Of a stretch of DNA of 64,000 nt, positions 1 through 64,000 are shown piece after piece. Source of the DNA: Nitrosarchaeum sp. Lineage in GTDB: Archaea; Thermoproteota; Nitrososphaeria; Nitrososphaerales; Nitrosopumilaceae. How positions within the stretch are numbered: the first letter of the stretch is position 1; every line of letters starts with the position of its first letter. The position numbers and the translations under genes are program-made. The stretch spans positions 25,369-89,368 of the forward strand of contig DASSYQ010000057.1 of NCBI GenBank assembly GCA_035703205.1, read 5' to 3'. The notes below the pieces were generated by a model. That model saw only the letters and a program-made list of their open reading frames with translations, made no database searches and was not told where the DNA came from.

Positions 1-335
1 ATATCTACAGACTTGTCTTGTACGAGAATCTTGACATCTGTTTTTTCAACTCCTGGCATCTCGGCTACAAGTTTTACCAGTTTTTCTTTTTCATCTACAA
101 TTGTATCTACAATTGGTTCTCTAGTATCAGACGATGGAAGTAATCCTGGTTTTACATTTCCATATTCTTTTACAATGGGTTTTCCATTAGGACCAACACT
201 CATTGTATATCCATAATAAAATGGACCAAAGTTGGAACTATTTCCCTTGAATTCTTCAAAAACGTCGTCTATATCAAAAAAAGAGCTTGACATTCTCTTG
301 AAGATTCTATCAAATTCATCATCAAACATTGTCAT
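1..335 (-). CDS. Small heat-shock protein (Hsp20/alpha-crystallin family); 3' end runs off the window
   Basis: Not in the ORF track because there is no stop in the window. A reverse-strand ATG at 335-333 opens an uninterrupted frame to position 1: MTMFDDEFDRIFKRMSSSFFDIDD...EPIVDTIVDEKEKLVKLVAEMPGVEKTDVKILVQDKSVDI. The AEMPGVxKxDVxI stretch is the typical start of an alpha-crystallin domain. The track ORF 13..216 (+) is its antisense shadow. Confidence 0.8.
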   Translation of the reverse strand, partial: MTMFDDEFDRIFKRMSSSFFDIDDVFEEFKGNSSNFGPFYYGYTMSVGPNGKPIVKEYGNVKPGLLPSSDTREPIVDTIVDEKEKLVKLVAEMPGVEKTDVKILVQDKSVD

Positions 336-440
336 ATTTATCTACGTTATGTAATATACATTACATTATATAAATATTATGGATATTTATATAAAAAATT
401 ACATAATACTATTATAACTGACATTGGATTAATTAATTCG

Positions 441-1109
441 ATGAGAAATACGAGCATGTCTATTCCTGAAATAGTCAGAGAGATTGTTACGAGAAATCGT
501 TCAATTTATGATTGTATGAAAATGGATTTGATTAACTATACAGCTTTGGCTGTAAAGATTCAACCAGAAATTGAAAAGGTTCTGGGTGAATCTGTAAATC
601 TCAATACAATTGTAGTTGCCATAAAACGATATGCCGATTCTTTTGAAAACAAAGACGACATTAAAGAAGAATCTGTTTTGAAAAATGCAAGACTTGCGTT
701 AACTGATGGAATAATGGACATTAAATTTTCAACAAAAGATTCTACAGGAATGGATCCTATATCAATTTTAGATAAATTTTCAAAAATTACCAACAATTAT
801 GAATTTTTTAGGTTATCTGATTCATTTAGATTTCTTACTGAGGATATGGAAAGCATTAGACAAATTTTTGAAAATATGCCAAATAGGGAAAATATGTTCA
901 GTACAGGTCTTGCGAAGATAAGAATTTCAATTCCACCAAATCAGAATCAATCAGATGTAGTATCTTATGTTGCAGAGATTTTACATGATAATGGAATAGA
1001 ACTTGTAAATGCATTTTTCAGTCAAGATAGCATAATTATAATTCTAAATGAGAGAGATGCTCCTAAAGCATATGAAATACTCCATTCTGATATAGCAAGA
1101 ATTGGGTAA
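441..1109 (+). CDS. Conserved hypothetical protein with an ACT-like C-terminal domain
   Basis: 222-aa track ORF. The C-terminal ~70 aa (KIRISIPPNQNQSDVVSYVAEILHDNGIELVNAFFSQDSIIIILNERDAPKAYEIL) looks like an ACT-type ligand-binding fold. The N-terminal half is helical. No family assigned. Confidence 0.4.
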   Translation: MRNTSMSIPEIVREIVTRNRSIYDCMKMDLINYTALAVKIQPEIEKVLGESVNLNTIVVAIKRYADSFENKDDIKEESVLKNARLALTDGIMDIKFSTKDSTGMDPISILDKFSKITNNYEFFRLSDSFRFLTEDMESIRQIFENMPNRENMFSTGLAKIRISIPPNQNQSDVVSYVAEILHDNGIELVNAFFSQDSIIIILNERDAPKAYEILHSDIARIG

Positions 1110-1186
1110 ATTCTAAATTTATTTATAATTTATTGAGAAAATTGATCTCATAGGATATATTCAGTAATTTTATGAGTATGGTGTAA

Positions 1187-2545
1187 TTGGCCCGAAATAA
1201 GAAGAAAATAGTCATTTTAGGAGGAGGATTTGCAGGAGTAGAATGTGCAAGACAATTAGAGTCGTATTTCAAAAATAACTCAGAAATTGAATTGGTTATG
1301 ATAAGCGAAGATAATTTTCTATTATTTACTCCTATGTTACCTCAGGTAGCATCAGGCATGATTGAAACAAGACATATTGTAATGCCTATCAGAGCAATTT
1401 GTAAAAATACAAAATTTTATGAAGGTAGAATAAAGAATGTGGATCCTTTTGGAAAATTAGTAACATTGTGGGGTACAGGAGAAAAAAGGGGTATTTCAAT
1501 TCATTATGATTATTTGGTAGTTGCATTAGGTAGTGAAACCAACTTTTTTGGAATGGCAGATGTTGAAAAAAATGCTTACACAATGAAGACACTCAACGAT
1601 GCAGTAATGCTTAGAAACAGAGTAATAGATATGCTCGAACAAGCAGAGAATGAAACAGATCCAATTCTTCGAAACAGTTTTTTGACATTCGTTGTAGTTG
1701 GTGGAGGATTTGCAGGAATTGAAACTGCAGGCGAATTGATGGATCTTCTACTAGACGCAAGAAAACATTATCCTACAATTGAGAAAGATGATATTCGTGT
1801 AATAGTTTTAGAAGCTCTTCCAATGATTCTTCCTGGATTTAATGAAAAGTTAGCTGAATTTTCAAAAGAAAAAATGATGAAACGAGGTATTGATATCAGA
1901 TTAAGAACAGCTGTTACAAGTTTTGATGGAACAGAAGTCACTGTAAAATCATTAGATGAAAATCCAAAAGACTCTATGGATGAATCAAAGATTGATGTAA
2001 TTAGAACTAAAACGTTGATTTGGACTGCAGGCGTTACGCCTGTTAATACAATTAAAAGATCAATGTTCAAAACCGATAAAGGTAAAGTCATTGTAAATGA
2101 TTTTCTTGAAGTTCCAGAATTTTCGGGGGTTTTTGCAATTGGTGATTGTGCATTGTTTATGGATCCTCAAACAAATAGACCATTTGCACCAACTGCACAA
2201 CTTGCAGAAGCACAAGCTAAAACTGCAGCTCATAATTTGAATGCATTAATTAAGAATTCAGAGAAGGAAAAATTTGAATATCATTCCAAGGGTCAAATGG
2301 CAATTATTGGAAAAAGAACTGGCATTGCTACGTTTCTAGGAATGAATATTTCTGGATTCTTAGCTTGGCTTATTTGGAGAAATGTTTACCTCTCAAAAAT
2401 TGCATTGCCTGATAAAAAAATAAGAGTTTTTTTAGATTGGACAATTGATTTATTATTTGACAGAGATATTTCAAGACTGAAACTCATGAAACGTGAAACA
2501 GAAAAGGAATACAAAGTTCTTGATGAAGTAGATGATGTTTGGTAA
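1187..2545 (+). CDS. ndh: Type II NADH dehydrogenase (NDH-2) / FAD-dependent pyridine nucleotide-disulphide oxidoreductase
   Basis: Two dinucleotide folds (KKIVILGGGFAGVECA and FVVVGGGFAGIETAGE), an AIGDCA motif and a hydrophobic C-terminal region. A TTG start is needed to retain the first GxGxxG. Confidence 0.8.
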   Translation: MARNKKKIVILGGGFAGVECARQLESYFKNNSEIELVMISEDNFLLFTPMLPQVASGMIETRHIVMPIRAICKNTKFYEGRIKNVDPFGKLVTLWGTGEKRGISIHYDYLVVALGSETNFFGMADVEKNAYTMKTLNDAVMLRNRVIDMLEQAENETDPILRNSFLTFVVVGGGFAGIETAGELMDLLLDARKHYPTIEKDDIRVIVLEALPMILPGFNEKLAEFSKEKMMKRGIDIRLRTAVTSFDGTEVTVKSLDENPKDSMDESKIDVIRTKTLIWTAGVTPVNTIKRSMFKTDKGKVIVNDFLEVPEFSGVFAIGDCALFMDPQTNRPFAPTAQLAEAQAKTAAHNLNALIKNSEKEKFEYHSKGQMAIIGKRTGIATFLGMNISGFLAWLIWRNVYLSKIALPDKKIRVFLDWTIDLLFDRDISRLKLMKRETEKEYKVLDEVDDVW

Positions 2546-4072
2546 TTATTTTCGTAGTCTCTGAATTATCATAACTGGTGCAACAAAATACATTCCAATA
2601 TTTAACATGATTAAGGATATTCCATATCCTAATACATTAATTTCTGAATCCATATCAACATAGTTTAGAATGGATAAAGATGAAATCATTGGAGTTAGAG
2701 TTATCTTTACAAATTCTTTGAATGCTGGACTTTCTCTTTCCCAGTCTGCTATGGTTGGACTAAATGAATAGTAGAATTGATTGAATCCGGTCATAAATGA
2801 TGTTCCTGATTCTGTTTGTAGTAGTGAATTATCTCTGAGTTCTCGTAATTGTTGTACTTGTGGTGCTAATTCAGAACCATATGTTGCAGTAGCGATAAGA
2901 CAACCTCCCCCCTTTTCTTCTGTTTCTACTGAAGCTACTGCAGATTTTGTTTCTTTAGTTGATTCAGATGTTATTTTAAAAGAATTAACAGAATCTTCAA
3001 ATCTAGAGATTTGATCATTGAAATTATCTACGCCGTTACTGTATGCAAAGGTATAAAATTTTTCAGGAGTTGAGATGATTACCTCTCTGAATTGTACGTT
3101 GTATGATGCGTTATTACTTTGGAAAAAACCTTTAGCATTAGTAACATATGCTTGCTTTTCATTAATTACTGACTTTTCTTGGGAAATGATTTCTAAATTA
3201 CCTGACTCTAACGCCTTTTTTAAGAATTCATCTTTTTCTTGAATCAAATCATCCAAAGTTTTCCCTTTGGCATTAAAAATGGTTAGAGAGATTACTGGAT
3301 TAATTGGTCCAACTTTAGGTCCTACAGCAACTATATCAGGAGAATTTTCATCAGTTTTTTCTGGTTGTTGTAATAACCAGCCTTCAGGTGCATTAAATAC
3401 AATATCAAGTGCTTTATTTTCATAAAGTTGACTACCAGAAGTTTGAATTGGCGTGGTAATTCTCTCAGGATCTGATAGTTCAAGTAAATCAGATATTTCA
3501 GAACGATTCACAACTTCGGCTCTTGTGATTTTTACTTGTTCAGTGTTTATTGGAATGTCTTTGTCTTCTGTTTCCACTGATGCAATCTTGTCAAGTGTTT
3601 CAAAACTTTCTTGTGTTACAATTCTACCAAAAACAGTATACTGTTCATCAAGAAAGTTTGAATCTTTATGAACTATAAAAAATTGAGAACCTGCACTATT
3701 TGGATCAGCCGATCTTGCCATAGAAACAATTCCACGGTTATGTTTTATTGTATTAAATTCAGCATTTACAGGATAACCTGGTCCACCAATACCCCAAGTA
3801 TTTTTATCTTCATCTCTTGTATTTGGATCTCCTCCCTGAATCATAAATCCGGGAATTATTCTGTGAAATATGGTATCATCATAGAATCCGCTTTCAGATA
3901 ATTTAATAAAATTGGAAACATGGTTTGGAGCATCATTGGGGAAAAATTCTATTGTAATTTTTCCAAGATTAGTATGTAAAATTACTAATTTATCATCAGA
4001 TTGCGCAAATGATTGATTTCCTAAATTAATTAAAAGTAATGATAAAGATATTATGATGAGAATTTTTTTCAA
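2546..4072 (-). CDS. Secreted, membrane-anchored cyclophilin-type peptidyl-prolyl isomerase with extra domains
   Basis: N-terminal signal peptide (MKKILIIISLSLLLINLGNQSFA). Cyclophilin core motifs are FHRIIPGFMIQGGDP, GIVSMAR and GSQFFIV. It continues with a ~180-aa alpha/beta middle domain and a Ser/Thr/Glu linker. The C-terminal module is GGGCLIATATYGSELAPQVQQLRELRD followed by hydrophobic helices. Confidence 0.8.
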   Translation of the reverse strand: MKKILIIISLSLLLINLGNQSFAQSDDKLVILHTNLGKITIEFFPNDAPNHVSNFIKLSESGFYDDTIFHRIIPGFMIQGGDPNTRDEDKNTWGIGGPGYPVNAEFNTIKHNRGIVSMARSADPNSAGSQFFIVHKDSNFLDEQYTVFGRIVTQESFETLDKIASVETEDKDIPINTEQVKITRAEVVNRSEISDLLELSDPERITTPIQTSGSQLYENKALDIVFNAPEGWLLQQPEKTDENSPDIVAVGPKVGPINPVISLTIFNAKGKTLDDLIQEKDEFLKKALESGNLEIISQEKSVINEKQAYVTNAKGFFQSNNASYNVQFREVIISTPEKFYTFAYSNGVDNFNDQISRFEDSVNSFKITSESTKETKSAVASVETEEKGGGCLIATATYGSELAPQVQQLRELRDNSLLQTESGTSFMTGFNQFYYSFSPTIADWERESPAFKEFVKITLTPMISSLSILNYVDMDSEINVLGYGISLIMLNIGMYFVAPVMIIQRLRK

Positions 4073-4144
4073 TAAATTTTCTCATAATATCCTCCTTAAA
4101 AGGTAATTGTATTAGTTTTTAACAAGTTAAAATAATAATTTGTT

Positions 4145-4636
4145 ATGGAACATGGTGAAAAAATTCAAGCTCATCTAGTTTCAGTGTGGAGAGAACCAAA
4201 AAAATTCTTTTCAATTGGTGGAAGAGAGGGAATGTTAGTTTTAACTGATAAACATTTAATGTTTATTCATAAGACGGAAGCTAAAATGAAGTGGTGGCAA
4301 GCTATTAGACAAAGACAAGTTATTAATTTCTTAAAATCAAAAAATACCATGATTCGTCATGACGGTTATGAAGAGAGTAATCTAATGGAAGATATAGAAA
4401 ATGAAAAAAATGTAGAGTTATCATTTGATGATATTTTGAGTATTGCGTATGAGGAAAAGGAGTGGGGTAGTATCTTAATTTTAGAATATGAAAAAGAGGG
4501 CAAACGACAAAAATATCAGTATTCAATTGCTCAAGATTGGGTAAAGTATCCAGTAAAAGAGCCTACAAAGTATATGAAGGTAGATTGGGCGCCTTTTGTG
4601 CAATATATTAAAGACAGGCAAAAATTTACAAAGTAA
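4145..4636 (+). CDS. Hypothetical protein, possibly PH-like (bacterial pleckstrin-homology-type) fold
   Basis: 163-aa track ORF. The pattern GREGMLVLTDKHLMFIHK resembles bPH/GRAM-like domains. Its stop lies 2 nt before the next gene's TTG start. Confidence 0.35.
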   Translation: MEHGEKIQAHLVSVWREPKKFFSIGGREGMLVLTDKHLMFIHKTEAKMKWWQAIRQRQVINFLKSKNTMIRHDGYEESNLMEDIENEKNVELSFDDILSIAYEEKEWGSILILEYEKEGKRQKYQYSIAQDWVKYPVKEPTKYMKVDWAPFVQYIKDRQKFTK

Positions 4637-4638
4637 AA

Positions 4639-5355
4639 TTGGGAAAAATTTACGCTGTGGGTGTAGGGCCAGGTTCGCCAAAATATGTTACTGAAATTGT
4701 AAGACAAGTAATACTGAATTGTGACATAATAATTGGTTACAAATACACATTAAAAACAATTGAAGATTTGATTGTAGGTAAAGAAATTTATGAAATTACT
4801 ATGAACAATCAAGAAGAATCATATCAAAAAATTCTTCCAGAACTAGGTAATCGTTCTTTGGTTATCCCATTTACTGGTGATGTAAATTTTTCAGAATCAG
4901 AAGTCGTAGATAGATTAATTGAGATTTTTGGGGAAGTAGAAATAATTCCAGGAATAAGCTCAATCCAAGTTGCTGCATCAAAAGCAAGAGTCCCACTTGA
5001 TAAATCCAAAATAATTACAATGCATGTAACAACCTCAATTGAAGAAAAGAAATTAGAATTACAAAAAGCATTGATTGATGGATATAGTGTAATTCTAGTT
5101 CCAAGACCATGGCCTAAACAACCTGATAAGCATTTTATGCCATCAGAAATTGCATTATATCTAAAAAATAATGGTTTTGATACTAGTGGTATGAAAGTTC
5201 ATGTTTTTGAAGCATTAACTACTGAAAATGAAACCAGTTTTATTGGAACTGTAAAAGATTTGGAAGGAAAAGAATTTTCTGATTTATCTGTAATGGTTTT
5301 TAATCAATCTACTTTGGATTCATATATGAATTACAAGTGGCAGTGGAAGCTCTAG
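4639..5355 (+). CDS. Tetrapyrrole (corrin) methyltransferase family protein, CbiE-like
   Basis: N-terminal KIYAVGVGPGSPKYVT...CDIIIGYKYTL is the SAM-dependent corrin/porphyrin methylase signature. TTG start. The exact step in the pathway cannot be assigned by eye. Confidence 0.6.
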   Translation: MGKIYAVGVGPGSPKYVTEIVRQVILNCDIIIGYKYTLKTIEDLIVGKEIYEITMNNQEESYQKILPELGNRSLVIPFTGDVNFSESEVVDRLIEIFGEVEIIPGISSIQVAASKARVPLDKSKIITMHVTTSIEEKKLELQKALIDGYSVILVPRPWPKQPDKHFMPSEIALYLKNNGFDTSGMKVHVFEALTTENETSFIGTVKDLEGKEFSDLSVMVFNQSTLDSYMNYKWQWKL

Positions 5356-6281
5356 TTGCCCAAGTTTTTTCCTTGACCAAGGATTACATTACCCTCAACA
5401 TTTGGAAATACATAAGCCACAATTTCCATCCATTGGTAATCAGGATCATATAATCTGTAAAATCCAGCTTCATCTAATGCAATTTTAATTGATTGACCTG
5501 GTAATATTTCACCAGTTGAAATTCTACCATCAGCTGCATATTGAATATAACGATCATTTAGTTTTTGTCCGCTAAGAATACTATGTGATACTATGTCATC
5601 ATTTACAATAGTGATTGTAGTTCCTGGTTCAACTGAAATTCTGTCTTGTGAAAAATATCTGAATCTTAATGAATCAGTTGAACTTTGAATTTTTGTTGCT
5701 TCTTGCCTTGTTTCTCCAAGAGAAATGTATGTACCTACACCCTGAGTTGATGAGCCTTTAAGAATATGGATAGTAAGCTTTTCATCTATTTTAGATTCTG
5801 TTGGTGTAATCTTAATTTTTGATAGTTCAGATAGTTTTGCTGTATAGATTATTTTGTAATCATTGTCATCAGTTGTTATTCTTCCTGTAAATCCATAGAC
5901 TGAAGCACTCTTACTTTCCTCAACTAATCTTCCAAAAAATCTAATTGATGCTGTATCACCAGTATCACTTTCAATAATTCCATTAATTCTAATGTATTTG
6001 CCTTCTCGTAATACTGTTGCTTCTAACTCAGTGGCTAAAAAATCATCAATATCCAAAGTAATGAATCCATCCTCAATTGTAGATGTGACACTACTTCCAG
6101 TTTGTTTTTGTGTGGATAATGCTAAATCAATTTCAGAAATTTTTATCAAATCTTCTGTTACTGCATATCCAGATCCTTCCAGAGTAAAAGCACTGTTTGG
6201 AGAAATTACTGCAAAAGAATCACTAAAGGCGAATCCTGAAAAAACAAGTAATAGTAGTGATACTGTAAAAGTGATATTCAT
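5352..6281 (-). CDS. Secreted protein with a C-terminal cupredoxin-like domain that lacks the Cys ligand
   Basis: Signal peptide MNITFTVSLLLLVFSGFAFS. The C-terminus (TTITIVNDDIVSHSILSG...GEILPGQSIKIALDEAGFYRLYDPDYQWMEIVAYVF) follows a plastocyanin-like strand pattern without a C-x-n-H-x-n-M site. Confidence 0.45.
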   Translation of the reverse strand: MNITFTVSLLLLVFSGFAFSDSFAVISPNSAFTLEGSGYAVTEDLIKISEIDLALSTQKQTGSSVTSTIEDGFITLDIDDFLATELEATVLREGKYIRINGIIESDTGDTASIRFFGRLVEESKSASVYGFTGRITTDDNDYKIIYTAKLSELSKIKITPTESKIDEKLTIHILKGSSTQGVGTYISLGETRQEATKIQSSTDSLRFRYFSQDRISVEPGTTITIVNDDIVSHSILSGQKLNDRYIQYAADGRISTGEILPGQSIKIALDEAGFYRLYDPDYQWMEIVAYVFPNVEGNVILGQGKNLGN

Positions 6282-6366
6282 ACTAGATTTTTCATATTAT
6301 TTGGTTTATAATTTACTACTAAATTATTTTAGACTGATTAGGCAAATCCTTGGGTTTTTCATGTAA

Positions 6367-6924
6367 TTAGAAACCAGGTAGACCAATACCCTCTTCTTGA
6401 ACTAGTTTTATCATATAATCTTCCAAGTATCCTCCTGCTAAAAGGAGGCCAACTACTATTCCAATTTCCATAATTGTAGGTTTGAGGAATGGGACTAGAT
6501 TGGTTTTTTTAGATATTCCTCTGATCAATATGAAACTTCTAGATGTTGCTATTGAGTATGCAGTAAGTTCCATGATTCCAAAAGGTGAAAGAAAGAGAAT
6601 TGCAAGTGGTGGGACTTTTGCTAATTCTGGTGTAATTGAGACGATTGCTGAAAAAGCAAAGCCAGTAGACCAAGCTGAGAACAATCCCCATACGATTCCA
6701 AATCCTGGAATAAACATTGGTAATGATATAGATGAATTATGAAGAAAAATTCCTACCGCATCAATATCTGCAACTAATTTTTCAAATTCTGACATGAATG
6801 TATTTGCCTCTTCTTCACTAACTTGGGACATTGATCCAATTTGATAAGTTGCTGAGAACAATCCCATAAATACAAAAAATGTAATAATTCTAATCCTAGA
6901 CATGTTATCTTTTACTTGAAACAA
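6367..6924 (-). CDS. SpoIIM-like (DUF95-type) integral membrane protein
   Basis: Several TM helices. GIFLHNSSISLPMFIPGFGIVWGLFSAWSTGFAF resembles the IFxNN...G...G...NG core of stage II sporulation protein M homologues. Confidence 0.5.
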   Translation of the reverse strand: MFQVKDNMSRIRIITFFVFMGLFSATYQIGSMSQVSEEEANTFMSEFEKLVADIDAVGIFLHNSSISLPMFIPGFGIVWGLFSAWSTGFAFSAIVSITPELAKVPPLAILFLSPFGIMELTAYSIATSRSFILIRGISKKTNLVPFLKPTIMEIGIVVGLLLAGGYLEDYMIKLVQEEGIGLPGF

Positions 6925-6975
6925 TATTTGAGGGTTGGGTATAGGCGCAGATTTAATTAAACCAAAAAGTATTCT

Positions 6976-8430
6976 TTGATGATGAAAAAGGAGTTAACTT
7001 TTGCTTTGAATTATGCATTGAATAAAGGATTTCAAATTCATCCTAATGCATTCAAATTTTTGGAGAATATGGACGCAAAAAAACTAGAAAAAATAATTAA
7101 AGAAATCGTTCGTGAGAAAACAAAACAAAAGTTATTTCAAATTAATCAAGATGATTTAGAAGTTTATTTGGGAATTAAAGAAGATCAAACTTTACAAAAT
7201 GATCATAAAATAGTATTTGATCCAACTTCAAAAATTACTACAGGTGAGGGGGTAAAGGGGTATAATGCTCTTTTTTCAAGTCGTTTTAACAAACTGAAAC
7301 GAATAATCTCTGATAGACCAGAGTCAAGAATGTTAAAGTCGATTGCTTCTATAAAGACTGTAAAATCTGATGATGACATGTATGTTTGCGGTCTTGTGAC
7401 TACGAGAAATACGGAGAGAAATATAATAAAATTAGTAATAGAAGATCCTTCAGGCTCAATTGAGGGAATTGTTTTTGATACTGAACTACAAAAAACAGCG
7501 GGTTCATTGCTTAGTGATCAATTTATCATGGCACGAATAGGTTTTGGAAAAAATACAGGTTTTATCATAAAAGATTTGATTTTGCCTGATATTCCTGATC
7601 AAGCCTCAAATAGGTCTGAAACTGAAACGTATGCAGTTTTTCTTTCAGATCTGCATATTGGTAGTAAATACTTCATGGAAGAGGAATTTACAGAATTTGT
7701 GTCGTGGTTATCTAGTCCAGATCCAATCGCAAGAAAAATTCGTTTTGTGTTAATTTGTGGTGACTTAGTAGATGGTGTTGGGATTTACCCTAATCAGGAC
7801 AAGGAATTAGTTTGCCAAACCATTGAAGAGCAATTAAAAAAGGTTGAAGAACTTCTCAGTAAAATTCCTAATTATATCAAAATTTTCATTATGCCAGGAA
7901 ATCATGATCCTGGTCGTAGGGCATTGCCACAACCAGCAATTCCCAAGAAATACAATCTTGGTTTATGGGAAAAAGAGAATGTGTTTATGGTTGGAAACCC
8001 GTCTATCATATCTTTGAATGGGGTAAAAGTGATGATGTTCCATGGTCAAAGTATTGACGATATTGTAAAAACTACACCAGGCTTAAGTTATGATAAGCCT
8101 ACAAATGTAATGAGACATCTTCTTAGAGCAAGGCATCTCAGTCCAATTTATGGTAGTCAAACTCCCATCGCACCTGAGATTGAAGATTTGATGGTAATTG
8201 ATGAAATTCCGGATATTTTCCATGTTGGCCATGTACATAGAGCAGAATTAGATATGTACAAAGGGATTCTTTTATTAAATTCAGGTTCTTGGCAAAAACA
8301 GACCCCATTTCAAGCCAGTGTTGGAATGACTCCAAATCCTGGAATTGCACTTATGGTAAATTTGAAGACATTCAAAGTTTATCATGAAAATTATAATTCT
8401 AATAAATTAAACAATATCTTGCAAAGTTAG
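6976..8430 (+). CDS. polB: DNA polymerase II (PolD) small subunit DP1
   Basis: Calcineurin-like phosphoesterase motifs (FLSDLHIGS, ICGDLVDG, MPGNHDP, HVGHVH) follow an OB-fold region, at the typical DP1 length. The start may be the TTG at 6976 or the ATG at 6979. Confidence 0.9.
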   Translation: MMMKKELTFALNYALNKGFQIHPNAFKFLENMDAKKLEKIIKEIVREKTKQKLFQINQDDLEVYLGIKEDQTLQNDHKIVFDPTSKITTGEGVKGYNALFSSRFNKLKRIISDRPESRMLKSIASIKTVKSDDDMYVCGLVTTRNTERNIIKLVIEDPSGSIEGIVFDTELQKTAGSLLSDQFIMARIGFGKNTGFIIKDLILPDIPDQASNRSETETYAVFLSDLHIGSKYFMEEEFTEFVSWLSSPDPIARKIRFVLICGDLVDGVGIYPNQDKELVCQTIEEQLKKVEELLSKIPNYIKIFIMPGNHDPGRRALPQPAIPKKYNLGLWEKENVFMVGNPSIISLNGVKVMMFHGQSIDDIVKTTPGLSYDKPTNVMRHLLRARHLSPIYGSQTPIAPEIEDLMVIDEIPDIFHVGHVHRAELDMYKGILLLNSGSWQKQTPFQASVGMTPNPGIALMVNLKTFKVYHENYNSNKLNNILQS

Positions 8431-9615
8431 ATCATCTTTGAAGGTCTTCTTTATCATTTCGGGCGAAACTGTAAGTTTGTACTTTTTTGTTCTCCCATGT
8501 ATTCCTTGATGAATTAATCTACCAGTAATGATTCCAGATAATTCGATTTCACTAAGCATTTGAGTAATTCGCCTTTGTGTTAATTCATCTCGTCCTACTA
8601 CCTTACACAATCCTTTGTAAGATGAATAAATTTCTCCTGTAGATGAACCCCCTGCCTTCATTATTGCAAGAATAACAAGTTTTTCGTGGAGTGGATATGA
8701 TTTCAGAGATGTTTCTTCCTTATTTTCTTCAATTTTTTGAGATGCTTCTCGTACATGATTTTCTGTGACCTTATCTGATTGTTGTCTTTCGGCAATTTCT
8801 CCTGCAACACGAATCAAGTCAATTGCTCTTCTTGCATCCCCATGTTCAGCTGCAGCCAAGGCAGCACATAGATTCAGGGCTGATTCTTCTACTGAGTTAG
8901 GGATAAATGCATCCTTAATTCGCTCTTCCAATATTTTATGAATTTGATCTCTATCATAATTTGTAAAAATTATTTCTTCTTCACCTAGACTACTAATTAC
9001 TCTAGGATCAAGTTTTTCTTTAAACGTGAGATCATTTGAAATCCCAACTAAAGTCAGTGAACCTTGTTTTAGACGTTCATTTGCTCTAGTTAGTTGATAT
9101 AGGATATCTTTCCCTGTTTTTGATACCAATTGTGCAAGATAATCAATCTCATCAATTACAAAAATTGCATTGATTTTGGATTCATCTATAGTAGTTAGTA
9201 TGCGTTTGAAGACTTCACTGGTTGCTAGACCTGTACCTGGTAGTTCTTTATCAGTCAAGCCTAATTGTCGTCCAAAACTTACCAATAACCCATAGAGGGT
9301 GGTTTCTTCTTTTGAGTTTGAATAAATTAGTTTAATTGGGAAATTTGATTTTTCTACTCTTTCTTGAATTTTATTAATTACTTTTTTAACCACCAGTGTT
9401 TTTCCAGTTCCAGGTTTACCATATACAAGTAAATTTGATGGTCTTGAATGTTTAAGGATAGGTAATAGTGATTGTGTTACTTGTTCTTGTTCAGAGTTTC
9501 TATGTTGTATGGTATCTGGAATGTATGTAAAATGTAGGATATCTCTATTTTTAATTATTGATTTTCCAGATTCAGCTGCATCAAGTAACCTATCTATCGG
9601 ATCAGACATACTCAC
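8407..9615 (-). CDS. cdc6: Orc1/Cdc6 replication initiator
   Basis: AAA+ Walker A (YGKPGTGKT), Walker B (IFVIDEID), sensor regions and a C-terminal winged helix. It overlaps the 3' end of polB by 24 nt, in convergent orientation. Confidence 0.92.
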   Translation of the reverse strand: MSMSDPIDRLLDAAESGKSIIKNRDILHFTYIPDTIQHRNSEQEQVTQSLLPILKHSRPSNLLVYGKPGTGKTLVVKKVINKIQERVEKSNFPIKLIYSNSKEETTLYGLLVSFGRQLGLTDKELPGTGLATSEVFKRILTTIDESKINAIFVIDEIDYLAQLVSKTGKDILYQLTRANERLKQGSLTLVGISNDLTFKEKLDPRVISSLGEEEIIFTNYDRDQIHKILEERIKDAFIPNSVEESALNLCAALAAAEHGDARRAIDLIRVAGEIAERQQSDKVTENHVREASQKIEENKEETSLKSYPLHEKLVILAIMKAGGSSTGEIYSSYKGLCKVVGRDELTQRRITQMLSEIELSGIITGRLIHQGIHGRTKKYKLTVSPEMIKKTFKDDLTLQDIV

Positions 9616-9854
9616 ACACCTATGTTTCTACTCAATAGTAACATAATGATAACTAAATTTAGAGAGTAAAGAAGAGAATAGTTATTCTAGTTTAGTTTGT
9701 AATTAATTATTTTTAGTTAGATTTTAGATTTTCAATAAAAAAAAATAAAAAAATAACAGAGTGGAAAGACAGGTGTGTGGGTTAATCCAAACCATATCCA
9801 TTGTTAACAATTTGTTAATTTTATGTTAAGAAATCTTCCAAAAAGGGCATTTTG

Positions 9855-9877
9855 ACCCCTTTATTTCCATTCCAGGC
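9855..9877. repeat. ORB-like repeat, copy 1 (ACCCCTTTATTTCCATTCCAGGC)
   Basis: Identical 23-mer to 9917-9939. The reverse complement GCCTGGAATGGAAATAAAGGGGT has a TGGAA-type element followed by a G-string. Confidence 0.65.
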
Positions 9878-9916
9878 GTTAAGATTGATGTTAACACTGT
9901 TAATCTCCTAAAACAT

Positions 9917-9939
9917 ACCCCTTTATTTCCATTCCAGGC
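9917..9939. repeat. ORB-like repeat, copy 2 (ACCCCTTTATTTCCATTCCAGGC)
   Basis: Perfect direct repeat of 9855-9877, 62 bp downstream. Confidence 0.65.
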
Positions 9940-10099
9940 ATGGATAGAGAGAGAAATAATGATAAATTGATTATTATATTGTTAATAACAAAAAACACTC
10001 TAGGCGTGGTCTAGGCAGTCAATGTTAACAAACCTCTTAGTTAACAAATATTCTGGGATCAATTGAACTGTTAACGGTAGATCCTCATAGATCTTAAAG

Positions 10100-10495
10100 A
10101 TGGCTAAAAAACGCATTAGAATTGATATGGAAGATGCTGATGGAGCACGATATGACATCAAATTAGAGGGTAATGTTACTAGAGAAAAAGTTCTAAAAAT
10201 ATTTGAAATGATGGACTTGATGAATATAGAAGAGGAGCAGGTTACTACCACTAATATGGATTCAATAGGCTCAAAAATATGGCATATTGTAGACAAGTTT
10301 TTCCCATTAGGAAAATTCACATCTACAAATATACTTGAAAAATATGAGGATGAATACAACGAGCCTGTAAAACTAAGTATAATCTCTACATATCTGTCCA
10401 GATTCTCTACCAAAGGTAAGATTGAAAGAATTAGAACTGGGCGTGAATGGACATATCAAATCATAAAACTAAGTCAAAAACAACAAGTTAAGTAA
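10100..10495 (+). CDS. Small origin-proximal protein with a C-terminal winged-helix-like region
   Basis: 131-aa ORF with balanced, charged composition. The overlapping minus ORF 10000..10413 is S/I/F-rich noise. The C-terminus (KLSIISTYLSRFSTKGKIERIRTGREWTYQI) looks like a wHTH recognition helix plus wing. Confidence 0.55.
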   Translation: MAKKRIRIDMEDADGARYDIKLEGNVTREKVLKIFEMMDLMNIEEEQVTTTNMDSIGSKIWHIVDKFFPLGKFTSTNILEKYEDEYNEPVKLSIISTYLSRFSTKGKIERIRTGREWTYQIIKLSQKQQVK

Positions 10496-10649
10496 TTGTA
10501 ATTTTACGCACAATAAGACGGTCTTTACCTAAGATTACCTTGACATATTCACCTTTTTGAATATCCATATACTTACGAAATTGTTTTGGAATAGAAATGG
10601 TCCCAGCAGACGTAATTTTCACTAAGACTTCATTTTCTTGTACTGACAT
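10488..10649 (-). CDS. AbrB/SpoVT-type (swapped-hairpin) DNA-binding protein, 53 aa
   Basis: Below the track cut-off. My translation is MSVQENEVLVKITSAGTISIPKQFRKYMDIQKGEYVKVILGKDRLIVRKITIT. The G-x-I-x-IPK-x-R...G-x-V pattern is the SpoVT-AbrB signature. Confidence 0.7.
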   Translation of the reverse strand: MSVQENEVLVKITSAGTISIPKQFRKYMDIQKGEYVKVILGKDRLIVRKITIT

Positions 10650-10782
10650 AATGTTATTATAATTTAATAATATATATAATTTAATATTTTCATTTTTTTA
10701 TAAAATATAATAGAAATTACCCTTTCTAGCCTATTTTTGATAAAATAAACTAAAATTAATACTGTAAAAACATAGAAAATTA

Positions 10783-11403
10783 TTATGCAATAATAGAATT
10801 TGATTGCATTGCTTCTATCTTCTCTTTACCTTTCTTTGTAATCGAATAAGTGTATGGTTTAGTATTGGTGTTTCTTTGAACATATCCATCTTCAAATAAC
10901 TTCTTCATTAATCTTGAAGTGTGCTCCCTACTTCGTTTTAATGTGATTTGTATATCACGTGATGTCATAGATTTGTCTGTGATTAGATGTAACACATGAT
11001 CAATTGCGTTATTGTGATCTAAATTAGGCATACGATGGACAGAAATTGACTTTTCTTCTCTCAAAATTTCTGTCTTTATTGGTTCAGTAGATGATTTTTC
11101 TATAATTTGTTGATTTTTAGCTAATTTTTCTAAAAACTGCTTCAATTCTAAATTGGGGTCCTCGATCTTCTGTTCAAAACCTTGCATTTCCATAGCATCT
11201 AGGCGTATTTTCATGTCAATTAACTGTCTTTCATAGTACTCTAAACGCTCTATTTGTGATGAATCGATCATTTCATTCTTAGTTTTGATGAATGGACGTA
11301 TTTTGTAATAACTATACAAACCTACCAAACCTACAACAAATGAAATTATCACACCAAGAATCACCTCTGGATCAGGAATTTCTATTAACATCACAAAAAT
11401 CAT
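10783..11403 (-). CDS. Membrane-anchored winged-helix (MarR-like) transcription regulator
   Basis: One N-terminal TM helix (ILGVIISFVVGLVGLYSYY), a central coiled coil and a C-terminal wHTH (MTSRDIQITLKRSREHTSRLMKKLFEDGYVQRNTNTKPYTYSITKKG). Confidence 0.55.
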   Translation of the reverse strand: MIFVMLIEIPDPEVILGVIISFVVGLVGLYSYYKIRPFIKTKNEMIDSSQIERLEYYERQLIDMKIRLDAMEMQGFEQKIEDPNLELKQFLEKLAKNQQIIEKSSTEPIKTEILREEKSISVHRMPNLDHNNAIDHVLHLITDKSMTSRDIQITLKRSREHTSRLMKKLFEDGYVQRNTNTKPYTYSITKKGKEKIEAMQSNSIIA

Positions 11404-11516
11404 TCATATATTGTGATTTATCATGATTGAACAATATTATTTCACACTTTAGATGAACAAGGACACACCCACATCACAAAAAATTTAATCATATTACTAC
11501 ACTATCAATAATGATA

Positions 11517-11879
11517 TCACACATTACATGCCTGACGTATCAACCTATCAATCACATCAATGACCTCATTTTCTCTTTCAGGGAATATATCACTCTCATT
11601 TATCACACGTATCTGTTCAGAAAGCTTTGATATCACATCAATATCATCAGGTAAAAGTATGCCTAAACCACGTAATAATATGATTGAATAGAATAATGCT
11701 ATTAATTTATCTCTAGACTGGCCAACTTGCCTGTAATACGCACCTTTACTAATATTGAATTTAGAGTTTAGAAGATCTTTCTGATTTAGAATAATTTCAA
11801 TTTGTCGCTCAGTAAATAATGATTTTTTGATAATTTGATGAATAATATTATTAAAATTAGATCGTTCAAACTCTGTCAT
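11517..11879 (-). CDS. Small helix-turn-helix protein (hypothetical regulator)
   Basis: 120-aa track ORF. FTERQIEIILNQ...ISKGAYYRQVGQSRDKL resembles a sigma-r4/LuxR-like HTH. Confidence 0.4.
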   Translation of the reverse strand: MTEFERSNFNNIIHQIIKKSLFTERQIEIILNQKDLLNSKFNISKGAYYRQVGQSRDKLIALFYSIILLRGLGILLPDDIDVISKLSEQIRVINESDIFPERENEVIDVIDRLIRQACNV

Positions 11880-11943
11880 AGCTATACAAATCTGTATACC
11901 TCATCACAATTAAACTTTAAAGAGTCATCTACAAACCCCTGTT

Positions 11944-12696
11944 ATGACTGGAAATAAAGTTGAATCATTCCTAAAATCTGAATTAAAAAAGAAGAATGCA
12001 TTATTGTTTGTACTAATTGATTCTGAAGTATCAAAGTTAGAGTCATCACGGAAACTAGCACAAGACGTTGAAAAGATAGGCGTATCTGCTATACTGATAG
12101 GTGGTTCATCAGCTACGGATCAAATTGAAATGGCCGAAGTAGTCAAAGGTATCAAAAAAGGTATCAAAATACCCATCATCCTCTTTCCTGGAAATATTAC
12201 TGGAGTTGTGCCTGATGCAGATGCAATTCTTTTTAGTTCATTGATGAATTCAGAAAATCCATATTTTATTACTCAGGCACAAGCACTAGGAGCACCAAGT
12301 GTTCTCAAATTTGGATTAGAACCATTACCAACAGCTTATTTGATCATTGGAGATGGAACCTCTGCATGGTTTGTAGGTTCTGCAAGAGGAATTCCATTTG
12401 AAAAACCAAAAATTGCTGCGGCATACGCACTTGCGGCACAGTTTCTTGGAATGAGATTTGTCTATTTAGAAGCAGGTTCAGGAGCAAAATCTAGTGTTAC
12501 ACCAGAGATGGTTAAAACAGTAAGAAAAGCCTTTAATGGATTTCTTATAGTTGGTGGTGGAATTAGAGATATTAAAACTGCAACAGAACTAGTCAAAGCA
12601 GGAGCAGATGCTCTAGTTATTGGAACCTTTTTAGAAAAAGGTGGCAGTGTTAAGAAATTAGCAGAAATAGCAAAAGCAATTCAAAGAAGCAAGTAA
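11944..12696 (+). CDS. Geranylgeranylglyceryl phosphate synthase (PcrB/GGGPS family)
   Basis: 250-aa TIM-barrel pattern typical of GGGPS: LIDSE..., ILIGGS, ILFPGN, YLEAGSGA, IVGGGIR. Confidence 0.8.
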   Translation: MTGNKVESFLKSELKKKNALLFVLIDSEVSKLESSRKLAQDVEKIGVSAILIGGSSATDQIEMAEVVKGIKKGIKIPIILFPGNITGVVPDADAILFSSLMNSENPYFITQAQALGAPSVLKFGLEPLPTAYLIIGDGTSAWFVGSARGIPFEKPKIAAAYALAAQFLGMRFVYLEAGSGAKSSVTPEMVKTVRKAFNGFLIVGGGIRDIKTATELVKAGADALVIGTFLEKGGSVKKLAEIAKAIQRSK

Positions 12697-12708
12697 TAGG
12701 ATTCTATT

Positions 12709-15700
12709 ATGTCTGAAAATGATGCTATTTCTCGTATTAGTGGTATCAAAATGCCAGATTACTATCTTAATTATTACACTAATCTTTCTAAAGATACCTA
12801 TACTATTTTTGAGCATGCAGCCTTAGCAAAATCCAGTCTGGTAGATTCTTCAGGAATAATTGAGCCTAAAATTGCATTTGATTTAGCAGATCGAGTCGCT
12901 AAAATGCACGATATCGATATTGCTGAACCTTTACGAGAATTATTAAAAATAAATGGAAAAGAACTAACTGCATTAATTATATCAAAAGAAATTGCATTAG
13001 GAAAATATTCTCTAAGTGATGCTACTTTAGAACAAAAATTAGATTTAGCAGTAAGAGTAGGTTTAGCTATAGTTACAGAGGGAGTTACAATTGCTCCATT
13101 ACAAGGAATCAGTGAAGTTAAGATAAAGAAAAACAAAGATGGTAGTGAATACCTCTCTGTATCTATTGCTGGACCAATGCGTTCAGCAGGTGGAACTGAA
13201 TCAGCGGTAACAATACTTATTGCTGATCATGTACGAAAAGCAGTCGGTTTATCAAAATACCAAGCAAATTGTTTTGATGATGAAACTGGTAGATTTGTTG
13301 AAGAGCTTCGAATCTATGAAAGAGAAGCAAGTAGTTTCCAATTTCATATTCTAGATGAAGATATTGAGCATGTTATATCAAATCTACCTGTAGAGTTAGA
13401 CGGCGTAGATACGGATCCTTTTGAAGTTGTAAATCACAAAGGAATGACTCGTATTAAAACAGATAGAGTTAGAGGAGGTGCATTAAGAGTTCTAAATGAC
13501 GGATTAATTGGAAGATCTAAGAAACTACTCAAAAGAATTGAACTTTACAAATTAGATGGTTGGGAATGGCTTGGTGACCTAAAGGGAGCAATTCAAACAG
13601 GAGATAATCAAGAAGATGCTGCAGCTAAAAGAATGCGTGAAGTCATTACAGGAAGATCCGTACTATCTATGCCTAACAAACTAGGTGGTTTTAGGTTAAG
13701 ATATGGTAGAGCATGTAATACAGGATTTGCAGCTGTAGGAATTAATCCTGTAATTGCTGAAATCTTGGATCATACTATTGCTGTAGGTACTCAAGTTAAA
13801 ATTGATATTCCAGGTAAAGGTGCAACCGTAGCTTTTGTAGATTCTATTGATACACCAATTGTTCGACTAAAAAATGGTAATGTAGTGAAAATAAAGGATG
13901 TAAAACATGGAATTGAAATCAAAAGTGAAATTGAAAAAATTCTTCATTTAGGTGATATTCTAATTTCATTTGGAGATTTCTTAGAGAACAATGCTCAACT
14001 TGTACCTACAGGATATGTAGAAGAATTTTGGATTGAAGAATTAAAAGAAAAATTAGAAAAATATGCACCAAATGATGAATTTCTAACCCAATTTCTAGCA
14101 AAAACTCCTACTTTAGATCAAGCATTGAAACTATCACTAGATTTTCAAATACCATTACACCCACATTATCTGTATTACTGGGATCAAATATCTTCCGAAG
14201 AACTCTCAAAAATATTACATCCAAACAAAATCAATGAAAATTCCATCGAATATTCCATAGAAGTAAAAAACATTCTTGAAAAACTTGGTGTACCACACAA
14301 GATGAATAACAACCAAATAATTCTGGAAAAAGAAGAAGCTAGAATTTTCTATAACTTATTGTTTAGACAAGAACCAAAGATTAATGATTTGTCTACGCCT
14401 GAAATTATTTCAAAATCATCAGGAATTCAAATTAAAAACAAATTCTCAACATCAATTGGAGTTAGAATCGGAAGACCTGAAAAAGCAGCTCCTAGACAAA
14501 TGAAACCACCAACACATGTCTTATTTCCAATAAATGATAAAGGAGGTCCAACTAGAGATCTCTTAAAAGCTTCAAGACAAGATAATTTTTTCACCAATAT
14601 TTTCAACAGATATTGTAATGAATGCAATGAACCATCAATTGGAATAAAATGCTCAAACTGTGGCAATAAGACATCAATAATTTACCGCTGTGGTAACTGT
14701 CGTGATAAACTTGATAATCCATTTTGTGAAAAATGTAAACGAAAAGCATCATCTCACTCACATCAGGCATTTCCATTAAAAACAAAGTTGTTAACAGCAC
14801 AAGAAAAAATAGGGTTACGCGCACAAGAGCCATTCAAGGGAGTCAAAGAATTAATCAATCAAGATAGAATTGCAGAACCGCTAGAAAAGGGTCTAGTTAG
14901 ACAAAACTTTGGTCTTACTGTATTCAAAGATGGAACCGTACGTTTTGATGCAACAAACTCCCCTCTCACTCAATTCAAACCATCATGGATTGGAACGTCT
15001 ATTGAAAAACTAAACAGTCTAGGTTATACTCACGATATTGATGGAAAACCACTAACAAACCCAGATCAGATAGTTGAACTTCGAATGCAAGATGTTATTA
15101 TTCCAAATGAAAGTGGAAGATACCTTGTATCTACATGTAAATACATTGATACTATCTTAGAAAAATTTTATGAAAAATCGATTTTCTATAATGTTAAAAA
15201 TACAGACGAATTAGTAGGTCATCTAATAATTGGTTTAGCACCTCACACATCTGTAGGTATTGTTGGAAGAATAATCGGTTATACCGAAACACATGTTTGT
15301 TTTGCTACTCCAAATTGGCATTCTGCTAAAAGAAGAGATGCAGATGGAGATGCTGATTCTATTATGCTCTTAATGGACAGTCTTCTAAATTTTTCAAGAC
15401 AATTTCTTTCTGATAGAATAGGTGGATTAATGGATGCACCATTATTGATCCAACCTCTTGTATTACCACATGAATCTCAACCACAAGCACATAATTTAGA
15501 AGTCGTTAAATTTCTACCACTTGAGTTCTTCAAATCAACTATTCATCAATACAAAGCTTCAGATGTCACATGCGTAGATATTATCAAATCTCGTCTTGAG
15601 ACAGAAAAACAATTTTTTGGATATTACTTTACACATTCTACAACTTCTCTTACTACATCAAAATCACGTAGTGCATATTCAACACTTGGTTCTATGCTTG

Positions 15701-16086
15701 ATAAATTCGACATGCAAATTAAAAATGCTGAATTAATCGATGCAGTAGATACATCTGAAATTGTTTCAAATGTAATTTCTACACATCTAGTTCCTGATAT
15801 TATGGGCAATCTTCGTGCCTATGCTAGACAAAATTTCAGATGTACTGGTTGTGGTAAATCATATCGTAGGATACCATTAATTCAAACTTGTATCTGTGGT
15901 CATGACTTAATTCCAACAATAACTAGAGGTTCTGTCGAAAAATATCTTAAACTTGCAAAGAGATTAGTTGAAAAGTATGATGTTGGCGCATACCAAAAAG
16001 GACGAATTCATGCACTCTCTGACGAAATCGATCTAGTCTTTGGAAAAAATAAAGGTGATCAATCACTATTAACAGATTACACTTAG
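12709..16086 (+). CDS. polC: DNA polymerase II (PolD) large subunit DP2
   Basis: 1125 aa with zinc-finger clusters (CNECNEPSIGIKCSNCG; CGNCRD...CEKC; CTGCGKSYRRIPL..CICGH). The catalytic-centre-like RRDADGDADS lies in a double-psi beta-barrel context. No intein-like insertion is evident. Confidence 0.92.
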   Translation: MSENDAISRISGIKMPDYYLNYYTNLSKDTYTIFEHAALAKSSLVDSSGIIEPKIAFDLADRVAKMHDIDIAEPLRELLKINGKELTALIISKEIALGKYSLSDATLEQKLDLAVRVGLAIVTEGVTIAPLQGISEVKIKKNKDGSEYLSVSIAGPMRSAGGTESAVTILIADHVRKAVGLSKYQANCFDDETGRFVEELRIYEREASSFQFHILDEDIEHVISNLPVELDGVDTDPFEVVNHKGMTRIKTDRVRGGALRVLNDGLIGRSKKLLKRIELYKLDGWEWLGDLKGAIQTGDNQEDAAAKRMREVITGRSVLSMPNKLGGFRLRYGRACNTGFAAVGINPVIAEILDHTIAVGTQVKIDIPGKGATVAFVDSIDTPIVRLKNGNVVKIKDVKHGIEIKSEIEKILHLGDILISFGDFLENNAQLVPTGYVEEFWIEELKEKLEKYAPNDEFLTQFLAKTPTLDQALKLSLDFQIPLHPHYLYYWDQISSEELSKILHPNKINENSIEYSIEVKNILEKLGVPHKMNNNQIILEKEEARIFYNLLFRQEPKINDLSTPEIISKSSGIQIKNKFSTSIGVRIGRPEKAAPRQMKPPTHVLFPINDKGGPTRDLLKASRQDNFFTNIFNRYCNECNEPSIGIKCSNCGNKTSIIYRCGNCRDKLDNPFCEKCKRKASSHSHQAFPLKTKLLTAQEKIGLRAQEPFKGVKELINQDRIAEPLEKGLVRQNFGLTVFKDGTVRFDATNSPLTQFKPSWIGTSIEKLNSLGYTHDIDGKPLTNPDQIVELRMQDVIIPNESGRYLVSTCKYIDTILEKFYEKSIFYNVKNTDELVGHLIIGLAPHTSVGIVGRIIGYTETHVCFATPNWHSAKRRDADGDADSIMLLMDSLLNFSRQFLSDRIGGLMDAPLLIQPLVLPHESQPQAHNLEVVKFLPLEFFKSTIHQYKASDVTCVDIIKSRLETEKQFFGYYFTHSTTSLTTSKSRSAYSTLGSMLDKFDMQIKNAELIDAVDTSEIVSNVISTHLVPDIMGNLRAYARQNFRCTGCGKSYRRIPLIQTCICGHDLIPTITRGSVEKYLKLAKRLVEKYDVGAYQKGRIHALSDEIDLVFGKNKGDQSLLTDYT

Positions 16087-16091
16087 AATCT

Positions 16092-17414
16092 TTATCTTAA
16101 CTTGACGTATTCATATGCACCAAGCTTATTATCGAAACAATAATGTACTTTTTGAAAATTCTTTCTGAAAGATTTTACCTTTGAAAGAATTTTCTTAGGA
16201 TCCTTTTTCTCAATTATGACCTCTTTGATATACAATGCAATCTCTTTCATCTCATTTTGTTTCATACCAAGTCTTGTAATTTCAGAAACTCCCAGTCTTA
16301 TTCCTCCTGGGTGAAAATAATTACGACCAGCTTTAATATCGCCTGGAATAAGTTGTCTGTTGACAATGATGTTGGCTTTCTCTAAATCTGCCTCAACTTT
16401 TCCACCATCAGAATAATCTAAAACATTCACAGCTATTTGATGAGATTCTGTAAATCCTCTACTCTCTCCTAATACTTTGAATCCGGCATCATTAAGTGCT
16501 TCAGCAAACGCTTTTGCATTTTTTATAATTTGACTTGCATAATCTTTTCCAAATTCTAATGCTTCTGCAAAAGCTACTGCCTTTCCTGCCATATGATGAA
16601 TATGATGACTGCTAGTTAATCCCGGAAACGTTGCCTTCTTTATGGCTTCTTCATGTTCTTTAGAACCTAAAACAAGTCCACCTTGAGGTCCAAACAAAGT
16701 TTTATGAGTACTCATCGTCATAGTATCTGCACCTTCACGTAATGGATCTTGGAATTTTCCACCAGCAATCAATCCTGCTACATGTGCTGCATCATAATTG
16801 ATATGCATACCAAAACTCTTTAGGAAATCTGCTAATTCTTTGACGGGATGTGGAAATAAAAACAATGATCCACCAAACATTGCCATCTTTGGCACATGCC
16901 CAGTTTTCTTCAACTCTTCTACTTTTTGTTTGGTTTTATCAACATCAATTGTCATCTCCTCAGCATCAAATGGATAAAATTCAATTTCTAATCCGTGAAC
17001 CAATCCAGCAGTTCCTGAATGTTCTTTTTTACCATGAGAAATATGACCTCCAGCCGGGATTGATGGTGCTAACATGATATCACCCGGATTTGTAAAAGCA
17101 GAATATACTGCAAGATTAGCAACTACACCAGAAATAGGTCTTACATCTGCAAATTTTGCTTTGTACAACTTCTTTGCAAGTTTCATACATTCAAACTCTA
17201 CATCATCAATGTATACACATCCTGCATAGACTCTCTCACCAGGCCAACCCTCAGCATATCTATTACCAAAATCTGATATTATTGCCTCTCTAACTGCTGG
17301 GCTAGGTATATTTTCACTTGCAATTAATGGAATAGAGTTTTCAAACCATTTATGATGCTCTTTTAACTTTGAGAAAATATTATTGTAAGACTCTTTATTT
17401 GCAGACTTGACCAT
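16092..17414 (-). CDS. glyA: Serine hydroxymethyltransferase
   Basis: The PLP site context TMSTHKTLFGPQGG plus LIASEN and YAEGWPG motifs. Confidence 0.92.
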   Translation of the reverse strand: MVKSANKESYNNIFSKLKEHHKWFENSIPLIASENIPSPAVREAIISDFGNRYAEGWPGERVYAGCVYIDDVEFECMKLAKKLYKAKFADVRPISGVVANLAVYSAFTNPGDIMLAPSIPAGGHISHGKKEHSGTAGLVHGLEIEFYPFDAEEMTIDVDKTKQKVEELKKTGHVPKMAMFGGSLFLFPHPVKELADFLKSFGMHINYDAAHVAGLIAGGKFQDPLREGADTMTMSTHKTLFGPQGGLVLGSKEHEEAIKKATFPGLTSSHHIHHMAGKAVAFAEALEFGKDYASQIIKNAKAFAEALNDAGFKVLGESRGFTESHQIAVNVLDYSDGGKVEADLEKANIIVNRQLIPGDIKAGRNYFHPGGIRLGVSEITRLGMKQNEMKEIALYIKEVIIEKKDPKKILSKVKSFRKNFQKVHYCFDNKLGAYEYVKLR

Positions 17415-17521
17415 GTTTTGCGAATTGATTTTCCCAATTTAAAAACACCGATTTTAGACTATTTTATTTACGAATTTTTGATCTGCAACGTATAAAAGGG
17501 GAATCAGAGATTTTTTCATCT

Positions 17522-19225
17522 ATGGGTATGCAAGCAACTTCTAAAGGCACTATGCCTGTTGTATTGCTAAAAGAAGGCGGTTCTGAAACCAAAGGACGAG
17601 ACGCACAAAAAAACAACATCGCGGCAGCTAAAATAATTGCTGAAATTGTTCATACTAGTCTTGGTCCAAGAGGTATGGATAAAATGCTAGTTGATTCCTT
17701 AGGAGATGTTACTATTACTAATGACGGTGCAACAATTCTAAAAGAAATTGATGTACAACATCCAGCAGCAAAAATGCTAGTTGAAATATCAAAGACAACT
17801 GATAATGAAGTAGGAGATGGTACAACTTCAGCTGTTATTCTAGCAGGAGCTCTTCTGGAAAATGCTGAATCACTTTTAGATCAAGATGTGCATCCAACAA
17901 TTATAGTTGATGGATATAGAAAAGCAGCTAAAAAAGCAAAACAATTCCTTCAAGAAATTGCCGAAACTGTAACTGCAAATGATAAGACAATTCTTAATAA
18001 AATTGCAAAAACATCTATGCAGACAAAATTAGTGAGAAAAGACTCTGATCAATTAGCAGATATTATTGTCAAAGCAGTTCTTGCAGTTGCTGAGAAAGAA
18101 GGTGAGAAATACACTGTTGATATTGATGACATTAAAGTAGAAAAGAAAGCCGGTGGTTCAATTAAAGATTCTGTTATTATTCAAGGTATTGTGCTTGACA
18201 AAGAAATTGTTCATGGTGGAATGCCAAGAAAAATTACTGATGCAAAAATAGCCTTAATTAACAAAGCTCTTGAAATCAGTAAAACTGAAACTGATGCTAA
18301 AATCAATATCTCAAACCCACAACAATTGAAATCATTTCTTGATGAGGAGAATAGAATGTTAAAGAATATGGTGGATAAAGTAATCGGTTCTGGAGCTAAT
18401 GTAGTGTTATGTCAAAAAGGAATTGATGATATGGCTCAACACTATCTTGCAAAGGCCGGAATTATTGCAGTTAGAAGAATTAAAGAGAGTGATCTCACAA
18501 AACTTGCAAAAGCAACTGGTGCTAGAATTGTAAACAATCTTGATGATATATTTGAAAAAGATTTAGGTGATGCTCAACTAGTAGAAGAAAGAAAAATTGA
18601 AGAAGATAAATGGGTATTCATTGAAGGTTGCAAACATCCAAAATCTGTTACATTACTTCTTCGTGGAGGTTCTCAAAGAGTAGTTGATGAAGTTGAACGT
18701 TCTGTTCATGATTCACTGATGGTAGTAAAAGATGTAATTGAAAAACCAGAAATTGTAGCAGGTGGTGGTGCACCTGAAACTTATGCTGCAACTAAAATAA
18801 GAAGTTGGGCTAAATCATTAGAAGGCAGAGAACAACTAGCTGCTGAAAAATTTGCAGATTCTTTAGAGTCAATTCCTTTAACACTTTCAGAAAACGCTGG
18901 AATGGATCCAATTGACACACTAACTGTCCTTCGTTCTAGACAAATGAAAGGAGAAAAATGGACAGGAATTGATGTCATGAAAGGTAAAATTGGAAATATG
19001 AAATCAGGTGATATCATTGAACCATTAGCTGTTAAACTTCAAATTGTATCTGCAGCTGCAGAAGCAGCCTGTATGATTCTTAGAATTGATGATGTAATTG
19101 CCACACAGAAATCTGCAGGACCACCACCTGGAGCAGAAGGCGGCATGCCTGGAATGGGCGGAATGGGTGGCATGCCTGGAATGGGCGGAATGGGTGGCAT
19201 GCCTGATATGGGCGGAATGATGTAA
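17522..19225 (+). CDS. ths: Thermosome subunit (group II chaperonin)
   Basis: [24 protein letters not shown] and VAGGGAPE motifs, with a C-terminal GGM-repeat tail. Confidence 0.95.
19142..19222 (+). repeat. 27-nt tandem repeat (2 perfect copies plus 1 diverged) encoding the thermosome GGM tail
   Basis: GGCATGCCTGGAATGGGCGGAATGGGT occurs at 19142-19168 and 19169-19195. The third copy, 19196-19222, has changes. Confidence 0.9.
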
Positions 19226-19286
19226 ATCATTTTGATTACAAATTATTTTTCAAAAGTTTATTTGATAATCTCATTTACGAACCATA

Positions 19287-19565
19287 TTGAATAAAACCAC
19301 ATCTAAAATGCTTACAGGATTCAAGTATGTCTATCTAATAGCATTTTTTGCATTACTATCAGGATTTTTCCATCCATTAATTACTAACACAAGTTTTGAT
19401 AGCGTAGTAATTGGAGTTATAGTGCTATTTGTTGGTCTTGCGGGTAGTGTTTTGCTTTACAAATCTGCGGTTTCTGAAAAAAGACGCGGAATATTTCTTA
19501 TTGGCGGATTTGCTCTAATATCTATCTCATTGTTCTATATCTTTCAAATTACTGGAAGAGTTTAG
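19287..19565 (+). CDS. Small membrane protein (2-3 TM helices), hypothetical
   Basis: 92-aa track ORF with a TTG start or the internal ATG of MLTGFKY. Hydrophobic segments alternate with short loops. Confidence 0.4.
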   Translation: MNKTTSKMLTGFKYVYLIAFFALLSGFFHPLITNTSFDSVVIGVIVLFVGLAGSVLLYKSAVSEKRRGIFLIGGFALISISLFYIFQITGRV

Positions 19566-21022
19566 ATATCAAAATACAGATAAAATTCATGCGGATGAGG
19601 TCTAATTGAAATTTCACGCTGATCCCTTTTCCCCAACTCTATGATTTTATCAATTACATCATTTGTATAAATTGGACTGAGGAATTTTCTGTCACTTTCT
19701 AATTCATCTAATGCTTCACCAAGACTCTTTGGTAAAACACCTATTCCTCTCTTAGCTCTATCTGATTTTGTCATTTTGAAAATATCATCACGAACTTGAT
19801 CACCAGGATCCATTTTTTTCTTAATACCGTCCATACCAGCTGCAGTAACTGCAGCAAATACAAGATACGGATTTGACGAAGGATCAGGAGCTCTAAATTC
19901 AAGTCTCTTAAGACTAGCATAATTTTTTCCTTTCAGATGTTGTGGCACTCTTACTATTGCAGATCTATTCCCTGCACTCCACGCGATATAAGCTGGTGCT
20001 TCATAACCTGGAACTAATCTATGATATGAGTTGGTTGTAGGATTGCAAATTGCTGATAATGCTTTTGCATGATTTATGATTCCACCACAAAAATATTTTG
20101 CAGTTTGACTTAACTCATCCTTATCATCAGGATCGTAAAACACATTCTCCTTTCCTTTCCATAAACTTACATTGACATGCATACCAGATCCTGCATCCAT
20201 CGCAATAGGCTTTGGCATCATAGTTGCAACTTTTCCATACTTTTGTGCTACGTTTTTTATTACATATTTGTAAGATTGTGCCGCATCTGCGGCATTTGTC
20301 ATATAATCATATTTGATATCAATTTCACATTGTCCTGCAGTAGCAACTTCATGATGATGATTATCACATAATATACCAAAATCATTATTCAATATGTTTA
20401 CACATTCGTTTCTAAATGGGGTCAAAGTATCTGAAGGAGTACTAGGATAATATCCCTCTTGAAGACCCATGGGATATCCTGTCCCTTCATTATTCCATGG
20501 AGCTTCTTTTGATTCAATTGAATAGGATTGACCTTTGTATGGAGTTAAAACATCCCAATGTACTTTATCAAAAACAAAAAATTCTACTTCTGGACCCCAA
20601 GCACTATAATCAAATCCTTGAGATTTTACATATTCTTCTGCTTTTTGTGATATTCCTCTTGGATCTCTGGATAATCTACCCCTATCTCCACCCCAATAGA
20701 TATCACATAGTAATCTTGCAGTCTTATTTTCAGTCATCCATGGAATAATGGCAAAAGTATTGGGATCTGGTTTTAAAATAAGATCTGAATCATCAACATT
20801 AGCAAAACCAATTATGGATGAACCATCCAATTTTGGTAATCCATCTCTCATTTGTTCAGGTGTAAAGGTAATCGCTGAAATTGTTGTATGATGAAAACGA
20901 CCAGTGAGACCAGTAAATTGCAGATCTATAAACTGAATTCCTTCATGTTGAATCCTGGCAAAAACCTCATCTGGTGAATATGTTACTTGGATTGCTTTTC
21001 CATGACTAACTTTATAGGGCAA
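19562..21022 (-). CDS. glnA: Glutamine synthetase, type I
   Basis: Beta-grasp N-domain and catalytic motifs (GSGMHVNVSLW, NPYL, RVP). TTG start, with no nearby in-frame ATG. Confidence 0.92.
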   Translation of the reverse strand: MPYKVSHGKAIQVTYSPDEVFARIQHEGIQFIDLQFTGLTGRFHHTTISAITFTPEQMRDGLPKLDGSSIIGFANVDDSDLILKPDPNTFAIIPWMTENKTARLLCDIYWGGDRGRLSRDPRGISQKAEEYVKSQGFDYSAWGPEVEFFVFDKVHWDVLTPYKGQSYSIESKEAPWNNEGTGYPMGLQEGYYPSTPSDTLTPFRNECVNILNNDFGILCDNHHHEVATAGQCEIDIKYDYMTNAADAAQSYKYVIKNVAQKYGKVATMMPKPIAMDAGSGMHVNVSLWKGKENVFYDPDDKDELSQTAKYFCGGIINHAKALSAICNPTTNSYHRLVPGYEAPAYIAWSAGNRSAIVRVPQHLKGKNYASLKRLEFRAPDPSSNPYLVFAAVTAAGMDGIKKKMDPGDQVRDDIFKMTKSDRAKRGIGVLPKSLGEALDELESDRKFLSPIYTNDVIDKIIELGKRDQREISIRPHPHEFYLYFDI

Positions 21023-21076
21023 TTTTAGGCTTCAATCAAACACAAATACATCCGAGATTTAAGGATTAGGTAAGAA

Positions 21077-21634
21077 ATGTCAGAAACAAATGAAATCGAT
21101 CTCAACAAATTACATCATCTAGTACTACGAGAAACTGAAAATGATTCAATACAAGAAATCAATCCTGATTTCTATAGGAGTCTTTCAGATTTTATTGGTG
21201 ACTTAAAAAAACAGGAATTTGATGGAGTGGAAAGTAAAATAAAAGAAACCATAATTGATACAGCTACAGAACTAGCATCACTTTTAATTAACATTAGACT
21301 TGACAAAATTTCCAAATCTGATAACATGAATTTTAAAAATCTTTTAGACGAAGAAAAATTTATTCTTGATGCAGAAGTGGAACAAAGAGAACGAACTGAA
21401 ATGATTCTCTCTGCAATAATTAATGGAAAATCAAAATTTCTAGAATCAATTTCTCAAAATCATAAAACCAAGACTGTTGTGATAAGATTTCTTCAAGAAG
21501 TAGATGAAATCATAGGGGCTGATTTAGAAAAATATGGACCGTTTAAAATAGAAGATATCGCAACAATACCATATGAGAATGCTCAGGCATTAATTGCTAA
21601 GAATATCGCAACAAAAATTCGTTGGGAAGATTAG
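21077..21634 (+). CDS. GINS subunit (Gins51-like)
   Basis: The pattern L..E..s..IQEINPDFY..L..., then INIRLDKI, then L..EEKFILD matches archaeal Gins51/Sld5-type A-domains. The length is also typical. Confidence 0.65.
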   Translation: MSETNEIDLNKLHHLVLRETENDSIQEINPDFYRSLSDFIGDLKKQEFDGVESKIKETIIDTATELASLLINIRLDKISKSDNMNFKNLLDEEKFILDAEVEQRERTEMILSAIINGKSKFLESISQNHKTKTVVIRFLQEVDEIIGADLEKYGPFKIEDIATIPYENAQALIAKNIATKIRWED

Positions 21635-21664
21635 ATAGAAATTACACCTTGATCATTTTCATTT

Positions 21665-21949
21665 ATGACACATACAGGAGTAGATGTAATTGATTTTCTC
21701 TTTTATACAATTTACCCGGTAATTGGTATCTTTATAGTAGAAGCAATTAGTAGAGTTACTAAAACTCCAAAATGGATTAAACTTTGGTCACAAGCTGCAG
21801 TATCTATAGGATTTGGAATCTATTACTGGTTTGTGTTGCCTGAACCTCAAAATTTTCCATTAACGGCAATGGTGATGTTTGCACTTGCCTTAGCATTAAT
21901 TTATCAAGGAAGACGCGCAAAAATATCTCCTGATAAAAGCCCATACTAA
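21665..21949 (+). CDS. Small membrane protein, hypothetical
   Basis: 94-aa track ORF with three hydrophobic helices. Confidence 0.4.
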   Translation: MTHTGVDVIDFLFYTIYPVIGIFIVEAISRVTKTPKWIKLWSQAAVSIGFGIYYWFVLPEPQNFPLTAMVMFALALALIYQGRRAKISPDKSPY

Positions 21950-21956
21950 TTTTTCT

Positions 21957-22184
21957 TTAATCTTTTAATCTTCGAAACATTCGTTTAAACACATTTTGTT
22001 TATTTGGTCCTCCATCTCTAATTACTTTTTTTTCACCAAATCTACGAGCTCTTATCTGAGTCAACTTCACACATCTGTGTTCCTCTGGAAGTCTGTGTTC
22101 TGCACAAAATGGGTCCTTACAATAATTACATTGAAAAGGCAAATCTGCCATATCTCCACAATAAGCACATTTTTCAGGTTTCAC
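21957..22184 (-). CDS. AN1-type zinc-finger protein
   Basis: CAYCGDMADLPFQCNYCKDPFCAEHRLPEEHRC fits the AN1 dimetal C-x2-C...C-x2-C...C-x2-H...H-x-C arrangement. Confidence 0.75.
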   Translation of the reverse strand: MKPEKCAYCGDMADLPFQCNYCKDPFCAEHRLPEEHRCVKLTQIRARRFGEKKVIRDGGPNKQNVFKRMFRRLKD

Positions 22185-22270
22185 ATCACTTCTATGATTT
22201 TTCTTCTAATAAACTTGCTATCATATAATTGAAAATTGCTTTTTAAAAAATTCAAGTAAACGTTTTTACG

Positions 22271-23044
22271 ATGTTACAATCAAAAATAATTGGGAGAATT
22301 TTAATGATTAAAAATAAAGTAGCAATCATAACTGGAGCAAGTAGTGGAATAGGATATGCTACGGCATTAGCACTCTCAAAAGCAGGAGCCAAAGTTGCAA
22401 TAGGTGCACGACGAACTGATATGCTTTCTGAATTAGAAAAAAAGATTAAAGAAGATGGCGGAGAAGTTTATTCCCAAAAATTAGATGTTACCAAAAAAAA
22501 CGAATGTACTTCTTTTGTTAATAATGTTCTAAAAAAATGGGGCACAATAGATATTCTAGTAAATAACGCTGGATTGATGCCTCTAAGTTTTTTCAAAAAT
22601 TTGAAAATAGATGAATGGGATCAAATGATAGATGTTAACATTAAAGGAGTACTATATTGTACTGGAGCAGTAGTAACACACATGCTTGAAAACAAATCAG
22701 GTCATATCATTAATATCTCATCAGTTGCTGGAAGAATAGTTTTTCCTGCAGGTAGTGTTTATTGTGCAACAAAACATGCAATTACTGCCTTTAGCGAAGG
22801 ATTAAGACAAGAACTTAGCGTGAGAAAAAATATTCGTGTCACATGCATTGAACCAGGAGTTGTTGCAACAGAATTAACAAACACAATTACTGACGAATCA
22901 TTACAAGGATTTGTCGAAAATGCCAAGAAAATGGAATCCTTACAAGCTGAAGACATTGCAAATGCTATTGTTTATGCTGTAGAATCTCCAAATCATGTAA
23001 ACGTAAACGAAATTTTGATTAGGCCTACTACACAAGATCGTTAA
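22271..23044 (+). CDS. Short-chain dehydrogenase/reductase (SDR)
   Basis: TGASSGIGYA cofactor motif, NNAG, and the catalytic S...YCATK triad. The likely true start is the ATG at 22304 (MIKNKVAIITG). Confidence 0.85.
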   Translation: MLQSKIIGRILMIKNKVAIITGASSGIGYATALALSKAGAKVAIGARRTDMLSELEKKIKEDGGEVYSQKLDVTKKNECTSFVNNVLKKWGTIDILVNNAGLMPLSFFKNLKIDEWDQMIDVNIKGVLYCTGAVVTHMLENKSGHIINISSVAGRIVFPAGSVYCATKHAITAFSEGLRQELSVRKNIRVTCIEPGVVATELTNTITDESLQGFVENAKKMESLQAEDIANAIVYAVESPNHVNVNEILIRPTTQDR

Positions 23045-23045
23045 A

Positions 23046-24194
23046 TTGTCTGATATTCCTCACGTGTTAATTCTTGGTGGAGGTTTTGGTGGGTTATCTG
23101 CGGCAAATGAGATTAGAAATAATCTTTCACCATCACAAGTTAAGATTACCGTTGTTGACAAAAAAGATTGGTTCATGGTAGGCTTTGCAAAACTTTGGAT
23201 CATCAAAGGAACACGAACATTTGAAAATTCAATAGGTTCACTGAATGAACTTACAAAAAAAGAAATTACTTTTCTAAAAGAGGAAGTTTTACAAATTGAT
23301 TTACAAAATAAAAATATCATAACCACAACTAAAATTTTACCATATGATTTTCTAATTATTGCAATGGGTGCAGTATTAGCTCCAGAAAAAATTCCAGGAT
23401 TATTAGAAAACGGAATGAATCTTTATGATCATAATCAACTTACTGAGATTCATAATAAACTAAAAAAAATGAAATCAGGAAATATTGCCATATCTATTAT
23501 GGGAATGCCTTACAAATGTCCCCCAGCACCATTTGAGGCTAGTTTATTGATTGATTCTATGTTAAGGGACGCAGGAGTTAGAAATTCTATCCAAATTCAT
23601 TTCTATAGTCCAGCACCAATTACATTACCAGCAGCTGGTCCAGAAATTAGCCAACAAATTCTTAATTTGATAAACTCTGAGAACATTATTTTTCATGATT
23701 CATGTAAAATAAAATCAGTAGAAAAAAATAAACTAATTTTTCAAAATGGGGAAGCTGATTTTGATTTACTTCTTGCTATACCTCCACATATTGCACCTAA
23801 GGTAGTTTATGATTCAGGATTAGCAAATGATGGTGGATTTATTCCAATTAATAGAGATTGTAAAACATCATTTGAAAACGTGTATGCAGTAGGCGATGTA
23901 ACTACTTTAACAGTTGTAGATACCATATCTGTTCCAAAAGCAGGAATATTTGCAGAAGGTGAAGCAATAACAGTTGCACAAAATATTATCTCGAAAATAC
24001 AATCTAAAAAAGAATCTGCATTATTTGATGGAAAAGGCGGATGTTTTATTGAATCAGGAAGAGACACAGCGTCTTTAATTGAGGTGGATATGTTTTCAGA
24101 ACCTAAACCATTAACAAAATTAACTGAATCTACAACTAAACATCTTGATGAAAAAATACAATTTGAAAAAGAAAGACTCTCAAAATGGCTATGA
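23046..24194 (+). CDS. Sulfide:quinone oxidoreductase-like flavoprotein (FAD-dependent disulphide oxidoreductase family)
   Basis: HVLILGGGFGGLSAA FAD fold, YKCPPAPFE (Cys158), AVGDV, and GGCFIE (Cys333). The TTG start lies 2 nt after the SDR stop. Confidence 0.6.
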   Translation: MSDIPHVLILGGGFGGLSAANEIRNNLSPSQVKITVVDKKDWFMVGFAKLWIIKGTRTFENSIGSLNELTKKEITFLKEEVLQIDLQNKNIITTTKILPYDFLIIAMGAVLAPEKIPGLLENGMNLYDHNQLTEIHNKLKKMKSGNIAISIMGMPYKCPPAPFEASLLIDSMLRDAGVRNSIQIHFYSPAPITLPAAGPEISQQILNLINSENIIFHDSCKIKSVEKNKLIFQNGEADFDLLLAIPPHIAPKVVYDSGLANDGGFIPINRDCKTSFENVYAVGDVTTLTVVDTISVPKAGIFAEGEAITVAQNIISKIQSKKESALFDGKGGCFIESGRDTASLIEVDMFSEPKPLTKLTESTTKHLDEKIQFEKERLSKWL

Positions 24195-24404
24195 TGTATC
24201 ATCTTTTTTATTTTCTTTTGTAAGATGTTCTAAAATAGCTCTTACCTCTACACCTAAATTCTGAGAATCTTTTGCTAACTCTAATTTTTCAGGAATACTT
24301 CGCTTAAAATCTTCATCTTCAAATTCTATTCTTATTTTTTGAATACAATCAAGATGATCCTGTTCAGTTGCAGAAATCTTATGACAAATAGTGCAAATTT
24401 TCAT
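24189..24404 (-). CDS. Hypothetical small protein (71 aa)
   Basis: Track ORF. The N-terminal CTICH...DHLDC may form a small metal site. The rest is an acidic helix. Confidence 0.35.
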   Translation of the reverse strand: MKICTICHKISATEQDHLDCIQKIRIEFEDEDFKRSIPEKLELAKDSQNLGVEVRAILEHLTKENKKDDTS

Positions 24405-24460
24405 TAATTATGAATACTAACCCGACGATTTAATAATTTCATTTTGTGCTTTACCCATCA

Positions 24461-24534
24461 GGGGTCGTAGTCTAGCTTGGTATGATGCTAGTCTGGGGGA
24501 CTAGTGATCGCAGGTTCAAATCCTGCCGGCCCCA
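24461..24534 (+). tRNA. tRNA-Pro (anticodon GGG), no encoded CCA
   Basis: A hand-folded cloverleaf:
- acceptor GGGGTCG/CGGCCCC (7 bp, one G-U)
- anticodon stem CTAGT/ACTAG with loop CT-GGG-GG
- T arm GCAGG-TTCAAAT-CCTGC
- 5-nt variable loop
- discriminator A, followed by TCA. Confidence 0.9.
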
Positions 24535-25296
24535 TCACAATTTTAGTATTTTTAGAATGCTGTCAAAACTTTTTCGTGTTTGTTCTTGCTTGTATATTCT
24601 TAACACATCAATAATTTTTTGTTTTGGAGGAATTTTGTAAATTCTTTGAACTTTTTTAGCAATGCCTGAACCAATAAAAATAGCCTGAGTGACTGATGTT
24701 ACATTTGATACTCTTCTATTAACACTTGAACTTTCAAAATCGATTAAAGTTGATCTTGACTTTCCAACAATAACATGTTTTGAGATACTACTTAATTCAC
24801 CATGATCAAATCCAATCTGATCTAATCTATAACAATCTTCCAAAATAGTTCTAACTACAAATTTTAGTTTCTTAGAACTTCCTGTACCTTTTAAAGATTG
24901 TATCCAATCTTCAATTTTATCCCCCTCAAGATATTCCATCACCAAAAAATTCTTACTTACATCATATAATTTGGGTCCGACATTCACCGTATTTGCTAAT
25001 TTAAGTAATTTTGCCTCACTTTGCATTTCACTTCTTTGCGAATCTGATCTTCTGATCTTTAAAGCAATTACATTATTGCCTTTTTTTGCTAAAACTACTA
25101 CTCCAACATACCCTTTTCCTAAAATTTGTAAATTACCAATTGTCGTTTGTCCAGTAAATGATACTGCTTTTATTTTCAATTTTTCTAATTCAGAAATTCT
25201 AGAATGAAGTTGACGTAAACTAGCTTTTGGATAACCAAGAATTTTTGAATATGGTTCTTTTGTAAGTTTTTTAATGGAAATGAAAGATTGTTTCAT
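24535..25296 (-). CDS. Small atypical Ser/Thr protein kinase (RIO/Bud32-like, COG2112-type)
   Basis: Gly-rich loop LGKGYVGVV, VAIK-like IALKI, catalytic-loop-like HGELS...KHVIV and DFG-like LIDFE. Confidence 0.6.
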   Translation of the reverse strand: MKQSFISIKKLTKEPYSKILGYPKASLRQLHSRISELEKLKIKAVSFTGQTTIGNLQILGKGYVGVVVLAKKGNNVIALKIRRSDSQRSEMQSEAKLLKLANTVNVGPKLYDVSKNFLVMEYLEGDKIEDWIQSLKGTGSSKKLKFVVRTILEDCYRLDQIGFDHGELSSISKHVIVGKSRSTLIDFESSSVNRRVSNVTSVTQAIFIGSGIAKKVQRIYKIPPKQKIIDVLRIYKQEQTRKSFDSILKILKL

Positions 25297-26602
25297 CAGT
25301 TGAAATCAAATCTGAAATCGCCTCTTTAATTGATTTGCTTAAATTTTTGTTTCCAATAGAAACGCTAAATCCTTTCTTAAAATCACTTTGTAATCCTTTT
25401 GGGATACCTGTTTGAAGATTATTTTTTAGCAATTCAGTCATAAATTTCACCACATCATCGTGTTTTCTTTTTTCAAGTGATATGATTTTCCTATCATCAC
25501 TTATCCACATTAATTCTGTTTTTGTAATGTTTTTTGAAATAAAACTATTACAATCATCTTCTCTAAAAAATTCGGGACCATTTTTAGAGTAGTTTTTTGG
25601 AATTTTAGTTGATTCTAACAGAAAAAAAAGATAAGCTTCATTTTGTTCGTCTGAATATGCTTTATTACGTAAAACATTGAAACCTCCTAATTCTAGTTGA
25701 GTTTTAAGTGAAGTAGTTGCTCTTTTAATCTGTCCCCATATAATATCTGGACTTCTCATCTTAAAATTAAATTTCACCACAAGAACATTTTCCCAATTAT
25801 TTTTTACTGGTTTTGATTTTTTAGATTTAAAAATTTGCAGTGTTGGGTTATTTTGAAAAGATCTGCAAGCTAAAATAAATTTCCCTATATTCTCATTTGA
25901 GATCGCAGCTGCTAAATTTCTGTTGTTATCAATAGGGTCTATAATTACAATCGATGTTTCAAATACTTTTGATGTATTTCCAATTACTTGATTTTGTTTA
26001 ATTTTTGCAATTGATTTTATTACATTCTCAAAACTACCAAAATTTATAATTAGAACTTCTGATACATATCCACTAAAACCTTGTTTTGCAATTTCTGCTC
26101 CATAAATTTTGGTTAATTTTAGAAATGTTTTAAGAATTCTTACTTCATTTCTCATTTTAGGAGTAAGCATATTCTGCATAAACTTTGTATGAAATGGGGA
26201 TCTATCTGCAGAACTTTTCCATTCTCCAAGGTTTACATCATAACAAGGAACTACATTAATTCTGGTCTTCTTTATTCTGGCCTCAACATAAGGATGTTCA
26301 GAATATCTTACATAGGGATTATATTTTTTCATTGATTCAAAACCAACTTTTTTTGAAATTTCTGTAAATTTTTCATCAGAAATTGATTTTTTAAATTTAA
26401 TAAAAATATCAATATCTGCTTCTCTTGATAACCATGTGTCTTTAGCATAGGATCCACCAAATTCTAATCCTATAATTTCAGGATAATTTCTAATTTGATT
26501 TTCAACTAAAGCAAAAGCTTCATCAGCAATTTGTTTTTTTATTTTTTTTATATTTTTAGATGGTATTACAGATTTTTCAATTTTAGAAATTATTTGTTTC
26601 AT
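25271..26602 (-). CDS. cca: CCA-adding enzyme (archaeal class I tRNA nucleotidyltransferase)
   Basis: The GGSYAKDTWLSREADIDIFIKF nucleotidyltransferase signature at the typical archaeal length (443 aa). Confidence 0.85.
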   Translation of the reverse strand: MKQIISKIEKSVIPSKNIKKIKKQIADEAFALVENQIRNYPEIIGLEFGGSYAKDTWLSREADIDIFIKFKKSISDEKFTEISKKVGFESMKKYNPYVRYSEHPYVEARIKKTRINVVPCYDVNLGEWKSSADRSPFHTKFMQNMLTPKMRNEVRILKTFLKLTKIYGAEIAKQGFSGYVSEVLIINFGSFENVIKSIAKIKQNQVIGNTSKVFETSIVIIDPIDNNRNLAAAISNENIGKFILACRSFQNNPTLQIFKSKKSKPVKNNWENVLVVKFNFKMRSPDIIWGQIKRATTSLKTQLELGGFNVLRNKAYSDEQNEAYLFFLLESTKIPKNYSKNGPEFFREDDCNSFISKNITKTELMWISDDRKIISLEKRKHDDVVKFMTELLKNNLQTGIPKGLQSDFKKGFSVSIGNKNLSKSIKEAISDLISTDETIFHFH

Positions 26603-27141
26603 GATTTAGCTTTTACCTCCATTAAATCAGAATAGACTGGACCTTTTGAATTAAGAATACTTTGTTTAAGTTTGAATACTGCAATTTCTTGTCTTCCAAA
26701 ATCAACTGATTTGAATTTATCTAGCTCTTTACTAATATCTTCAATCTTATTTTTGATTCTAAACACTGTGATATGAGGTTTAAACGGTTTATCTATAGAA
26801 AAACCCAATGGAGATAACGTATCTTCCACCTTTTTTGCTAATTCTACCAATGAATTTCCACCATTTTCATCAGTTCCAATCCAAATAATTCTAGGAAATT
26901 TTAACGTGGGAAAAACTCCCACGCCTCTGAAATTTACCATGAATCTTGAAAATTTAATAGAATTTAATGATATCATTACTTTCTCTACAGTTTCTTGTGA
27001 TATCTCGCCTAAAAATTGCAATGTAAAATGCAGATTATGTGGTTCTATTGGTTTAGCTTTAATGTTAATTTCAGTCTGAAATTTAGAGATTGAATTAATT
27101 ATTTCACTAGATGTAATTTCAATTGCAACAAAAGTTCGCAT
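26599..27141 (-). CDS. thpR: RNA 2',3'-cyclic phosphodiesterase / 2'-5' RNA ligase family (2H phosphoesterase)
   Basis: Two H-x-T/S-x motifs (HFTLQFLG and HITVFR). The 4-nt overlap with cca suggests an operon. Confidence 0.8.
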   Translation of the reverse strand: MRTFVAIEITSSEIINSISKFQTEINIKAKPIEPHNLHFTLQFLGEISQETVEKVMISLNSIKFSRFMVNFRGVGVFPTLKFPRIIWIGTDENGGNSLVELAKKVEDTLSPLGFSIDKPFKPHITVFRIKNKIEDISKELDKFKSVDFGRQEIAVFKLKQSILNSKGPVYSDLMEVKAKS

Positions 27142-27215
27142 TATGATTTTCTTCTAATTATGTTTTATAATAATTTCCGGTAGCTTCATAGACCAGCCGG
27201 ATTTTTGTTCTAGTA

Positions 27216-27764
27216 TTGACAAAACTAATTGTATGCTTAACTGGCATGCCTGGAGCAGGAAAATCCACAATAGCTGATGGTCTAAAATCCAAAGGTTATG
27301 ATATCATTAACATGGGAAATGCAGTAAGAACAGAAGCTAAGAATAGAAATCTTGAACCAACTGGACAAAACCTTGGTAAGATAATGCTTGAGCTACGAGA
27401 AAAAAATGGTCAAGGTGCAGTAGCAGAATTGGTAGTACCACAAATTAAAAATTCAAAATCAAACGTAATAATCATAGATGGAATAAGATCTAATGCTGAA
27501 ATAGAAGTTTTACGTAAATATGGAACAGTTAAACTCCTTGCTATACATGCATCCACTAATACAAGATTTGGATTTTTAAAACAAAGGGGAAGATCAGATG
27601 ATCCACAAACAAAAGAAAATTTTGAAGAACGAGACAACCGTGAAATAGGCGTTGGCATTAGTAATTCAATTGCTTTATCTGATGAAACAATTTCTAACAA
27701 TAACTTGACAAAAGATGAATTAATTGAATATGCATTTAAAATCATTGAAAGTTGGACAGAATGA
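27216..27764 (+). CDS. P-loop kinase-like protein (UPF0200 / dephospho-CoA kinase-like)
   Basis: P-loop LTGMPGAGKST. Its size and its pairing with the next gene are typical of archaeal UPF0200-UPF0201 pairs. TTG start. Confidence 0.6.
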   Translation: MTKLIVCLTGMPGAGKSTIADGLKSKGYDIINMGNAVRTEAKNRNLEPTGQNLGKIMLELREKNGQGAVAELVVPQIKNSKSNVIIIDGIRSNAEIEVLRKYGTVKLLAIHASTNTRFGFLKQRGRSDDPQTKENFEERDNREIGVGISNSIALSDETISNNNLTKDELIEYAFKIIESWTE

Positions 27765-28159
27765 GATCTCCTAACATCAGTTGCAAAATAGAAATACTTT
27801 CTTCAATTAACCCGTCTGAAGATCCAAAAAAGGTTGAAACAGCAATTTTAAACATATTTCCAGATGCCAAGATCAAAACCAATGATTTTTCCATTACATC
27901 AAACTCTAAAGATTTACATCTACTTGAAAGAATTTATGATGTTATTCATTCGAATCATTCTCAAAAAATCTATCAAAGACAACTTGAAAAAAATTTAGAT
28001 AATGATTCTACTTGGTTTTATCTTAACAAACAAGCTGCATTTATTGGAACAGTAGCACTATGCGAAGAAGCAGAAGAATCACCGTTAGGACCAATTAAAG
28101 TTGTCATGATTTCTTCTAACATTGATAAAATCATCGATTGGCTAATTCTTGGAACATAA
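27752..28159 (+). CDS. UPF0201-type predicted RNA-binding protein
   Basis: 135 aa, overlapping the upstream P-loop gene. The ...EDPKKVETAILNIFP... N-terminal region is typical of COG1931-like proteins (recalled, not searched). Confidence 0.5.
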   Translation: MDRMRSPNISCKIEILSSINPSEDPKKVETAILNIFPDAKIKTNDFSITSNSKDLHLLERIYDVIHSNHSQKIYQRQLEKNLDNDSTWFYLNKQAAFIGTVALCEEAEESPLGPIKVVMISSNIDKIIDWLILGT

Positions 28160-28296
28160 TCAAGTTAGATAGAAAATTCATAGATAGTTCGAGTCTCAAT
28201 CAGTAATTATAGGCATAAAAGATCATATGATAAAGACTTGATGCTACATGTTATTTTTTCTATAATTAACGAAATTTTTTAATTATTATTTGGATT

Positions 28297-29013
28297 TTAT
28301 TTAAACATTGAAACAAGTTCTGGTAATGCTATAACACTAGTATTTCTTATTGACAAATCCATATCTGATGACATCATTGTTTTTTCAGGATTTATTTCTA
28401 TTAGAATTGCATTATTTTGTTTGGCATAAATTGGTAATGTGTTTGCTGGTGATACCACTAAAGATGTACCTACAACTACCATTACATCACATCTACTTGC
28501 ATAAATTATAGCCTGCTGCCAAATATCTTGGGGAAGAGATTCTCCAAACCATACTACATCGGGTCTTAGAATATTTCCACACTTACATAAAGGTAGTATG
28601 TCTACAAATTCAGTTGAAATATCATCTTTGAAATCACAACTAGTACATTTTATTTTTATAATACTTCCATGCAGCTCTAATACTTCTGTACTTCCAGCTC
28701 TTTGATGAAGTCCATCAATATTTTGAGTTAATACAACAACTTTTACAAATTTTTCTAGTTCAGCTATCGCATTATGTCCTAAATTAGGTTCTGCAGCAAA
28801 AATATTCTTCCTTCTTTCGTTATACCATTCCCAAACTAACTTTGGATTATCATAAAATGCATTAATTGTAGCCAATTTCATTGCATCATAATTTCTCCAT
28901 AACCCATCTTTTCCTCTAAAAGTGGGAACACCGCTTTCCTGAGAAATCCCTGCTCCCGTAACAAACACCACTTTTTTAGCTGCCCTTAGCTCTTTTGTAA
29001 TTGATTCAAACAT
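28297..29013 (-). CDS. cobB: NAD-dependent protein deacylase (Sir2 family)
   Basis: GAGISQESGVPTFRG, TQNIDGLH, a zinc ribbon CTSC...CKCG, and VVGTSLVV. Confidence 0.9.
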   Translation of the reverse strand: MFESITKELRAAKKVVFVTGAGISQESGVPTFRGKDGLWRNYDAMKLATINAFYDNPKLVWEWYNERRKNIFAAEPNLGHNAIAELEKFVKVVVLTQNIDGLHQRAGSTEVLELHGSIIKIKCTSCDFKDDISTEFVDILPLCKCGNILRPDVVWFGESLPQDIWQQAIIYASRCDVMVVVGTSLVVSPANTLPIYAKQNNAILIEINPEKTMMSSDMDLSIRNTSVIALPELVSMFK

Positions 29014-29018
29014 TTTTC

Positions 29019-29918
29019 CTATTTTATCTCAATTTCTAAAAAATCTTTTGCAGTGATTACTGAATCATGAAATTGTTCTGCTTCTTCTAAATGTCTGGTT
29101 TCATCTTTATATCTAGCTGAAAAATGTGTTAGAATAAGATTTTTCACTTTTGCATTTTTACTTAATATAGCTGCCTGCTTTGCTGTTGAATGACATGTTT
29201 CTTCTGCTTTCTCCCTAGTTTCATCTAAGAATGTTGAATCAAATACAAGATAATCACATCCTTCGAAGAATTTCTCTAACTCTTTTGTCGGTATTGTATC
29301 TCCTGAAATTCCAATTTTTTTACCAGGCCTTTTTTCTCCCAACACCTGTTCTGGAGCAATAACTCTTTCTCCAATTCTAATTTCGATTCCATTTTGTAAT
29401 TGATGCCATAATTTTCCTTCAGGAATCTCTAAATCCTTAGCTTTTTCTATATTAAATCTGCCAGGCTTGTCTTTTTCTTCAAAAAGATAAGAGTATGTAA
29501 TAACTGAATGATTAGCTTTACAAGCATATATTGAATAAATTTTTGATTCAAATATTTTTCCTTCCTTAACTGTTGTAATCATAACTGGAAATGATAATCC
29601 AAAGTTTAGTATTTTGATATTAGCAGCTATGAATTCTTCTATTCCGTTAGGCCCGTAAATTTCTAGAGGTTCAGTTCTATGTTGCATTGTCATTGTCTGA
29701 AGTAGTCCTAATAATCCTATACAATGATCACCATGAAGGTGTGTAACAAAAATTTTCATTTTTTTATTCCAACCTAAACCTGATCTAAGATAAGAGATCT
29801 GTGTAGCTTCTCCTGCATCAAACATAAGAATTTCTCCATCTCTTTCCAAACAAACACAAGACAATCCTCTATTTTCAGTAGGTTGAGCAGCTGAGGTTCC
29901 CAGAAATATTAATTTCAT
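29019..29918 (-). CDS. rnz: Ribonuclease Z (tRNA 3' endonuclease)
   Basis: Metallo-beta-lactamase motif [15 protein letters not shown] and a C-terminal LTHFSARY. Confidence 0.88.
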
Positions 29919-30862
29919 TTTATTAAAATTGTCCTTGTCAAGCTTTTATGCCTATAGATCTCATATTTCTTTATTGGATTGATCTTCAATTTTTTTTCAA
30001 ATCCTTTTTTACACATAATAGCTATTTTCTTGCGTTTAGGTAAGATTGATACAAATTTTTTCATCAATTCTTCAGGATTTTCTGATGATTTTGAGGCGGT
30101 TCCATAAGGTAAATCTGTAACAATTCCATCAAATTCATCTACCATATTTGTTATTTGACTAAAATCAGCCTTAATTATTTTTGATTCGTAGCCGTTTGCG
30201 TCTACATTTTCTTTTGAAATATTACACATTTTTTCATCAAAATCTAATCCAATTGCATGAATTCCCATTGATTCAGCCTCTAATAATGTAGTCCCAGTAC
30301 CACAAAATGGATCACAAACAGTTTCTCCTTCTTTTAATCCGATTAAATTTATCATTGCCCTTGTAAGCTTCCAATCTAATTCATGTGGATATTTTTTAAT
30401 TTTCATTGGTCTATTTTGACTTTCAAATCTTTTTGAAAACCCAAAAAAATTTTCTTTCTCAGTAAAAATTAGATATATGGTAATATCCGGATTTTCAAGA
30501 GATACTTGAGCTTTAGAAAACTTAGTTATCATATCTCCCATCGCTCTTTCTAATTCAGGTACATCGAATTGATTTGATGATAAATTAATAATTCTGCATA
30601 CAAAAGTTTTAGCATTTTTTAAAACTTCAAAATTCTCCTCATCTAAAAATAATCCCGACATCTTTCGTAGAATTTGACCAGAAACCTTCACAAAAGTTGC
30701 ACGTTTTGTAATTTGCTCCCAACTAATTTTTGATTGTATAATTACTAAGTTTGATGATATTTTTATTTTTGCAAACCTGTCATATGTTTTTGCAATTGAA
30801 ATTACTTCATCAATTGCAATTTCTAAATTATCTTTAGTTAAAACAAAAAAACTTTCTGGCAT
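29915..30862 (-). CDS. THUMP-domain tRNA (guanine-N2)-methyltransferase (Trm11/Trm-G10/Trm14-like)
   Basis: An N-terminal THUMP-like region, SAM motif [14 protein letters not shown] and catalytic DLPYG. Confidence 0.75.
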
Positions 30863-31740
30863 TATATTATTGCCTTCGCAATTGTATTCGAAACATCCAC
30901 TAAAGATGTTTTTCCAGGAATTGTATTTGTACTGATTATTTTACTAACTCCTGCTTTTTTAATTTTCTCTTCTGCGTCATTTCTAAGTAAAGCATGTGTA
31001 CAAGCAACAAACACTCGCTTACATTTTTGTTTCTTAAGAAATTCTGTAGCTTTGATAATACTTCCACCCGTACTAATCATATCATCAACTAAAATCAAAT
31101 CTCTGCCTATTATCTCATCAAAATTTGAAGATTTGATTTCTACTTTTCCAGTTTTACGATCACGCCGTTTTTCAAGTGAAATGTATTCTGTCTTTAAAAA
31201 TTTAGCAAATTCTTTTGCTCTCTCCTTTCCACCCTGATCCGGAGAAACAACCAAAGGATTTTTCAATTTTAGTTTTGAAAAATATTTTGCTAAATCTGGA
31301 ATGGCAGTTACATTCTTTGATTTTATATTAAAATATTTCAATCCGATCATACTGTGAATATCTACAACAATTATTCTAGATACTCCTACACTTTTGAATA
31401 ACTTAGCAATGACTTTCATTGTAATTACTTCCCCTGGTAAGAATTCTCTATCTTGACGAGCATAACCCATGTACGGTATTACAGCAATTACTTCAGTTCC
31501 AAATTCTTTTGCTTTTGAAATTATTGATAATACCCGAATAAGATTTTCATCCACTGGTGGATATGTTGACTGAATAACAACAATTTTATTTTTTTGAAGT
31601 TTTCCTTCAAGTGTAATTTTACTCTCACCATCTGGAAAAACTTTCAGTTGTGCTTTTATCAAATCTGCTCCCAGTCTTTTTGCTAATTTTTTTGCAAGAT
31701 CTTCAGATGAACTTCCAGATATGATAGTAAATTTTGTCAA
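30862..31740 (-). CDS. prs: Ribose-phosphate pyrophosphokinase
   Basis: PRPP-binding loop LVDDMISTGGS, and YARQDR-like GYARQDREF. Confidence 0.9.
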   Translation of the reverse strand: MTKFTIISGSSSEDLAKKLAKRLGADLIKAQLKVFPDGESKITLEGKLQKNKIVVIQSTYPPVDENLIRVLSIISKAKEFGTEVIAVIPYMGYARQDREFLPGEVITMKVIAKLFKSVGVSRIIVVDIHSMIGLKYFNIKSKNVTAIPDLAKYFSKLKLKNPLVVSPDQGGKERAKEFAKFLKTEYISLEKRRDRKTGKVEIKSSNFDEIIGRDLILVDDMISTGGSIIKATEFLKKQKCKRVFVACTHALLRNDAEEKIKKAGVSKIISTNTIPGKTSLVDVSNTIAKAII

Positions 31741-31888
31741 CAGTTCAACGACAAAGAAGGGGTTCTTAAATTTTGATGGTATTACAGTTCACAATTTTTG
31801 TGATCAACATTTCTGTTTTCATTAAAATAATTGCTAAAATCTGAATAATATCTTTCAAGATATTGGTAGAACCTTTTTAAAACAACTA

Positions 31889-32542
31889 TTGTTTTATTCT
31901 TTATTGAATTTTAAAAATTTACTATTGTTTTTATTAATAACTCCAGGATTGATTGGTACTGCATTTGGTCATACAATTGACTCTGTTAATGGATATAGAT
32001 TGGAGATTGGTTGGATGAATGAACCAGTTGTTTCTAAAGAAACCAATGGAATTGAATTATTTGTTAGTCCTCTTGAGCCTAATTTAGAGCTCGAAGAACA
32101 AAAATTCAAAAATGGTATTCCTGGGCTTGAAAAATCATTAAAAATACAATTATTATACAAAGAAGAAAAAATAACACTCTCTCTATCTCCAGATCATAAT
32201 GTTCCTGGGAAGTACTATGCGTTTGTTAATCCTACAATAGCAGGATTTTATCAAGCAAATGTTTTGGGAAATATTGGAGAAACACCAGTGAGTTTATCTA
32301 TGCATCCGCCAAAAGTTGATGAACGATCTTACATTGAATTTCCAGAATCATCTGACATTACACTAAATCAATTAATCGATGGACATACTTCCCTTGTTGG
32401 AGAAATAAATGATCTGAAAGAATCAGTTACTAAACTAGAAAAATTAAATCAACAAATGAATATTGGTTATATCAGCATTAGTTTAGGAATTATAGGAATT
32501 ATAATTGCATCAATTGCTCTTTCTAAAACAAAAAGAAAATAA
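31889..32542 (+). CDS. Secreted, C-terminally anchored protein; the predicted mature N-terminus is His
   Basis: The signal peptide ends ...IGTAFG|HTIDS. It is followed by a beta-rich ectodomain, a short coiled coil and a C-terminal TM helix (ISISLGIIGIIIASIAL) plus KTKRK. Confidence 0.5.
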   Translation: MFYSLLNFKNLLLFLLITPGLIGTAFGHTIDSVNGYRLEIGWMNEPVVSKETNGIELFVSPLEPNLELEEQKFKNGIPGLEKSLKIQLLYKEEKITLSLSPDHNVPGKYYAFVNPTIAGFYQANVLGNIGETPVSLSMHPPKVDERSYIEFPESSDITLNQLIDGHTSLVGEINDLKESVTKLEKLNQQMNIGYISISLGIIGIIIASIALSKTKRK

Positions 32543-32566
32543 CAATAGTATCATACAAGTTAAATT

Positions 32567-33856
32567 TTAATTTGATTTTACTTTACGTTTTTCATAAAAT
32601 AAATAAAAAACTGTACCAATACCTATTATCATTAGTCCCACAAAAACCACTTGAATTTCAAACTGAAATGCCATGTATAATGAAATTCCTAATCCGAATA
32701 TTGGTAAAATTGGAAATTTACCAATATTGATAGGAACTCTAAATTTTCGTTCAATGTTTGGTTCTGTATATCGAAGGACAATTACAGCCAAATTTATTGC
32801 TGCAAAAGTTATTACAATAGCAAAGACAGTAATATTTGCAACAATTACGATATCTCCAATTAAAGAAAAACCAATGGCAATTAACATCAGTACAATAACT
32901 GCCATCCATGGTGTTTTGGTTTTAGAATGAACTTTTGCAAGAATATCTGGAAATAATTTTTCTCTTGCCATTCCATAAATCATTCTAGAACCAGCTACAA
33001 GTGTAATCAAGACAGTGTTTGTTATAGCAAAAAGTGCAATTCCAGAAAGTATTATGTGACCCTGTGTACCCAATCCTCTTTCTGCTACATCCGCTAGTGG
33101 CGCAGCTGATAATGAAAGATCTTCCCAGTTAATTACTCTAACAACTGCTAAAGAAACCAATACATAGATTATTCCTGATATCATAACTGACAAAATTATT
33201 GCTCTTGGAATGATTTTTTTTGGATTACGTACTTCTTCTGCGACATTTGCCATATCCTCAAATCCAATAAAAGCGAAAAAAATTAACACAAATGCAATTA
33301 TAATACCCGTAAATCCAGTTGGACTTTCAAAATAATTAACTGGTTCTGGTTCACTAATGGTAAAACCAATTATGATAATCAGAATTAATCCAATAGCTTC
33401 AATTACTGTAAAAATTGTGTTTGTCCAAGATGACTCTCTAATTCCTATAAAATTTATTATTGAAAGAATTCCTATCAATACAATTGCAGATATTGTTACT
33501 GGAATATTCAAAAATTCTGAAAAATAACCACCAAATCCTAAGGCTACGGTTGATGCCGTAATCATAGATGTAATTGCAGTTAACCATCCAATAATAAAAG
33601 CAAAAAAATTATTTTTGAATGCGTTTTTTATGAATGTATATTCTGCAGCTGCTTTAGGAAATATTGACGATAATTCAGCATAACTAAATCCTGCAAATAA
33701 TGCAACAATAGATCCTAAAACAAACGCAATCCATACAGAATCTCCTGCTAATCCAGCAGCTTCACCTATCAGTACATAAATCCCGGCACCAAGAATTAGT
33801 CCTACTCCATACATAGTAAGATGGAAAAGTCCCATTCCGCGTTTTAGTTCAAACAT
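32567..33856 (-). CDS. Amino acid/polyamine permease (APC superfamily)
   Basis: 429 aa and about 12 TM helices. The N-terminal GAGIYVLIGEAA motif is typical of APC transporters. Confidence 0.8.
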   Translation of the reverse strand: MFELKRGMGLFHLTMYGVGLILGAGIYVLIGEAAGLAGDSVWIAFVLGSIVALFAGFSYAELSSIFPKAAAEYTFIKNAFKNNFFAFIIGWLTAITSMITASTVALGFGGYFSEFLNIPVTISAIVLIGILSIINFIGIRESSWTNTIFTVIEAIGLILIIIIGFTISEPEPVNYFESPTGFTGIIIAFVLIFFAFIGFEDMANVAEEVRNPKKIIPRAIILSVMISGIIYVLVSLAVVRVINWEDLSLSAAPLADVAERGLGTQGHIILSGIALFAITNTVLITLVAGSRMIYGMAREKLFPDILAKVHSKTKTPWMAVIVLMLIAIGFSLIGDIVIVANITVFAIVITFAAINLAVIVLRYTEPNIERKFRVPINIGKFPILPIFGLGISLYMAFQFEIQVVFVGLMIIGIGTVFYLFYEKRKVKSN

Positions 33857-33925
33857 TTCAACACTCCGATATTTTGGAAAGCAAGATTAATCAATTCAAT
33901 CTTTAGATATAAAATCAGTTTTGAT

Positions 33926-34792
33926 TCAATACAATTCTTTGTATTTTGACTTTAATTCTTCATGAGGTCCAACTATAGAAAAAGCCTTTACAACATCAGT
34001 TTTACTCACAATTCCAACCAAATTTCGATTTGAATCCACTACTGGAATTCCACCAACTTTATTTTTTATCATTTTACTTGCTGCTAATGCTAAATCTTCT
34101 TCCTCGTTTATTGTTAAGAATTCATCAGTTAGTAAGTCATTTACTGTAAGTTTTTCTCTATTTATTGGAAGTAAGTAATCTCTGGAACGTGTATTACCTT
34201 TAGTAAAATAATCACTATGTGTTAACAACGTATTAGTACTAATAAGACCTACTGGAAAACCATTTTCATCTGTTACAACTAACCTTGAAACATGATTTTT
34301 ATTCATTAAACTTAATGCAAATTTAAGAGAATCTGATTTTCTACATGTAACCACTTTTTTACTCATAAAATTTTTCACTAAATATTTTCCGCCAAATACA
34401 CTGGCATATGATTTTGTCAGATCTGTTCTTGAAACAATACCTACCAATTCTCCATTATCGTCAACAAGAATAACTGAACCTATTTTGAAAGTTTCCATTC
34501 TTGCAGCACATTGATCAAAATGATCTTCTGTCCCATCAGTTATTGTAATTACATTTTTTTGCATTACATGTTTAATTGGAATTTCGTCTAATGCATGTGC
34601 AGTTTTATCTTCTTCAAGAAATCTGTTGATATCTCTTTCAGTAATAATTCCCACAGGTGTATTTTTAACTGCAACTACTATGTGTTTAATAAAATTTGTT
34701 TGCATTTGTAACAATGCATCAAAAATAGATGATTCTGGTTGAATAGTAATTACAGGCGATGAATATCTTTTTTCCATATTTCTACCTCTCAT
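33926..34792 (-). CDS. CBS-domain protein (four CBS repeats)
   Basis: Repeated G-I-I/V-T/S-x-x-D motifs (GIITERDI, GIVSRTDL, GLISTNTL, GIVSKTDV). Confidence 0.8.
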   Translation of the reverse strand: MRGRNMEKRYSSPVITIQPESSIFDALLQMQTNFIKHIVVAVKNTPVGIITERDINRFLEEDKTAHALDEIPIKHVMQKNVITITDGTEDHFDQCAARMETFKIGSVILVDDNGELVGIVSRTDLTKSYASVFGGKYLVKNFMSKKVVTCRKSDSLKFALSLMNKNHVSRLVVTDENGFPVGLISTNTLLTHSDYFTKGNTRSRDYLLPINREKLTVNDLLTDEFLTINEEEDLALAASKMIKNKVGGIPVVDSNRNLVGIVSKTDVVKAFSIVGPHEELKSKYKELY

Positions 34793-34858
34793 TTTTTAAT
34801 TTAAAACAGAACATTGATTATCAAACATGATTTCAATAAAATAAAAAGAAGCTAATAC

Positions 34859-35191
34859 TTATGAGGTATTAGGAACAACTTCGATTTCTATATTGCTTCC
34901 ATTAAATGATGTAGCTATTGCTTTAATTCTACTCTTGTATAGAAAGTATTTTTTACCATCTTCACTAATGGAACCAGAAATTCCTAATAATTTGTTATCA
35001 TGTAAGGTTTGCAGTCTTCTATAAACCGTACTTATAGGAATTTTAGTTTCAGCACTTATTTCCATAGCAGATTTTGGTTTTTCCATCGAGTTTTCCAAAA
35101 TAGCTCGACAATATTTGTCTGATATGACTTCAAGAATAGCATCTTTTCTAGAGTCATCTTCAATTTTTCTTCCCGAAATTAATGCTTGCAT
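34859..35191 (-). CDS. ArsR-family winged-helix transcription regulator
   Basis: ILEVISDKYCRAIL...MEISAETKIPISTVYRRLQTLHDNKLL shows the ArsR/SmtB HTH pattern. Confidence 0.7.
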   Translation of the reverse strand: MQALISGRKIEDDSRKDAILEVISDKYCRAILENSMEKPKSAMEISAETKIPISTVYRRLQTLHDNKLLGISGSISEDGKKYFLYKSRIKAIATSFNGSNIEIEVVPNTS

Positions 35192-35355
35192 GTTATTATC
35201 ATCTCATTTTTTAATATAACAAGTAAGAACACATTGCCATGCAGTGCACCCATTACAGGCACAAATTTCATACTAGAAATACAATTGGACCTTAAATTAG
35301 CCACTTCAAACAATTTATCTTATCATTATTACAAAATAGAAGAGATAGGACCAAA

Positions 35356-36258
35356 ATGATTTCTATAATAGGTAGTGGTAGAGTTGGTACAGCGATTGCT
35401 TTTCTTTGCATATCTGATTCACTAGATGATGTTCTGTTGGTAAATCGTACAAAAAGCAAAGCAATGGGTGAGGCTTTAGATATATCCAATGCCATACCTG
35501 CAAATTCAAATGTTTCAATTCATGGTACTGATGATTTTTCCAAAATAAATGACTCTGACATTATTGTGATTACAGCCAGTACAGGAATTTATATGAAAAA
35601 TAGAACTGAAATGATAAATACTCAAGTTATAATGATTAAAGAAATTGCAAAACAAATAAAAAAACACTGTCCTTCTGCAATCATATTAATAGTGTCTAAT
35701 CCATTAGATGTTCTTACATATGTTTTTCAGAAAGAAACTCAATTCTCAAGAAATAAAGTGATAGGAATTGCATCAAGTTTGGATTCAAGTAGATTTAGAT
35801 ACTTGCTTTCAGAAAAATTTAAAGTTAAACAATCTCAAATTACTGATGCAATAGTATTAGGTGAACATGGAGATTCAATGGTTCCAATATTCTCCAGAGT
35901 AAAAATTAATGGAAAAAATATACTTGAACTAATTGACAATAAAGAAGAACAAATTATCTCAACTGAAATTCAAAACTATTGGAAATCTTTAAGACTTTTA
36001 AAAAGTAGATCACAATTTGGTATTGCTAAAAATACTTTTGATGTTATAAAATCTATTATTAAAAATGATGAATTATTCATACCGGCATCAATTGTATTAA
36101 ATGGTGAATATGGTGAAAAAGACGTTTCGATGGGAATTCCTGTAAAGATAAACAAAGATGGAATTAAAGAAATCATAGAAATAAAATTAAATGAATCTGA
36201 AAATAAATTATTAAAAATATCAGCTCAAACTATACGAGATTATATAAAATCACTTTAA
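35356..36258 (+). CDS. mdh: Malate (or lactate) dehydrogenase, LDH-like family
   Basis: ISIIGSGRVGTAIA NAD fold, SNPLDV, and the catalytic GEHGDS. Confidence 0.85.
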   Translation: MISIIGSGRVGTAIAFLCISDSLDDVLLVNRTKSKAMGEALDISNAIPANSNVSIHGTDDFSKINDSDIIVITASTGIYMKNRTEMINTQVIMIKEIAKQIKKHCPSAIILIVSNPLDVLTYVFQKETQFSRNKVIGIASSLDSSRFRYLLSEKFKVKQSQITDAIVLGEHGDSMVPIFSRVKINGKNILELIDNKEEQIISTEIQNYWKSLRLLKSRSQFGIAKNTFDVIKSIIKNDELFIPASIVLNGEYGEKDVSMGIPVKINKDGIKEIIEIKLNESENKLLKISAQTIRDYIKSL

Positions 36259-36270
36259 ATACACAATTAA

Positions 36271-36954
36271 TTATTGAACTAAAAAGTTGAGTCCATATCC
36301 TACAAAATATGCAACTAAAGCTGCAATTCCACCAATGATTAATGTGTAGAACCCTGATCTTATTTTTGATTTTCTAACTATTTTTCCTTTAATCATACCT
36401 ACAAGAAAAAATGAAGCCATTACAGATATCGTTGAATAAACAAAAGCTTCAGAATTTGCATGCGTTCCCATAAAAATAAAAATCATAAATGGAATTAATG
36501 GAATTATCCCAATCAGATTAAATCCAATAAAAGTACTGATTGCACTGTTTAACGGACCTTTTTCATCCTCAATTAATCCCAATTCTTCCTTCATCATTGT
36601 ATCTACCCAAACTTTTCGTCTTGATGTGATTATTCTGACTATTTCTTCTAATAATTCATCTTTGAATCCTTTTTTTTTGTAAATCTCTCTGATTTCATCT
36701 TTTTCTTGTTCTGCTAGATTGTCAATTTCCCATTCTTCTTGTTTTCTTTTCATTTCAATGAATTGATTTCTAGCTTTTGATGCCTGATAATTTGCTGCTG
36801 CCATTGAAAATCCATCTGCAAACAGGTTACCAAAACCAAGAATCAAAATAATTGCTGGAGACAATGAAGCACCAACAACTCCTGCAACAATTGCAAAAGT
36901 TGTAACTGCACCATCAATAGAACCGTAAACAAAATCATCAAAATGTAGCTTCAT
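36271..36954 (-). CDS. VIT1/CCC1-family iron/manganese transporter
   Basis: N-terminal DGAVTTFAIVAGV, a central acidic cytoplasmic helix bundle (EEWEIDNLAEQEKDEIREIY) and C-terminal TM helices. Confidence 0.75.
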   Translation of the reverse strand: MKLHFDDFVYGSIDGAVTTFAIVAGVVGASLSPAIILILGFGNLFADGFSMAAANYQASKARNQFIEMKRKQEEWEIDNLAEQEKDEIREIYKKKGFKDELLEEIVRIITSRRKVWVDTMMKEELGLIEDEKGPLNSAISTFIGFNLIGIIPLIPFMIFIFMGTHANSEAFVYSTISVMASFFLVGMIKGKIVRKSKIRSGFYTLIIGGIAALVAYFVGYGLNFLVQ

Positions 36955-37003
36955 GTTTACAATTTAGAGTAATTCCCTGTTTTAATATATTCTTGAAATT
37001 TTC

Positions 37004-37831
37004 TCAAACTGCAATAGCTCTTGTAATATCTGTTTTACTGATTATCCCTGCAAGAGAATTATTTCCATCAAGTACTGCCAAACCGCTAATGTTGTTTTCT
37101 AAGATTAATCTACATGCATCTTTTAAATCTTCATTGAATTTTATTGAGATAATTCCTTTACTCATAACATCCCGTGCCAATGAAATGCCTCCAAATCCTC
37201 CCTCTGAGAGAAATCCTCTCCTTATTTGTTCTGATATAGTAAAACCAGAATCATCTTCTTCACTACCTAGTTCGATAGAAATTCTAAATAAATCTCTAAA
37301 TGAAATTATGCCTATTGGATTTTCATTTTGATCCTTTACAATAATTCTGGATATGTGATTTTCCAACATCTTCCTTACAACTTTGAATAGCGGTGCAGCA
37401 GTATGAGTAAAAACACATTCATGCGTCATAAAATCAACTACTTTATTATTTCCTGAATAATTTTCTAAATAATATTTTATAAGATCTGTCTTTGTAAAAA
37501 TTCCTTTAATATTCTCATTTGTACCTATTGCTAAAGAGCTAATTCCTTTTTCAAGCATTATTTTTGCTGAATTTTTAGGCGTTAAAGTTTCTTCAATTAA
37601 CATAATCGGTTTCATTACTCTACTAATCATTATGTCGTCTAACCCTTGTTTAGTAGTTTCAGAAAAAAGAAATAATCCTATGTCTTTTTCAGTTATGATT
37701 CCCACAGGCTTACCATTTTCTATAACAATTAATCTACTAAGATTATTCTCCAATAATTTTTTAATTACATCTGATATTGTTGAATTCTTTAGAATAGAAA
37801 CTGGCTTGTTACAAATATCAATTATAGACAT
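37004..37831 (-). CDS. CBS-domain protein (four CBS repeats)
   Basis: GIITEKDI, GIFTKTDL, GIISFRDL and GIISKTDI repeats. The track ORF 36993..37331 (+) is antisense noise. Confidence 0.8.
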   Translation of the reverse strand: MSIIDICNKPVSILKNSTISDVIKKLLENNLSRLIVIENGKPVGIITEKDIGLFLFSETTKQGLDDIMISRVMKPIMLIEETLTPKNSAKIMLEKGISSLAIGTNENIKGIFTKTDLIKYYLENYSGNNKVVDFMTHECVFTHTAAPLFKVVRKMLENHISRIIVKDQNENPIGIISFRDLFRISIELGSEEDDSGFTISEQIRRGFLSEGGFGGISLARDVMSKGIISIKFNEDLKDACRLILENNISGLAVLDGNNSLAGIISKTDITRAIAV

Positions 37832-37973
37832 GATATATTACAAATCAAATTTCTATAAAAACAGACGTATAATTTTCATTGATGAATACAAATGAACAAT
37901 TCATCATTTTATCAGGGATCTCATATATGGAAATCATGCTATTTTTTATATTTGGAGAATTAAACTGGAAAAT

Positions 37974-38396
37974 ATGGCAAAATTCAACAAAATCCTTGTT
38001 CCACTAGATGGATCTAATAACTCCATTAGAGGATTAGATCGAGCAATTGAGATTGCAAAAGGTAGTGGAGCTGAAATTACTGGATTTTATGTATTTCATT
38101 TGCCACTAGCTGCAGGAATAAAATATACACAAAAAATGAAAGATGATGCACAAGCAAAGGCTATCAAAGCAATTGGACCGGCAATGAAACGGGCTCAAAA
38201 TGCAGGAGCACTATTCAAGTATAAAACCGGAGGTGGTCATACTGGTTCTGAAATTGTCAAATTTGCAGAGAAAGGAAAGTATGACATGATTGTTATTGGT
38301 GCTAGAGGAGTAGGTGGTGCTAAAGAAGCATTTCTAGGAAGTACCTCTAATTATGTAATGCATAAAGCAAAGATTCCTGTTTTAGTGGTAAAATAA
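37974..38396 (+). CDS. Universal stress protein (UspA family)
   Basis: ILVPLDGS start, DMIVIGARG, GSTSNYVMHKAKIPVLVV. Confidence 0.88.
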   Translation: MAKFNKILVPLDGSNNSIRGLDRAIEIAKGSGAEITGFYVFHLPLAAGIKYTQKMKDDAQAKAIKAIGPAMKRAQNAGALFKYKTGGGHTGSEIVKFAEKGKYDMIVIGARGVGGAKEAFLGSTSNYVMHKAKIPVLVVK

Positions 38397-38401
38397 TAAT
38401 C

Positions 38402-38420
38402 TGGGGTTTCCCCATTTTTT
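38402..38420 (+). terminator. Hairpin plus T-run downstream of usp
   Basis: TGGGG-TTT-CCCCA followed by TTTTTT, 6 nt after the usp stop. Oligo-T is the usual archaeal termination signal. Confidence 0.5.
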
Positions 38421-38491
38421 CTTAAAACCTAATTTACGTTTTAGATAATTGTATATTTATCAGAATGACATAAAATAACTGATGTTACATC

Positions 38492-38962
38492 TTGAATGAT
38501 AAGACATTTGTGATTATTGGATTAATTGTGGCAGTTATTGCATTAACATCAATTATTGTAATAGTGGGACAAGGAAATGTAAGACACGTACAAATTTTTT
38601 GGCCCGAAAAAGTTGAACAAACAGTTGCCTTTTTAGATATTAATGGTGAAGTAAAATTAGTAGGTATTTCTGGTACTGCTGAAAAAAACAATCCTACATT
38701 AATCATGAGAACTAGTTTTGCTTATGTCTTAACTGTTGAAAATCGTGGTAATCAACATCATAGATTATACATTGATGGCTTTGATGTACAAACTGATCTT
38801 TTAGAACCTGGACAAAAAGACACTATTACAATTTATCCTGATAAAGAGGGAATTTACAATTATTATGATAAAAGACAAATTCTTACACCTCTAGGACAAT
38901 TGAAATCTGTTCAAGTAACACCATCTGACAGTTTTACTGGATTTTTTAAAGATCTAATATAG
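38492..38962 (+). CDS. Membrane-anchored cupredoxin-like protein without a type-1 Cu Cys
   Basis: N-terminal TM helix, then a beta-sandwich pattern VENRGNQHHRLYIDGFDVQTDLLEPGQKDTITIYPDKEGIYNYYD. No Cys/His/Met triad follows the GxY segment. Confidence 0.45.
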   Translation: MNDKTFVIIGLIVAVIALTSIIVIVGQGNVRHVQIFWPEKVEQTVAFLDINGEVKLVGISGTAEKNNPTLIMRTSFAYVLTVENRGNQHHRLYIDGFDVQTDLLEPGQKDTITIYPDKEGIYNYYDKRQILTPLGQLKSVQVTPSDSFTGFFKDLI

Positions 38963-39051
38963 AATCTATTAGAAAGCATCCTTGATATTTTGTATCATGA
39001 CAAACTAAATGTATAAAAAATATGAAAAGAGTAACAAAAAACTGAGAAAAT

Positions 39052-40206
39052 ATGGTAGAAAGTAATTATGACATATTGGGAATAATTGAAGGTTCAACTG
39101 AGAAAGAAATTCGTGATGCATTTAGACGATTAGCGCTTAGATACCATTCTGATAGAGGAGGAGAAAATGTTCAATTCATTAAAATCAAACAAGCATACGA
39201 AGATCTCAAAATCGGTAAAAAATATCCTGAAACAGATTTGGAAAAAATTAGAAACGCTAGAGTTTATTCAGGTGATTCAGAAGAAAATATCCGTCGAAAA
39301 AATCGAATTTTAGGTCAAGAATTATCCAAAGAAATGAAAATAGCTGAAGAATGGGCAGCAGATTTGATTAGAACAAATTCAACTGGCACTAGACTATTTG
39401 GCTCAAAAACTCTTGGAGAAATTGAACTTGAAAGAAAAGCTAATGGTATACTTTCAATTAAAGGAAATTTCATGGCAGGCAATCTAACTTATGACGGTTC
39501 TATTATAATGCAAGGAAATATTACAAGTCCATCTTGGACTGAAGAATTTAGAACAAAAATTCATCTCACTAAAGGTGATTTCAAATTCATTAATCCACTT
39601 GAAAATAAATATAAAATTGAAAATGGAGCTAAACTAATTGTAGATAATGGTAATGTTGTAGTTGGAAATGTTTTTGGTCGAAAATATAGAATTGAAGATC
39701 CAGAAGGAAGAGTAGGAATTTATGAAACTCGAGAACAACGAACTCATATATCAGCACCAAAAGGAAAAATAATTGCTGAAAATATTGTAAATACAGTTTC
39801 TCTCGATGCAGATTCTATCATGGTTCTTAATTTAGAAGACGATATTCAAATTAATGCACGAGAAATTTTATTGTATGGAAGTAAAATTACATATGATACT
39901 ATAATTAAGTTAAAAAAAGGAGGTATCATAAGATTTTTTGAAAATTTTTCAATTCAAAGTCTTAGTAACGATGCAATCATTAAACTTGAGAATGGTAAAG
40001 AAATTAGATTATTTGATATAAAAACTAAAAAAATTAAAGATTTAGCAGATGAATTTGTGCCTAACAAAAATGAGTATGATAAAGATACTACAATGGTAGG
40101 TAACGGATTTACAATTACATATGAAATGTTAGATAATTTATCAAAAAAACCAACAAAGAATCAGAACTTTGGTTGGGCTTCTAAATTTAGATTATATAAA
40201 AAATAA
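39052..40206 (+). CDS. J-domain protein (HSD variant) with a C-terminal beta-helical repeat region
   Basis: J-domain YDILGI...EIRDAFRRLALRYHSDRGG...IKQAYEDL. The remaining ~280 aa carry short G/N-rich beta repeats (KGNFMAGNLTYDGSIIMQGNI, IVDNGNVVVGNVFG). Confidence 0.7.
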   Translation: MVESNYDILGIIEGSTEKEIRDAFRRLALRYHSDRGGENVQFIKIKQAYEDLKIGKKYPETDLEKIRNARVYSGDSEENIRRKNRILGQELSKEMKIAEEWAADLIRTNSTGTRLFGSKTLGEIELERKANGILSIKGNFMAGNLTYDGSIIMQGNITSPSWTEEFRTKIHLTKGDFKFINPLENKYKIENGAKLIVDNGNVVVGNVFGRKYRIEDPEGRVGIYETREQRTHISAPKGKIIAENIVNTVSLDADSIMVLNLEDDIQINAREILLYGSKITYDTIIKLKKGGIIRFFENFSIQSLSNDAIIKLENGKEIRLFDIKTKKIKDLADEFVPNKNEYDKDTTMVGNGFTITYEMLDNLSKKPTKNQNFGWASKFRLYKK

Positions 40207-40363
40207 GTTAAAAATTTCAAATTTCTAATAATTTGTTCAACAGAATTTTTTTAAGAATTGGTCCATAATGGCATCTACTTTGATACATCAACCATAAAAT
40301 AGGTATTATGGTCGTGAAATCCTCGAAGAATTGATATTCATATAAAATTAACAAGGAATTGAA

Positions 40364-42127
40364 TTGCAAATTTCATTTAGTATAGATAAAAAACTGATAC
40401 TTTTAGTAATCATGGTATCTATAATTACACTTTTAATTACAGCGTATTTGAGTTTTAACTACGCTGAACAAATTCTAATAGAAAGAGCTAATAATCTATT
40501 ACTTGGCGAATCCACATCACGTGGTAATTCCGTTAGGCTTCTTTTTGAATCCAGAATTGAACAAAATCAAATTTTAGCAAATGATCCAATGATAAAAATT
40601 CTTGTTACTGAATTAAATGAAATACCTGAAAATGAATTTGATAAAGCAAGAGAAAGTAAACGTAGGGATTTCCTTACTCAAATTCAAGCATTTCAAACAC
40701 TAGTTGGATTTTCAATTGGGTTAGAAGATGTAAAAGTTATTGGAGCAAATGGAAAAGTTTTCTTTTCACTTGGTAAATCATCTGATAGTAACTTCTCTCA
40801 TGATCCATTATTTCAAAAAGGACTACAAAAATCAATTATAGATTTTGAGCCATCTAGTACTGGCAAAAAAATGATTGTAGTTTCCCCAATTTTTGCTCAA
40901 GACGATAAAAAAAATGATGATCCAATAGGAGTAGTTATATCAAGAATGAGAACTGAATCACTAGACAATATCTTAATTGATCGAAGTGGTTTGGGAGAAA
41001 CAGGCGAAGTTTATATCGTAAATGATGGATTTTTGATGTTATCAGAATCCAGATTCATAGATAATGCTGTCTTCAAACAAAAAGTTGATACTATTGCAGT
41101 TCAAAAATGTTTTAGAGAAGGAGAAGAATTTACAGGATTTTACCCAGATTACAGAAATATCAACATTTATGGTTCTTCATATTGTGCTAATGATTTAGGA
41201 TTCATTTTACTTGCAGAAATTGATGAATCAGAAACAATTCGACCAATTTTAGTACTTCAAAATAGAATGTTTCAAACAGGTCTAATCATTACAGCTGTAA
41301 TGATAGTTATTGCATTTATAATTGCAAAATCTATGTCCAGACCTTTAATAAAATTAAAAAATGCTGCAAATCAAGTTGCAAATGGAGATTTTCATGTCAG
41401 AACTAATATTTCAACAAAGGATGAAATCGGTGAATTATCTTATGCATTTGACTCCATGACTGAAAAACTTCAAAAATCATTAATTGAAATTAAAGAAAAA
41501 GAAGATGTTATAAAACAACAAGAAGATATTTTATTACAATTTTCTGATTATAGCGAAAAATATTGCGTATGTATGGTAGATATTATGAATTCAACCAAAA
41601 TCACTTCCAAATTATCTGAATCAGAAACCAGTGAATTTTATAAAATTTTTCTTAACTCCATTGCTGTAATTGTAAGAAATTATGATGGAATAGTAGTAAA
41701 AAATATCGGCGATGCATTATTATTTTATTTTCCAGTTATATACTCTGAAGAAGAATCTACATTAAAAAAATGTCTTGATTGTTGTTTAACTTTAAGTGAA
41801 TCACATGATGACATTGTAAAAAAATTAGAAAAACAAAAACTACCTGTTTTTGATTATAGAATTAGTTCTACATACGGCATTGTTAGAATAGCAAAAACAT
41901 CAACATCATCTGTTAATGATATTTTTGGAAATACTGTAAATCGATGTGCCAAGATAAATAGAATTGCACCTGCAAATAGATTGATTATTGGTGAAGAATT
42001 CTATGATAGTGCCAAAAATTTTGATGATTATATATTTAAAAAAATAAAGAGTGATGTTACATCTCCAGATGCTGGTTATATCGGATATCTTGTTTCGAGA
42101 AAGATGGATGATAATATCAAAAATTGA
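40364..42127 (+). CDS. Membrane sensor: Cache-like ectodomain, HAMP, then a class III adenylate/guanylate cyclase domain
   Basis: TM1, a ~270-aa periplasmic-type domain, then TM2. The HAMP region is RPLIKLKNAANQVANGDFHV...DEIGELSYAFDSM. The cyclase motifs are CMVDIMNSTKI and VVKNIGDALLFYF. TTG start. Confidence 0.7.
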   Translation: MQISFSIDKKLILLVIMVSIITLLITAYLSFNYAEQILIERANNLLLGESTSRGNSVRLLFESRIEQNQILANDPMIKILVTELNEIPENEFDKARESKRRDFLTQIQAFQTLVGFSIGLEDVKVIGANGKVFFSLGKSSDSNFSHDPLFQKGLQKSIIDFEPSSTGKKMIVVSPIFAQDDKKNDDPIGVVISRMRTESLDNILIDRSGLGETGEVYIVNDGFLMLSESRFIDNAVFKQKVDTIAVQKCFREGEEFTGFYPDYRNINIYGSSYCANDLGFILLAEIDESETIRPILVLQNRMFQTGLIITAVMIVIAFIIAKSMSRPLIKLKNAANQVANGDFHVRTNISTKDEIGELSYAFDSMTEKLQKSLIEIKEKEDVIKQQEDILLQFSDYSEKYCVCMVDIMNSTKITSKLSESETSEFYKIFLNSIAVIVRNYDGIVVKNIGDALLFYFPVIYSEEESTLKKCLDCCLTLSESHDDIVKKLEKQKLPVFDYRISSTYGIVRIAKTSTSSVNDIFGNTVNRCAKINRIAPANRLIIGEEFYDSAKNFDDYIFKKIKSDVTSPDAGYIGYLVSRKMDDNIKN

Positions 42128-42140
42128 TTCTAGAATAATA

Positions 42141-42467
42141 TTAAATTAATTCAGCTGATTTTTCTTTTGTACTAATATCATATGATTCCTCTACATTTGA
42201 AACAAAAATTTTCCCATCGCCTTTTTCTCCTGTATGAGCTACATCCATAATAGCTGAAACAACAGAACTTACAATTGAATCCTGAACAACTGTAACTATT
42301 ACATCTGTTGAATTAAATTCAATTTGATGTCCTCCAATTTCAGGTCGTTCACCTGCTCCTTGACCCAAAGATTGAATCAATGTAACTCCACCTACACCAA
42401 CATCTCTTATTGCCTTTACAACTTGCTTTGAAACTTCACTTTGGACTATAGCTTCTATTCGTTTCAC
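42141..42467 (-). CDS. PII-family signal-transduction protein with an atypical T-loop
   Basis: MKRIEAIV..., a B-loop-like HTGEKGDGKIFV and a double ferredoxin-fold layout. The T-loop region GQGAGERPEIGGHQIEF lacks the canonical GlnB sequence. Confidence 0.75.
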   Translation of the reverse strand: MKRIEAIVQSEVSKQVVKAIRDVGVGGVTLIQSLGQGAGERPEIGGHQIEFNSTDVIVTVVQDSIVSSVVSAIMDVAHTGEKGDGKIFVSNVEESYDISTKEKSAELI

Positions 42468-42691
42468 GGTTAATTGTGTCTTCTAGCGATTTAAAAAGAT
42501 ACTTTAGATTATCATACAATTTTAATTCAAATAGTCATCACATATTATAATTAAATTCCAACTTATGGAGTTAGTATCTTTTTACATGTCCTTTTTAAAA
42601 AAATAAAGACTGATCATTCAAACACAATAATTTGTTCAGCAAATTATTAAAATTTAAAATAATAAAAAGAAATTAAAAATGATGACCTAAT

Positions 42692-42991
42692 CTAATCGAT
42701 TAATTCGGTCCAACCTTTGACGAAGACTGAGTTCTTGTAGAGTGGAACTGGTTGTCCAACGGTAAAGTCCATTGGTCTCATCCAAAAGATTGCCTTTGTT
42801 GGGCAAACACCGATGCATGCTCCATCAGAGATACATCTTTCTGGGTAGAAGACAAATGCCTTTCCTCTCTTCCAGCCTTCAACTGGTTTTACTCTAAGTA
42901 CATCTGGTCCTAATGTTGTACAGATTTCTACACATAGTGCGCATCCGATACACATTTGTTCGCTGATGTCTGGAATAATTCCTACTGGCAT
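42692..42991 (-). CDS. 2x[4Fe-4S] ferredoxin
   Basis: CIGCALCVEIC and CISDGACIGVCP cluster motifs. It is visibly more G/C-rich than its neighbours. Confidence 0.85.
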   Translation of the reverse strand: MPVGIIPDISEQMCIGCALCVEICTTLGPDVLRVKPVEGWKRGKAFVFYPERCISDGACIGVCPTKAIFWMRPMDFTVGQPVPLYKNSVFVKGWTELID

Positions 42992-43046
42992 AACGAAATT
43001 TTCTTGTCTTTTGATCTTAATATAATTTGCCCAAAAAATATGAATT

Positions 43047-43086
43047 ATAACGGCGTTTCAAATTTTATAACACCGTTTAAAATTTT
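43047..43086. repeat. Tandem 20-bp imperfect repeat upstream of the ferredoxin gene
   Basis: ATAACGGCGTTTCAAATTTT (43047-43066) is immediately followed by ATAACACCGTTTAAAATTTT (43067-43086). 17 of 20 positions are identical. Confidence 0.6.
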
Positions 43087-43106
43087 GATCGCTTTTTCAA
43101 AACACA

Positions 43107-43730
43107 TCAAGAACAAGAATAATCGATTTTGAATATCTTTTCTGGAGTCCCAACCTGATTTAACGAATTAACCATCAAACTATTACCGATTCTTTTGAGA
43201 TGATATATTCCAGATTTTTTTGAATAAATAACATGTCTTCCACCTGGAGAAAGAATCCATTCACCCTTGTCATTTTTTCGTGCCATAGCAGTAATTATCA
43301 CTGAAGAACTACTCTCTCTTCCAATAGATGAAAGTAACATTAATGACGCATTAATGAATCTCCCAAATTCTTTATCATCAAATATGCTGTAAAAACCATT
43401 AAACGAATCAATCACAACTAAAAATTTTTCATTTGATATTTTTTTTGCTATGTCCGATATGATTTTTTTCCAATCAAAGTCACTTGGACGATAAATCTTT
43501 ACTTTATCATTTTTCTTAATCATTTCTGAAACAACATAACCACTATAAAGTAAATCAAAATCTAAAAAAATTACTCGATAATTAATAGAATTAATTAACT
43601 CATTTAGAAATTCAGCTTTAAGAAAAGGTTCAGAACATAAAATTATGTTTGGATTTTTGTTTGAAAACTCGTCTATTACATATGTTAAATCATTATCTAA
43701 TATCTGTTCAGGATTTTTATCCAACACCAC
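43107..43730 (-). CDS. RecA/KaiC-fold protein lacking a Walker A P-loop
   Basis: Walker-B-like FLVVIDSFNGF and the downstream beta-strand layout (SSSVIITAMARK) fit a RecA-superfamily core. Where GxxGxGKT is expected, the sequence reads NIILCSEPFLKAEF. Confidence 0.4.
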   Translation of the reverse strand: MVLDKNPEQILDNDLTYVIDEFSNKNPNIILCSEPFLKAEFLNELINSINYRVIFLDFDLLYSGYVVSEMIKKNDKVKIYRPSDFDWKKIISDIAKKISNEKFLVVIDSFNGFYSIFDDKEFGRFINASLMLLSSIGRESSSSVIITAMARKNDKGEWILSPGGRHVIYSKKSGIYHLKRIGNSLMVNSLNQVGTPEKIFKIDYSCS

Positions 43731-43753
43731 TTTAGTATCTAACAGATATAATA

Positions 43754-44905
43754 ATGAATTTGGTTTTGAAAGATATCTCTGGAGATTTTCCTAATTCTGG
43801 TAAAATTTATCTAAATAACGCTTCTGTTTCTTTAATGCCTTCACAAAGCATTGAAGCAATGAAAGATTTTCTAATTTCATATAACTCCCTAGGCCCTGAT
43901 TCAATAAACTCTGAACCATTTATTACTGAAAAACTACGAAATGTTAGAAAAATTATTGCAAAAATTATCAACTGTCAACCAGAAGAAGTCATCCTAACTC
44001 AAAGTACCACTGATGGAATAAACATAGTGGCAAATGGTATCTCATTTGAACAAAATTCCAATATCATAATTCGTGGGTTATCGCATGAACATCACGCAAA
44101 TTTCTACCCATGGCTTAGATTGCAAAATAAAACCAAAATCAAAAGTCTATCTATAGATAAAAATGGATTTTTTGATTTTAATGAACTTAAATCACTTCTT
44201 GATAATAATACAAAATTAGTAGCTATTAGTCATGCATTATACAATACTGGCTCAATACTGCCAGTCGAAAAAATTGGAAATATGCTTGAAAATAACACTT
44301 TATTCTTCATTGATAGCGCACAAACAGTTGGATGTATAGGCAATTTTGATGTGACAAAGATCAAATGTAATTTTATGTCTTTTAACGGCTCTAAGTGGTT
44401 ATGTGGACCTATGGGAACAGGATTATTTTATTGCAACAAAAAATCGCATGAATTACTGGAACCTATGACCGTTGGAGGAGAATCTGTAATGATCTATAAC
44501 GACACAAATCTAGCGTTCAAAGATATTCCTGATAAATTTCAAACAGGATTTCGTAATTATGTTGGAATAGTAGGTTTGGAATCATCTGCAAACTATCTTC
44601 TTAAATTTGGTATGGAAAATATACGTAAAAAAAATCTCTATCTTTCAAATCTTTTAAGAGAAGAATTATCTAAAATAAAAAACATTGTTCTCTATGGACC
44701 AGAAAACCCTCAAGACAGAACAAGTATAGTTTCTTTCAATATTGATGGTCATGATCCACAAATAATTGTAAAAAAATTGGAAAAACAAAATATCGTACTA
44801 GCTGTTAGAGAAATTTTAGAACAAAAGATCATAAGGGCATCTCCTCATTTTTTTAATACTGAGTCTGAAATACTCCGAGTTATTGACGCAATAAAAAATC
44901 TATAG
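43754..44905 (+). CDS. Class V aminotransferase / cysteine desulfurase-like PLP enzyme
   Basis: YLNNASVSLMP, TDGIN, a HALYNTG-type segment, and the PLP-lysine context FMSFNGSKWLCGPMGTG. Confidence 0.7.
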   Translation: MNLVLKDISGDFPNSGKIYLNNASVSLMPSQSIEAMKDFLISYNSLGPDSINSEPFITEKLRNVRKIIAKIINCQPEEVILTQSTTDGINIVANGISFEQNSNIIIRGLSHEHHANFYPWLRLQNKTKIKSLSIDKNGFFDFNELKSLLDNNTKLVAISHALYNTGSILPVEKIGNMLENNTLFFIDSAQTVGCIGNFDVTKIKCNFMSFNGSKWLCGPMGTGLFYCNKKSHELLEPMTVGGESVMIYNDTNLAFKDIPDKFQTGFRNYVGIVGLESSANYLLKFGMENIRKKNLYLSNLLREELSKIKNIVLYGPENPQDRTSIVSFNIDGHDPQIIVKKLEKQNIVLAVREILEQKIIRASPHFFNTESEILRVIDAIKNL

Positions 44906-45172
44906 ATTTTCTTGTTCTTCTATTACCATCATTGTTAGAGTTGATTGTATTTTACCAATCTTTCTTACTTTGTTCGTGATAATTGTGCGTAGTTTTTCAG
45001 CATCTTTAGATGATAATTTTAAGACAATATCGTATACTCCATAAACTCCTTGAACTTCATAATTTACTTCTTCATTTGAAAGAATACGTTTGATATCTGC
45101 TATTATTGATTCATCAGATCCTAAATCTGAATTTAATAGAACATACGCTGTAGGCACATTGCAGATTTTCAT
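44900..45172 (-). CDS. Stand-alone Lrp/AsnC-type ligand-binding (RAM) domain protein
   Basis: 90 aa with a beta-alpha-beta-beta-alpha-beta pattern (AYVLLN..., VQGVYGVYDIVLKL). No HTH. Confidence 0.5.
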   Translation of the reverse strand: MKICNVPTAYVLLNSDLGSDESIIADIKRILSNEEVNYEVQGVYGVYDIVLKLSSKDAEKLRTIITNKVRKIGKIQSTLTMMVIEEQENL

Positions 45173-45236
45173 CAGACAGTATTTAACCTTTCATAGATCT
45201 CAAAAACTGATTAATCCCTCATCATAACTCGTTGAT

Positions 45237-45890
45237 ATGAAAATAATAGATCTCACATTAACAATATCTCAGTCTATACCTACTTTTCCTGGTTCACCAA
45301 AACCGCAATTCATTCTATGGTCATCTCTAAAAGAGGATGGGTATAACCTTGAATTGTTATTTCTTAGTTCTCATACTGGAACTCATCTTGATGCACCATA
45401 TCATTTTGTGCAAGATGGAGCAAAAATACACCAAATACCTCTTGATAGATTACTAGGAAATGGTATATTGATAAAAATAAAAAAAATGAAAAATCAAGCA
45501 ATTACCAAAAATGACTTAATTTCATTTGAAAGAAAAAATGGCAATATCCCAAAACACACATCAATAATCTTTCATACTCAATGGCAAAAATATCTGAATA
45601 ATGATTCTTATTTTATTGATAATCCCGGCCTTTCTGAATCAGCTGCCCGATATCTTGTATCAAAGGAGATTAACTTAGTTGGAATTGATTCACCTAGCAT
45701 AGATCTGGGAAAAGATAAAACCTTCAGTGTTCATAAAATATTTGCAAAAAATAATATCTTAATAGTTGAAAATCTATCAAATTTAAATAAAATATCTTCA
45801 AAACAATTTGAATTTATAATTTTACCATTAAAAATTAAAGATGCAACTGGTTCTCCCGTAAGGGCAATAGCTATTCAACGAACAAAATGA
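45237..45890 (+). CDS. Cyclase-family protein (kynurenine formamidase-like)
   Basis: The HTGTHLDAPYHF metal-binding motif and the fold length are typical of the putative-cyclase family. Confidence 0.75.
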   Translation: MKIIDLTLTISQSIPTFPGSPKPQFILWSSLKEDGYNLELLFLSSHTGTHLDAPYHFVQDGAKIHQIPLDRLLGNGILIKIKKMKNQAITKNDLISFERKNGNIPKHTSIIFHTQWQKYLNNDSYFIDNPGLSESAARYLVSKEINLVGIDSPSIDLGKDKTFSVHKIFAKNNILIVENLSNLNKISSKQFEFIILPLKIKDATGSPVRAIAIQRTK

Positions 45891-46933
45891 AATCTATTTT
45901 TTTTATAATTTTTTGATAATTTGCCAATAATTGGAATTTGATTTCCACAAAAATTACATCTGTTTTGCGTATCAAGATTCCAATCTTCAATATCAAAACC
46001 ATATCTCCTGATTACAATATTATTACATTCAGGACAATAGGTATGCTCTAAAGGATGACCTGTCACATTTCCAACATATGCATACTTTAATCCAACTTTT
46101 TTTGCAATTTCATGATGTTTTTCCAAAGTTTTAACAGGCGTAGAATCAAATTCCATCATTTTATAATCCGGATGAAAACGCAAAAAATGGATAGGCATCT
46201 CTGGACCAAATTGATCATAAATAAATTTACATAATTTCTCTGCATATTCTAAACTATCTCCTACTTGTGGAATAATAAGATCCGTTATCTCTACATGAAT
46301 TTTTGTTTTATCACGAATTTCTAATAATGTATCAAAAATAGGTTGAGGATCAGGAACTCCAATAAATTTTCTTGTAAAATTAGGTTCTGCATTACCCTTG
46401 AAATCAATTGTTATAGAATCTAAAAATTCCCCCATCATTTTTACTGATTCTGGAGTATCATATCCATTTGAAACAAACACGTTGTAAAGATTTTTTTGAT
46501 GGGCTAATACCCCACAATCTCTTGCAAATTCAATGAATATTGATGGTTCATTGTATGTATATGCAATTCCATCCGCACCATTATCTAATGCCATTTGTAC
46601 CACTTGTTTTGGAGTCATATCTATGCCCTCAACCTTTCTTCTTTGACTTATATCGTAATTCTGACAGTATTTACAAAGCCAATTACACCCAGTTGTGGCA
46701 ATAGAAAATACCTTAGATCCAGGATTGTAATGAACAACTGGTTTTTTTTCTATCGGATCAACATGCCCTGCAATTACCTTACCATATACAAATAGATCTA
46801 ACTTTCCGTTTTCATTACCACGTATCCCACATAACCCAACTTGTCCGTCAGCCATCTCACAATATCTTGCACATGCAGTACAACGAACTTTTTTGTTCGG
46901 TAATTTTTCATAGAGAATTGCTTCTTTATTCAT
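45875..46933 (-). CDS. AmmeMemoRadiSam-system radical SAM enzyme (PFL-activase-like)
   Basis: N-terminal Cys cluster VRCTACARYCEM..GLCG. The radical SAM motif is CNWLCKYCQNYDIS. Confidence 0.8.
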   Translation of the reverse strand: MNKEAILYEKLPNKKVRCTACARYCEMADGQVGLCGIRGNENGKLDLFVYGKVIAGHVDPIEKKPVVHYNPGSKVFSIATTGCNWLCKYCQNYDISQRRKVEGIDMTPKQVVQMALDNGADGIAYTYNEPSIFIEFARDCGVLAHQKNLYNVFVSNGYDTPESVKMMGEFLDSITIDFKGNAEPNFTRKFIGVPDPQPIFDTLLEIRDKTKIHVEITDLIIPQVGDSLEYAEKLCKFIYDQFGPEMPIHFLRFHPDYKMMEFDSTPVKTLEKHHEIAKKVGLKYAYVGNVTGHPLEHTYCPECNNIVIRRYGFDIEDWNLDTQNRCNFCGNQIPIIGKLSKNYKKNRFHFVR

Positions 46934-46991
46934 TGCAAATTATTATGCATGATTTTCCCATATAAGGTGCATCTATCGTAATCCTAAAAGT

Positions 46992-47510
46992 ATGGAAAAT
47001 ACAATACTTAGCATGAGCAAACCTGGAAATATTTGGAGAAAAGTTCACGGTAAAATTACTAAAAAACCAACTAATTTCTCATGGTTGATTGAGAATAAAC
47101 TAGCAGGCTCTGGAATACCTACAAGTTTTGATGAATTAGATTGGATTCTAAAACAAGGTGTCACGTCAATTGTAACCATGACTGAAAATGCATTACCTGA
47201 AGAATGGGTAAGTGATATTGGTTACTTGCATGTACCTACGCCGGATCTTACTGCCCCAGATATGGATAAAATAGACACTGCTGTTGATTTTATTCATAAA
47301 AAAATTTCTAATGATCAGGCAGTAATGGTTCACTGTGCAGCTGGAATGGGAAGAGCAGGAACTATACTAGCTTGCTACTTTGTGAAATATCAAAAATATT
47401 CTGCAAAAGATGCAATTAAAAAAATTAGAAAAGAAAGACCAGGTTCAATCCAATCTGAGGTACAAGAATTAGCAATTACTTTCTATGAAAAACATGTAGA
47501 AAATAAATAA
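46992..47510 (+). CDS. Dual-specificity protein phosphatase
   Basis: C-x5-R active site VHCAAGMGRAGT. Confidence 0.85.
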   Translation: MENTILSMSKPGNIWRKVHGKITKKPTNFSWLIENKLAGSGIPTSFDELDWILKQGVTSIVTMTENALPEEWVSDIGYLHVPTPDLTAPDMDKIDTAVDFIHKKISNDQAVMVHCAAGMGRAGTILACYFVKYQKYSAKDAIKKIRKERPGSIQSEVQELAITFYEKHVENK

Positions 47511-47511
47511 C

Positions 47512-47658
47512 CTACATAAATTGTGATACTAATTTTCCATCAACAATCTTAATCTTTAATATTTTATTTCCCTGAAACACTAAAGTTATTCCACCATCAG
47601 AATCAGGATCTTCCACCTTTACCAGTTCTATCATTTTAATTTGTTCAAATTTACCCAT
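47512..47658 (-). CDS. Small protein (48 aa), paralogue of 47669..47821
   Basis: Below the track cut-off. My translation is MGKFEQIKMIELVKVEDPDSDGGITLVFQGNKILKIKIVDGKLVSQFM. It aligns without gaps to its neighbour at about 45% identity. Confidence 0.6.
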   Translation of the reverse strand: MGKFEQIKMIELVKVEDPDSDGGITLVFQGNKILKIKIVDGKLVSQFM

Positions 47659-47668
47659 ATACTTTCAC

Positions 47669-47821
47669 TTACTCTGGAATTGATACTGCATCTAGTTTTC
47701 CATCCACTACTTTAATGAACAGAAATCTGTTATCTTTAAAGATAAAGGTAATTCCTCCTTCCTTATCCGGCTCTTCAACTTCAAGTATTGGCTGACCTAA
47801 CAGACCATCATATTTTGCCAT
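47669..47821 (-). CDS. Small protein (50 aa), paralogue of 47512..47658
   Basis: Below the track cut-off. My translation is MAKYDGLLGQPILEVEEPDKEGGITFIFKDNRFLFIKVVDGKLDAVSIPE. Confidence 0.6.
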   Translation of the reverse strand: MAKYDGLLGQPILEVEEPDKEGGITFIFKDNRFLFIKVVDGKLDAVSIPE

Positions 47822-47851
47822 ATTGATTAACTCAAAAAGTTCCTTATATCC

Positions 47852-48388
47852 CTAATTGATCGTGATCTCAATTTCTTTAGAGTTATTTTTAACATTTCCT
47901 GGTTCTGTATAATCATGTTTTTGCCAAGAAGCAAAGACTTCAGCTCCTATCTTGTGTTTTCCTTTTCCTAACTCTGAGGCCTTGAAGACAATTTTTTCAT
48001 TAAAATCAAATAATTCCTGTCTTACTTCTTCTTCAGATAATCTAATAAACGGTTCAAAATTTTTGGCTACTTGAACCCAAATCCTTCTGTCTTTATGAGG
48101 ATTAACTAATTTTGGATTTCTTGTCCAAAAAATCGCAGCCTTTCTGTAAGTATCAATAGTTTTACCGATCTCTTTTTTCCTAAATCCGCCAGAAACCAGT
48201 TTTATACCGTATTTCATTTTGAATGATACGTCATTATTGTTATATGCCTTGGTCCAATTTGCTTCATTGAACGCATCTCTTAGTCCTCCTTCCACTTTAA
48301 AACTGACATTGACTTCTATAGTGTCATTTAATGCGTATTCGTCCTTGTTTTTTACTATTCCAATATCGGAAATCTTACTTTCTACCAT
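47852..48388 (-). CDS. Hypothetical cytoplasmic beta-rich protein (178 aa), first gene of a 3-gene cassette
   Basis: Track ORF with no signal peptide or TM helix. Alternating beta patterns at both ends (TIEVNVSFKVEGG; HKIGAEVFASW; KEIEITI). No recognisable catalytic motif. Confidence 0.5.
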   Translation of the reverse strand: MVESKISDIGIVKNKDEYALNDTIEVNVSFKVEGGLRDAFNEANWTKAYNNNDVSFKMKYGIKLVSGGFRKKEIGKTIDTYRKAAIFWTRNPKLVNPHKDRRIWVQVAKNFEPFIRLSEEEVRQELFDFNEKIVFKASELGKGKHKIGAEVFASWQKHDYTEPGNVKNNSKEIEITIN

Positions 48389-48436
48389 AACCGCTCATAA
48401 TGATTTATATCCACAATAAGTGCTTTTTCCGAATAC

Positions 48437-48715
48437 ATGAATGCTCAAGTAATTAGTTCAGAACCTAAGGAAATTAGCCTTTCTATCACAGAAACTGACA
48501 TAGGAATCTTATACATAATTCAACATGAGCTTCTAAAAGAATCAAACATAGATTTTGCAGGCGTTATTGTAAAACATCCTCTTACTAATGAATGCTGGAT
48601 GAGAATCAATTCAAACACCAAACCAATGCAAGAAATCAAAAAAGCAACAGATTCAGCAATAAAAATGGCCAATGAATTTAAACAATTATTTAATTCTAAA
48701 ATTAAGGTAAATTAG
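48437..48715 (+). CDS. rpoL: DNA-directed RNA polymerase subunit L (Rpo11)
   Basis: 92 aa. The pattern E.DIGILYIIQHELLK....DFAGVIVKHPL corresponds to the HT(L/I)GNxL...V.FAGY..PHPL signature of Rpo11. Confidence 0.7.
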   Translation: MNAQVISSEPKEISLSITETDIGILYIIQHELLKESNIDFAGVIVKHPLTNECWMRINSNTKPMQEIKKATDSAIKMANEFKQLFNSKIKVN

Positions 48716-49027
48716 ATGAAATTTTGCCCCAGCTGTGAGGTCAAATTAAAAAAAGGTGATTCTGGTCTTCAATGTCCAAAATGTGATTATGTAGAGGGAC
48801 AAGAAGCCAAACAAGCAAAAAAAACAATTGAAGAACATGAATCACAATTTAATGTATTAGCTGAAAATGAAACAATGGAGGCATTACCTACAATTAAAAT
48901 TGAATGCGAAAAATGCGGTAATGATGAAGCAGTTTGGTGGATGTTACAAACTAGAAGTGCAGATGAACCTACAACTCAATTCTATAGATGTTCCAAATGT
49001 AGATACACTTGGCGTAATTACGCATAA
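48716..49027 (+). CDS. tfs: Transcription factor S (TFS; TFIIS/RpoM-type)
   Basis: N-terminal Zn ribbon FCPSC...CPKC. The C-terminal ribbon is CEKCGNDEAVWWMLQTRSADEPTTQFYRCSKC, with the acidic QTRSADEP hairpin. Confidence 0.88.
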   Translation: MKFCPSCEVKLKKGDSGLQCPKCDYVEGQEAKQAKKTIEEHESQFNVLAENETMEALPTIKIECEKCGNDEAVWWMLQTRSADEPTTQFYRCSKCRYTWRNYA

Positions 49028-49062
49028 CGTTTAACTGGAACATAAAACCCAAAATAATTAGT

Positions 49063-49809
49063 TTGACTTTCGAAGCAAAAACAAGTGGTTCAGATGATCT
49101 AAAAGCTATCATATCAGCTATATCCACTCTTGTAGAGGAAGCTACGTTTGTTGCAACAGCAGAAGGAATTACTTTTAGGGGAATGGACCCTTCACATGTA
49201 GCTTTAATTGATATATCTTGGCCCAACTCTGCATTTGAAAAATATGAATGTGATAGTGATATAAAATTTGGAGTTAGAATAGATGAATTTTCTAAACTTA
49301 TCAAAAGAGCTGATAAAAAAGACAGTATAGAAATTAGTATTTCTGAACAAAATATGTTGCTTGTAACAATTGGTAAAAATAAGAAGTATAAAATGCGTTT
49401 AATTGAAAGCTCTGCAACTGATACACCATTACCAAAAATTCCATATGATTCTAAAATTACTTTGTCATCTTCTAGATTTGATAAGATTTTGGGTGATGTT
49501 CAAGTTGTATCTGATTATCTGACTATTCATACATCTGATTCTAAAGCAGATTTTTCTGGAAAAGGTGATTCCGGCGAAGTTGTAATTGATCTTGAAAAGG
49601 ATACAGATGAAATAGGTGAAATATATTCAAAAGAAGATAGTATTGGTACGTATAGCCTTGAATATCTTAATCCTGTAGTTAAAGCAGTAGGTACAACTGC
49701 AGGTCAAATTACATGTGAATTTTCCAGTGCAAAGCCTCTAAGAATTGAATTCAAAGTAGCAAACATAGGCAGAATTCACTTTTATTTGGCTCCACGTGTA
49801 GAAAGTTAA
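49063..49809 (+). CDS. pcn: PCNA sliding clamp
   Basis: 248 aa with a two-domain beta-alpha repeat. The N-terminus (FEAK....LKAIISAISTLVEEATF.ATAEGITFRGMDPSHVALIDI) is typical of archaeal PCNA. TTG start. Confidence 0.88.
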   Translation: MTFEAKTSGSDDLKAIISAISTLVEEATFVATAEGITFRGMDPSHVALIDISWPNSAFEKYECDSDIKFGVRIDEFSKLIKRADKKDSIEISISEQNMLLVTIGKNKKYKMRLIESSATDTPLPKIPYDSKITLSSSRFDKILGDVQVVSDYLTIHTSDSKADFSGKGDSGEVVIDLEKDTDEIGEIYSKEDSIGTYSLEYLNPVVKAVGTTAGQITCEFSSAKPLRIEFKVANIGRIHFYLAPRVES

Positions 49810-49844
49810 AGCATTTAAAGATTAACTAATTCAGATACTTTGAA

Positions 49845-51248
49845 TTGAGACTTGTAATAAAATATGGTGGAACATCAATTTCGTCTGCTAAAGATATTCA
49901 AGGTATTGCTAACTACATTAATTCATTATCCAAAAATAATGAGATAGTAATAGTTTGTTCTGCAGTTAGTGGTACTACTGATGATCTAATTGAAATATCA
50001 CAATCCATAAAAAAAGAAAACAAAGACAAAGCTGAGCAAATAGCATCAAAAATTATCAATAAACATAAGCAACTTGCAAAACAAACAATCAAAAAACCAA
50101 CAATTAGAAAACAATTATTAGAAAAATTAGATACTGATTTCCGAGAACTTTTTTCATTAATTGAAGGCATGGTTCTATTGGGAGAAGTAACTCCACGATC
50201 AATGGACTATCTGATATCATTTGGAGAACGTCTTTCAATAAAATTAATTTCTTTTGCAATTAGTGATATAGGTAAAAAATCAATCCCTCTAACTGGTAAA
50301 GAAGTTGGAATTGTCACTGATTCAAATTTTGGTGAATCTAAACCATTAATGGACACTACAAGACTTAGAGTTTCTAAAACTATAGATTTACAATTTTCTA
50401 AGAAAACAATCCCAGTAATAGGTGGATTTACAGGAGCAGATCAACATGGGCATGTCACTACATTTGGTCGGGGGGGTTCAGATTATACAGCAACAATTAT
50501 TGGTTCTTGCATAAAGGCTGATGAAATTTGGTTAATGAGTGATATAGACGGATTAATGACTGCAGATCCAAAAATTGTTAAAAATGCCAAATTACTCAAA
50601 GAAGTTTCTTACATTGAAGCAATTGAAATGGCATTATTTGGAGCTAAACAAATTCATCCACGAACATTTGAACCATTGTTAACAAAAAAAATTCCAATGA
50701 AAATAAGAAATTCCTTTAATGTAAAAAATGAAGGAACCTTAGTAACTGATTCTCCTTCAATATCTACTAAAAATACTGTAAAATGTGTGAGTAATATTCG
50801 TCACAATGGATTAATCGACATACGTGGAGGTAGTATGGTTGGAACTCCAGGAACTGCTGCAAAAATATTTGCAACTCTTGCTAAAGCTGGCATAAATGTA
50901 ATGATGATCTCTCAAAACCCATCAGAATCTAGTATCACGATTGTAGTCAAAAATACTGATCTAGATAAAGCAGTTAATGCACTAGAAATGGAACTTTTAG
51001 GAAAAATAATCAAAAAACTTGAAGTAACTACTGATGTTGCAATTATCGCACTTATCGGCTTAGGTATGCGTGGTACAGTTGGTGTTGCATCTAAAGTCTT
51101 TGGTGCGATAGAAAAAAACAAGGTCAATGTTGCAATGATTACTCAAGGTTCATCAGAACTAAATCTAGCATTTGTAGTCAAAGATTCTGATTCTAATGTA
51201 GCGGTTCAGGCTTTACATGATGCATTTGAACTTGATAAAATTAACTAA
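49845..51248 (+). CDS. lysC: Aspartate kinase with two C-terminal ACT domains
   Basis: VIKYGGTSI, TFGRGGSDYTA, and tandem ACT regions (GTPGTAAKIFATLAKAGINV; GVASKVFGAIEKNKVNV). TTG start. Confidence 0.9.
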   Translation: MRLVIKYGGTSISSAKDIQGIANYINSLSKNNEIVIVCSAVSGTTDDLIEISQSIKKENKDKAEQIASKIINKHKQLAKQTIKKPTIRKQLLEKLDTDFRELFSLIEGMVLLGEVTPRSMDYLISFGERLSIKLISFAISDIGKKSIPLTGKEVGIVTDSNFGESKPLMDTTRLRVSKTIDLQFSKKTIPVIGGFTGADQHGHVTTFGRGGSDYTATIIGSCIKADEIWLMSDIDGLMTADPKIVKNAKLLKEVSYIEAIEMALFGAKQIHPRTFEPLLTKKIPMKIRNSFNVKNEGTLVTDSPSISTKNTVKCVSNIRHNGLIDIRGGSMVGTPGTAAKIFATLAKAGINVMMISQNPSESSITIVVKNTDLDKAVNALEMELLGKIIKKLEVTTDVAIIALIGLGMRGTVGVASKVFGAIEKNKVNVAMITQGSSELNLAFVVKDSDSNVAVQALHDAFELDKIN

Positions 51249-51287
51249 AAATAAAATAATTTAAGGGAACAATTTAAAAGAATTCCA

Positions 51288-52748
51288 TTGAATAGATTAT
51301 TTATTGTCTTTATTCTAGGTATTTTTATCACAGGTATTCTTACAATTTCATTAATTTCTGATAATTTTGTTGACGCAAATTCTACAAAAAAAATTAATTT
51401 TACTAAAACAATCACTTCTTCCCAAGATCCAGGACAAGGGCATGAAAATCATCAGCTAGCATTAATTTTATCACCCAATGAAGGTACTCTTTATGATGGT
51501 TCAATGACATTTACGTCAAGTGAACCTGTAGAAATTGTTGTTTTACATGAAATCAGTAACAATGATGCAAAAGGACAACCAACATGGACTATTGATGGAA
51601 ATACTATCTATGCAATCTCTTTAAGTGATCTTAAAACCAAATCTGGTTCCTTTGAATTTACTGGCGCTGCTTTAGCACTACATTCTATAAACTCAAAAGA
51701 ATTCACCGCCACCGTTAGTGTTGATGGTTGGACCAGAGGACAACCAACTGAAATAATCATGCAAAAAATTGAAGTGCAGAAAGAACCATCACTATTATTA
51801 TCAAGATCAAATGTTGCTGCAACAATTCCAATGCATGAAGGACTCTATAATGGCAATTCAACTTTTTACATTATAACAGATTCTAGCCAGCAAGAATATG
51901 CTGAAATGATTACCAAAAAACAGGGTTGGAAAGTTGAAATTGCTCCATCAATTGAAAAAATATCCGAAGATACTCTACAAACAATATTCATTTTTAAAAA
52001 CGGAGTTAAAGGAGATGGAATATATCGACATCAAAAAGAAATTTTTTCTAGTACACCATCTCAAGAATTAGAATACAGTGGATTAAATTCTGTCATTGAA
52101 GTTACATGGAAAAAAGGTCAAAATGCAATGATTCTTGGATCATATGAGGAAGTAATGGATGCAGAAAAAGATGGAAGAGTTGAATTTAATAAAACTGGCG
52201 TAGTAATCAATGCACCGCAAATACTCTGGCCTGGAGGACAGATGTTAGTAAGAGATGATAAACAAATTACAGATGATTTGGCATTTAGTGGGGGTCAAAT
52301 TACTGAACTTAACAAAGATGAGATGACAGTAACATTTGTTGCTCATCGTGGATGGGGACCAGATGGAAAAACAATTTACTACATAGTAACTGATGCAACA
52401 CCATCTGCTCCAGCTGAGATGATTGGTGTTCCATTTTCACCCACATCTGAAAATCTACTTACAAATTCATCTGCAGCTGATCTATTTCAATTCAAAAATG
52501 GGATAAAAGGTTCTGGACCTCTAGGATTTCAACCAATAATAGTCACAGTTACTCCTGAAAATAAAAATTACAGTCCTATATGGCGAATCTATAATGTAGA
52601 ATGGAATAATCCAGAAAATGCAAAAATTCTTGAAACAATATCTGATATCAATTCATTTAAAGCAAGTGATCTGATTTCGGTTAGTTTAGCCCGCCCTATG
52701 AATAGTCATCATATGATAAATAGCCCACTCATAGATCCATTCCAATAA
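51288..52748 (+). CDS. Secreted or anchored protein with an internally duplicated domain, unknown function
   Basis: An N-terminal hydrophobic helix. Two ~110-aa repeats share (F/Y)YI(I/V)TD...AEMI...F.FKNG.KG.G...YS......V.W. Confidence 0.5.
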   Translation: MNRLFIVFILGIFITGILTISLISDNFVDANSTKKINFTKTITSSQDPGQGHENHQLALILSPNEGTLYDGSMTFTSSEPVEIVVLHEISNNDAKGQPTWTIDGNTIYAISLSDLKTKSGSFEFTGAALALHSINSKEFTATVSVDGWTRGQPTEIIMQKIEVQKEPSLLLSRSNVAATIPMHEGLYNGNSTFYIITDSSQQEYAEMITKKQGWKVEIAPSIEKISEDTLQTIFIFKNGVKGDGIYRHQKEIFSSTPSQELEYSGLNSVIEVTWKKGQNAMILGSYEEVMDAEKDGRVEFNKTGVVINAPQILWPGGQMLVRDDKQITDDLAFSGGQITELNKDEMTVTFVAHRGWGPDGKTIYYIVTDATPSAPAEMIGVPFSPTSENLLTNSSAADLFQFKNGIKGSGPLGFQPIIVTVTPENKNYSPIWRIYNVEWNNPENAKILETISDINSFKASDLISVSLARPMNSHHMINSPLIDPFQ

Positions 52749-52800
52749 AAAATAAAACCACTAAACGGATAAATTACTTGAAAGAAAATTTATTGTAAAA

Positions 52801-53595
52801 TTGACTGGTAAGCTCTACATTGTTGGTGTTGGTCCTGGACATCATGATCATATGACGTTCAGAGCTAAACAAGTAATTGAAGAAAGCGACACAATTGTGG
52901 GATACGAAACTTATGTCAACTTAGTTCAAGATCTTATTGAAGGAAAAACAGTTCATCGATATGCAATGACGCAAGAGGTTGAACGTGCTCATCAATGTAT
53001 TGATCTAGCAAAATCTGGAAAAATAGTCTCACTTGTTTCAAGTGGTGATCCAGGAATTTATGGAATGGCAGGATTAATCTATGAAACGCTTGCAGCATCA
53101 AATTGGAATCCTAAAGATGGTTTACAAGTAGAAATAGTTCCAGGTGTTTCTGCTCTAAATTCATGCGCATCAATAATTGGTTCGCCATTAATGACAGATT
53201 TTGCGGTTGTCAGTATGAGTGATTTATTGGTACCATGGGAAATAATAACAAAAAGAGTTGAAGCCGCTGCACAAGGCGACTTTGTGATTGTCATCTACAA
53301 TCCAGCAAGCAAAAAAAGAATACATCAACTAGTAGATACAAGAAAAATTCTTTTAAAATACAGAAAGCCAACAACTCCTGTAGCAATAATTAAAGGTGCA
53401 TTCAGAGACTCACAAACAATTGTTATGACAGATTTAGAAAATCTTTCAAACCACTCTGATCAATTGGGAATGATTAGTACGGTAATTATTGGAAATTCAT
53501 CAACTTATACTTACAAAGATTTGATGATCAATCCTAGAGGTTACAAATCAAAATATAATTTAGAAGAACAAACAAATCCAAAACTCAAAGTCTAA
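52801..53595 (+). CDS. cbiH: Cobalt-factor III / precorrin-3B C17-methyltransferase
   Basis: KLYIVGVGPG..DHMT, TIVGYETY and VSSGDPGIYGMAGL are the CbiH/CobJ hallmarks. TTG start. Confidence 0.8.
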   Translation: MTGKLYIVGVGPGHHDHMTFRAKQVIEESDTIVGYETYVNLVQDLIEGKTVHRYAMTQEVERAHQCIDLAKSGKIVSLVSSGDPGIYGMAGLIYETLAASNWNPKDGLQVEIVPGVSALNSCASIIGSPLMTDFAVVSMSDLLVPWEIITKRVEAAAQGDFVIVIYNPASKKRIHQLVDTRKILLKYRKPTTPVAIIKGAFRDSQTIVMTDLENLSNHSDQLGMISTVIIGNSSTYTYKDLMINPRGYKSKYNLEEQTNPKLKV

Positions 53596-54638
53596 TAACT
53601 TTTCTTGATTGCTTCAAATAATTCTTCACTTAGGTTCAATTTTTCACGAATTGGCGAAATTATCTTAACTAGATATTCTCCAACAGTTTGTTTAAGATCA
53701 GTTGGATGTAATTTTTTATTTGCAAAATCAGATTCTAGCTGATTATAATCTATGTATGTCATATTTCCACCAAATTTTTCTGGTCTTTCTACCTTGATTT
53801 CATTAAATTCATGAAAGATGACGTGTTTTGAAATTTCTAATAGTGGATTATTCTGAATATTTGCTTCTTCACACCATGCTTTTTTGATCTTTGTTCTTAT
53901 TTCGTCATCAGAATTATGAATAAAAACTCCAGAATTAGGATCTGATTTACTCATTTTTCCTAAAATTTGTGAGTCATTTGTATCCGTAGGTTTTGAAAGA
54001 CCAGGTAATAATTTATGATGAACTGCTACTGGAACTTTCCATTTCATTTTTGGAAAAATCTCTCTAACTAACATGTGAATCTTCCTTTGATCCATACCTG
54101 CATGAGCTATATCGACATCCAAAAAGTGAATATCCACTGCTTGCATTGGTGGATACAATAATTTTGCAAGATCTATTTTTTCCTCATTTTCTGATCGTCC
54201 CATGATAGTTAGTGTTCTCATTGTTCTTGCTAATGACATGTGTTTGGTAAATTTTACAAGTTCCGACCAATACTCTGGTTTTTCTTGATAAAGATTTGAA
54301 CCTAAGACAATGTTTGCATCAGGACATACTAATTTGAAAGCATCTTGATAATATTTTGAAACTTTAGAGATCATCTCCCAATTTCCTCCTAATTTATCAT
54401 TGATCATAGTATGCCAATCTGCAAGAAATACGGTACATCTCACACCAGCTTTGATAAAATCATTGATCTTGAAACCTGTACTAATTAAACTACCTAAATG
54501 TAAGAATCCTGAAATTTCCAAACCGATGTAATGTTTTGGAGAAGAATTTGTTTTGAATAATTCAACTAATTCATCATGTGTAACTACCTCTTCAGTAGGA
54601 GGTCTTTCAATTAATTCGATTTTTTCAGTAATATCCAA
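53592..54638 (-). CDS. tyrS: Tyrosine--tRNA ligase (archaeal type)
   Basis: HIGH-like SGFLHLGS and KMSKS. MDQRKIHML, RPEKFGG and KLHPTDLK closely parallel the M. jannaschii TyrRS sequence as I recall it. Confidence 0.88.
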   Translation of the reverse strand: MDITEKIELIERPPTEEVVTHDELVELFKTNSSPKHYIGLEISGFLHLGSLISTGFKINDFIKAGVRCTVFLADWHTMINDKLGGNWEMISKVSKYYQDAFKLVCPDANIVLGSNLYQEKPEYWSELVKFTKHMSLARTMRTLTIMGRSENEEKIDLAKLLYPPMQAVDIHFLDVDIAHAGMDQRKIHMLVREIFPKMKWKVPVAVHHKLLPGLSKPTDTNDSQILGKMSKSDPNSGVFIHNSDDEIRTKIKKAWCEEANIQNNPLLEISKHVIFHEFNEIKVERPEKFGGNMTYIDYNQLESDFANKKLHPTDLKQTVGEYLVKIISPIREKLNLSEELFEAIKKSY

Positions 54639-54738
54639 ATCAAAACAACTTCTGGGATGTAGGTCTATAAAGTTATTTGAAATAATAACTTAATTGGAAT
54701 TTGCAAGATTTGAAATAGTCTAATGATCAATCATTATT

Positions 54739-54945
54739 ATGACACTTGAAGAAGGATTGGAACTCATTGAAAACTACAAAAAAGGTTTACAGAAATTTCT
54801 AGATACATTACCTGAACAAGCAGTACAATTAGGCTCTGAAATGATTAAAATCCTAACAATGAGCTCAAAAAATGAGATTGCAAATCTGGAAGCAATAGAA
54901 AAAGCATTAAAACGTCCATCTAAACACGAATCAGATTTATCCTAA
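54739..54945 (+). CDS. Hypothetical small helical protein (68 aa)
   Basis: Track ORF with an all-helical composition. It is preceded by a 7-bp-arm palindrome at 54721-54736. Confidence 0.35.
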   Translation: MTLEEGLELIENYKKGLQKFLDTLPEQAVQLGSEMIKILTMSSKNEIANLEAIEKALKRPSKHESDLS

Positions 54946-54995
54946 TCATAGAACTGATTTTTATTATTCATTGATAAATCAAACATAGGAATAGA

Positions 54996-55355
54996 TTGAA
55001 AATTATGATTGAGGATAAATGGCAGCGAGGAGAACGAAGAATTATTACAATCATAGAAAAATTTACAACTTATAAAAACTGGATTTCCTTCATGCAATTA
55101 TCAATAGAAGCAAAAATTGAACATCAAACATTAACAAACTATATTGATCTATTGATCAAAAGAGGTATTATCACAGAATACAAAGGGAAAAATAAATCAA
55201 GATTATTTTGTATGTCTGGACATCATGATGATATTGAATATAATGAAAAATTCAGAACTTTTACACAAAAAGATTTAATGAGTAAAGAAGAAGCAAATGA
55301 GAAACTCTCAAAAATATACAAATTAGGAATAGACAATCTTTATCACAAATATTGA
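54996..55355 (+). CDS. Hypothetical winged-helix protein (119 aa)
   Basis: ISFMQLSIEAKIEHQTLTNYIDLLIKRGIITEYKGKNKSRLF looks like a wHTH. The start may be the TTG at 54996 or the ATG at 55005. Confidence 0.4.
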   Translation: MKIMIEDKWQRGERRIITIIEKFTTYKNWISFMQLSIEAKIEHQTLTNYIDLLIKRGIITEYKGKNKSRLFCMSGHHDDIEYNEKFRTFTQKDLMSKEEANEKLSKIYKLGIDNLYHKY

Positions 55356-55440
55356 TTGTTAAATAAATTAAATATCTAAAATGGATTATCCGAGAAATAT
55401 TTTAACAAATGTTGTTTTTTGTTAAATGAAGTAATTGATC

Positions 55441-55668
55441 CTATTTACAATTTTTTTTATGTTTCCTTAGATCTTCTGAGGAATCAAATTCTGTGCCGCA
55501 TGCTCTACATCTTTCTTTTTTCTTGTTGTGTGCAACTTCTTGATGTTTTTTTAGCTTTTCTGGATCCGAAAGTACGGTTCCACACTTTTTGCACTTTGTC
55601 TCATTAGAACTACCAAACAATCCCATGTTTAGTATAGTATGACCTAGTAGAAAAACTAATTTTTCCAT
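55441..55668 (-). CDS. Classical C2H2-type zinc-finger protein (two fingers)
   Basis: Finger 1 is CKKCGTVLSDPEKLKKHQEVAH (C-x2-C-x12-H-x4-H). Finger 2 is CRACGTEFDSSEDLRKHKKNC (C-x2-C-x12-H-x3-C). Confidence 0.7.
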   Translation of the reverse strand: MEKLVFLLGHTILNMGLFGSSNETKCKKCGTVLSDPEKLKKHQEVAHNKKKERCRACGTEFDSSEDLRKHKKNCK

Positions 55669-55760
55669 TATAGATCACTCTGTTTTGATAAATTCTCAAA
55701 ACAAACAAAAAATCGCCAATTTAACAGATTATTTTTGCGAATACTTTCATAGGCGAAAAT

Positions 55761-56159
55761 ATGAACAAAATTATGGTTTCTAAACAATTTGAAGAGCAAT
55801 TTTACAAATTTTGTACTGATAATAATATTGAATGGGATGATAAGAAAAGAAGGTGGAGTAAGCCATTTCATCCCAAAATAAAAAATATCTGGGTTAAATC
55901 TGATAATGGAGATTTTCTAAACTCTTTACGTCCTAAAGAAAAAGGCTACTATGATTCTAAATTTTTGGGATGGGAACTTGGAGCCATAAAGAAAGAATAT
56001 TGTTTTTGGTGTGGCAGAATTATAGAGGAAAACAGAAAGAATGATCCACGTTCAGAAAGAGTAAAATTTTGTAACCCAGCACATAGAAAGGCATTTGGTA
56101 AAGTAAAAGCTGATCAAGAAAAACTAGGAAAATTGTTCACATCTAAACAAATATCTTAA
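55761..56159 (+). CDS. Hypothetical basic protein with a C-terminal zinc-ribbon-like motif
   Basis: CFWCGRIIEENRKNDPRSERVKFCNPAHRKAF (C-x2-C...C-x3-H) inside a Lys/Arg-rich 132-aa ORF. Confidence 0.4.
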   Translation: MNKIMVSKQFEEQFYKFCTDNNIEWDDKKRRWSKPFHPKIKNIWVKSDNGDFLNSLRPKEKGYYDSKFLGWELGAIKKEYCFWCGRIIEENRKNDPRSERVKFCNPAHRKAFGKVKADQEKLGKLFTSKQIS

Positions 56160-56160
56160 T

Positions 56161-56736
56161 TTATACTTCTGATTCTTCTAAATTTTTTCTTGGTTTAGTA
56201 CTAAGATAAAATGCATGAGCACTAATAATAAATGCGGCAAGGAAAACTTTTGTTGCAAAAACTAAATTCCACGGTCTATCCGGATCAGGATATGCAATTG
56301 ATAACATGTCTATATTTGGCATATTCCCTTCAATCATACCTGCAGTAATCTTTGCATTTAAGACCGTAAAATTGTATAATACCTCATAGAGTGTAATAAT
56401 TGCAAATCCTAATAACATTAGTTGAAGTAATGCCATTCTCCAACCAACAATTTTGTTTCCTGCAGTTCTTCTCCATCCTATTCTTGAAACACAATACCAT
56501 CCAATAATTGTAGAAAAAAATATCCAAGTAGAAATTCTTGAAAAATTCTCAAATGGTATGAAAGTATTTTGTATTACTTCGCCCATTACATACGTTCCAT
56601 TTTCCATCCATTCTACTGTAGTAATGTAAACTCCAAAAACAAGACTTGAAATCATTATGAATGCACAAACATAGAAAATGTATAGGTAAACTTTGTAACC
56701 GGCATCTGATTTTTCGAGATGACGTCGATTCATCAT
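56161..56736 (-). CDS. Integral membrane protein (about 5 TM helices), unknown function
   Basis: 191-aa track ORF with hydrophobic helices. The overlapping ORF 56549..56770 (-) is in another frame and looks spurious. Confidence 0.45.
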   Translation of the reverse strand: MMNRRHLEKSDAGYKVYLYIFYVCAFIMISSLVFGVYITTVEWMENGTYVMGEVIQNTFIPFENFSRISTWIFFSTIIGWYCVSRIGWRRTAGNKIVGWRMALLQLMLLGFAIITLYEVLYNFTVLNAKITAGMIEGNMPNIDMLSIAYPDPDRPWNLVFATKVFLAAFIISAHAFYLSTKPRKNLEESEV

Positions 56737-56815
56737 GCGAATTTCCTAATTTTGAAATATAAAAATTCATGCCTATTTCATGAGATTTATAGACTAGTTT
56801 TGGAGAGAATACCTA

Positions 56816-57904
56816 TTGAAAATTGCAATCAATATTCCATTCGTAGGTAAAGAAGAAATTACTGCAGTTACTTCCATTCTCAAAAAAGGGGCACTCACAT
56901 CAGCAGCTAGTCATGGAGGAGAACATGTACAAGCATTTGAAAAATCAGCATCAGAATTTATTAAATCAAAATATGTAATTGCTGTAAATTCTGGCACAGC
57001 GGCTTTGCAAGCTGCACTTTATGCTTTAGATATAAAAAAAGGAGATGAAGTACTTGTCCCATCTTTTACATTTGTTGCAACAGCTAATTCTGTAGTGTCC
57101 ACTGGAGCTAAACCTGTCTTTGTTGATATACTCAAAGAAAATTATACTATGGATCCTGATGATTTAGAAAAAAAGATTACTAAAAAGACTAAAGCAATTA
57201 TGCCAGTTCATCTTTATGGAAATGTAGCATTTCTTGATAGAATTTCAGAAATTGCTAAAAAACATAATTTGCCAATTATAGAAGACTCTGCACAATCATT
57301 AGGTTCTACGTATAAAGGAAAACATGCTGGAACTTTTTTTGATTTAGGTTGTTGGAGTATGTATCCTGCAAAAGTAATGACTGCAGGAGAAGGAGGATTT
57401 ATCGCAACAAACAATAAAAAATTACATGATAAACTACTGATGATTCGAAATCATGGAATGGTTCATGGATACGACACTAGAATATTTGGATTAAACCTAA
57501 GATTGCCGGAGATTAGTGCTGCAATCGCAACAATACAAATGAAAAAACTACCTAATTTTCTTAAAACAAGACAAAAGAATGCAAACCTTTTATCAAAATT
57601 GATTTCTGATTTGGATATTACGCTTCCACATCAAAGAAATTATGAAAATGTAAATTGGTATCTTTACACAATAGCTACTTCAAAACGAGACAAAATTTTA
57701 AAAAAACTTAATGCTAAAGGAATTGGTGCAGCCTCTTACTATCCAATTCCAGTTCATAAAACACCATTTTATCAACAAAAAATCAAACTTCCGATAACAG
57801 AATGGGCATCATCCCATGTTTTATCTCTACCAATACACCCTAAAGTTACTAGTAAAAATATTGAATTTATAGCAAAAACCCTTCGTGAAATACTAAATGA
57901 ATAG
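56816..57904 (+). CDS. DegT/DnrJ/EryC1/StrS-family PLP-dependent sugar aminotransferase
   Basis: NSGTAALQAAL, PSFTFVATAN, EDSAQSLGS and the Lys context SMYPAKVMTAGEGG. TTG start. Confidence 0.85.
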   Translation: MKIAINIPFVGKEEITAVTSILKKGALTSAASHGGEHVQAFEKSASEFIKSKYVIAVNSGTAALQAALYALDIKKGDEVLVPSFTFVATANSVVSTGAKPVFVDILKENYTMDPDDLEKKITKKTKAIMPVHLYGNVAFLDRISEIAKKHNLPIIEDSAQSLGSTYKGKHAGTFFDLGCWSMYPAKVMTAGEGGFIATNNKKLHDKLLMIRNHGMVHGYDTRIFGLNLRLPEISAAIATIQMKKLPNFLKTRQKNANLLSKLISDLDITLPHQRNYENVNWYLYTIATSKRDKILKKLNAKGIGAASYYPIPVHKTPFYQQKIKLPITEWASSHVLSLPIHPKVTSKNIEFIAKTLREILNE

Positions 57905-58367
57905 TCTTGAAAATGTAATTGGAGAATTATGCAAGGTCATATTGCCAATTCCTGAAGAATCGTACATAGGAAATACTGATTCTTCAGTAGCAATTTGTAC
58001 GCTTTCAAGTATGGAATTACTCAAAAAAATTTCAAATTCTGAACTTTTAAATCATATTTACATTGTTGGAAGACTACTTTCTGAAAACAAAGGTATTGAT
58101 TCTATAATTAAATATGTAAATCAGAATAAAAAAATTAAAACCATTATAGTTTGTGGCAAAGAAGTTTGGGGTCATAAAACTGGTCACTCTCTATTTGAAT
58201 TACATAAAAATGGAATTGATAATCACGGAAGAATAATTAATTCAACTAGTCCTAATCCAATTCTTACTGTAACTAAATCAGAAATAAAATATTTTCAAAA
58301 TGAAATTAATCTTGTAAATATGATCAATGAAGTAAATTTTGACACAATCAAACAATTTGTAATCTAA
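57897..58367 (+). CDS. MtrA-like protein (homologue of the cobamide-binding domain of tetrahydromethanopterin S-methyltransferase subunit A), soluble
   Basis: VAICTLSS...GRLLSENKGIDSIIKYVNQNKKIKTIIVCGKEVWGHKTGHSLFELHKNGIDNHGRII parallels methanogen MtrA (...[43 protein letters not shown].DGRIV, recalled). No C-terminal TM helix. Confidence 0.6.
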   Translation: MNSLENVIGELCKVILPIPEESYIGNTDSSVAICTLSSMELLKKISNSELLNHIYIVGRLLSENKGIDSIIKYVNQNKKIKTIIVCGKEVWGHKTGHSLFELHKNGIDNHGRIINSTSPNPILTVTKSEIKYFQNEINLVNMINEVNFDTIKQFVI

Positions 58368-58708
58368 TATCCTTTTCTTTGCCTTTCTCGATTTATCTCA
58401 TTTTTCTTCTTGTATTCTTCAAGAATATCATCAGGAGTCAAATTTAGTTCTAATGACGCCTGAATTACAAAATGCCAAATATCAATTAATTCTTCTCTTG
58501 CTTCAGCTACATTAAATGGAATTGGAGTTTTCCACCACTTCCAATTTGTAGTTCTTTGTAGTTCTACTGCTTCATGCATAATTGCAGTACATAATGCAGA
58601 AATTCGTCCTTCAGAATCTTTTGGATATCTATCATGCTTCATCATTTCTGCTAAACCTTTTTGTAGTTTGAATATGGTTTCTAAACGATCTTCTATTTTT
58701 TCAGACAT
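58364..58708 (-). CDS. All-alpha NTP pyrophosphohydrolase (dimeric dUTPase / MazG-like)
   Basis: HEAVELQRTTNWKWWK and EELIDIWHFV correspond to the E-x-x-E / E-x-x-D metal motifs of dimeric dUTPase-like enzymes. Confidence 0.6.
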   Translation of the reverse strand: MSEKIEDRLETIFKLQKGLAEMMKHDRYPKDSEGRISALCTAIMHEAVELQRTTNWKWWKTPIPFNVAEAREELIDIWHFVIQASLELNLTPDDILEEYKKKNEINRERQRKGY

Positions 58709-58758
58709 ATCTTATGAGTATTCAATTCATCTGCAGAAATTATGGAACTTAAATCTTT

Positions 58759-59652
58759 TTAGAAACGGATCATTTTTTCATACAGTTTAACTCGTTTTGT
58801 AATATCTGTTTTTTTAATCTGTAGTAATCCATCTAATCCATATTTCTCAACAGCAAAAGAACCTAAAACATTTCCATAAACTACAGCCTTTTTAATATCT
58901 GATAAATTGGTTGAATTTTTACTAGCTAAATATCCTATCATTGCACCTGCAAAAGAATCTCCAGCACCTGTAGGATCAACTACATCTTCCAACGAAAATC
59001 CTGCAGATGGAAATATCACATCATCAAAAAACATCATTGACCCATGTTCACCTTTTTTAATAATTACATATTTTGCGCCCCACTCCATCATTTTTTTTGC
59101 ACATTTGATCAAATTGAATTCTTTTGTTAGTAGTTTTGCTTCTTCGTCATTTATCACAACAGCATCTACAGCTTTAATCATCTTAATTACTGACTCTCTT
59201 TTTGTAGATATCCAAAATTCAATAGTATCACACATTGAAAATTTTACTTTGTCAAATTCTTTGATAAGATTAGAATTTTGATCAGGATCATTATTTGCTA
59301 AATACACAAATTGTGATTTTCTATATTCTTCAGGAACTGCAGGTTTGAAATCTGCAAGTACATTAAGCTCAGTTTTCAAAGTTTCTCTGGAACTAAGTGT
59401 TTTATCATAACTTCCATCATAACGAAAAGTTTTCCCCTCTTTTACAGTCAATCCACGTAAATCAAGATATTTTGATAAAATTTTATAATACTCATTAGGA
59501 AAATCTTTTCCTACCACTGCTATCAATCCGGTATTTACAAAATTACTTGCTGATATAGCTGCAAACGTTGCAGCTCCACCCAGAACATCTTTCAAAGTTT
59601 TTTTGGGAGTTCTGATAGTATCTAACGCAGTTGAACCAAATACAGTTAACAT
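58759..59652 (-). CDS. PfkB-family carbohydrate/nucleoside kinase
   Basis: N-terminal GGAA motif (LGGAATFAA). The C-terminal anion-hole motif is DPTGAGDSFAGAMIGYL. Confidence 0.85.
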   Translation of the reverse strand: MLTVFGSTALDTIRTPKKTLKDVLGGAATFAAISASNFVNTGLIAVVGKDFPNEYYKILSKYLDLRGLTVKEGKTFRYDGSYDKTLSSRETLKTELNVLADFKPAVPEEYRKSQFVYLANNDPDQNSNLIKEFDKVKFSMCDTIEFWISTKRESVIKMIKAVDAVVINDEEAKLLTKEFNLIKCAKKMMEWGAKYVIIKKGEHGSMMFFDDVIFPSAGFSLEDVVDPTGAGDSFAGAMIGYLASKNSTNLSDIKKAVVYGNVLGSFAVEKYGLDGLLQIKKTDITKRVKLYEKMIRF

Positions 59653-59663
59653 TCTTTAAAAAA

Positions 59664-60128
59664 CTAATTTGGATGTATAAATTCTCTTGCTTGCTCTTCT
59701 GTTGGATAAAATACAAAAGGCACTTCAACAGATGTAAAAATTACATTATATTTTGTAACTCCGCTTATCTTTACTGAAGAGACTTCTGAATCTACATTCG
59801 TATCCCTTAGAAAAGTACCACTTACAGAGCTACTTCCTAACGCTGGAAGTACAAATGATTCTAACTCTCCTTTTCCAATCATTTCTTCATCCGCTATTAC
59901 AAAAAACTCTGTTTCCCCTGCCGTCAAAACCAATAATGATGGATTGCTAAATTCTAATTCAACATCGTAAGTTGAGCCTTTTTCATTCTCCTCAAGAAGG
60001 TGACTCTGTGTAATTATTACGCCTATTTGTGAGGCTGATGCATACTGAGAATATCCAAAAAGACCCATGCCTATAACAAAAACTATGATTATTCCCTTTA
60101 CTGAAGATCGCATGTAATAACATCTCAA
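59664..60128 (-). CDS. Membrane-anchored beta-sandwich protein, possibly LEA_2/WHy-like
   Basis: N-terminal TM helix. YDVELEFSNPSLLVLTAGETEFFVIADEEMIGKGELESFVLPALGSSSVSGTF resembles the NPN...G.G pattern of LEA_2 domains. Confidence 0.35.
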   Translation of the reverse strand: MRCYYMRSSVKGIIIVFVIGMGLFGYSQYASASQIGVIITQSHLLEENEKGSTYDVELEFSNPSLLVLTAGETEFFVIADEEMIGKGELESFVLPALGSSSVSGTFLRDTNVDSEVSSVKISGVTKYNVIFTSVEVPFVFYPTEEQAREFIHPN

Positions 60129-60246
60129 AATTGCTTTTTAACCAAATAGAAAAAAAATCTAATTTATGTGTGTAAAATTTTTGATCTAATCTTAAAGCTC
60201 ATTAGAGCTAGCAGAATAAATCAAAACCTTTCGATTTAGGAGGTAG

Positions 60247-60735
60247 ATGGCTAGAATAAAACTCAAACTTGGTGAGAATGAAATTGAGGTTGACTCTAGA
60301 GATTTCTATGTTGATAATCAAACTTTAGGCGAAATTATTGAAAATATATCAAATCACATACACGCAAATCAAGCAAAAATTATTTATGAAAATAAAAATG
60401 AAGTTACAAAATCAGGAGAATCAATACAATTTAATCAATACGGTCTAGAATATTTGGATGATGCGGAAGCATATGAACCAGAATTCAATGAACCAAAACC
60501 AATTGGTTTGCATGAAATTAAAGCTAAACTGAGAATATTAGAAACCAGTAAATTCTTTGATTCACCAAGGACAGTTACAGAAACAGTTCAACAACTAAGA
60601 GAATATGGATGGAGTGCCAGTCCTTTAGATGTATCGAAAGCCTTAGCAAAGATGGCATCTAATAAAGAAATTTTAAAAAATTCACAAGAAAATAGAGCAC
60701 ATTATTTTGTTCAAAATGCTTTAGTATCTAACTAA
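60247..60735 (+). CDS. Hypothetical protein with a C-terminal winged-helix-like region; same architecture as 10100..10495
   Basis: An AGGAGGT motif lies 4 nt upstream of the ATG. The N-terminus is MARIKLKLGENEIEVD and the C-terminus is TVTETVQQLREYGWSASPLDVSKALAKMASNKEIL. Confidence 0.45.
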   Translation: MARIKLKLGENEIEVDSRDFYVDNQTLGEIIENISNHIHANQAKIIYENKNEVTKSGESIQFNQYGLEYLDDAEAYEPEFNEPKPIGLHEIKAKLRILETSKFFDSPRTVTETVQQLREYGWSASPLDVSKALAKMASNKEILKNSQENRAHYFVQNALVSN

Positions 60736-60914
60736 AACTGACATTTTTCACAACTATCAAAAACTTCTCCATCTAAATGATCAAAATGTGTATTACATTG
60801 TCTGCATGTGTGATGCATATCAAAATACCCATCTTTCTCAATTTGTCCAACTCTGTTTGATTCAAGATCTGTACTTTTACATTTGATGCAGTGACATCCA
60901 CATTCAATTTTCAT
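60732..60914 (-). CDS. Cys/His-rich small zinc-ribbon protein (60 aa)
   Basis: 8 Cys in CGCHCIKC ... CRQC ... CEKC pairs, plus several His. Confidence 0.5.
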   Translation of the reverse strand: MKIECGCHCIKCKSTDLESNRVGQIEKDGYFDMHHTCRQCNTHFDHLDGEVFDSCEKCQF

Positions 60915-60963
60915 AATTTTATCTCCGATAATCTATGTATAGTTGCCTTACATATACAAATTA

Positions 60964-61119
60964 TTGGGAAAGAAACGTGAAATCCCACTTGAGATTGATG
61001 ATCATTTCAAACTTTATGGAAAAGAACCATGGGAAGTAGATTATGGAGAAAAATGTACGATCTGCAATGTTAGAATTGATGAATATGGTTTTTGTTCTTG
61101 TGGATCAGGTGGGGAATAA
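60964..61119 (+). CDS. Possible small zinc-binding protein (51 aa from the TTG; 34 aa from the internal ATG)
   Basis: My translation is LGKKREIPLEIDDHFKLYGKEPWEVDYGEKCTICNVRIDEYGFCSCGSGGE. It has a C-x2-C...C-x-C motif. It is below the track cut-off and the start is uncertain. Confidence 0.3.
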   Translation: MGKKREIPLEIDDHFKLYGKEPWEVDYGEKCTICNVRIDEYGFCSCGSGGE

Positions 61120-61181
61120 TTTTACTATCTGGCACAAAAAAACTTTAAAAATTAATTTTGATGCTTGTATTTTTTAGAGAA

Positions 61182-62186
61182 TTAATCCATCTTAAGATCT
61201 TGTGTATTATTGTCTTGGATTACTCCGGAATTTACTGCTGTTTTCTTTTTTCTTATCATAATCACCATAACTATAAGTCCAACTGACACAATAACTCCAA
61301 GTAGAATATAGACAATGTCTTGATTCATGTTTGATGTTGAAGGATTATCTTGTATGGAGGTTTTTTCATCATTGATACCCATAGCATCTATAATTGACAC
61401 AATTCCTGAACTATCTGGTCTTATGTTTAGCCAAACATGTGTTCCATTATCGATGTATTTATTAAAATATATTTTTTCATCTCCTATGAATACATTATAC
61501 TGATTTGGTAATAATTCACTAGGAATTATTGTTGTTACAAATTGATTTTCACCATTAACTTTGAAACTGATCTTTTTTGTTAATTGATCAAAATTAAATT
61601 GATCTATTTCTGCAAATGTTCTTATTTCAATTAAATGTTCTTTATTATCAAATTCTATATTTTTTAATATTCTTGGTTCATCAATTGAGTATTCTAAAAT
61701 CATTTGACAACCATGACATGCAATTCCTTTCTTTTCGTCTAAATATACCGGTCTATTGTTTACAAAAATTAAATCTACTTCCTCAGGAACTATAAAAGAT
61801 GTTGTTTGAAGATATCTAAAATCCCAAGTCCATACATTATTTTTTAGAAAAAGAACATCTTCAAGATCATATTCTATAATTGTATCTGCTCGTGATGGAT
61901 TAATCATAACACTATCATTATCACCAATAATTCCAAATTGTTTCTCATTTCCTTCCTCATCTGAAACTTTAAGATTAGTTACTGTTCCGTCAATCAATTC
62001 TATTTGTTTGGGTGAATTTGATAAAGCAATTACATGATTCACATGAATCTCCCCTGATGAACCAATTACAACTTTTACTGATTTTTGTTCTGTATTTTCT
62101 CCAATGGAAATTTCTTGGGCATTAACTGTAGGAATAACTATTGTCAATACTAGTATTATGAAAAAACCAACCAGTTTCGAATTCAT
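61182..62186 (-). CDS. Secreted protein with a C-terminal membrane anchor, unknown function
   Basis: Signal peptide ...PTVNA|QE, a ~270-aa beta-rich ectodomain, a TM helix (IVYILLGVIVSVGLIVMVIMI) and then RKKK. Its start abuts the upstream cyclophilin stop with no gap. Confidence 0.55.
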   Translation of the reverse strand: MNSKLVGFFIILVLTIVIPTVNAQEISIGENTEQKSVKVVIGSSGEIHVNHVIALSNSPKQIELIDGTVTNLKVSDEEGNEKQFGIIGDNDSVMINPSRADTIIEYDLEDVLFLKNNVWTWDFRYLQTTSFIVPEEVDLIFVNNRPVYLDEKKGIACHGCQMILEYSIDEPRILKNIEFDNKEHLIEIRTFAEIDQFNFDQLTKKISFKVNGENQFVTTIIPSELLPNQYNVFIGDEKIYFNKYIDNGTHVWLNIRPDSSGIVSIIDAMGINDEKTSIQDNPSTSNMNQDIVYILLGVIVSVGLIVMVIMIRKKKTAVNSGVIQDNNTQDLKMD

Positions 62187-62663
62187 TTATTCCACTTTAA
62201 CATGAAGCATTTTTGCCTCTTGAAGAGGACAATCATTACGATCTCTTTGTAAATTTACAATTTTATCTGCAACATCCATTCCTTCTATTACTTCACCAAA
62301 TACCGTATATTGTCTATCTAGAAATGTACTATCTGTTGTAACTATGAAAAATTGTGAACCTGCACTATTTGGATCCTGTGCTCTAGCCATAGAAACAATG
62401 CCACGATGATGTGATCTTGAACTAAATTCAGCCTTGATAGTATATCCTGGTCCTCCCATTCCCCAAGTGCTCTTATTTCCACTCTTTGTATTTGGATCTC
62501 CTCCCTGAATCATAAATCCAGGAATAACTCTATGAAATAGTGTACCGTTATAGAATCCGTCTCTCGCTAATTTCTCAAAATTTCTAACTGTTTCTGGGGC
62601 TAATTCAGGAAGTAATTTGAATACAATTTTTCCTAAATTAGTTTCAATAATTGCTGTACTCAA
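62187..62663 (-). CDS. Cytoplasmic cyclophilin-type peptidyl-prolyl isomerase
   Basis: FHRVIPGFMIQGGDP, GIVSMARA and GSQFFIV. No signal peptide. TTG start. Confidence 0.9.
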   Translation of the reverse strand: MSTAIIETNLGKIVFKLLPELAPETVRNFEKLARDGFYNGTLFHRVIPGFMIQGGDPNTKSGNKSTWGMGGPGYTIKAEFSSRSHHRGIVSMARAQDPNSAGSQFFIVTTDSTFLDRQYTVFGEVIEGMDVADKIVNLQRDRNDCPLQEAKMLHVKVE

Positions 62664-62907
62664 CAGGTGTCATTTACAGTCTTATCATAAGAGTCTTTTT
62701 GTAATAAATAATTTAAAATTCTTATAGACAGTTATTATAATTTGAAAAATTCGTAATAATCAGTACGTTTTTCGTTAATAAAATAATTATTTAATTATTG
62801 AATAATTTTTGTTCTAAAATATTTTCTAAATATTAATACTTGAACTAAAAATTAAACAATTTCAAAAAGTAATAGTCTTATATAGAACAACTAAAATTTA
62901 GAATTCG

Positions 62908-63135
62908 TTGAATCGTACAAACCAAAGCACGATCATTAAAGAAGCAATTAATTCTTATCTTGACAAAGGGGTAACTGACAAACAGGATATCTATACCAAA
63001 GTCGTAGATGAACTTGGTGTTCCAAGACCTACTGTTAGAAGGGTCGCAAGAGATTTGAGAAATGAATTACTACAAAAAATCCAGATCTTACAATCAGATA
63101 TGCCTAAAACATCTACTTCTGAAGAAGACGAATAA
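62908..63135 (+). CDS. Small helix-turn-helix protein (75 aa)
   Basis: VVDELGVPRPTVRRVARDLRNEL is a plausible HTH, followed by an acidic tail. TTG start. Confidence 0.4.
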   Translation: MNRTNQSTIIKEAINSYLDKGVTDKQDIYTKVVDELGVPRPTVRRVARDLRNELLQKIQILQSDMPKTSTSEEDE

Positions 63136-63219
63136 ACTAGGCTCTTTTTTTCTTTTTACTTAATATCGATTTTTAATATCAGCATTACTGTTATAAACAA
63201 TGAATTTTTCAAATAATTT

Positions 63220-63702
63220 ATGGGATATCTTGGAAACCATTTAGCAACTGTGGTTACTGGAGTCTTTGCGGCTATACTTACAGGACTATGGCCTTATTTT
63301 GTGGATTTTGCACCCATACTAAATTTTGTATTTATTATGGCTGTACCAATAACTTGGTTCCTTACTTTTACCTGTTGGATTTCTCAAAAGAGTACTGATT
63401 ACATGCATAAATCTACAACCCATGTTAGTCACAGTGAAAAAAAAAGCTTGAGTAATTCACAAACAACCCAAATTTACACCTCAGACGGAAAACAAGTTAG
63501 CCCTACCGAAATCAAAATAGCACAAAATGAATTATCTGGAGAACTAAAAAACCTCAAAGAAACTGTAAAACTAAAGGACAGTGAAATTGAAAGATTAAAT
63601 CAAGAAATTTCAAACTTACACACTCTGGTTCAGATTGAATCATTAAAAACAGAACTTGCTAATCTTAAGATGTTGGCATCTAGAAATAAGAAAGACAAAT
63701 AG
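63220..63702 (+). CDS. Membrane protein (2-3 TM helices) with a C-terminal coiled coil
   Basis: Hydrophobic N-terminal half. The C-terminal heptad-like region is ELKNLKETVKLKDSEIERLNQEISNLHTLVQIESLKTELANLKML. Confidence 0.45.
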   Translation: MGYLGNHLATVVTGVFAAILTGLWPYFVDFAPILNFVFIMAVPITWFLTFTCWISQKSTDYMHKSTTHVSHSEKKSLSNSQTTQIYTSDGKQVSPTEIKIAQNELSGELKNLKETVKLKDSEIERLNQEISNLHTLVQIESLKTELANLKMLASRNKKDK

Positions 63703-63704
63703 GG

Positions 63705-63818
63705 CTAATCATTACAGTGACAACATACTATACCATGATTATTTTTACAACTTGGGCAGCTTACCGCACCACCATAATGACATTTACATGAACATAATTC
63801 CGTTGGATCTTTTTTCAT
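63705..63818 (-). CDS. Cys-rich micro-protein (37 aa, 9 Cys)
   Basis: Below the track cut-off. My translation is MKKDPTELCSCKCHYGGAVSCPSCKNNHGIVCCHCND. Confidence 0.4.
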   Translation of the reverse strand: MKKDPTELCSCKCHYGGAVSCPSCKNNHGIVCCHCND

Positions 63819-63917
63819 ACTAGTATAACTTCTTAGTCATGTTAATATTTGACTTTTACAGTTATAATCTACATGAATTGGAACAAATCTTTTAAACTAA
63901 ATAAGCAAATTACTATT

Positions 63918-64000
63918 ATGTCTAAAAATATTCTATTTGCAAGTATTATCGCATCAATATTATTTACTGGTGTTATATCTAACACAAATTCTTTTGCTGA
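63918..64000 (+). CDS. 5' end of a secreted protein gene (runs off the window)
   Basis: ATG at 63918. MSKNILFASIIASILFTGVISNTNSFA... is a signal-peptide-like N-terminus. Confidence 0.4.
   Translation, partial: MSKNILFASIIASILFTGVISNTNSFA

What the first reader, a model, noticed from the sequence alone, without database searches (positions are those of the whole stretch)
9616..10099. Probable chromosomal replication origin beside orc1/cdc6: perfect 23-bp ORB-like repeats plus an A/T-only tract
The 484-bp gap upstream of the Orc1/Cdc6 gene is the largest non-coding region I found in the window. It holds two identical copies of ACCCCTTTATTTCCATTCCAGGC (9855-9877 and 9917-9939, 62-bp period). 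On the other strand the unit reads GCCTGGAATGGAAATAAAGGGGT. That is a TGGAA-type element followed by a G-string, the general layout of Orc1-bound origin recognition boxes in other archaea. To the left (~9640-9757) the sequence is almost pure A/T and ends in A9-T-A7-T, a plausible duplex-unwinding element. The PolD small subunit, Orc1/Cdc6 and PolD large subunit genes surround it.
Basis: partly seen in the sequence, partly recalled or inferred. Interest (0 to 1): 0.7.

Follow-up and report, generated by a model that had tools for sequence, protein, structure and literature searches.

The report
Archaeal replication origin beside orc1

Summary
Two identical 23-mers sit at 9855-9877 and 9917-9939 (0 expected by chance), beside a confirmed Orc1/Cdc6 gene. 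Read on the minus strand they match the published pan-archaeal ORB consensus at 17 of 20 positions, G-string included. They are the only such matches in 64 kb (0.04 expected). The pair, with its 61-62 bp spacing, orientation and distance from orc1, is present in all 77 Nitrosopumilaceae loci that hold upstream DNA.

This pair is an inverted repeat that brackets the A/T tract (84% A+T, not "almost pure"). Distant relatives have canonical ORBs at these same positions and in the same polarity. The layout is therefore orc1 <- ORB | DUE | ORB -> ORB <- ORB <-, a standard Orc1-dependent oriC. It is probably orthologous to the single origin mapped in Nitrosopumilus maritimus.

In vivo firing, Orc1 binding and genome-wide skew could not be tested.

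Three conserved features are not explained by the ORB/DUE model:
- about ten TGTTAAC-type motifs;
- an invariant 31-nt A/T core;
- an always-adjacent uncharacterised winged-helix gene.

Verdict: new member of a known kind, modest interest.

The parts
8407..9609 (-). orc1/cdc6 initiator gene (Orc1-1 type). The likely start is the ATG at 9609; the ORF list starts it at the GTG at 9615.
   Evidence: Pfam Cdc6_lid, Cdc6_C and AAA. TIGR02928 scores 370 bits against a cut-off of 181. Closest solved structures are A. pernix ORC1 2V1U (6e-83) and S. solfataricus Orc1-1 2QBY_A (1e-81). Called as 400 aa in identical contigs.
9610..9633 (-). ORB4: a degenerate ORB-like element, GAGTAGAAACATAGGTGTGTGAGT on the minus strand, abutting the orc1 ATG. 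Its G/T string may double as a Shine-Dalgarno sequence or 5' leader.
   Evidence: Left arm of a 24-nt inverted repeat matching at 20 of 24 positions; 0 of 300 shuffles reach 20. GGTGTGTGRGT occurs only twice in the window, 0.01 expected. Positions 9610-9620 are near-invariant in 78 genomes.
9634..9758 (.). A/T-rich tract, the candidate duplex-unwinding element. It probably also holds the orc1 promoter. It contains an invariant core at 9690-9720 and A9-T-A7-T at 9737-9754.
   Evidence: 84% A+T against 68.7% for the window, top 0.3% of 125-bp windows. It is bracketed by the inverted ORB3/ORB4 pair. The 31-nt core GTTTAGTTTGTAATTAATTATTTTTAGTTAG is essentially invariant in 78 genomes. In L085 and L089 the A/T peak also lies between the inverted ORBs.
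9759..9782 (+). ORB3: an ORB-like element, GAGTGGAAAGACAGGTGTGTGGGT, inverted relative to ORB4. It shares GAGTGGAAAT with the commonest form of ORB2 in relatives.
   Evidence: GAGTGGAAA and GGTGTGTGGGT are at least 95% conserved although no gene starts here. L085 has a canonical ORB with a long G/T string (GGGGGTGGGGGTGT) at the same position and polarity.
9803..9830 (.). Three GTTAA[C/T/G] motifs at 9803, 9814 and 9825, spaced 11 bp apart.
   Evidence: Conserved at 95% or more in 78 genomes.
9855..9877 (-). ORB1 (proximal to orc1): GCCTGGAATGGAAATAAAGGGGT on the minus strand.
   Evidence: Exact repeat. Matches the Ori-Finder 2 'Common' ORB motif with 3 mismatches; only 2 such hits in the window against 0.04 expected. 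Present in 77 of 77 relatives.
9879..9905 (.). GTTAAG (9879), GTTAAC (9890) and GTTAAT (9900; GTGAAT in most relatives), lying between the two ORBs.
9917..9939 (-). ORB2 (distal): identical to ORB1 in this genome. In relatives the commonest form is GCCTGGAGTGGAAAT...GGGGT.
   Evidence: The spacing to ORB1 is 61-62 bp in all relatives.
9978..9993 (.). Conserved block TTGTTAATAACAAAAA.
   Evidence: At least 95% conserved within otherwise variable sequence.
10001..10019 (.). Conserved block CTAGGCGTGGTCTAGGCAGT (CTAGGC occurs twice). Function unknown.
10024..10075 (.). Three GTTAAC palindromes (10024, 10040, 10070) just upstream of the small gene. They are possible operator sites.
   Evidence: Conserved in 57-60 of 78 genomes as exact 10-mers. 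L084, where the neighbouring protein is 39% identical, has GTTAAC three times at the same place.
10100..10495 (+). Divergent 131-aa gene: an uncharacterised protein with a C-terminal winged helix-turn-helix fold, always next to this region.
   Evidence: No Pfam or NCBIfam family above cut-off. The AlphaFold2 model has pLDDT of 94 or more over residues 61-120. Foldseek matches Fur, MecI/BlaI, ArsR and TubR DNA-binding domains. Syntenic in 77 loci and in L084, L085 and L089.

Best explanation
This is the chromosomal replication origin (oriC) of a Nitrosarchaeum-like thaumarchaeon, of the standard Orc1/Cdc6-dependent archaeal type.

Inferred mechanism:
1. Monomers of the Orc1 protein encoded next door bind four polar sites. 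ORB1 and ORB2 are the two strong, canonical sites. ORB3 and ORB4 are two degenerate sites with an interrupted G-string.
2. ORB3 and ORB4 face away from each other across a 125-bp A/T-rich tract. Their GGAAA halves are next to the tract and their G/T strings are distal.
3. ATP-bound Orc1 at these two sites recruits MCM, and the duplex opens in the A/T tract (9634-9758).
4. ORB1 and ORB2, 61-62 bp apart, raise local Orc1 occupancy.
5. Because ORB4 abuts the orc1 start codon, Orc1 binding probably also autoregulates orc1.

What is shown: the motifs, their statistics, their polarity, their conservation, and the identity of the initiator gene. What is inferred: binding, MCM loading, unwinding and firing.
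For: - The 23-mers are exact, and none is expected by chance.
- On the minus strand they read TGGAATGGAAATAAAGGGGT, against the published 'Common' ORB motif TCCA[CG]T[TG]GAAA[TC][GA]AAGGGGT (PMC4164010). That is 17 of 20 positions. These are the only two hits in 64 kb at 3 or fewer mismatches, 0.04 expected.
- The adjacent gene is an Orc1-1-type initiator.
- The ORB pair is present in 77 of 77 Nitrosarchaeum/Nitrosopumilus loci that hold upstream DNA, with the same orientation, 61-62 bp spacing and about 250-320 bp distance from orc1.
- The inverted ORB-like pair brackets the A/T tract. It matches at 20 of 24 positions, and 0 of 300 shuffles do as well. The composite pattern and the 11-mer GGTGTGTGRGT each occur only at these two places. 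Both elements are near-invariant in 78 genomes, and ORB3 is not at a gene start.
- In distant relatives the same intergenic region carries canonical ORBs (0-1 mismatch to the common motif beyond the allowed degeneracy) at the same positions and polarity. L085 has minus/plus ORBs around an 82% A+T peak. L089 has minus, plus, minus.
- Gene order PolD-small, orc1, gap, small wHTH gene ... PolD-large is conserved.
- N. maritimus, in the same family, has a single origin mapped by marker frequency analysis (Pelve et al. 2013, cited in PMC4010727 and PMC11005403). Ori-Finder 2's prediction, which rests on ORBs next to replication genes, matched it (Table 2 of PMC4164010).
Against: - No functional data exist for this genome.
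- GC skew within 64 kb is uninformative. It changes sign repeatedly, and the cumulative maximum lies at about 13-15 kb.
- ORB3 and ORB4 match the 20-nt consensus only at 14-16 positions and fall below my ORB weight-matrix threshold.
- ORB4's conservation could be due partly to a Shine-Dalgarno sequence or leader for orc1.
- The A/T tract is not the most A/T-rich stretch nearby; 10655-10779 is richer.
- About 300 of the 490 bp is occupied by other conserved motifs that the ORB/DUE model does not explain.
- Orthology to the mapped N. maritimus origin is inferred. The Pelve 2013 paper was not readable here, and the N. maritimus sequence was not among the 80 loci.
- In some archaea, orc1-adjacent origins are dormant or dispensable (PMC5663688 and PMC11005403 abstracts).
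Confidence: 0.85

Rival explanations
1. It is an Orc1-binding control region rather than an active origin. The ORBs let Orc1 regulate transcription of orc1 and the divergent gene, or they mark a dormant origin, while replication starts elsewhere or by recombination.
For: ORB4 abuts the orc1 start codon, and the orc1 promoter must lie inside the A/T tract. Origins next to cdc6 are dispensable in Thermococcus kodakarensis and T. barophilus, and some haloarchaeal origins are dormant (abstracts listed). No firing data exist for this genome.
Against: The family has one mapped origin in N. maritimus, and an ORB-based prediction matched it. The full ORB-DUE-ORB architecture is conserved far beyond what a promoter needs. 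Regulation and origin function are not mutually exclusive.
Confidence: 0.08
2. It is an ordinary divergent promoter/operator region bound by transcription factors unrelated to replication. On this view the resemblance of the 23-mer to ORBs is coincidental.
For: Two divergent genes flank the gap. About ten GTTAA-type motifs and other blocks that are not ORBs are conserved. Three small DNA-binding-type genes lie next door.
Against: A 17-of-20 match to the ORB consensus with an intact G-string occurs twice, against 0.04 expected. Distant relatives have fully canonical ORBs in the same gap. The neighbour is the initiator gene itself.
Confidence: 0.04
3. The inverted repeat 9610-9633 / 9759-9782 forms a hairpin or cruciform, for example a long orc1 5' leader that hides its ribosome-binding site, rather than two protein-binding sites.
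For: 20 of 24 positions are complementary. The left arm covers a possible Shine-Dalgarno sequence (AGGTG, 7 nt before the ATG).
Against: Across 77 distinct sequences there are no compensatory changes. Where one arm varies (9621-9624, 9630, 9631, 9633) the other does not follow, and pairing drops to 16-58 of 77. No Rfam family matches here. The loop would be 125 nt of A/T.
Confidence: 0.02

Closest known systems
Single chromosomal origin of Nitrosopumilus maritimus SCM1 (marker-frequency mapping, Pelve et al. 2013, Mol Microbiol 90:538; listed in DoriC / Ori-Finder 2)
   Same: Same family (Nitrosopumilaceae). Many Nitrosopumilus genomes among the 80 loci carry the same ORB pair, spacing and gene order. 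An ORB-based prediction beside a replication gene matched the mapped origin.
   Different: This genome is a Nitrosarchaeum-type MAG (neighbouring protein 100% identical to a Nitrosarchaeum sp. entry). Orthology to the mapped site is inferred, because I could read neither the paper nor the SCM1 sequence.
Sulfolobus oriC1, Aeropyrum pernix ori1 and Pyrococcus oriC (Orc1-1-type origins with ORB elements)
   Same: All lie beside orc1/cdc6. All have polar ORBs with a GGAAA half and a GGGGT G-string, an inverted ORB pair flanking an A/T-rich DUE, and extra ORBs outside it (PMC12141716 introduction; PMC5333045). As in Pyrococcus, PolD genes lie in the neighbourhood (recalled from memory).
   Different: In ORB1 and ORB2 the left half of the usual dyad (TCCAnnGGAAA) is replaced, giving a direct TGGAA-TGGAA repeat (CCTGGAATGGAAAT). 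The two DUE-flanking ORBs have an interrupted G/T string (GGTGTGTGRGT) instead of GGGGT. The organism is a mesophile with 31% G+C.
ucm motif and UBP protein of Sulfolobales origins (PMC12141716)
   Same: A short, strongly conserved motif inside the A/T-rich DUE, plus non-ORB motifs, suggests a second origin-binding factor. In Sulfolobus such a motif is essential for firing.
   Different: No sequence relation was shown. UBP binds DNA through beta-hairpins, whereas the candidate neighbour here has a winged-helix fold. The resemblance is by analogy only, and no membership is claimed.

Membership tests
Archaeal Orc1/Cdc6-dependent replication origin (ORB-type oriC) | Lies in an intergenic region next to an orc1/cdc6 (or other initiator) gene | tested here: met
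   The Orc1/Cdc6 gene at 8407-9609 (-) directly abuts the gap.
Archaeal Orc1/Cdc6-dependent replication origin (ORB-type oriC) | Repeated origin recognition boxes matching the ORB consensus (TCCA..GAAA half plus G-string) | tested here: met
   Two hits to TCCASTKGAAAYRAAGGGGT at 3 mismatches, 0.04 expected, and no others in 64 kb. The right half and G-string are perfect. The left dyad half deviates (CC changed to GG).
Archaeal Orc1/Cdc6-dependent replication origin (ORB-type oriC) | A/T-rich duplex-unwinding element flanked by ORBs in inverted orientation | tested here: met
   A 125-bp tract of 84% A+T lies between inverted ORB-like elements at 9610-9633 (-) and 9759-9782 (+). These two elements are degenerate here (14-16 of 20 positions), but canonical ORBs take their place in L085 and L089.
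Archaeal Orc1/Cdc6-dependent replication origin (ORB-type oriC) | Elements conserved in the syntenic region of relatives | tested here: met
   77 of 77 loci with upstream DNA keep both ORBs at 61-62 bp spacing. Footprint alignment of 78 sequences.
Archaeal Orc1/Cdc6-dependent replication origin (ORB-type oriC) | Extremum of genome-wide nucleotide disparity (GC skew / Z-curve) | tested here: inconclusive
   Only 64 kb is available. The skew changes sign several times, and the cumulative maximum is near 13-15 kb. Whole chromosomes of relatives are not held.
Archaeal Orc1/Cdc6-dependent replication origin (ORB-type oriC) | Orc1/Cdc6 binds the ORBs | not testable with these tools
   Needs EMSA, footprinting or ChIP.
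Archaeal Orc1/Cdc6-dependent replication origin (ORB-type oriC) | Replication initiates here in vivo (marker frequency, 2D gels, initiation-point mapping or ARS activity) | not testable with these tools
   Shown only for the related N. maritimus, according to reviews. The primary paper was not readable.
ucm/UBP-type origin accessory system (Sulfolobales) | The ucm sequence motif inside the DUE and a UBP-family protein | not tested
   The ucm consensus is not given in the text I read, and no UBP homologue was searched for. The neighbouring protein has a different fold, wHTH against beta-hairpin saddle. No membership is claimed.

The most novel reading that the evidence does not exclude
Thaumarchaeal origins may carry a second layer beyond Orc1 and ORBs. 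That layer would be a lineage-specific array of short repeats together with an invariant A/T core inside the DUE. The repeats are TGTTAAC, about ten copies, here; CGTTAAC in L084; TTCCCGGTAGCG in L085; and ATATGTGAAGT in L089. They would be read by one of the always-adjacent, uncharacterised DNA-binding proteins: the 131-aa wHTH, the TrmB-like wHTH or the AbrB-like protein. This accessory or licensing factor would be functionally analogous to ucm/UBP or WhiP in Sulfolobus.
Probability: 0.25. Interest if true: 0.55.

Novelty: new member of a known kind. Interest (0 to 1): 0.3.

Why it matters
The result gives a base-level map of oriC for the Nitrosarchaeum/Nitrosopumilus clade of ammonia oxidisers. 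It defines four ORBs with their polarity, the DUE, and an ORB consensus for the clade (GCCTGGA[AG]TGGAAAT[AT][AT][AG]GGGGT). This is useful for genome annotation, for setting chromosome start coordinates, for growth-rate estimates from metagenome coverage (peak-to-trough ratios), and for designing Orc1 binding or shuttle-vector experiments in a group that has no genetic system. It does not change what is known about archaeal replication. The unexplained GTTAAC array and the conserved wHTH neighbour are the only parts that could lead somewhere new.

Tried and rejected
- **Hairpin or cruciform between the ORB3 and ORB4 arms.** Rejected: there is no compensatory covariation in 77 distinct sequences.
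- **Known RNA family or tRNA in the gap.** None found.
- **Extra ORBs elsewhere in the window.** A weight matrix built from 154 relatives' ORBs gives weak hits at 19147 and 19174. These lie in the coding Gly-Gly-Met repeat tail of a 567-aa ORF, read here as a chaperonin (thermosome) from that tail without a domain search, so they were rejected.
- **Partial inverted ORB copy inside orc1 at 9516-9531** (I10/I11). It is coding sequence and only 14 of 22 positions match. Not pursued.
- **GC skew in the window.** Uninformative.
- **Bacterial promoter/terminator scan.** Not applicable to archaea and not enriched.
- **Pelve et al. 2013.** Not held in the library. Four literature searches gave only second-hand statements about the N. 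maritimus origin.
- **Small wHTH protein as reader of the lineage-specific repeats.** Weakened: its putative recognition helix (S-T-Y-L-x-R) is invariant across lineages whose repeats differ completely.
- **GTTAAC depletion outside the origin.** Not supported once dinucleotide shuffles are used.

Full report
**Observation.** The window at 9855-9877 and 9917-9939 reads ACCCCTTTATTTCCATTCCAGGC in both places, 62 bp apart. With up to three mismatches allowed, these are the only two copies in 64 kb, and none appeared in 100 dinucleotide-preserving shuffles. The run A9-T-A7-T is at 9737-9754.

The gene assignments hold. PolD small subunit is at 6976-8430 (+), Orc1/Cdc6 at 8407-9615 (-), and PolD large subunit at 12709-16086 (+). 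Between the gap and PolD-large lie a 131-aa ORF, a 53-aa MazE/AbrB-like gene, a 206-aa winged-helix gene, a 120-aa ORF and a PcrB/GGGP synthase gene.

Three details need correction:
- Orc1 most likely starts at the ATG at 9609 (400 aa, as called in identical contigs).
- The A/T tract is 84% A+T over 9634-9758, against 68.7% for the window. It is in the top 0.3% of windows, but it is neither 'almost pure' nor the richest stretch nearby.
- The 'largest gap' claim holds only after accepting small ORFs in two other gaps.

**Are the repeats ORBs?** On the minus strand the unit is GCCTGGAATGGAAATAAAGGGGT. The 'Common' ORB motif published with Ori-Finder 2 is TCCA[CG]T[TG]GAAA[TC][GA]AAGGGGT (PMC4164010). 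Searching the window with that motif at up to three mismatches returns exactly these two sites, against 0.04 expected. The GGAAAT-AAA-GGGGT part is perfect. The left half of the usual dyad is altered, so the element contains a direct TGGAA-TGGAA repeat.

The adjacent initiator is closest to the two Orc1-1-type proteins solved on ORB DNA: A. pernix ORC1 (2V1U, 6e-83) and S. solfataricus Orc1-1 (2QBY_A, 1e-81).

**Conservation.** A scan of one genome per species with the Orc1 protein returned 80 loci from Nitrosarchaeum, Nitrosopumilus and related MAGs, at 85-96% protein identity. All 77 loci that hold upstream DNA carry two ORBs in the same orientation, 61-62 bp apart and about 250-320 bp from orc1. 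The three without ORBs are truncated at or near the gene. The clade consensus is GCCTGGA[AG]TGGAAAT[AT][AT][AG]GGGGT. Gene order around the gap is the same in every locus.

A footprint alignment of 78 gap sequences shows that much more than the 23-mers is under constraint.

- *A second ORB-like pair.* The A/T tract is bracketed by a 24-nt inverted repeat, 9610-9633 and 9759-9782, matching at 20 of 24 positions. No shuffle out of 300 reaches 20.
  - Read outward from the tract, the arms are GAGTAGAAACATAGGTGTGTGAGT and GAGTGGAAAGACAGGTGTGTGGGT. Each has a GGAAA half identical to the commonest form of ORB2 in relatives (GAGTGGAAAT), a 4-nt spacer and an interrupted G/T string.
  - The composite pattern, and the 11-mer GGTGTGTGRGT alone, occur only at these two places in the window.
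  - Both arms are near-invariant in relatives, and the right arm is not at a gene start.
  - Where the arms vary they do not co-vary, which argues for two DNA sites rather than a hairpin.
- *Support from distant relatives.* I reached these through the neighbouring small protein.
  - In L085 (27% identity) the gap holds a perfect 30-nt inverted repeat of canonical ORBs with a long G/T string (TTCCAGTGGAAATGAGGGGGTGGGGGTGT). The minus copie sits next to orc1 and the plus copy on the far side of an 82% A+T peak.
  - L089 has ORBs in the order minus, plus, minus, which is the window's order.
- *An invariant core.* The 31-nt sequence GTTTAGTTTGTAATTAATTATTTTTAGTTAG (9690-9720) lies inside the A/T tract.
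- *GTTAA-type motifs.* About ten [T/A]GTTAA[C/T/G] motifs lie between 9803 and 10075.
  - Two groups are spaced about 11 bp apart.
  - Five of the window's thirteen GTTAAC sites fall in these 317 bp (binomial P about 4e-9).
  - In the 77 relatives the density is 14 per kb here against 0.06 per kb in the rest of the loci.
- *A conserved CTAGGC-repeat block* at 10001-10019.

**Mechanism.** The anatomy is orc1 <- [ORB4 <-] [A/T tract] [ORB3 ->] ... [ORB1 <-] ... [ORB2 <-] ... -> small gene. This is the standard archaeal layout, an A/T-rich DUE flanked by ORBs (PMC5333045). In Sulfolobus oriC1 the inverted ORB2/ORB3 pair and the DUE between them are each required for firing (PMC12141716).

I infer the following steps:
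- Orc1 monomers bind each ORB with defined polarity.
- From my memory of the 2V1U and 2QBY structures, the winged helix sits on the GGAAA half and the AAA+ domain on the G-string side. That would place the winged helices next to the DUE here.
- Orc1 then recruits MCM, and the duplex opens in 9634-9758.
- ORB4 touches the orc1 start codon, and its AGGTG could also be a ribosome-binding site. Autoregulation of orc1 is therefore likely, and this is a caveat on reading ORB4's conservation purely as an origin feature.

None of the binding or firing steps was tested.

**Relation to known origins.** Reviews state that N. maritimus has a single origin mapped by marker frequency analysis (Pelve et al. 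2013). Ori-Finder 2's prediction, based on ORBs beside replication genes, matched it. I could not read the primary paper or the SCM1 sequence, so orthology is inferred from the many Nitrosopumilus loci that share this exact architecture. On that basis this is a new member of a known kind, not a new kind.

**Side lead.** The divergent 131-aa gene has no family assignment. All 3974 database relatives are 'hypothetical'.
- An AlphaFold2 model (mean pLDDT 80; 94 or more over residues 61-120) has a C-terminal winged helix-turn-helix. It matches the DNA-binding domains of Fur, MecI/BlaI, ArsR and TubR at Foldseek E of 0.006-0.04, so this is fold-level support only.
- The family has 227 clusters at 50% identity. 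In three of four informative distant contexts the gene again sits divergently from orc1 across a 550-727 bp ORB-bearing gap. In L087 it does not.
- Those gaps each carry their own second repeat: CGTTAAC, TTCCCGGTAGCG or ATATGTGAAGT.
- The protein's putative recognition helix is invariant across these lineages.
- This resembles the Sulfolobus ucm/UBP situation by analogy only. UBP has a different fold.

**Verdict.** Novelty is low. The added value is the complete anatomy and the unexplained conserved accessory motifs.

Noticed in passing
window 9803-10075: About ten conserved [T/A]GTTAA[C/T/G] motifs lie here, including five GTTAAC palindromes. Two groups are spaced about 11 bp apart. The motif is more than 200-fold enriched here across 77 relatives. 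It is not an ORB, and its binder is unknown.
   Followed up: partly
window 10100-10495 (+): An uncharacterised 131-aa protein with a predicted C-terminal winged-helix fold and an invariant S-T-Y-L-x-R helix. It is encoded divergently from orc1 across the origin, even in relatives only 27-39% identical.
   Followed up: partly
window 9690-9720: A 31-nt A/T core (GTTTAGTTTGTAATTAATTATTTTTAGTTAG) inside the presumed unwinding element is essentially invariant in 78 genomes. It contains the palindrome TAATTAATTA and a TTTAGTT direct repeat 21 bp apart.
   Followed up: no
L085:3274-4000, L089:3275-4000, L084:4009-4558: Distant relatives' orc1-adjacent gaps have canonical ORBs plus their own second repeat. 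L085 has TTCCCGGTAGCG four times, L089 has ATATGTGAAGT four to five times, and L084 has CGTTAAC/GTTAAC five times.
   Followed up: partly
L087:2117-2929: Here the small wHTH gene is not next to orc1. It follows an 813-bp gap after a tRNA-synthetase gene. No ORB within 4 mismatches lies in that gap, and one canonical ORB lies at 124-143.
   Followed up: no
window 10651-10779: This is the most A/T-rich stretch of the window (88-97% A+T). It lies between a 53-aa MazE/AbrB-like gene (10488-10649, -) and the 206-aa winged-helix gene, and no ORBs flank it.
   Followed up: no
window 10783-11403 (-): A 206-aa protein with a hydrophobic N-terminal segment and a C-terminal TrmB/HTH_27-like winged helix. 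It is syntenic in all relatives but much less conserved (61-87% identity) than its neighbours.
   Followed up: no
window 19140-19225: The Gly-Gly-Met repeat tail of a 567-aa ORF (17522-19225), which I read as a chaperonin (thermosome) from that tail without running a domain search, contains GCCTGGAATGG twice. This gives weak false ORB hits.
   Followed up: yes
window 8407-8430: The 3' ends of the convergent PolD small-subunit and orc1 genes overlap by 24 bp. The overlap is conserved in relatives.
   Followed up: no
window 62664-63219: A 556-bp region with a 90% A+T stretch (62775-62874) and a credible 75-aa helix-turn-helix-like ORF (62908-63135). No direct repeats were found.
   Followed up: partly

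Follow-up and report, generated by a model that had tools for sequence, protein, structure and literature searches.

The window, by which we mean the whole 64-kb stretch of DNA analysed, comes from an ammonia oxidizer of the family Nitrosopumilaceae. It carries a short open reading frame (ORF) whose product resembles MtrA, the corrinoid-carrying subunit of the membrane-bound N5-methyl-H4MPT:coenzyme M methyltransferase (MtrA-H) of methanogens, and the genes and features that bear on its interpretation are as follows.

4639-5355: second tetrapyrrole methylase gene, 52.5 kb from the MtrA-like ORF
52801-53595, plus strand: tetrapyrrole methylase gene (CbiH/CobJ-like; PF00590), 4.3 kb upstream of the MtrA-like ORF
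56161-56736, minus strand: conserved gene for a predicted membrane protein (191 aa), divergent from the DegT gene
56816-57904, plus strand: gene for a DegT/DnrJ/EryC1/StrS-type PLP aminotransferase (362 aa; PF01041), upstream of the MtrA-like ORF and translationally coupled to it
57897-57904, plus strand: overlap of the DegT stop and the MtrA-like start, 8 nt, ATGAATAG
57897-58367, plus strand: MtrA-like ORF, ATG start, 156 aa
58364-58708, minus strand: dUTPase_2 / all-alpha NTP pyrophosphohydrolase gene (114 aa; PF08761, 64.9 bits)
58759-59652, minus strand: PfkB-family kinase gene (PF00294)

The 8-nt overlap with the DegT-type gene, described in a first-pass annotation of this DNA, is real. 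On the other side the dUTPase_2 gene is convergent with the MtrA-like gene, their 3' ends overlapping by 4 nt, and the PDB matches of its product are the dimeric dUTPases 2yay and 1w2y. The PfkB-family kinase gene keeps synteny with the MtrA-like gene in Nitrosopumilales only, and the CbiH/CobJ-like methylase gene is also syntenic in Nitrosopumilales. No Pfam family was matched by the 191-aa membrane protein; where DegT is lacking, the gene of this protein sits upstream of the MtrA-like gene at a distance of about 50-215 nt. Both of the cobamide methylases to which the annotation had drawn attention are present in the window, but taken alone they are weak evidence for a link to the ORF, because they are distant (4.3 kb and 52.5 kb) and separated from it by unrelated genes; a tyrosyl-tRNA synthetase gene and small unrelated genes stand between the nearer methylase and the ORF.

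The MtrA-like ORF is, with near certainty, a member of the PF04208 family that occurs without an Mtr complex. It matched the Pfam profile with 85.1 bits (E 5.6e-24; gathering score 25), the match spanning ORF residues 22-153 and positions 15-143 of the 173 in the profile, and a sequence search of the PDB returned the MtrA structures 5laa (E 1e-15), 8q3v and 5l8x. When the AlphaFold2 model of the protein (mean pLDDT 90.3) was compared with the PDB by Foldseek, significant matches were obtained only to MtrA chains (5l8x, 5laa and 9qtr); the top seven were all MtrA chains, with TM-scores of 0.75-0.79 and E values of 2e-13 to 3e-11, and the next match had an E value of 9e-3. The MtrA-type identity proposed at first pass was thus upheld by the profile (85.1 bits) and by the fold (TM-score up to 0.79). 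Within NCBIfam the best model was NF002126, a 186-aa 'MtrA' subfamily (137.8 bits, under its cut-off of 161), and the canonical MtrA equivalog TIGR01111 was not reached (74.2 bits vs a cut-off of 249.15); no MtrA model of NCBIfam was matched above its curated cut-off.

The annotation had also stated that the membrane helix is absent and that no mtrB-H genes are nearby, and both statements hold. The protein stops at the end of the soluble domain, before the juxtamembrane segment of canonical MtrA, and the canonical proteins P0179 and P0243 run about 80 residues longer, through that segment and a membrane helix (alignment A1). A Pfam scan of the 64-kb window, which took in every likely gene of 100 aa or more and some shorter ORFs near the locus, found no Mtr subunit and no MtrH-type pterin methyltransferase, its size cut-off being one that short MtrB, MtrF and MtrG would escape; nor did the window yield an MtrH-like or other pterin-binding gene. 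Related loci gave no match to an Mtr subunit or the MtrH family either, with the same reservation for the short MtrB, MtrF and MtrG. We reject a true Mtr complex on the lack of a membrane helix, the lack of partner subunits among the ORFs scanned and the sub-cut-off equivalog score.

Compared with methanogen MtrA (5l8x, 8q3v, 9qtq), the ORF shares the alpha/beta fold (TM-score 0.75-0.79) and the ligand loops T/S-E-N-x-G and C-G-x4-G-H-x2-G, with the His and its Glu partner, but the identity is only 26-31%, no juxtamembrane segment, membrane helix or accompanying mtrB-H was found, and the host is an aerobic ammonia oxidizer rather than a methanogen. The cytoplasmic MtrA homologue of Methanothermus fervidus (5laa, with cobalamin) is likewise a soluble stand-alone protein, of about 160-180 aa, with a His84/Glu54 pair. 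The features by which such cytoplasmic homologues have been recognized, namely fewer than 215 aa, no membrane segment and a retained His84 (Wagner et al., 2016), are all found here in a protein of 156 aa with His93. The cytoplasmic homologues of methanogens are, however, 60-97% identical to MtrA proper, whereas the ammonia-oxidizer clade stands at about 30% and differs in its N-terminal motif and in the gene contexts conserved around it. MetH/MutS-type B12 modules (DxHxxG Rossmann) share the plan of a small Rossmann-like module that offers a cobamide, bound base-off/His-on, to partner enzymes, but are unrelated to the MtrA-like protein in sequence, and Foldseek matches to the B12 domains of MetH were marginal (E 0.02-0.08, TM-score 0.36-0.39). 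MtrA binds cobalamin on the side of the sheet opposite to that used by the MetH/MutS-type domains (Wagner et al., 2016; PMC4915002).

The residues that would hold the cobamide, and an N-terminal segment peculiar to the clade, can be placed on the DNA as follows.

57897-57956, plus strand: clade-specific N-terminal segment, residues 1-20, absent from canonical MtrA (alignments A1 and A2)
58080-58094, plus strand: loop S62-E63-N64-K65-G66, equivalent to MtrA Thr53-Glu54-Asn55-Leu56-Gly57
58173-58175, plus strand: codon (CAT) of His93, which aligns with MtrA His84, the lower axial cobalt ligand (alignment to 5laa)

In MtrA the Thr53-Gly57 loop provides a His-Glu hydrogen-bond relay and contacts to a propionamide and to the nucleotide tail, and the residues in contact with cobalamin in 5laa are His84, Glu54, Asn55, Thr53, Gly57 and Val61 (Wagner et al., 2016; PMC4915002). 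These map to His93, Glu63, Asn64, Ser62, Gly66 and Ile70 of the MtrA-like protein. The His in a G-H-x-T-G context and the other residues quoted at first pass are present as described, His93 lying within the motif C86-G87-x4-G92-H93-x2-G96; loss of this His among orthologues was also checked, and it is kept in 163 of the 164 unique clade sequences as well as, at the equivalent position, in every DUF4346 and ThyA-like fusion relative checked. Glu63, Asn64 and Gly66 are present in all 164 clade sequences, Ser62 in 162, and position 23 is aromatic in 161. The most conserved positions of the clade are in fact the corrinoid-contact loops of MtrA, and the E-N-x-G and G-H-x-x-G loops are common to the clade, canonical MtrA and the fusion relatives.

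Other parts of the protein depart from canonical MtrA. The meander motif GAIPF-Y/F-x-E-N is lost, the clade protein reading S-P-N-P-I-L-T with only a Pro (Pro121) invariant within this segment, and MtrA Asn64, a contact to the nucleotide tail, is replaced by Tyr, His or Phe. The extra N-terminal segment carries near-invariant Gly9, Cys12 (codon 57930-57932; 160 of 164 sequences) and Pro17, and a helix over residues 3-15 is predicted there with low confidence (pLDDT about 51). Cys34 is invariant and, like the near-invariant Cys12, specific to the clade; Cys86 is conserved in canonical MtrA too.

Searches with the MtrA-like ORF found 2298 homologues, the closest being Nitrosarchaeum proteins. 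Matches came from 387 species-level genomes and 164 unique sequences were recovered, the clade occurring across ammonia-oxidizing Nitrososphaeria. Loci were collected with a 7-sequence alignment (A3), and distant members with alignment A5 on metagenomes, giving 82 loci in a first survey and 177 in the full one; labels such as 'Nitrososphaerales-type' are provisional, resting on GC content, synteny and one NCBI name (P0135). In a rough neighbour-joining distance tree without support values, the clade sequences group together and apart from the fusions. The MtrA-like gene is the least conserved of its syntenic block (61-89% identity vs 67-98% for the neighbours), and the identity of the neighbours exceeds that of the MtrA-like protein in nearly every locus. 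Judged by its sequences, the gene is widespread and constrained. The idea that it is a decaying remnant of methanogenesis can be rejected, because 164 unique and intact sequences keep invariant ligand loops across two orders.

The novelty suggested for this protein was not sustained. Orthologues from Nitrosarchaeum and Thaumarchaeota are already named 'tetrahydromethanopterin S-methyltransferase subunit A' by JGI and NCBI, and bacteria as well as non-methanogenic archaea have been reported to possess MtrA homologues, most of which keep His84 (Wagner et al., 2016; PMC4915002). What lies in the window is an already-annotated family member and not a demonstrated new system. A literature search found no paper discussing the MtrA-like protein of ammonia-oxidizing archaea. 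The 'MtrA' of the N. evergladensis genome paper is an unrelated two-component regulator.

The gene upstream of the MtrA-like gene differs among the 177 loci, being DegT in 117, a PNPOx-like split-barrel flavoprotein gene in 30 and neither in 19. The DegT-type product of the window matched PF01041 over its full length (E 1e-113) but stayed under every NCBIfam equivalog cut-off (PseC, the best, 283 vs 423; LegC-like 253 vs 420), and its best PDB match was 7b0d, 'glutamine--scyllo-inositol transaminase' (E 7.5e-79). Junctions in the 117 DegT loci are tight, with overlaps of 4 nt (81 loci), 8 nt (29) or 1 nt (2) and gaps of 2 nt (4) or 18 nt (1), and the MtrA-like proteins of these loci are 48-100% identical to that of the window. 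DegT is missing, though, from 11 of the 82 loci in the first survey, all of them Nitrosopumilaceae and otherwise unchanged in synteny, and from 14 dUTPase_2-linked loci in the full survey of 177, among them L083/L084 and the GC-rich L095/L096, where the MtrA-like gene is kept though DegT is gone. None of the Nitrososphaerales-type loci has a DegT gene within 4 kb. There and in thermophile-type loci the upstream coupled gene encodes the PNPOx-like protein, with junctions of -4 to +20 nt in the 30 loci; two thermophile-type loci (L102 and L103) have a DegT orthologue (57-58% identity) 2-3 kb upstream of the PNPOx-MtrA-like pair. The best PDB relative of the PNPOx-like product is the split-barrel protein Rv2991, which we take to be an F420-binding FDOR. 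Given these DegT-less and PNPOx-like-linked loci, the coupling to DegT is real within one order and dispensable there, and it is not a family-wide property; the linkage reported at first pass therefore stands as a tight one in 117 of 177 loci and fails elsewhere in the family. Since the upstream partner differs between lineages, no single partner is implied.

The neighbour that changes least is instead the convergent dUTPase_2 gene, present in 154 of the 175 loci that could be assessed and retained even in Nitrososphaerales-type loci, in which the identity of the MtrA-like protein falls to 38-46%; the outer-flank genes on both sides of the pair vary between loci, and in thermophile-type loci a cyclophilin-like gene replaces dUTPase_2. 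Only two related lineages with shared synteny have a CobA/CobO/BtuR-type adenosyltransferase gene close to the MtrA-like gene and divergent from it, directly beside it in L083/L084 and with one gene between them in L087-L089; a CbiD gene lies 4 kb off in L083. These gene contexts give hints of corrinoid or C1 chemistry, and the CobA neighbourhood could equally mean B12 handling, not methyl transfer. In no gene context examined was a methyl-donor or methyl-acceptor methyltransferase linked.

The nearest relatives outside the clade, 33-39% identical to the MtrA-like protein and scoring up to 101 bits in HMMER, have the same ligand loops and are mostly fused to PterinBD-DUF4346, a domain that Pfam names pterin-binding. 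NCBIfam NF002128 may describe this MtrA plus PterinBD-DUF4346 type. Among 118 representatives, nine are fused in addition to a thymidylate-synthase-like (ThyA-like) domain that carries the catalytic Cys motif, and in one locus (L178) such a fusion stands in an operon between a DCD/dUTPase gene and genes for thymidylate kinase and a second DCD/dUTPase. Fusions of the ThyA-like kind are rare, with seven further clusters, six of them having the ThyA-like domain, and most MtrA-DUF4346 proteins have other contexts (e.g., L179). Some relatives are fused to an ArsR HTH domain, and one adjoins an ArsR-type gene at a locus where MerT and HMA genes follow within a few kb. Unlike these fusions, the window protein stops after its MtrA domain, with no DUF4346, ThyA-like or HTH domain attached or encoded close by: a search of the window turned up no DUF4346, ThyA-like or PNPOx-like gene standing on its own, an HMM built from ten DUF4346 segments had no match in the window or the related loci of ammonia oxidizers, and no ThyA-like sequence was found in either.

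We propose that this small cytoplasmic protein of MtrA fold, not itself an Mtr subunit, would hold a cobamide base-off/His-on in the manner of MtrA, with His93 as the lower cobalt ligand, held by Glu63, and with the nucleotide tail in a pocket of Ser62, Gly66, Ile70 and the aromatic residue 23, the upper corrin face being left exposed. From the conserved contact residues, cobamide binding is probable. The protein may further act as a C1 (methyl) carrier that cycles between Co(I) and CH3-Co(III) and serves donor and acceptor enzymes; this role is proposed because of analogy with the only characterized family member, and that methyl groups specifically are carried is a tentative reading. Where it is tightly coupled to another gene, the MtrA-like gene always comes second, and which gene comes first depends on the lineage: a DegT-type gene in Nitrosopumilales, a PNPOx-like one in Nitrososphaerales and thermophilic lineages. 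The PNPOx-like partner could reduce inactive Co(II) to Co(I). As a whole, the explanation of a stand-alone base-off/His-on cobamide/C1 carrier with a lineage-specific coupled gene appears to us evenly poised between right and wrong.

The reading offered at first pass, a corrinoid protein linked to modification of sugars or the cell surface, can be framed as a two-component enzyme for amino sugars or cell-surface glycans, to which the MtrA-like protein would contribute a small B12-binding subunit and the DegT aminotransferase the other part. Glutamate mutase and lysine 5,6-aminomutase, with their separate small B12-binding subunits, would be a precedent for such a pair, and the 8-nt stop/start overlap, the coupling kept in 117 loci and the DegT orthologue still 2-3 kb upstream in L102/L103 speak for it. 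Yet the MtrA-like gene persists without DegT in the 11 Nitrosopumilaceae loci and in L095/L096, Nitrososphaerales-type loci have no DegT inside 4 kb, and a PNPOx-like gene takes the place of DegT in 30 loci; moreover, no glycan cluster or further sugar-pathway genes were found around the DegT gene in the window, and the adjacency could stem from loss of intervening genes from an ancestral DegT-ArsA-PNPOx-MtrA order. With DegT outside any glycan cluster, missing from 11 and 14 loci of the two surveys and replaced elsewhere, the link to sugars or the cell surface is not supported, and we judge the reading very unlikely. A supply or relay of a C1 unit for thymidylate synthesis, linked to the convergent dUTPase_2, would account for a pair kept across orders in 154 of 175 loci while its outer flanks change, and for independent MtrA-DUF4346-ThyA-like fusions, that of L178 within a dTMP operon. 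Convergent genes are not co-transcribed, however, and overlapping 3' ends can freeze adjacency without a functional link; the ThyA-like fusion is rare among MtrA-DUF4346 proteins, most of which have other contexts, ThyA-like and DUF4346 sequences are absent from the window and the related loci of ammonia oxidizers, and thermophile-type loci have the cyclophilin-like gene instead. This leaves thymidylate supply a slim prospect.

Corrinoid chemistry of another kind would be at work if the protein were a B12 handling or escort protein, one that binds cob(II)alamin while it is reduced and adenosylated and then passes it to methylmalonyl-CoA mutase, RNR or MetH. The adenosyltransferase gene near the MtrA-like gene in L083/L084 and L087-L089, CbiD at 4 kb in L083, the CbiH-like gene 4.3 kb off in the window and a PNPOx-like partner that could act as corrinoid reductase are all consistent with it, but the CobA neighbourhood occurs in only two related syntenic lineages, in divergent orientation, and the fusion partners of the family point to C1 transfer. 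No B12 chaperone is known to have the MtrA fold. We consider the escort role unlikely. Alternatively, the fold may be kept and corrinoid binding lost, so that Cys12, Cys34, Cys86 and His93 bind a metal or another ligand, or the protein has a structural or regulatory role. The clade-specific Cys34 and Cys12, the first invariant and the second nearly so, the loss of the meander motif, the changed equivalent of MtrA Asn64 and the relatives with an ArsR HTH fusion, or beside an ArsR-type gene with MerT and HMA downstream, would suit such a change of ligand. The strongest constraint nevertheless falls exactly on the corrinoid-contact loops of MtrA, Cys86 is found in canonical MtrA as well, and the low confidence of the model over the N-terminal segment allows no claim on the geometry of a cysteine cluster; loss of binding is, in our estimate, quite unlikely.

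Ammonia-oxidizing archaea make cobalamin, and only MetH, class II RNR and methylmalonyl-CoA mutase have been listed as B12-dependent in them (Doxey et al., 2015; PMC4303638). For these major cobalamin producers, the MtrA-like protein is a conserved fourth candidate B12 protein and marks a functional gap. Since automated annotation labels it 'MtrA', metagenome surveys should take care not to count 'mtrA' matches from Nitrososphaeria towards methanogenesis. The gene contexts give testable partners in the DegT-type or PNPOx-like upstream gene and the constant dUTPase_2, and the ThyA-like fusions are a further lead. If the cobamide-dependent C1 module of which the clade would be a stand-alone form is the one that rare relatives carry fused to DUF4346 and a ThyA-like domain within a dTMP operon, then it would, along with the almost invariant dUTPase_2 neighbour, point to an unrecognized B12-linked step in the C1 metabolism of thymidylate or deoxynucleotides; in our view this thymidylate C1 reading is highly improbable. 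Were it true, these archaea, some of the most abundant on Earth, would have one more reason to make B12, a fourth function that depends on cobamides.

The MtrA-like gene overlaps a neighbour at each end.

56816..57904, plus strand: full-length DegT/DnrJ/EryC1/StrS aminotransferase gene, with no equivalog-level assignment
57897..58367, plus strand: MtrA-like open reading frame (ORF), ATG start, 156 aa
58364..58708, minus strand: dUTPase_2 / all-alpha NTP pyrophosphohydrolase gene, convergent, with a 4-nt 3' overlap with the MtrA-like ORF

The ORF matches the Pfam MtrA family (PF04208) over residues 22-153 (E 5.6e-24, 85 bits), well above the gathering score of 25, and its sequence finds the solved MtrA structures 5laa (E 1e-15), 8q3v and 5l8x. 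An AlphaFold2 model based on a 58-sequence alignment has a mean pLDDT of 90.3 and is poorly defined in residues 1-20 only; its sole significant fold matches in the PDB are MtrA chains (TM 0.75-0.79, E 2e-13 to 3e-11), the next-best match having an E value of 9e-3. Given that Pfam, PDB sequence and fold matches all lead to MtrA, the alignment drawn by eye in the first-pass annotation was right.

A place in the Mtr complex was considered and rejected. The protein ends where canonical MtrA runs on into its membrane anchor, it falls below all curated NCBIfam cut-offs for MtrA (TIGR01111, 74 vs 249; NF002126, 137.8 vs 161), and no Mtr subunit or pterin-binding methyltransferase was found among the window's ORFs in a Pfam scan that covered every likely gene of 100 aa or more, which bears out the earlier remark that a membrane helix and nearby mtr genes are absent.

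The cobalamin contacts in 5laa were defined by Wagner et al. (2016; PMC4915002) and were mapped onto the window protein from the sequence match of the ORF to the MtrA structures.

Cobalamin contacts in 5laa and the corresponding window residues
His84, cobalt ligand: His93
Glu54, hydrogen bond to His84: Glu63
Asn55, propionamide contact: Asn64
Thr53, nucleotide tail: Ser62
Gly57, nucleotide tail: Gly66
Asn64, nucleotide tail: Tyr73 (changed)
Tyr18, sandwiches benzimidazole: Tyr23 (alignment shifted by one residue)
Val61, sandwiches benzimidazole: Ile70

Extraction of the orthologous ORF from 176 loci left 164 unique sequences, in which Glu63, Asn64, Gly66, Cys34, Cys86 and Pro121 are invariant, Ser62 is kept in 162 and position 23 is aromatic in 161. 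The histidine is retained in orthologues as well (His93 in 163/164). Within its syntenic block no gene is less conserved than the MtrA-like one (61-89% identity vs 67-98% for its neighbours, comparing 52801-59652 with the surveyed loci L001-L082), the neighbours scoring higher in nearly every locus, yet its ligand loops are invariant.

Soluble MtrA-fold proteins form a distinct clade in ammonia-oxidizing archaea, and several features set it apart from MtrA. The meander motif GAIPF/YxEN of MtrA is SPNPILT in the MtrA-like protein, the position of MtrA Asn64 is Tyr, His or Phe in the clade, a Val of MtrA is the invariant Cys34, and there is an extra N-terminal segment, G9-x2-C12-x4-P17, with near-invariant Gly9, Cys12 and Pro17.

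57897-57956, plus strand: clade-specific N-terminal segment, residues 1-20
57930-57932, plus strand: Cys12 codon
57996-57998, plus strand: Cys34 codon

Three cysteines are conserved in the clade (Cys12, Cys34 and Cys86); residues 1-20 are unreliably modelled, and their geometry is not readable from the model.

The closest homologues, all of 156 aa and 77-100% identical, belong to genomes and metagenomes of Nitrosarchaeum and Thaumarchaeota, where several of them already bear the name 'tetrahydromethanopterin S-methyltransferase subunit A'. With each GTDB species represented by a single genome, a scan turned up relatives in 387 genomes, and among the best 80 of these matches nearly all are labelled Nitrosopumilaceae or Nitrososphaerota, two contigs with other labels looking mis-binned. 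L081 (CBDHCY010000004.1, labelled 'Leptospiria bacterium') and L047 (labelled 'Thermoplasmatales archaeon') carry a typical Nitrosopumilus gene block, L081 agrees with L082 in the position and percent identity of every gene compared, and both have probably been mis-binned in public MAGs.

The window itself is low in GC (31%) and holds typical archaeal housekeeping genes (Cdc6, PolD, thermosome, PCNA). Replication genes cluster at 6976-16086, namely those for the PolD small subunit, Cdc6/Orc1 and the large subunit of PolD, interspersed with a GGGP-synthase-like PcrB gene, and a replication origin may be close to the window. The two genes for tetrapyrrole (corrin/porphyrin) methylases lie apart from one another and from any further cob/cbi gene of the window.

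4639-5355, plus strand: tetrapyrrole methylase gene
52801-53595, plus strand: tetrapyrrole methylase gene, between genes for a DUF7482 protein and tyrosyl-tRNA synthetase, an order conserved across Nitrosopumilales

The 8-nt overlap between the DegT stop codon and the MtrA-like start codon, reported in the first-pass annotation, was confirmed, and the upstream gene was surveyed across related loci.

Upstream coupled gene in 177 loci, window included; because loci were selected as the best matches to two queries, the counts cannot be read as population frequencies
DegT-type aminotransferase: 117
PNPOx-like split-barrel protein: 30
Unannotated 320-aa protein: 3
None of these three: 19
Unreadable, contig too short: 8

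Where DegT is the coupled gene (117 loci), identity of the MtrA-like protein to that of the window ranges from 48 to 100%, and 110 of the junctions are overlaps of 8 or 4 nt. DegT is missing with every other neighbour kept in 11 Nitrosopumilaceae loci of the first survey (82 loci). Coupling to DegT is thus real and tight within one order, yet some loci of that order do without DegT and other lineages have a different gene in its place. The proposal of a sugar-linked corrinoid protein is weakly supported: the coupling in one order speaks for it, but no glycan-pathway context was found around the gene in the window. Since two thermophile-type loci (L102 and L103; lineage labels are provisional) have a DegT orthologue upstream (57-58% identity), separated from a PNPOx-MtrA-like pair by an ArsA/Get3-like gene, the Nitrosopumilales adjacency may go back to an older and looser arrangement of these genes.

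The PNPOx-like protein (~130 aa) takes the place of DegT in Nitrososphaerales-type and thermophile-type loci, with junctions of -4 to +20 nt in the 30 loci (for example L085:1743-2132, L097:388-786 and L103:3595-3999, with ~27 further loci such as L109, L111, L117, L130 and L157). Two compared PNPOx-like proteins are 48% identical and their MtrA-like partners 36%. The best solved relative is the split-barrel protein Rv2991, which we take to be an F420-binding flavin/deazaflavin oxidoreductase; several enzymes of this group act on tetrapyrroles. A ~320-aa protein matching no Pfam family recurs in soil-type lineages, either directly upstream of the MtrA-like gene or just beyond dUTPase_2 (L087:5022-5984; homologues downstream of dUTPase_2 in L109, L111, L117, L127, L131, L157 and others).

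The MtrA-like gene belongs to a variable two-gene unit and has a constant dUTPase_2 neighbour. The convergent dUTPase_2 gene accompanies it in 154 of the 175 loci that could be assessed, both Nitrosopumilales-type and Nitrososphaerales-type, and the latter keep the pairing despite different flanking genes on either side. The pairing could reflect a link in function or an adjacency that has become frozen.

A search of 1.84 billion cluster representatives returned 492 family members at E <=1e-3, only 13 of them below E 1e-30. Domain architecture was assigned for 159 sequences (150 representatives plus extras); among the 118 with a complete MtrA domain, 21 carry the N-terminal motif of the clade and 56 join MtrA to DUF4346, with a ThyA-like domain in addition in 9. 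Clade sequences cluster together in a rough NJ tree, and the nearest relatives outside the clade are mostly MtrA fused to PterinBD-DUF4346 (PF14251), with a further thymidylate-synthase-like domain in a few and an ArsR HTH in one; all fusion relatives keep the E-N-x-G and G-H-x-x-G loops. An ArsR-type HTH domain precedes or is fused to some MtrA+DUF4346 proteins (L179:5633-7566; P0180), and locus L179 also carries DsbD-like, MerT, HMA and glutaredoxin genes within ~6 kb, which hints that some members act in metal or redox sensing. Triple fusions of MtrA, PterinBD-DUF4346 and a thymidylate-synthase-like domain are rare proteins of 490-540 aa, the last domain keeping a catalytic-Cys motif (P0308, P0219, P0316-P0320, P0255 and P0267). 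Seven further clusters were found, six with the ThyA-like domain, and no paper on this architecture turned up in the literature searched. One triple fusion lies in an operon.

L178:5465-8658 (GCA_030615175.1, JAUWZX010000001.1): DCD/dUTPase, fusion, thymidylate kinase, second DCD/dUTPase

We propose that the MtrA-like protein would bind a cobamide in the base-off/His-on state and act as a C1 carrier, because of family precedent, the fusion partners of its relatives and a PNPOx-like protein that might be its partner for reductive activation. Alternatively, it may serve in B12 handling; a CobA/CobO-type adenosyltransferase gene adjoins the MtrA-like gene or lies one gene off in two related lineages. 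A thymidylate-linked role would recall the triple fusions, and neither DUF4346 nor ThyA-like sequence was found in the window or related ammonia-oxidizer loci. The protein might instead be part of an enzyme coupled to DegT, a partner that is dispensable within its one order and exchanged outside it, or it might have lost corrinoid binding; the corrinoid-contact loops of the clade are under strong constraint.

The first-pass annotation held that a stand-alone corrinoid protein tied to sugar or cell-surface modification would be new biology. Given that soluble MtrA homologues in non-methanogens are already published (Wagner et al., 2016; PMC4915002) and the clade is already annotated as MtrA, the protein is better described as a new but uncharacterized member of a known family, whose interest lies in its conserved gene contexts and in the ThyA-like fusions among its relatives. 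Doxey et al. (2015; PMC4303638) list MetH, RNR and methylmalonyl-CoA mutase as the enzymes that use B12 in these archaea, and the MtrA-like protein would be an overlooked fourth candidate B12 protein.
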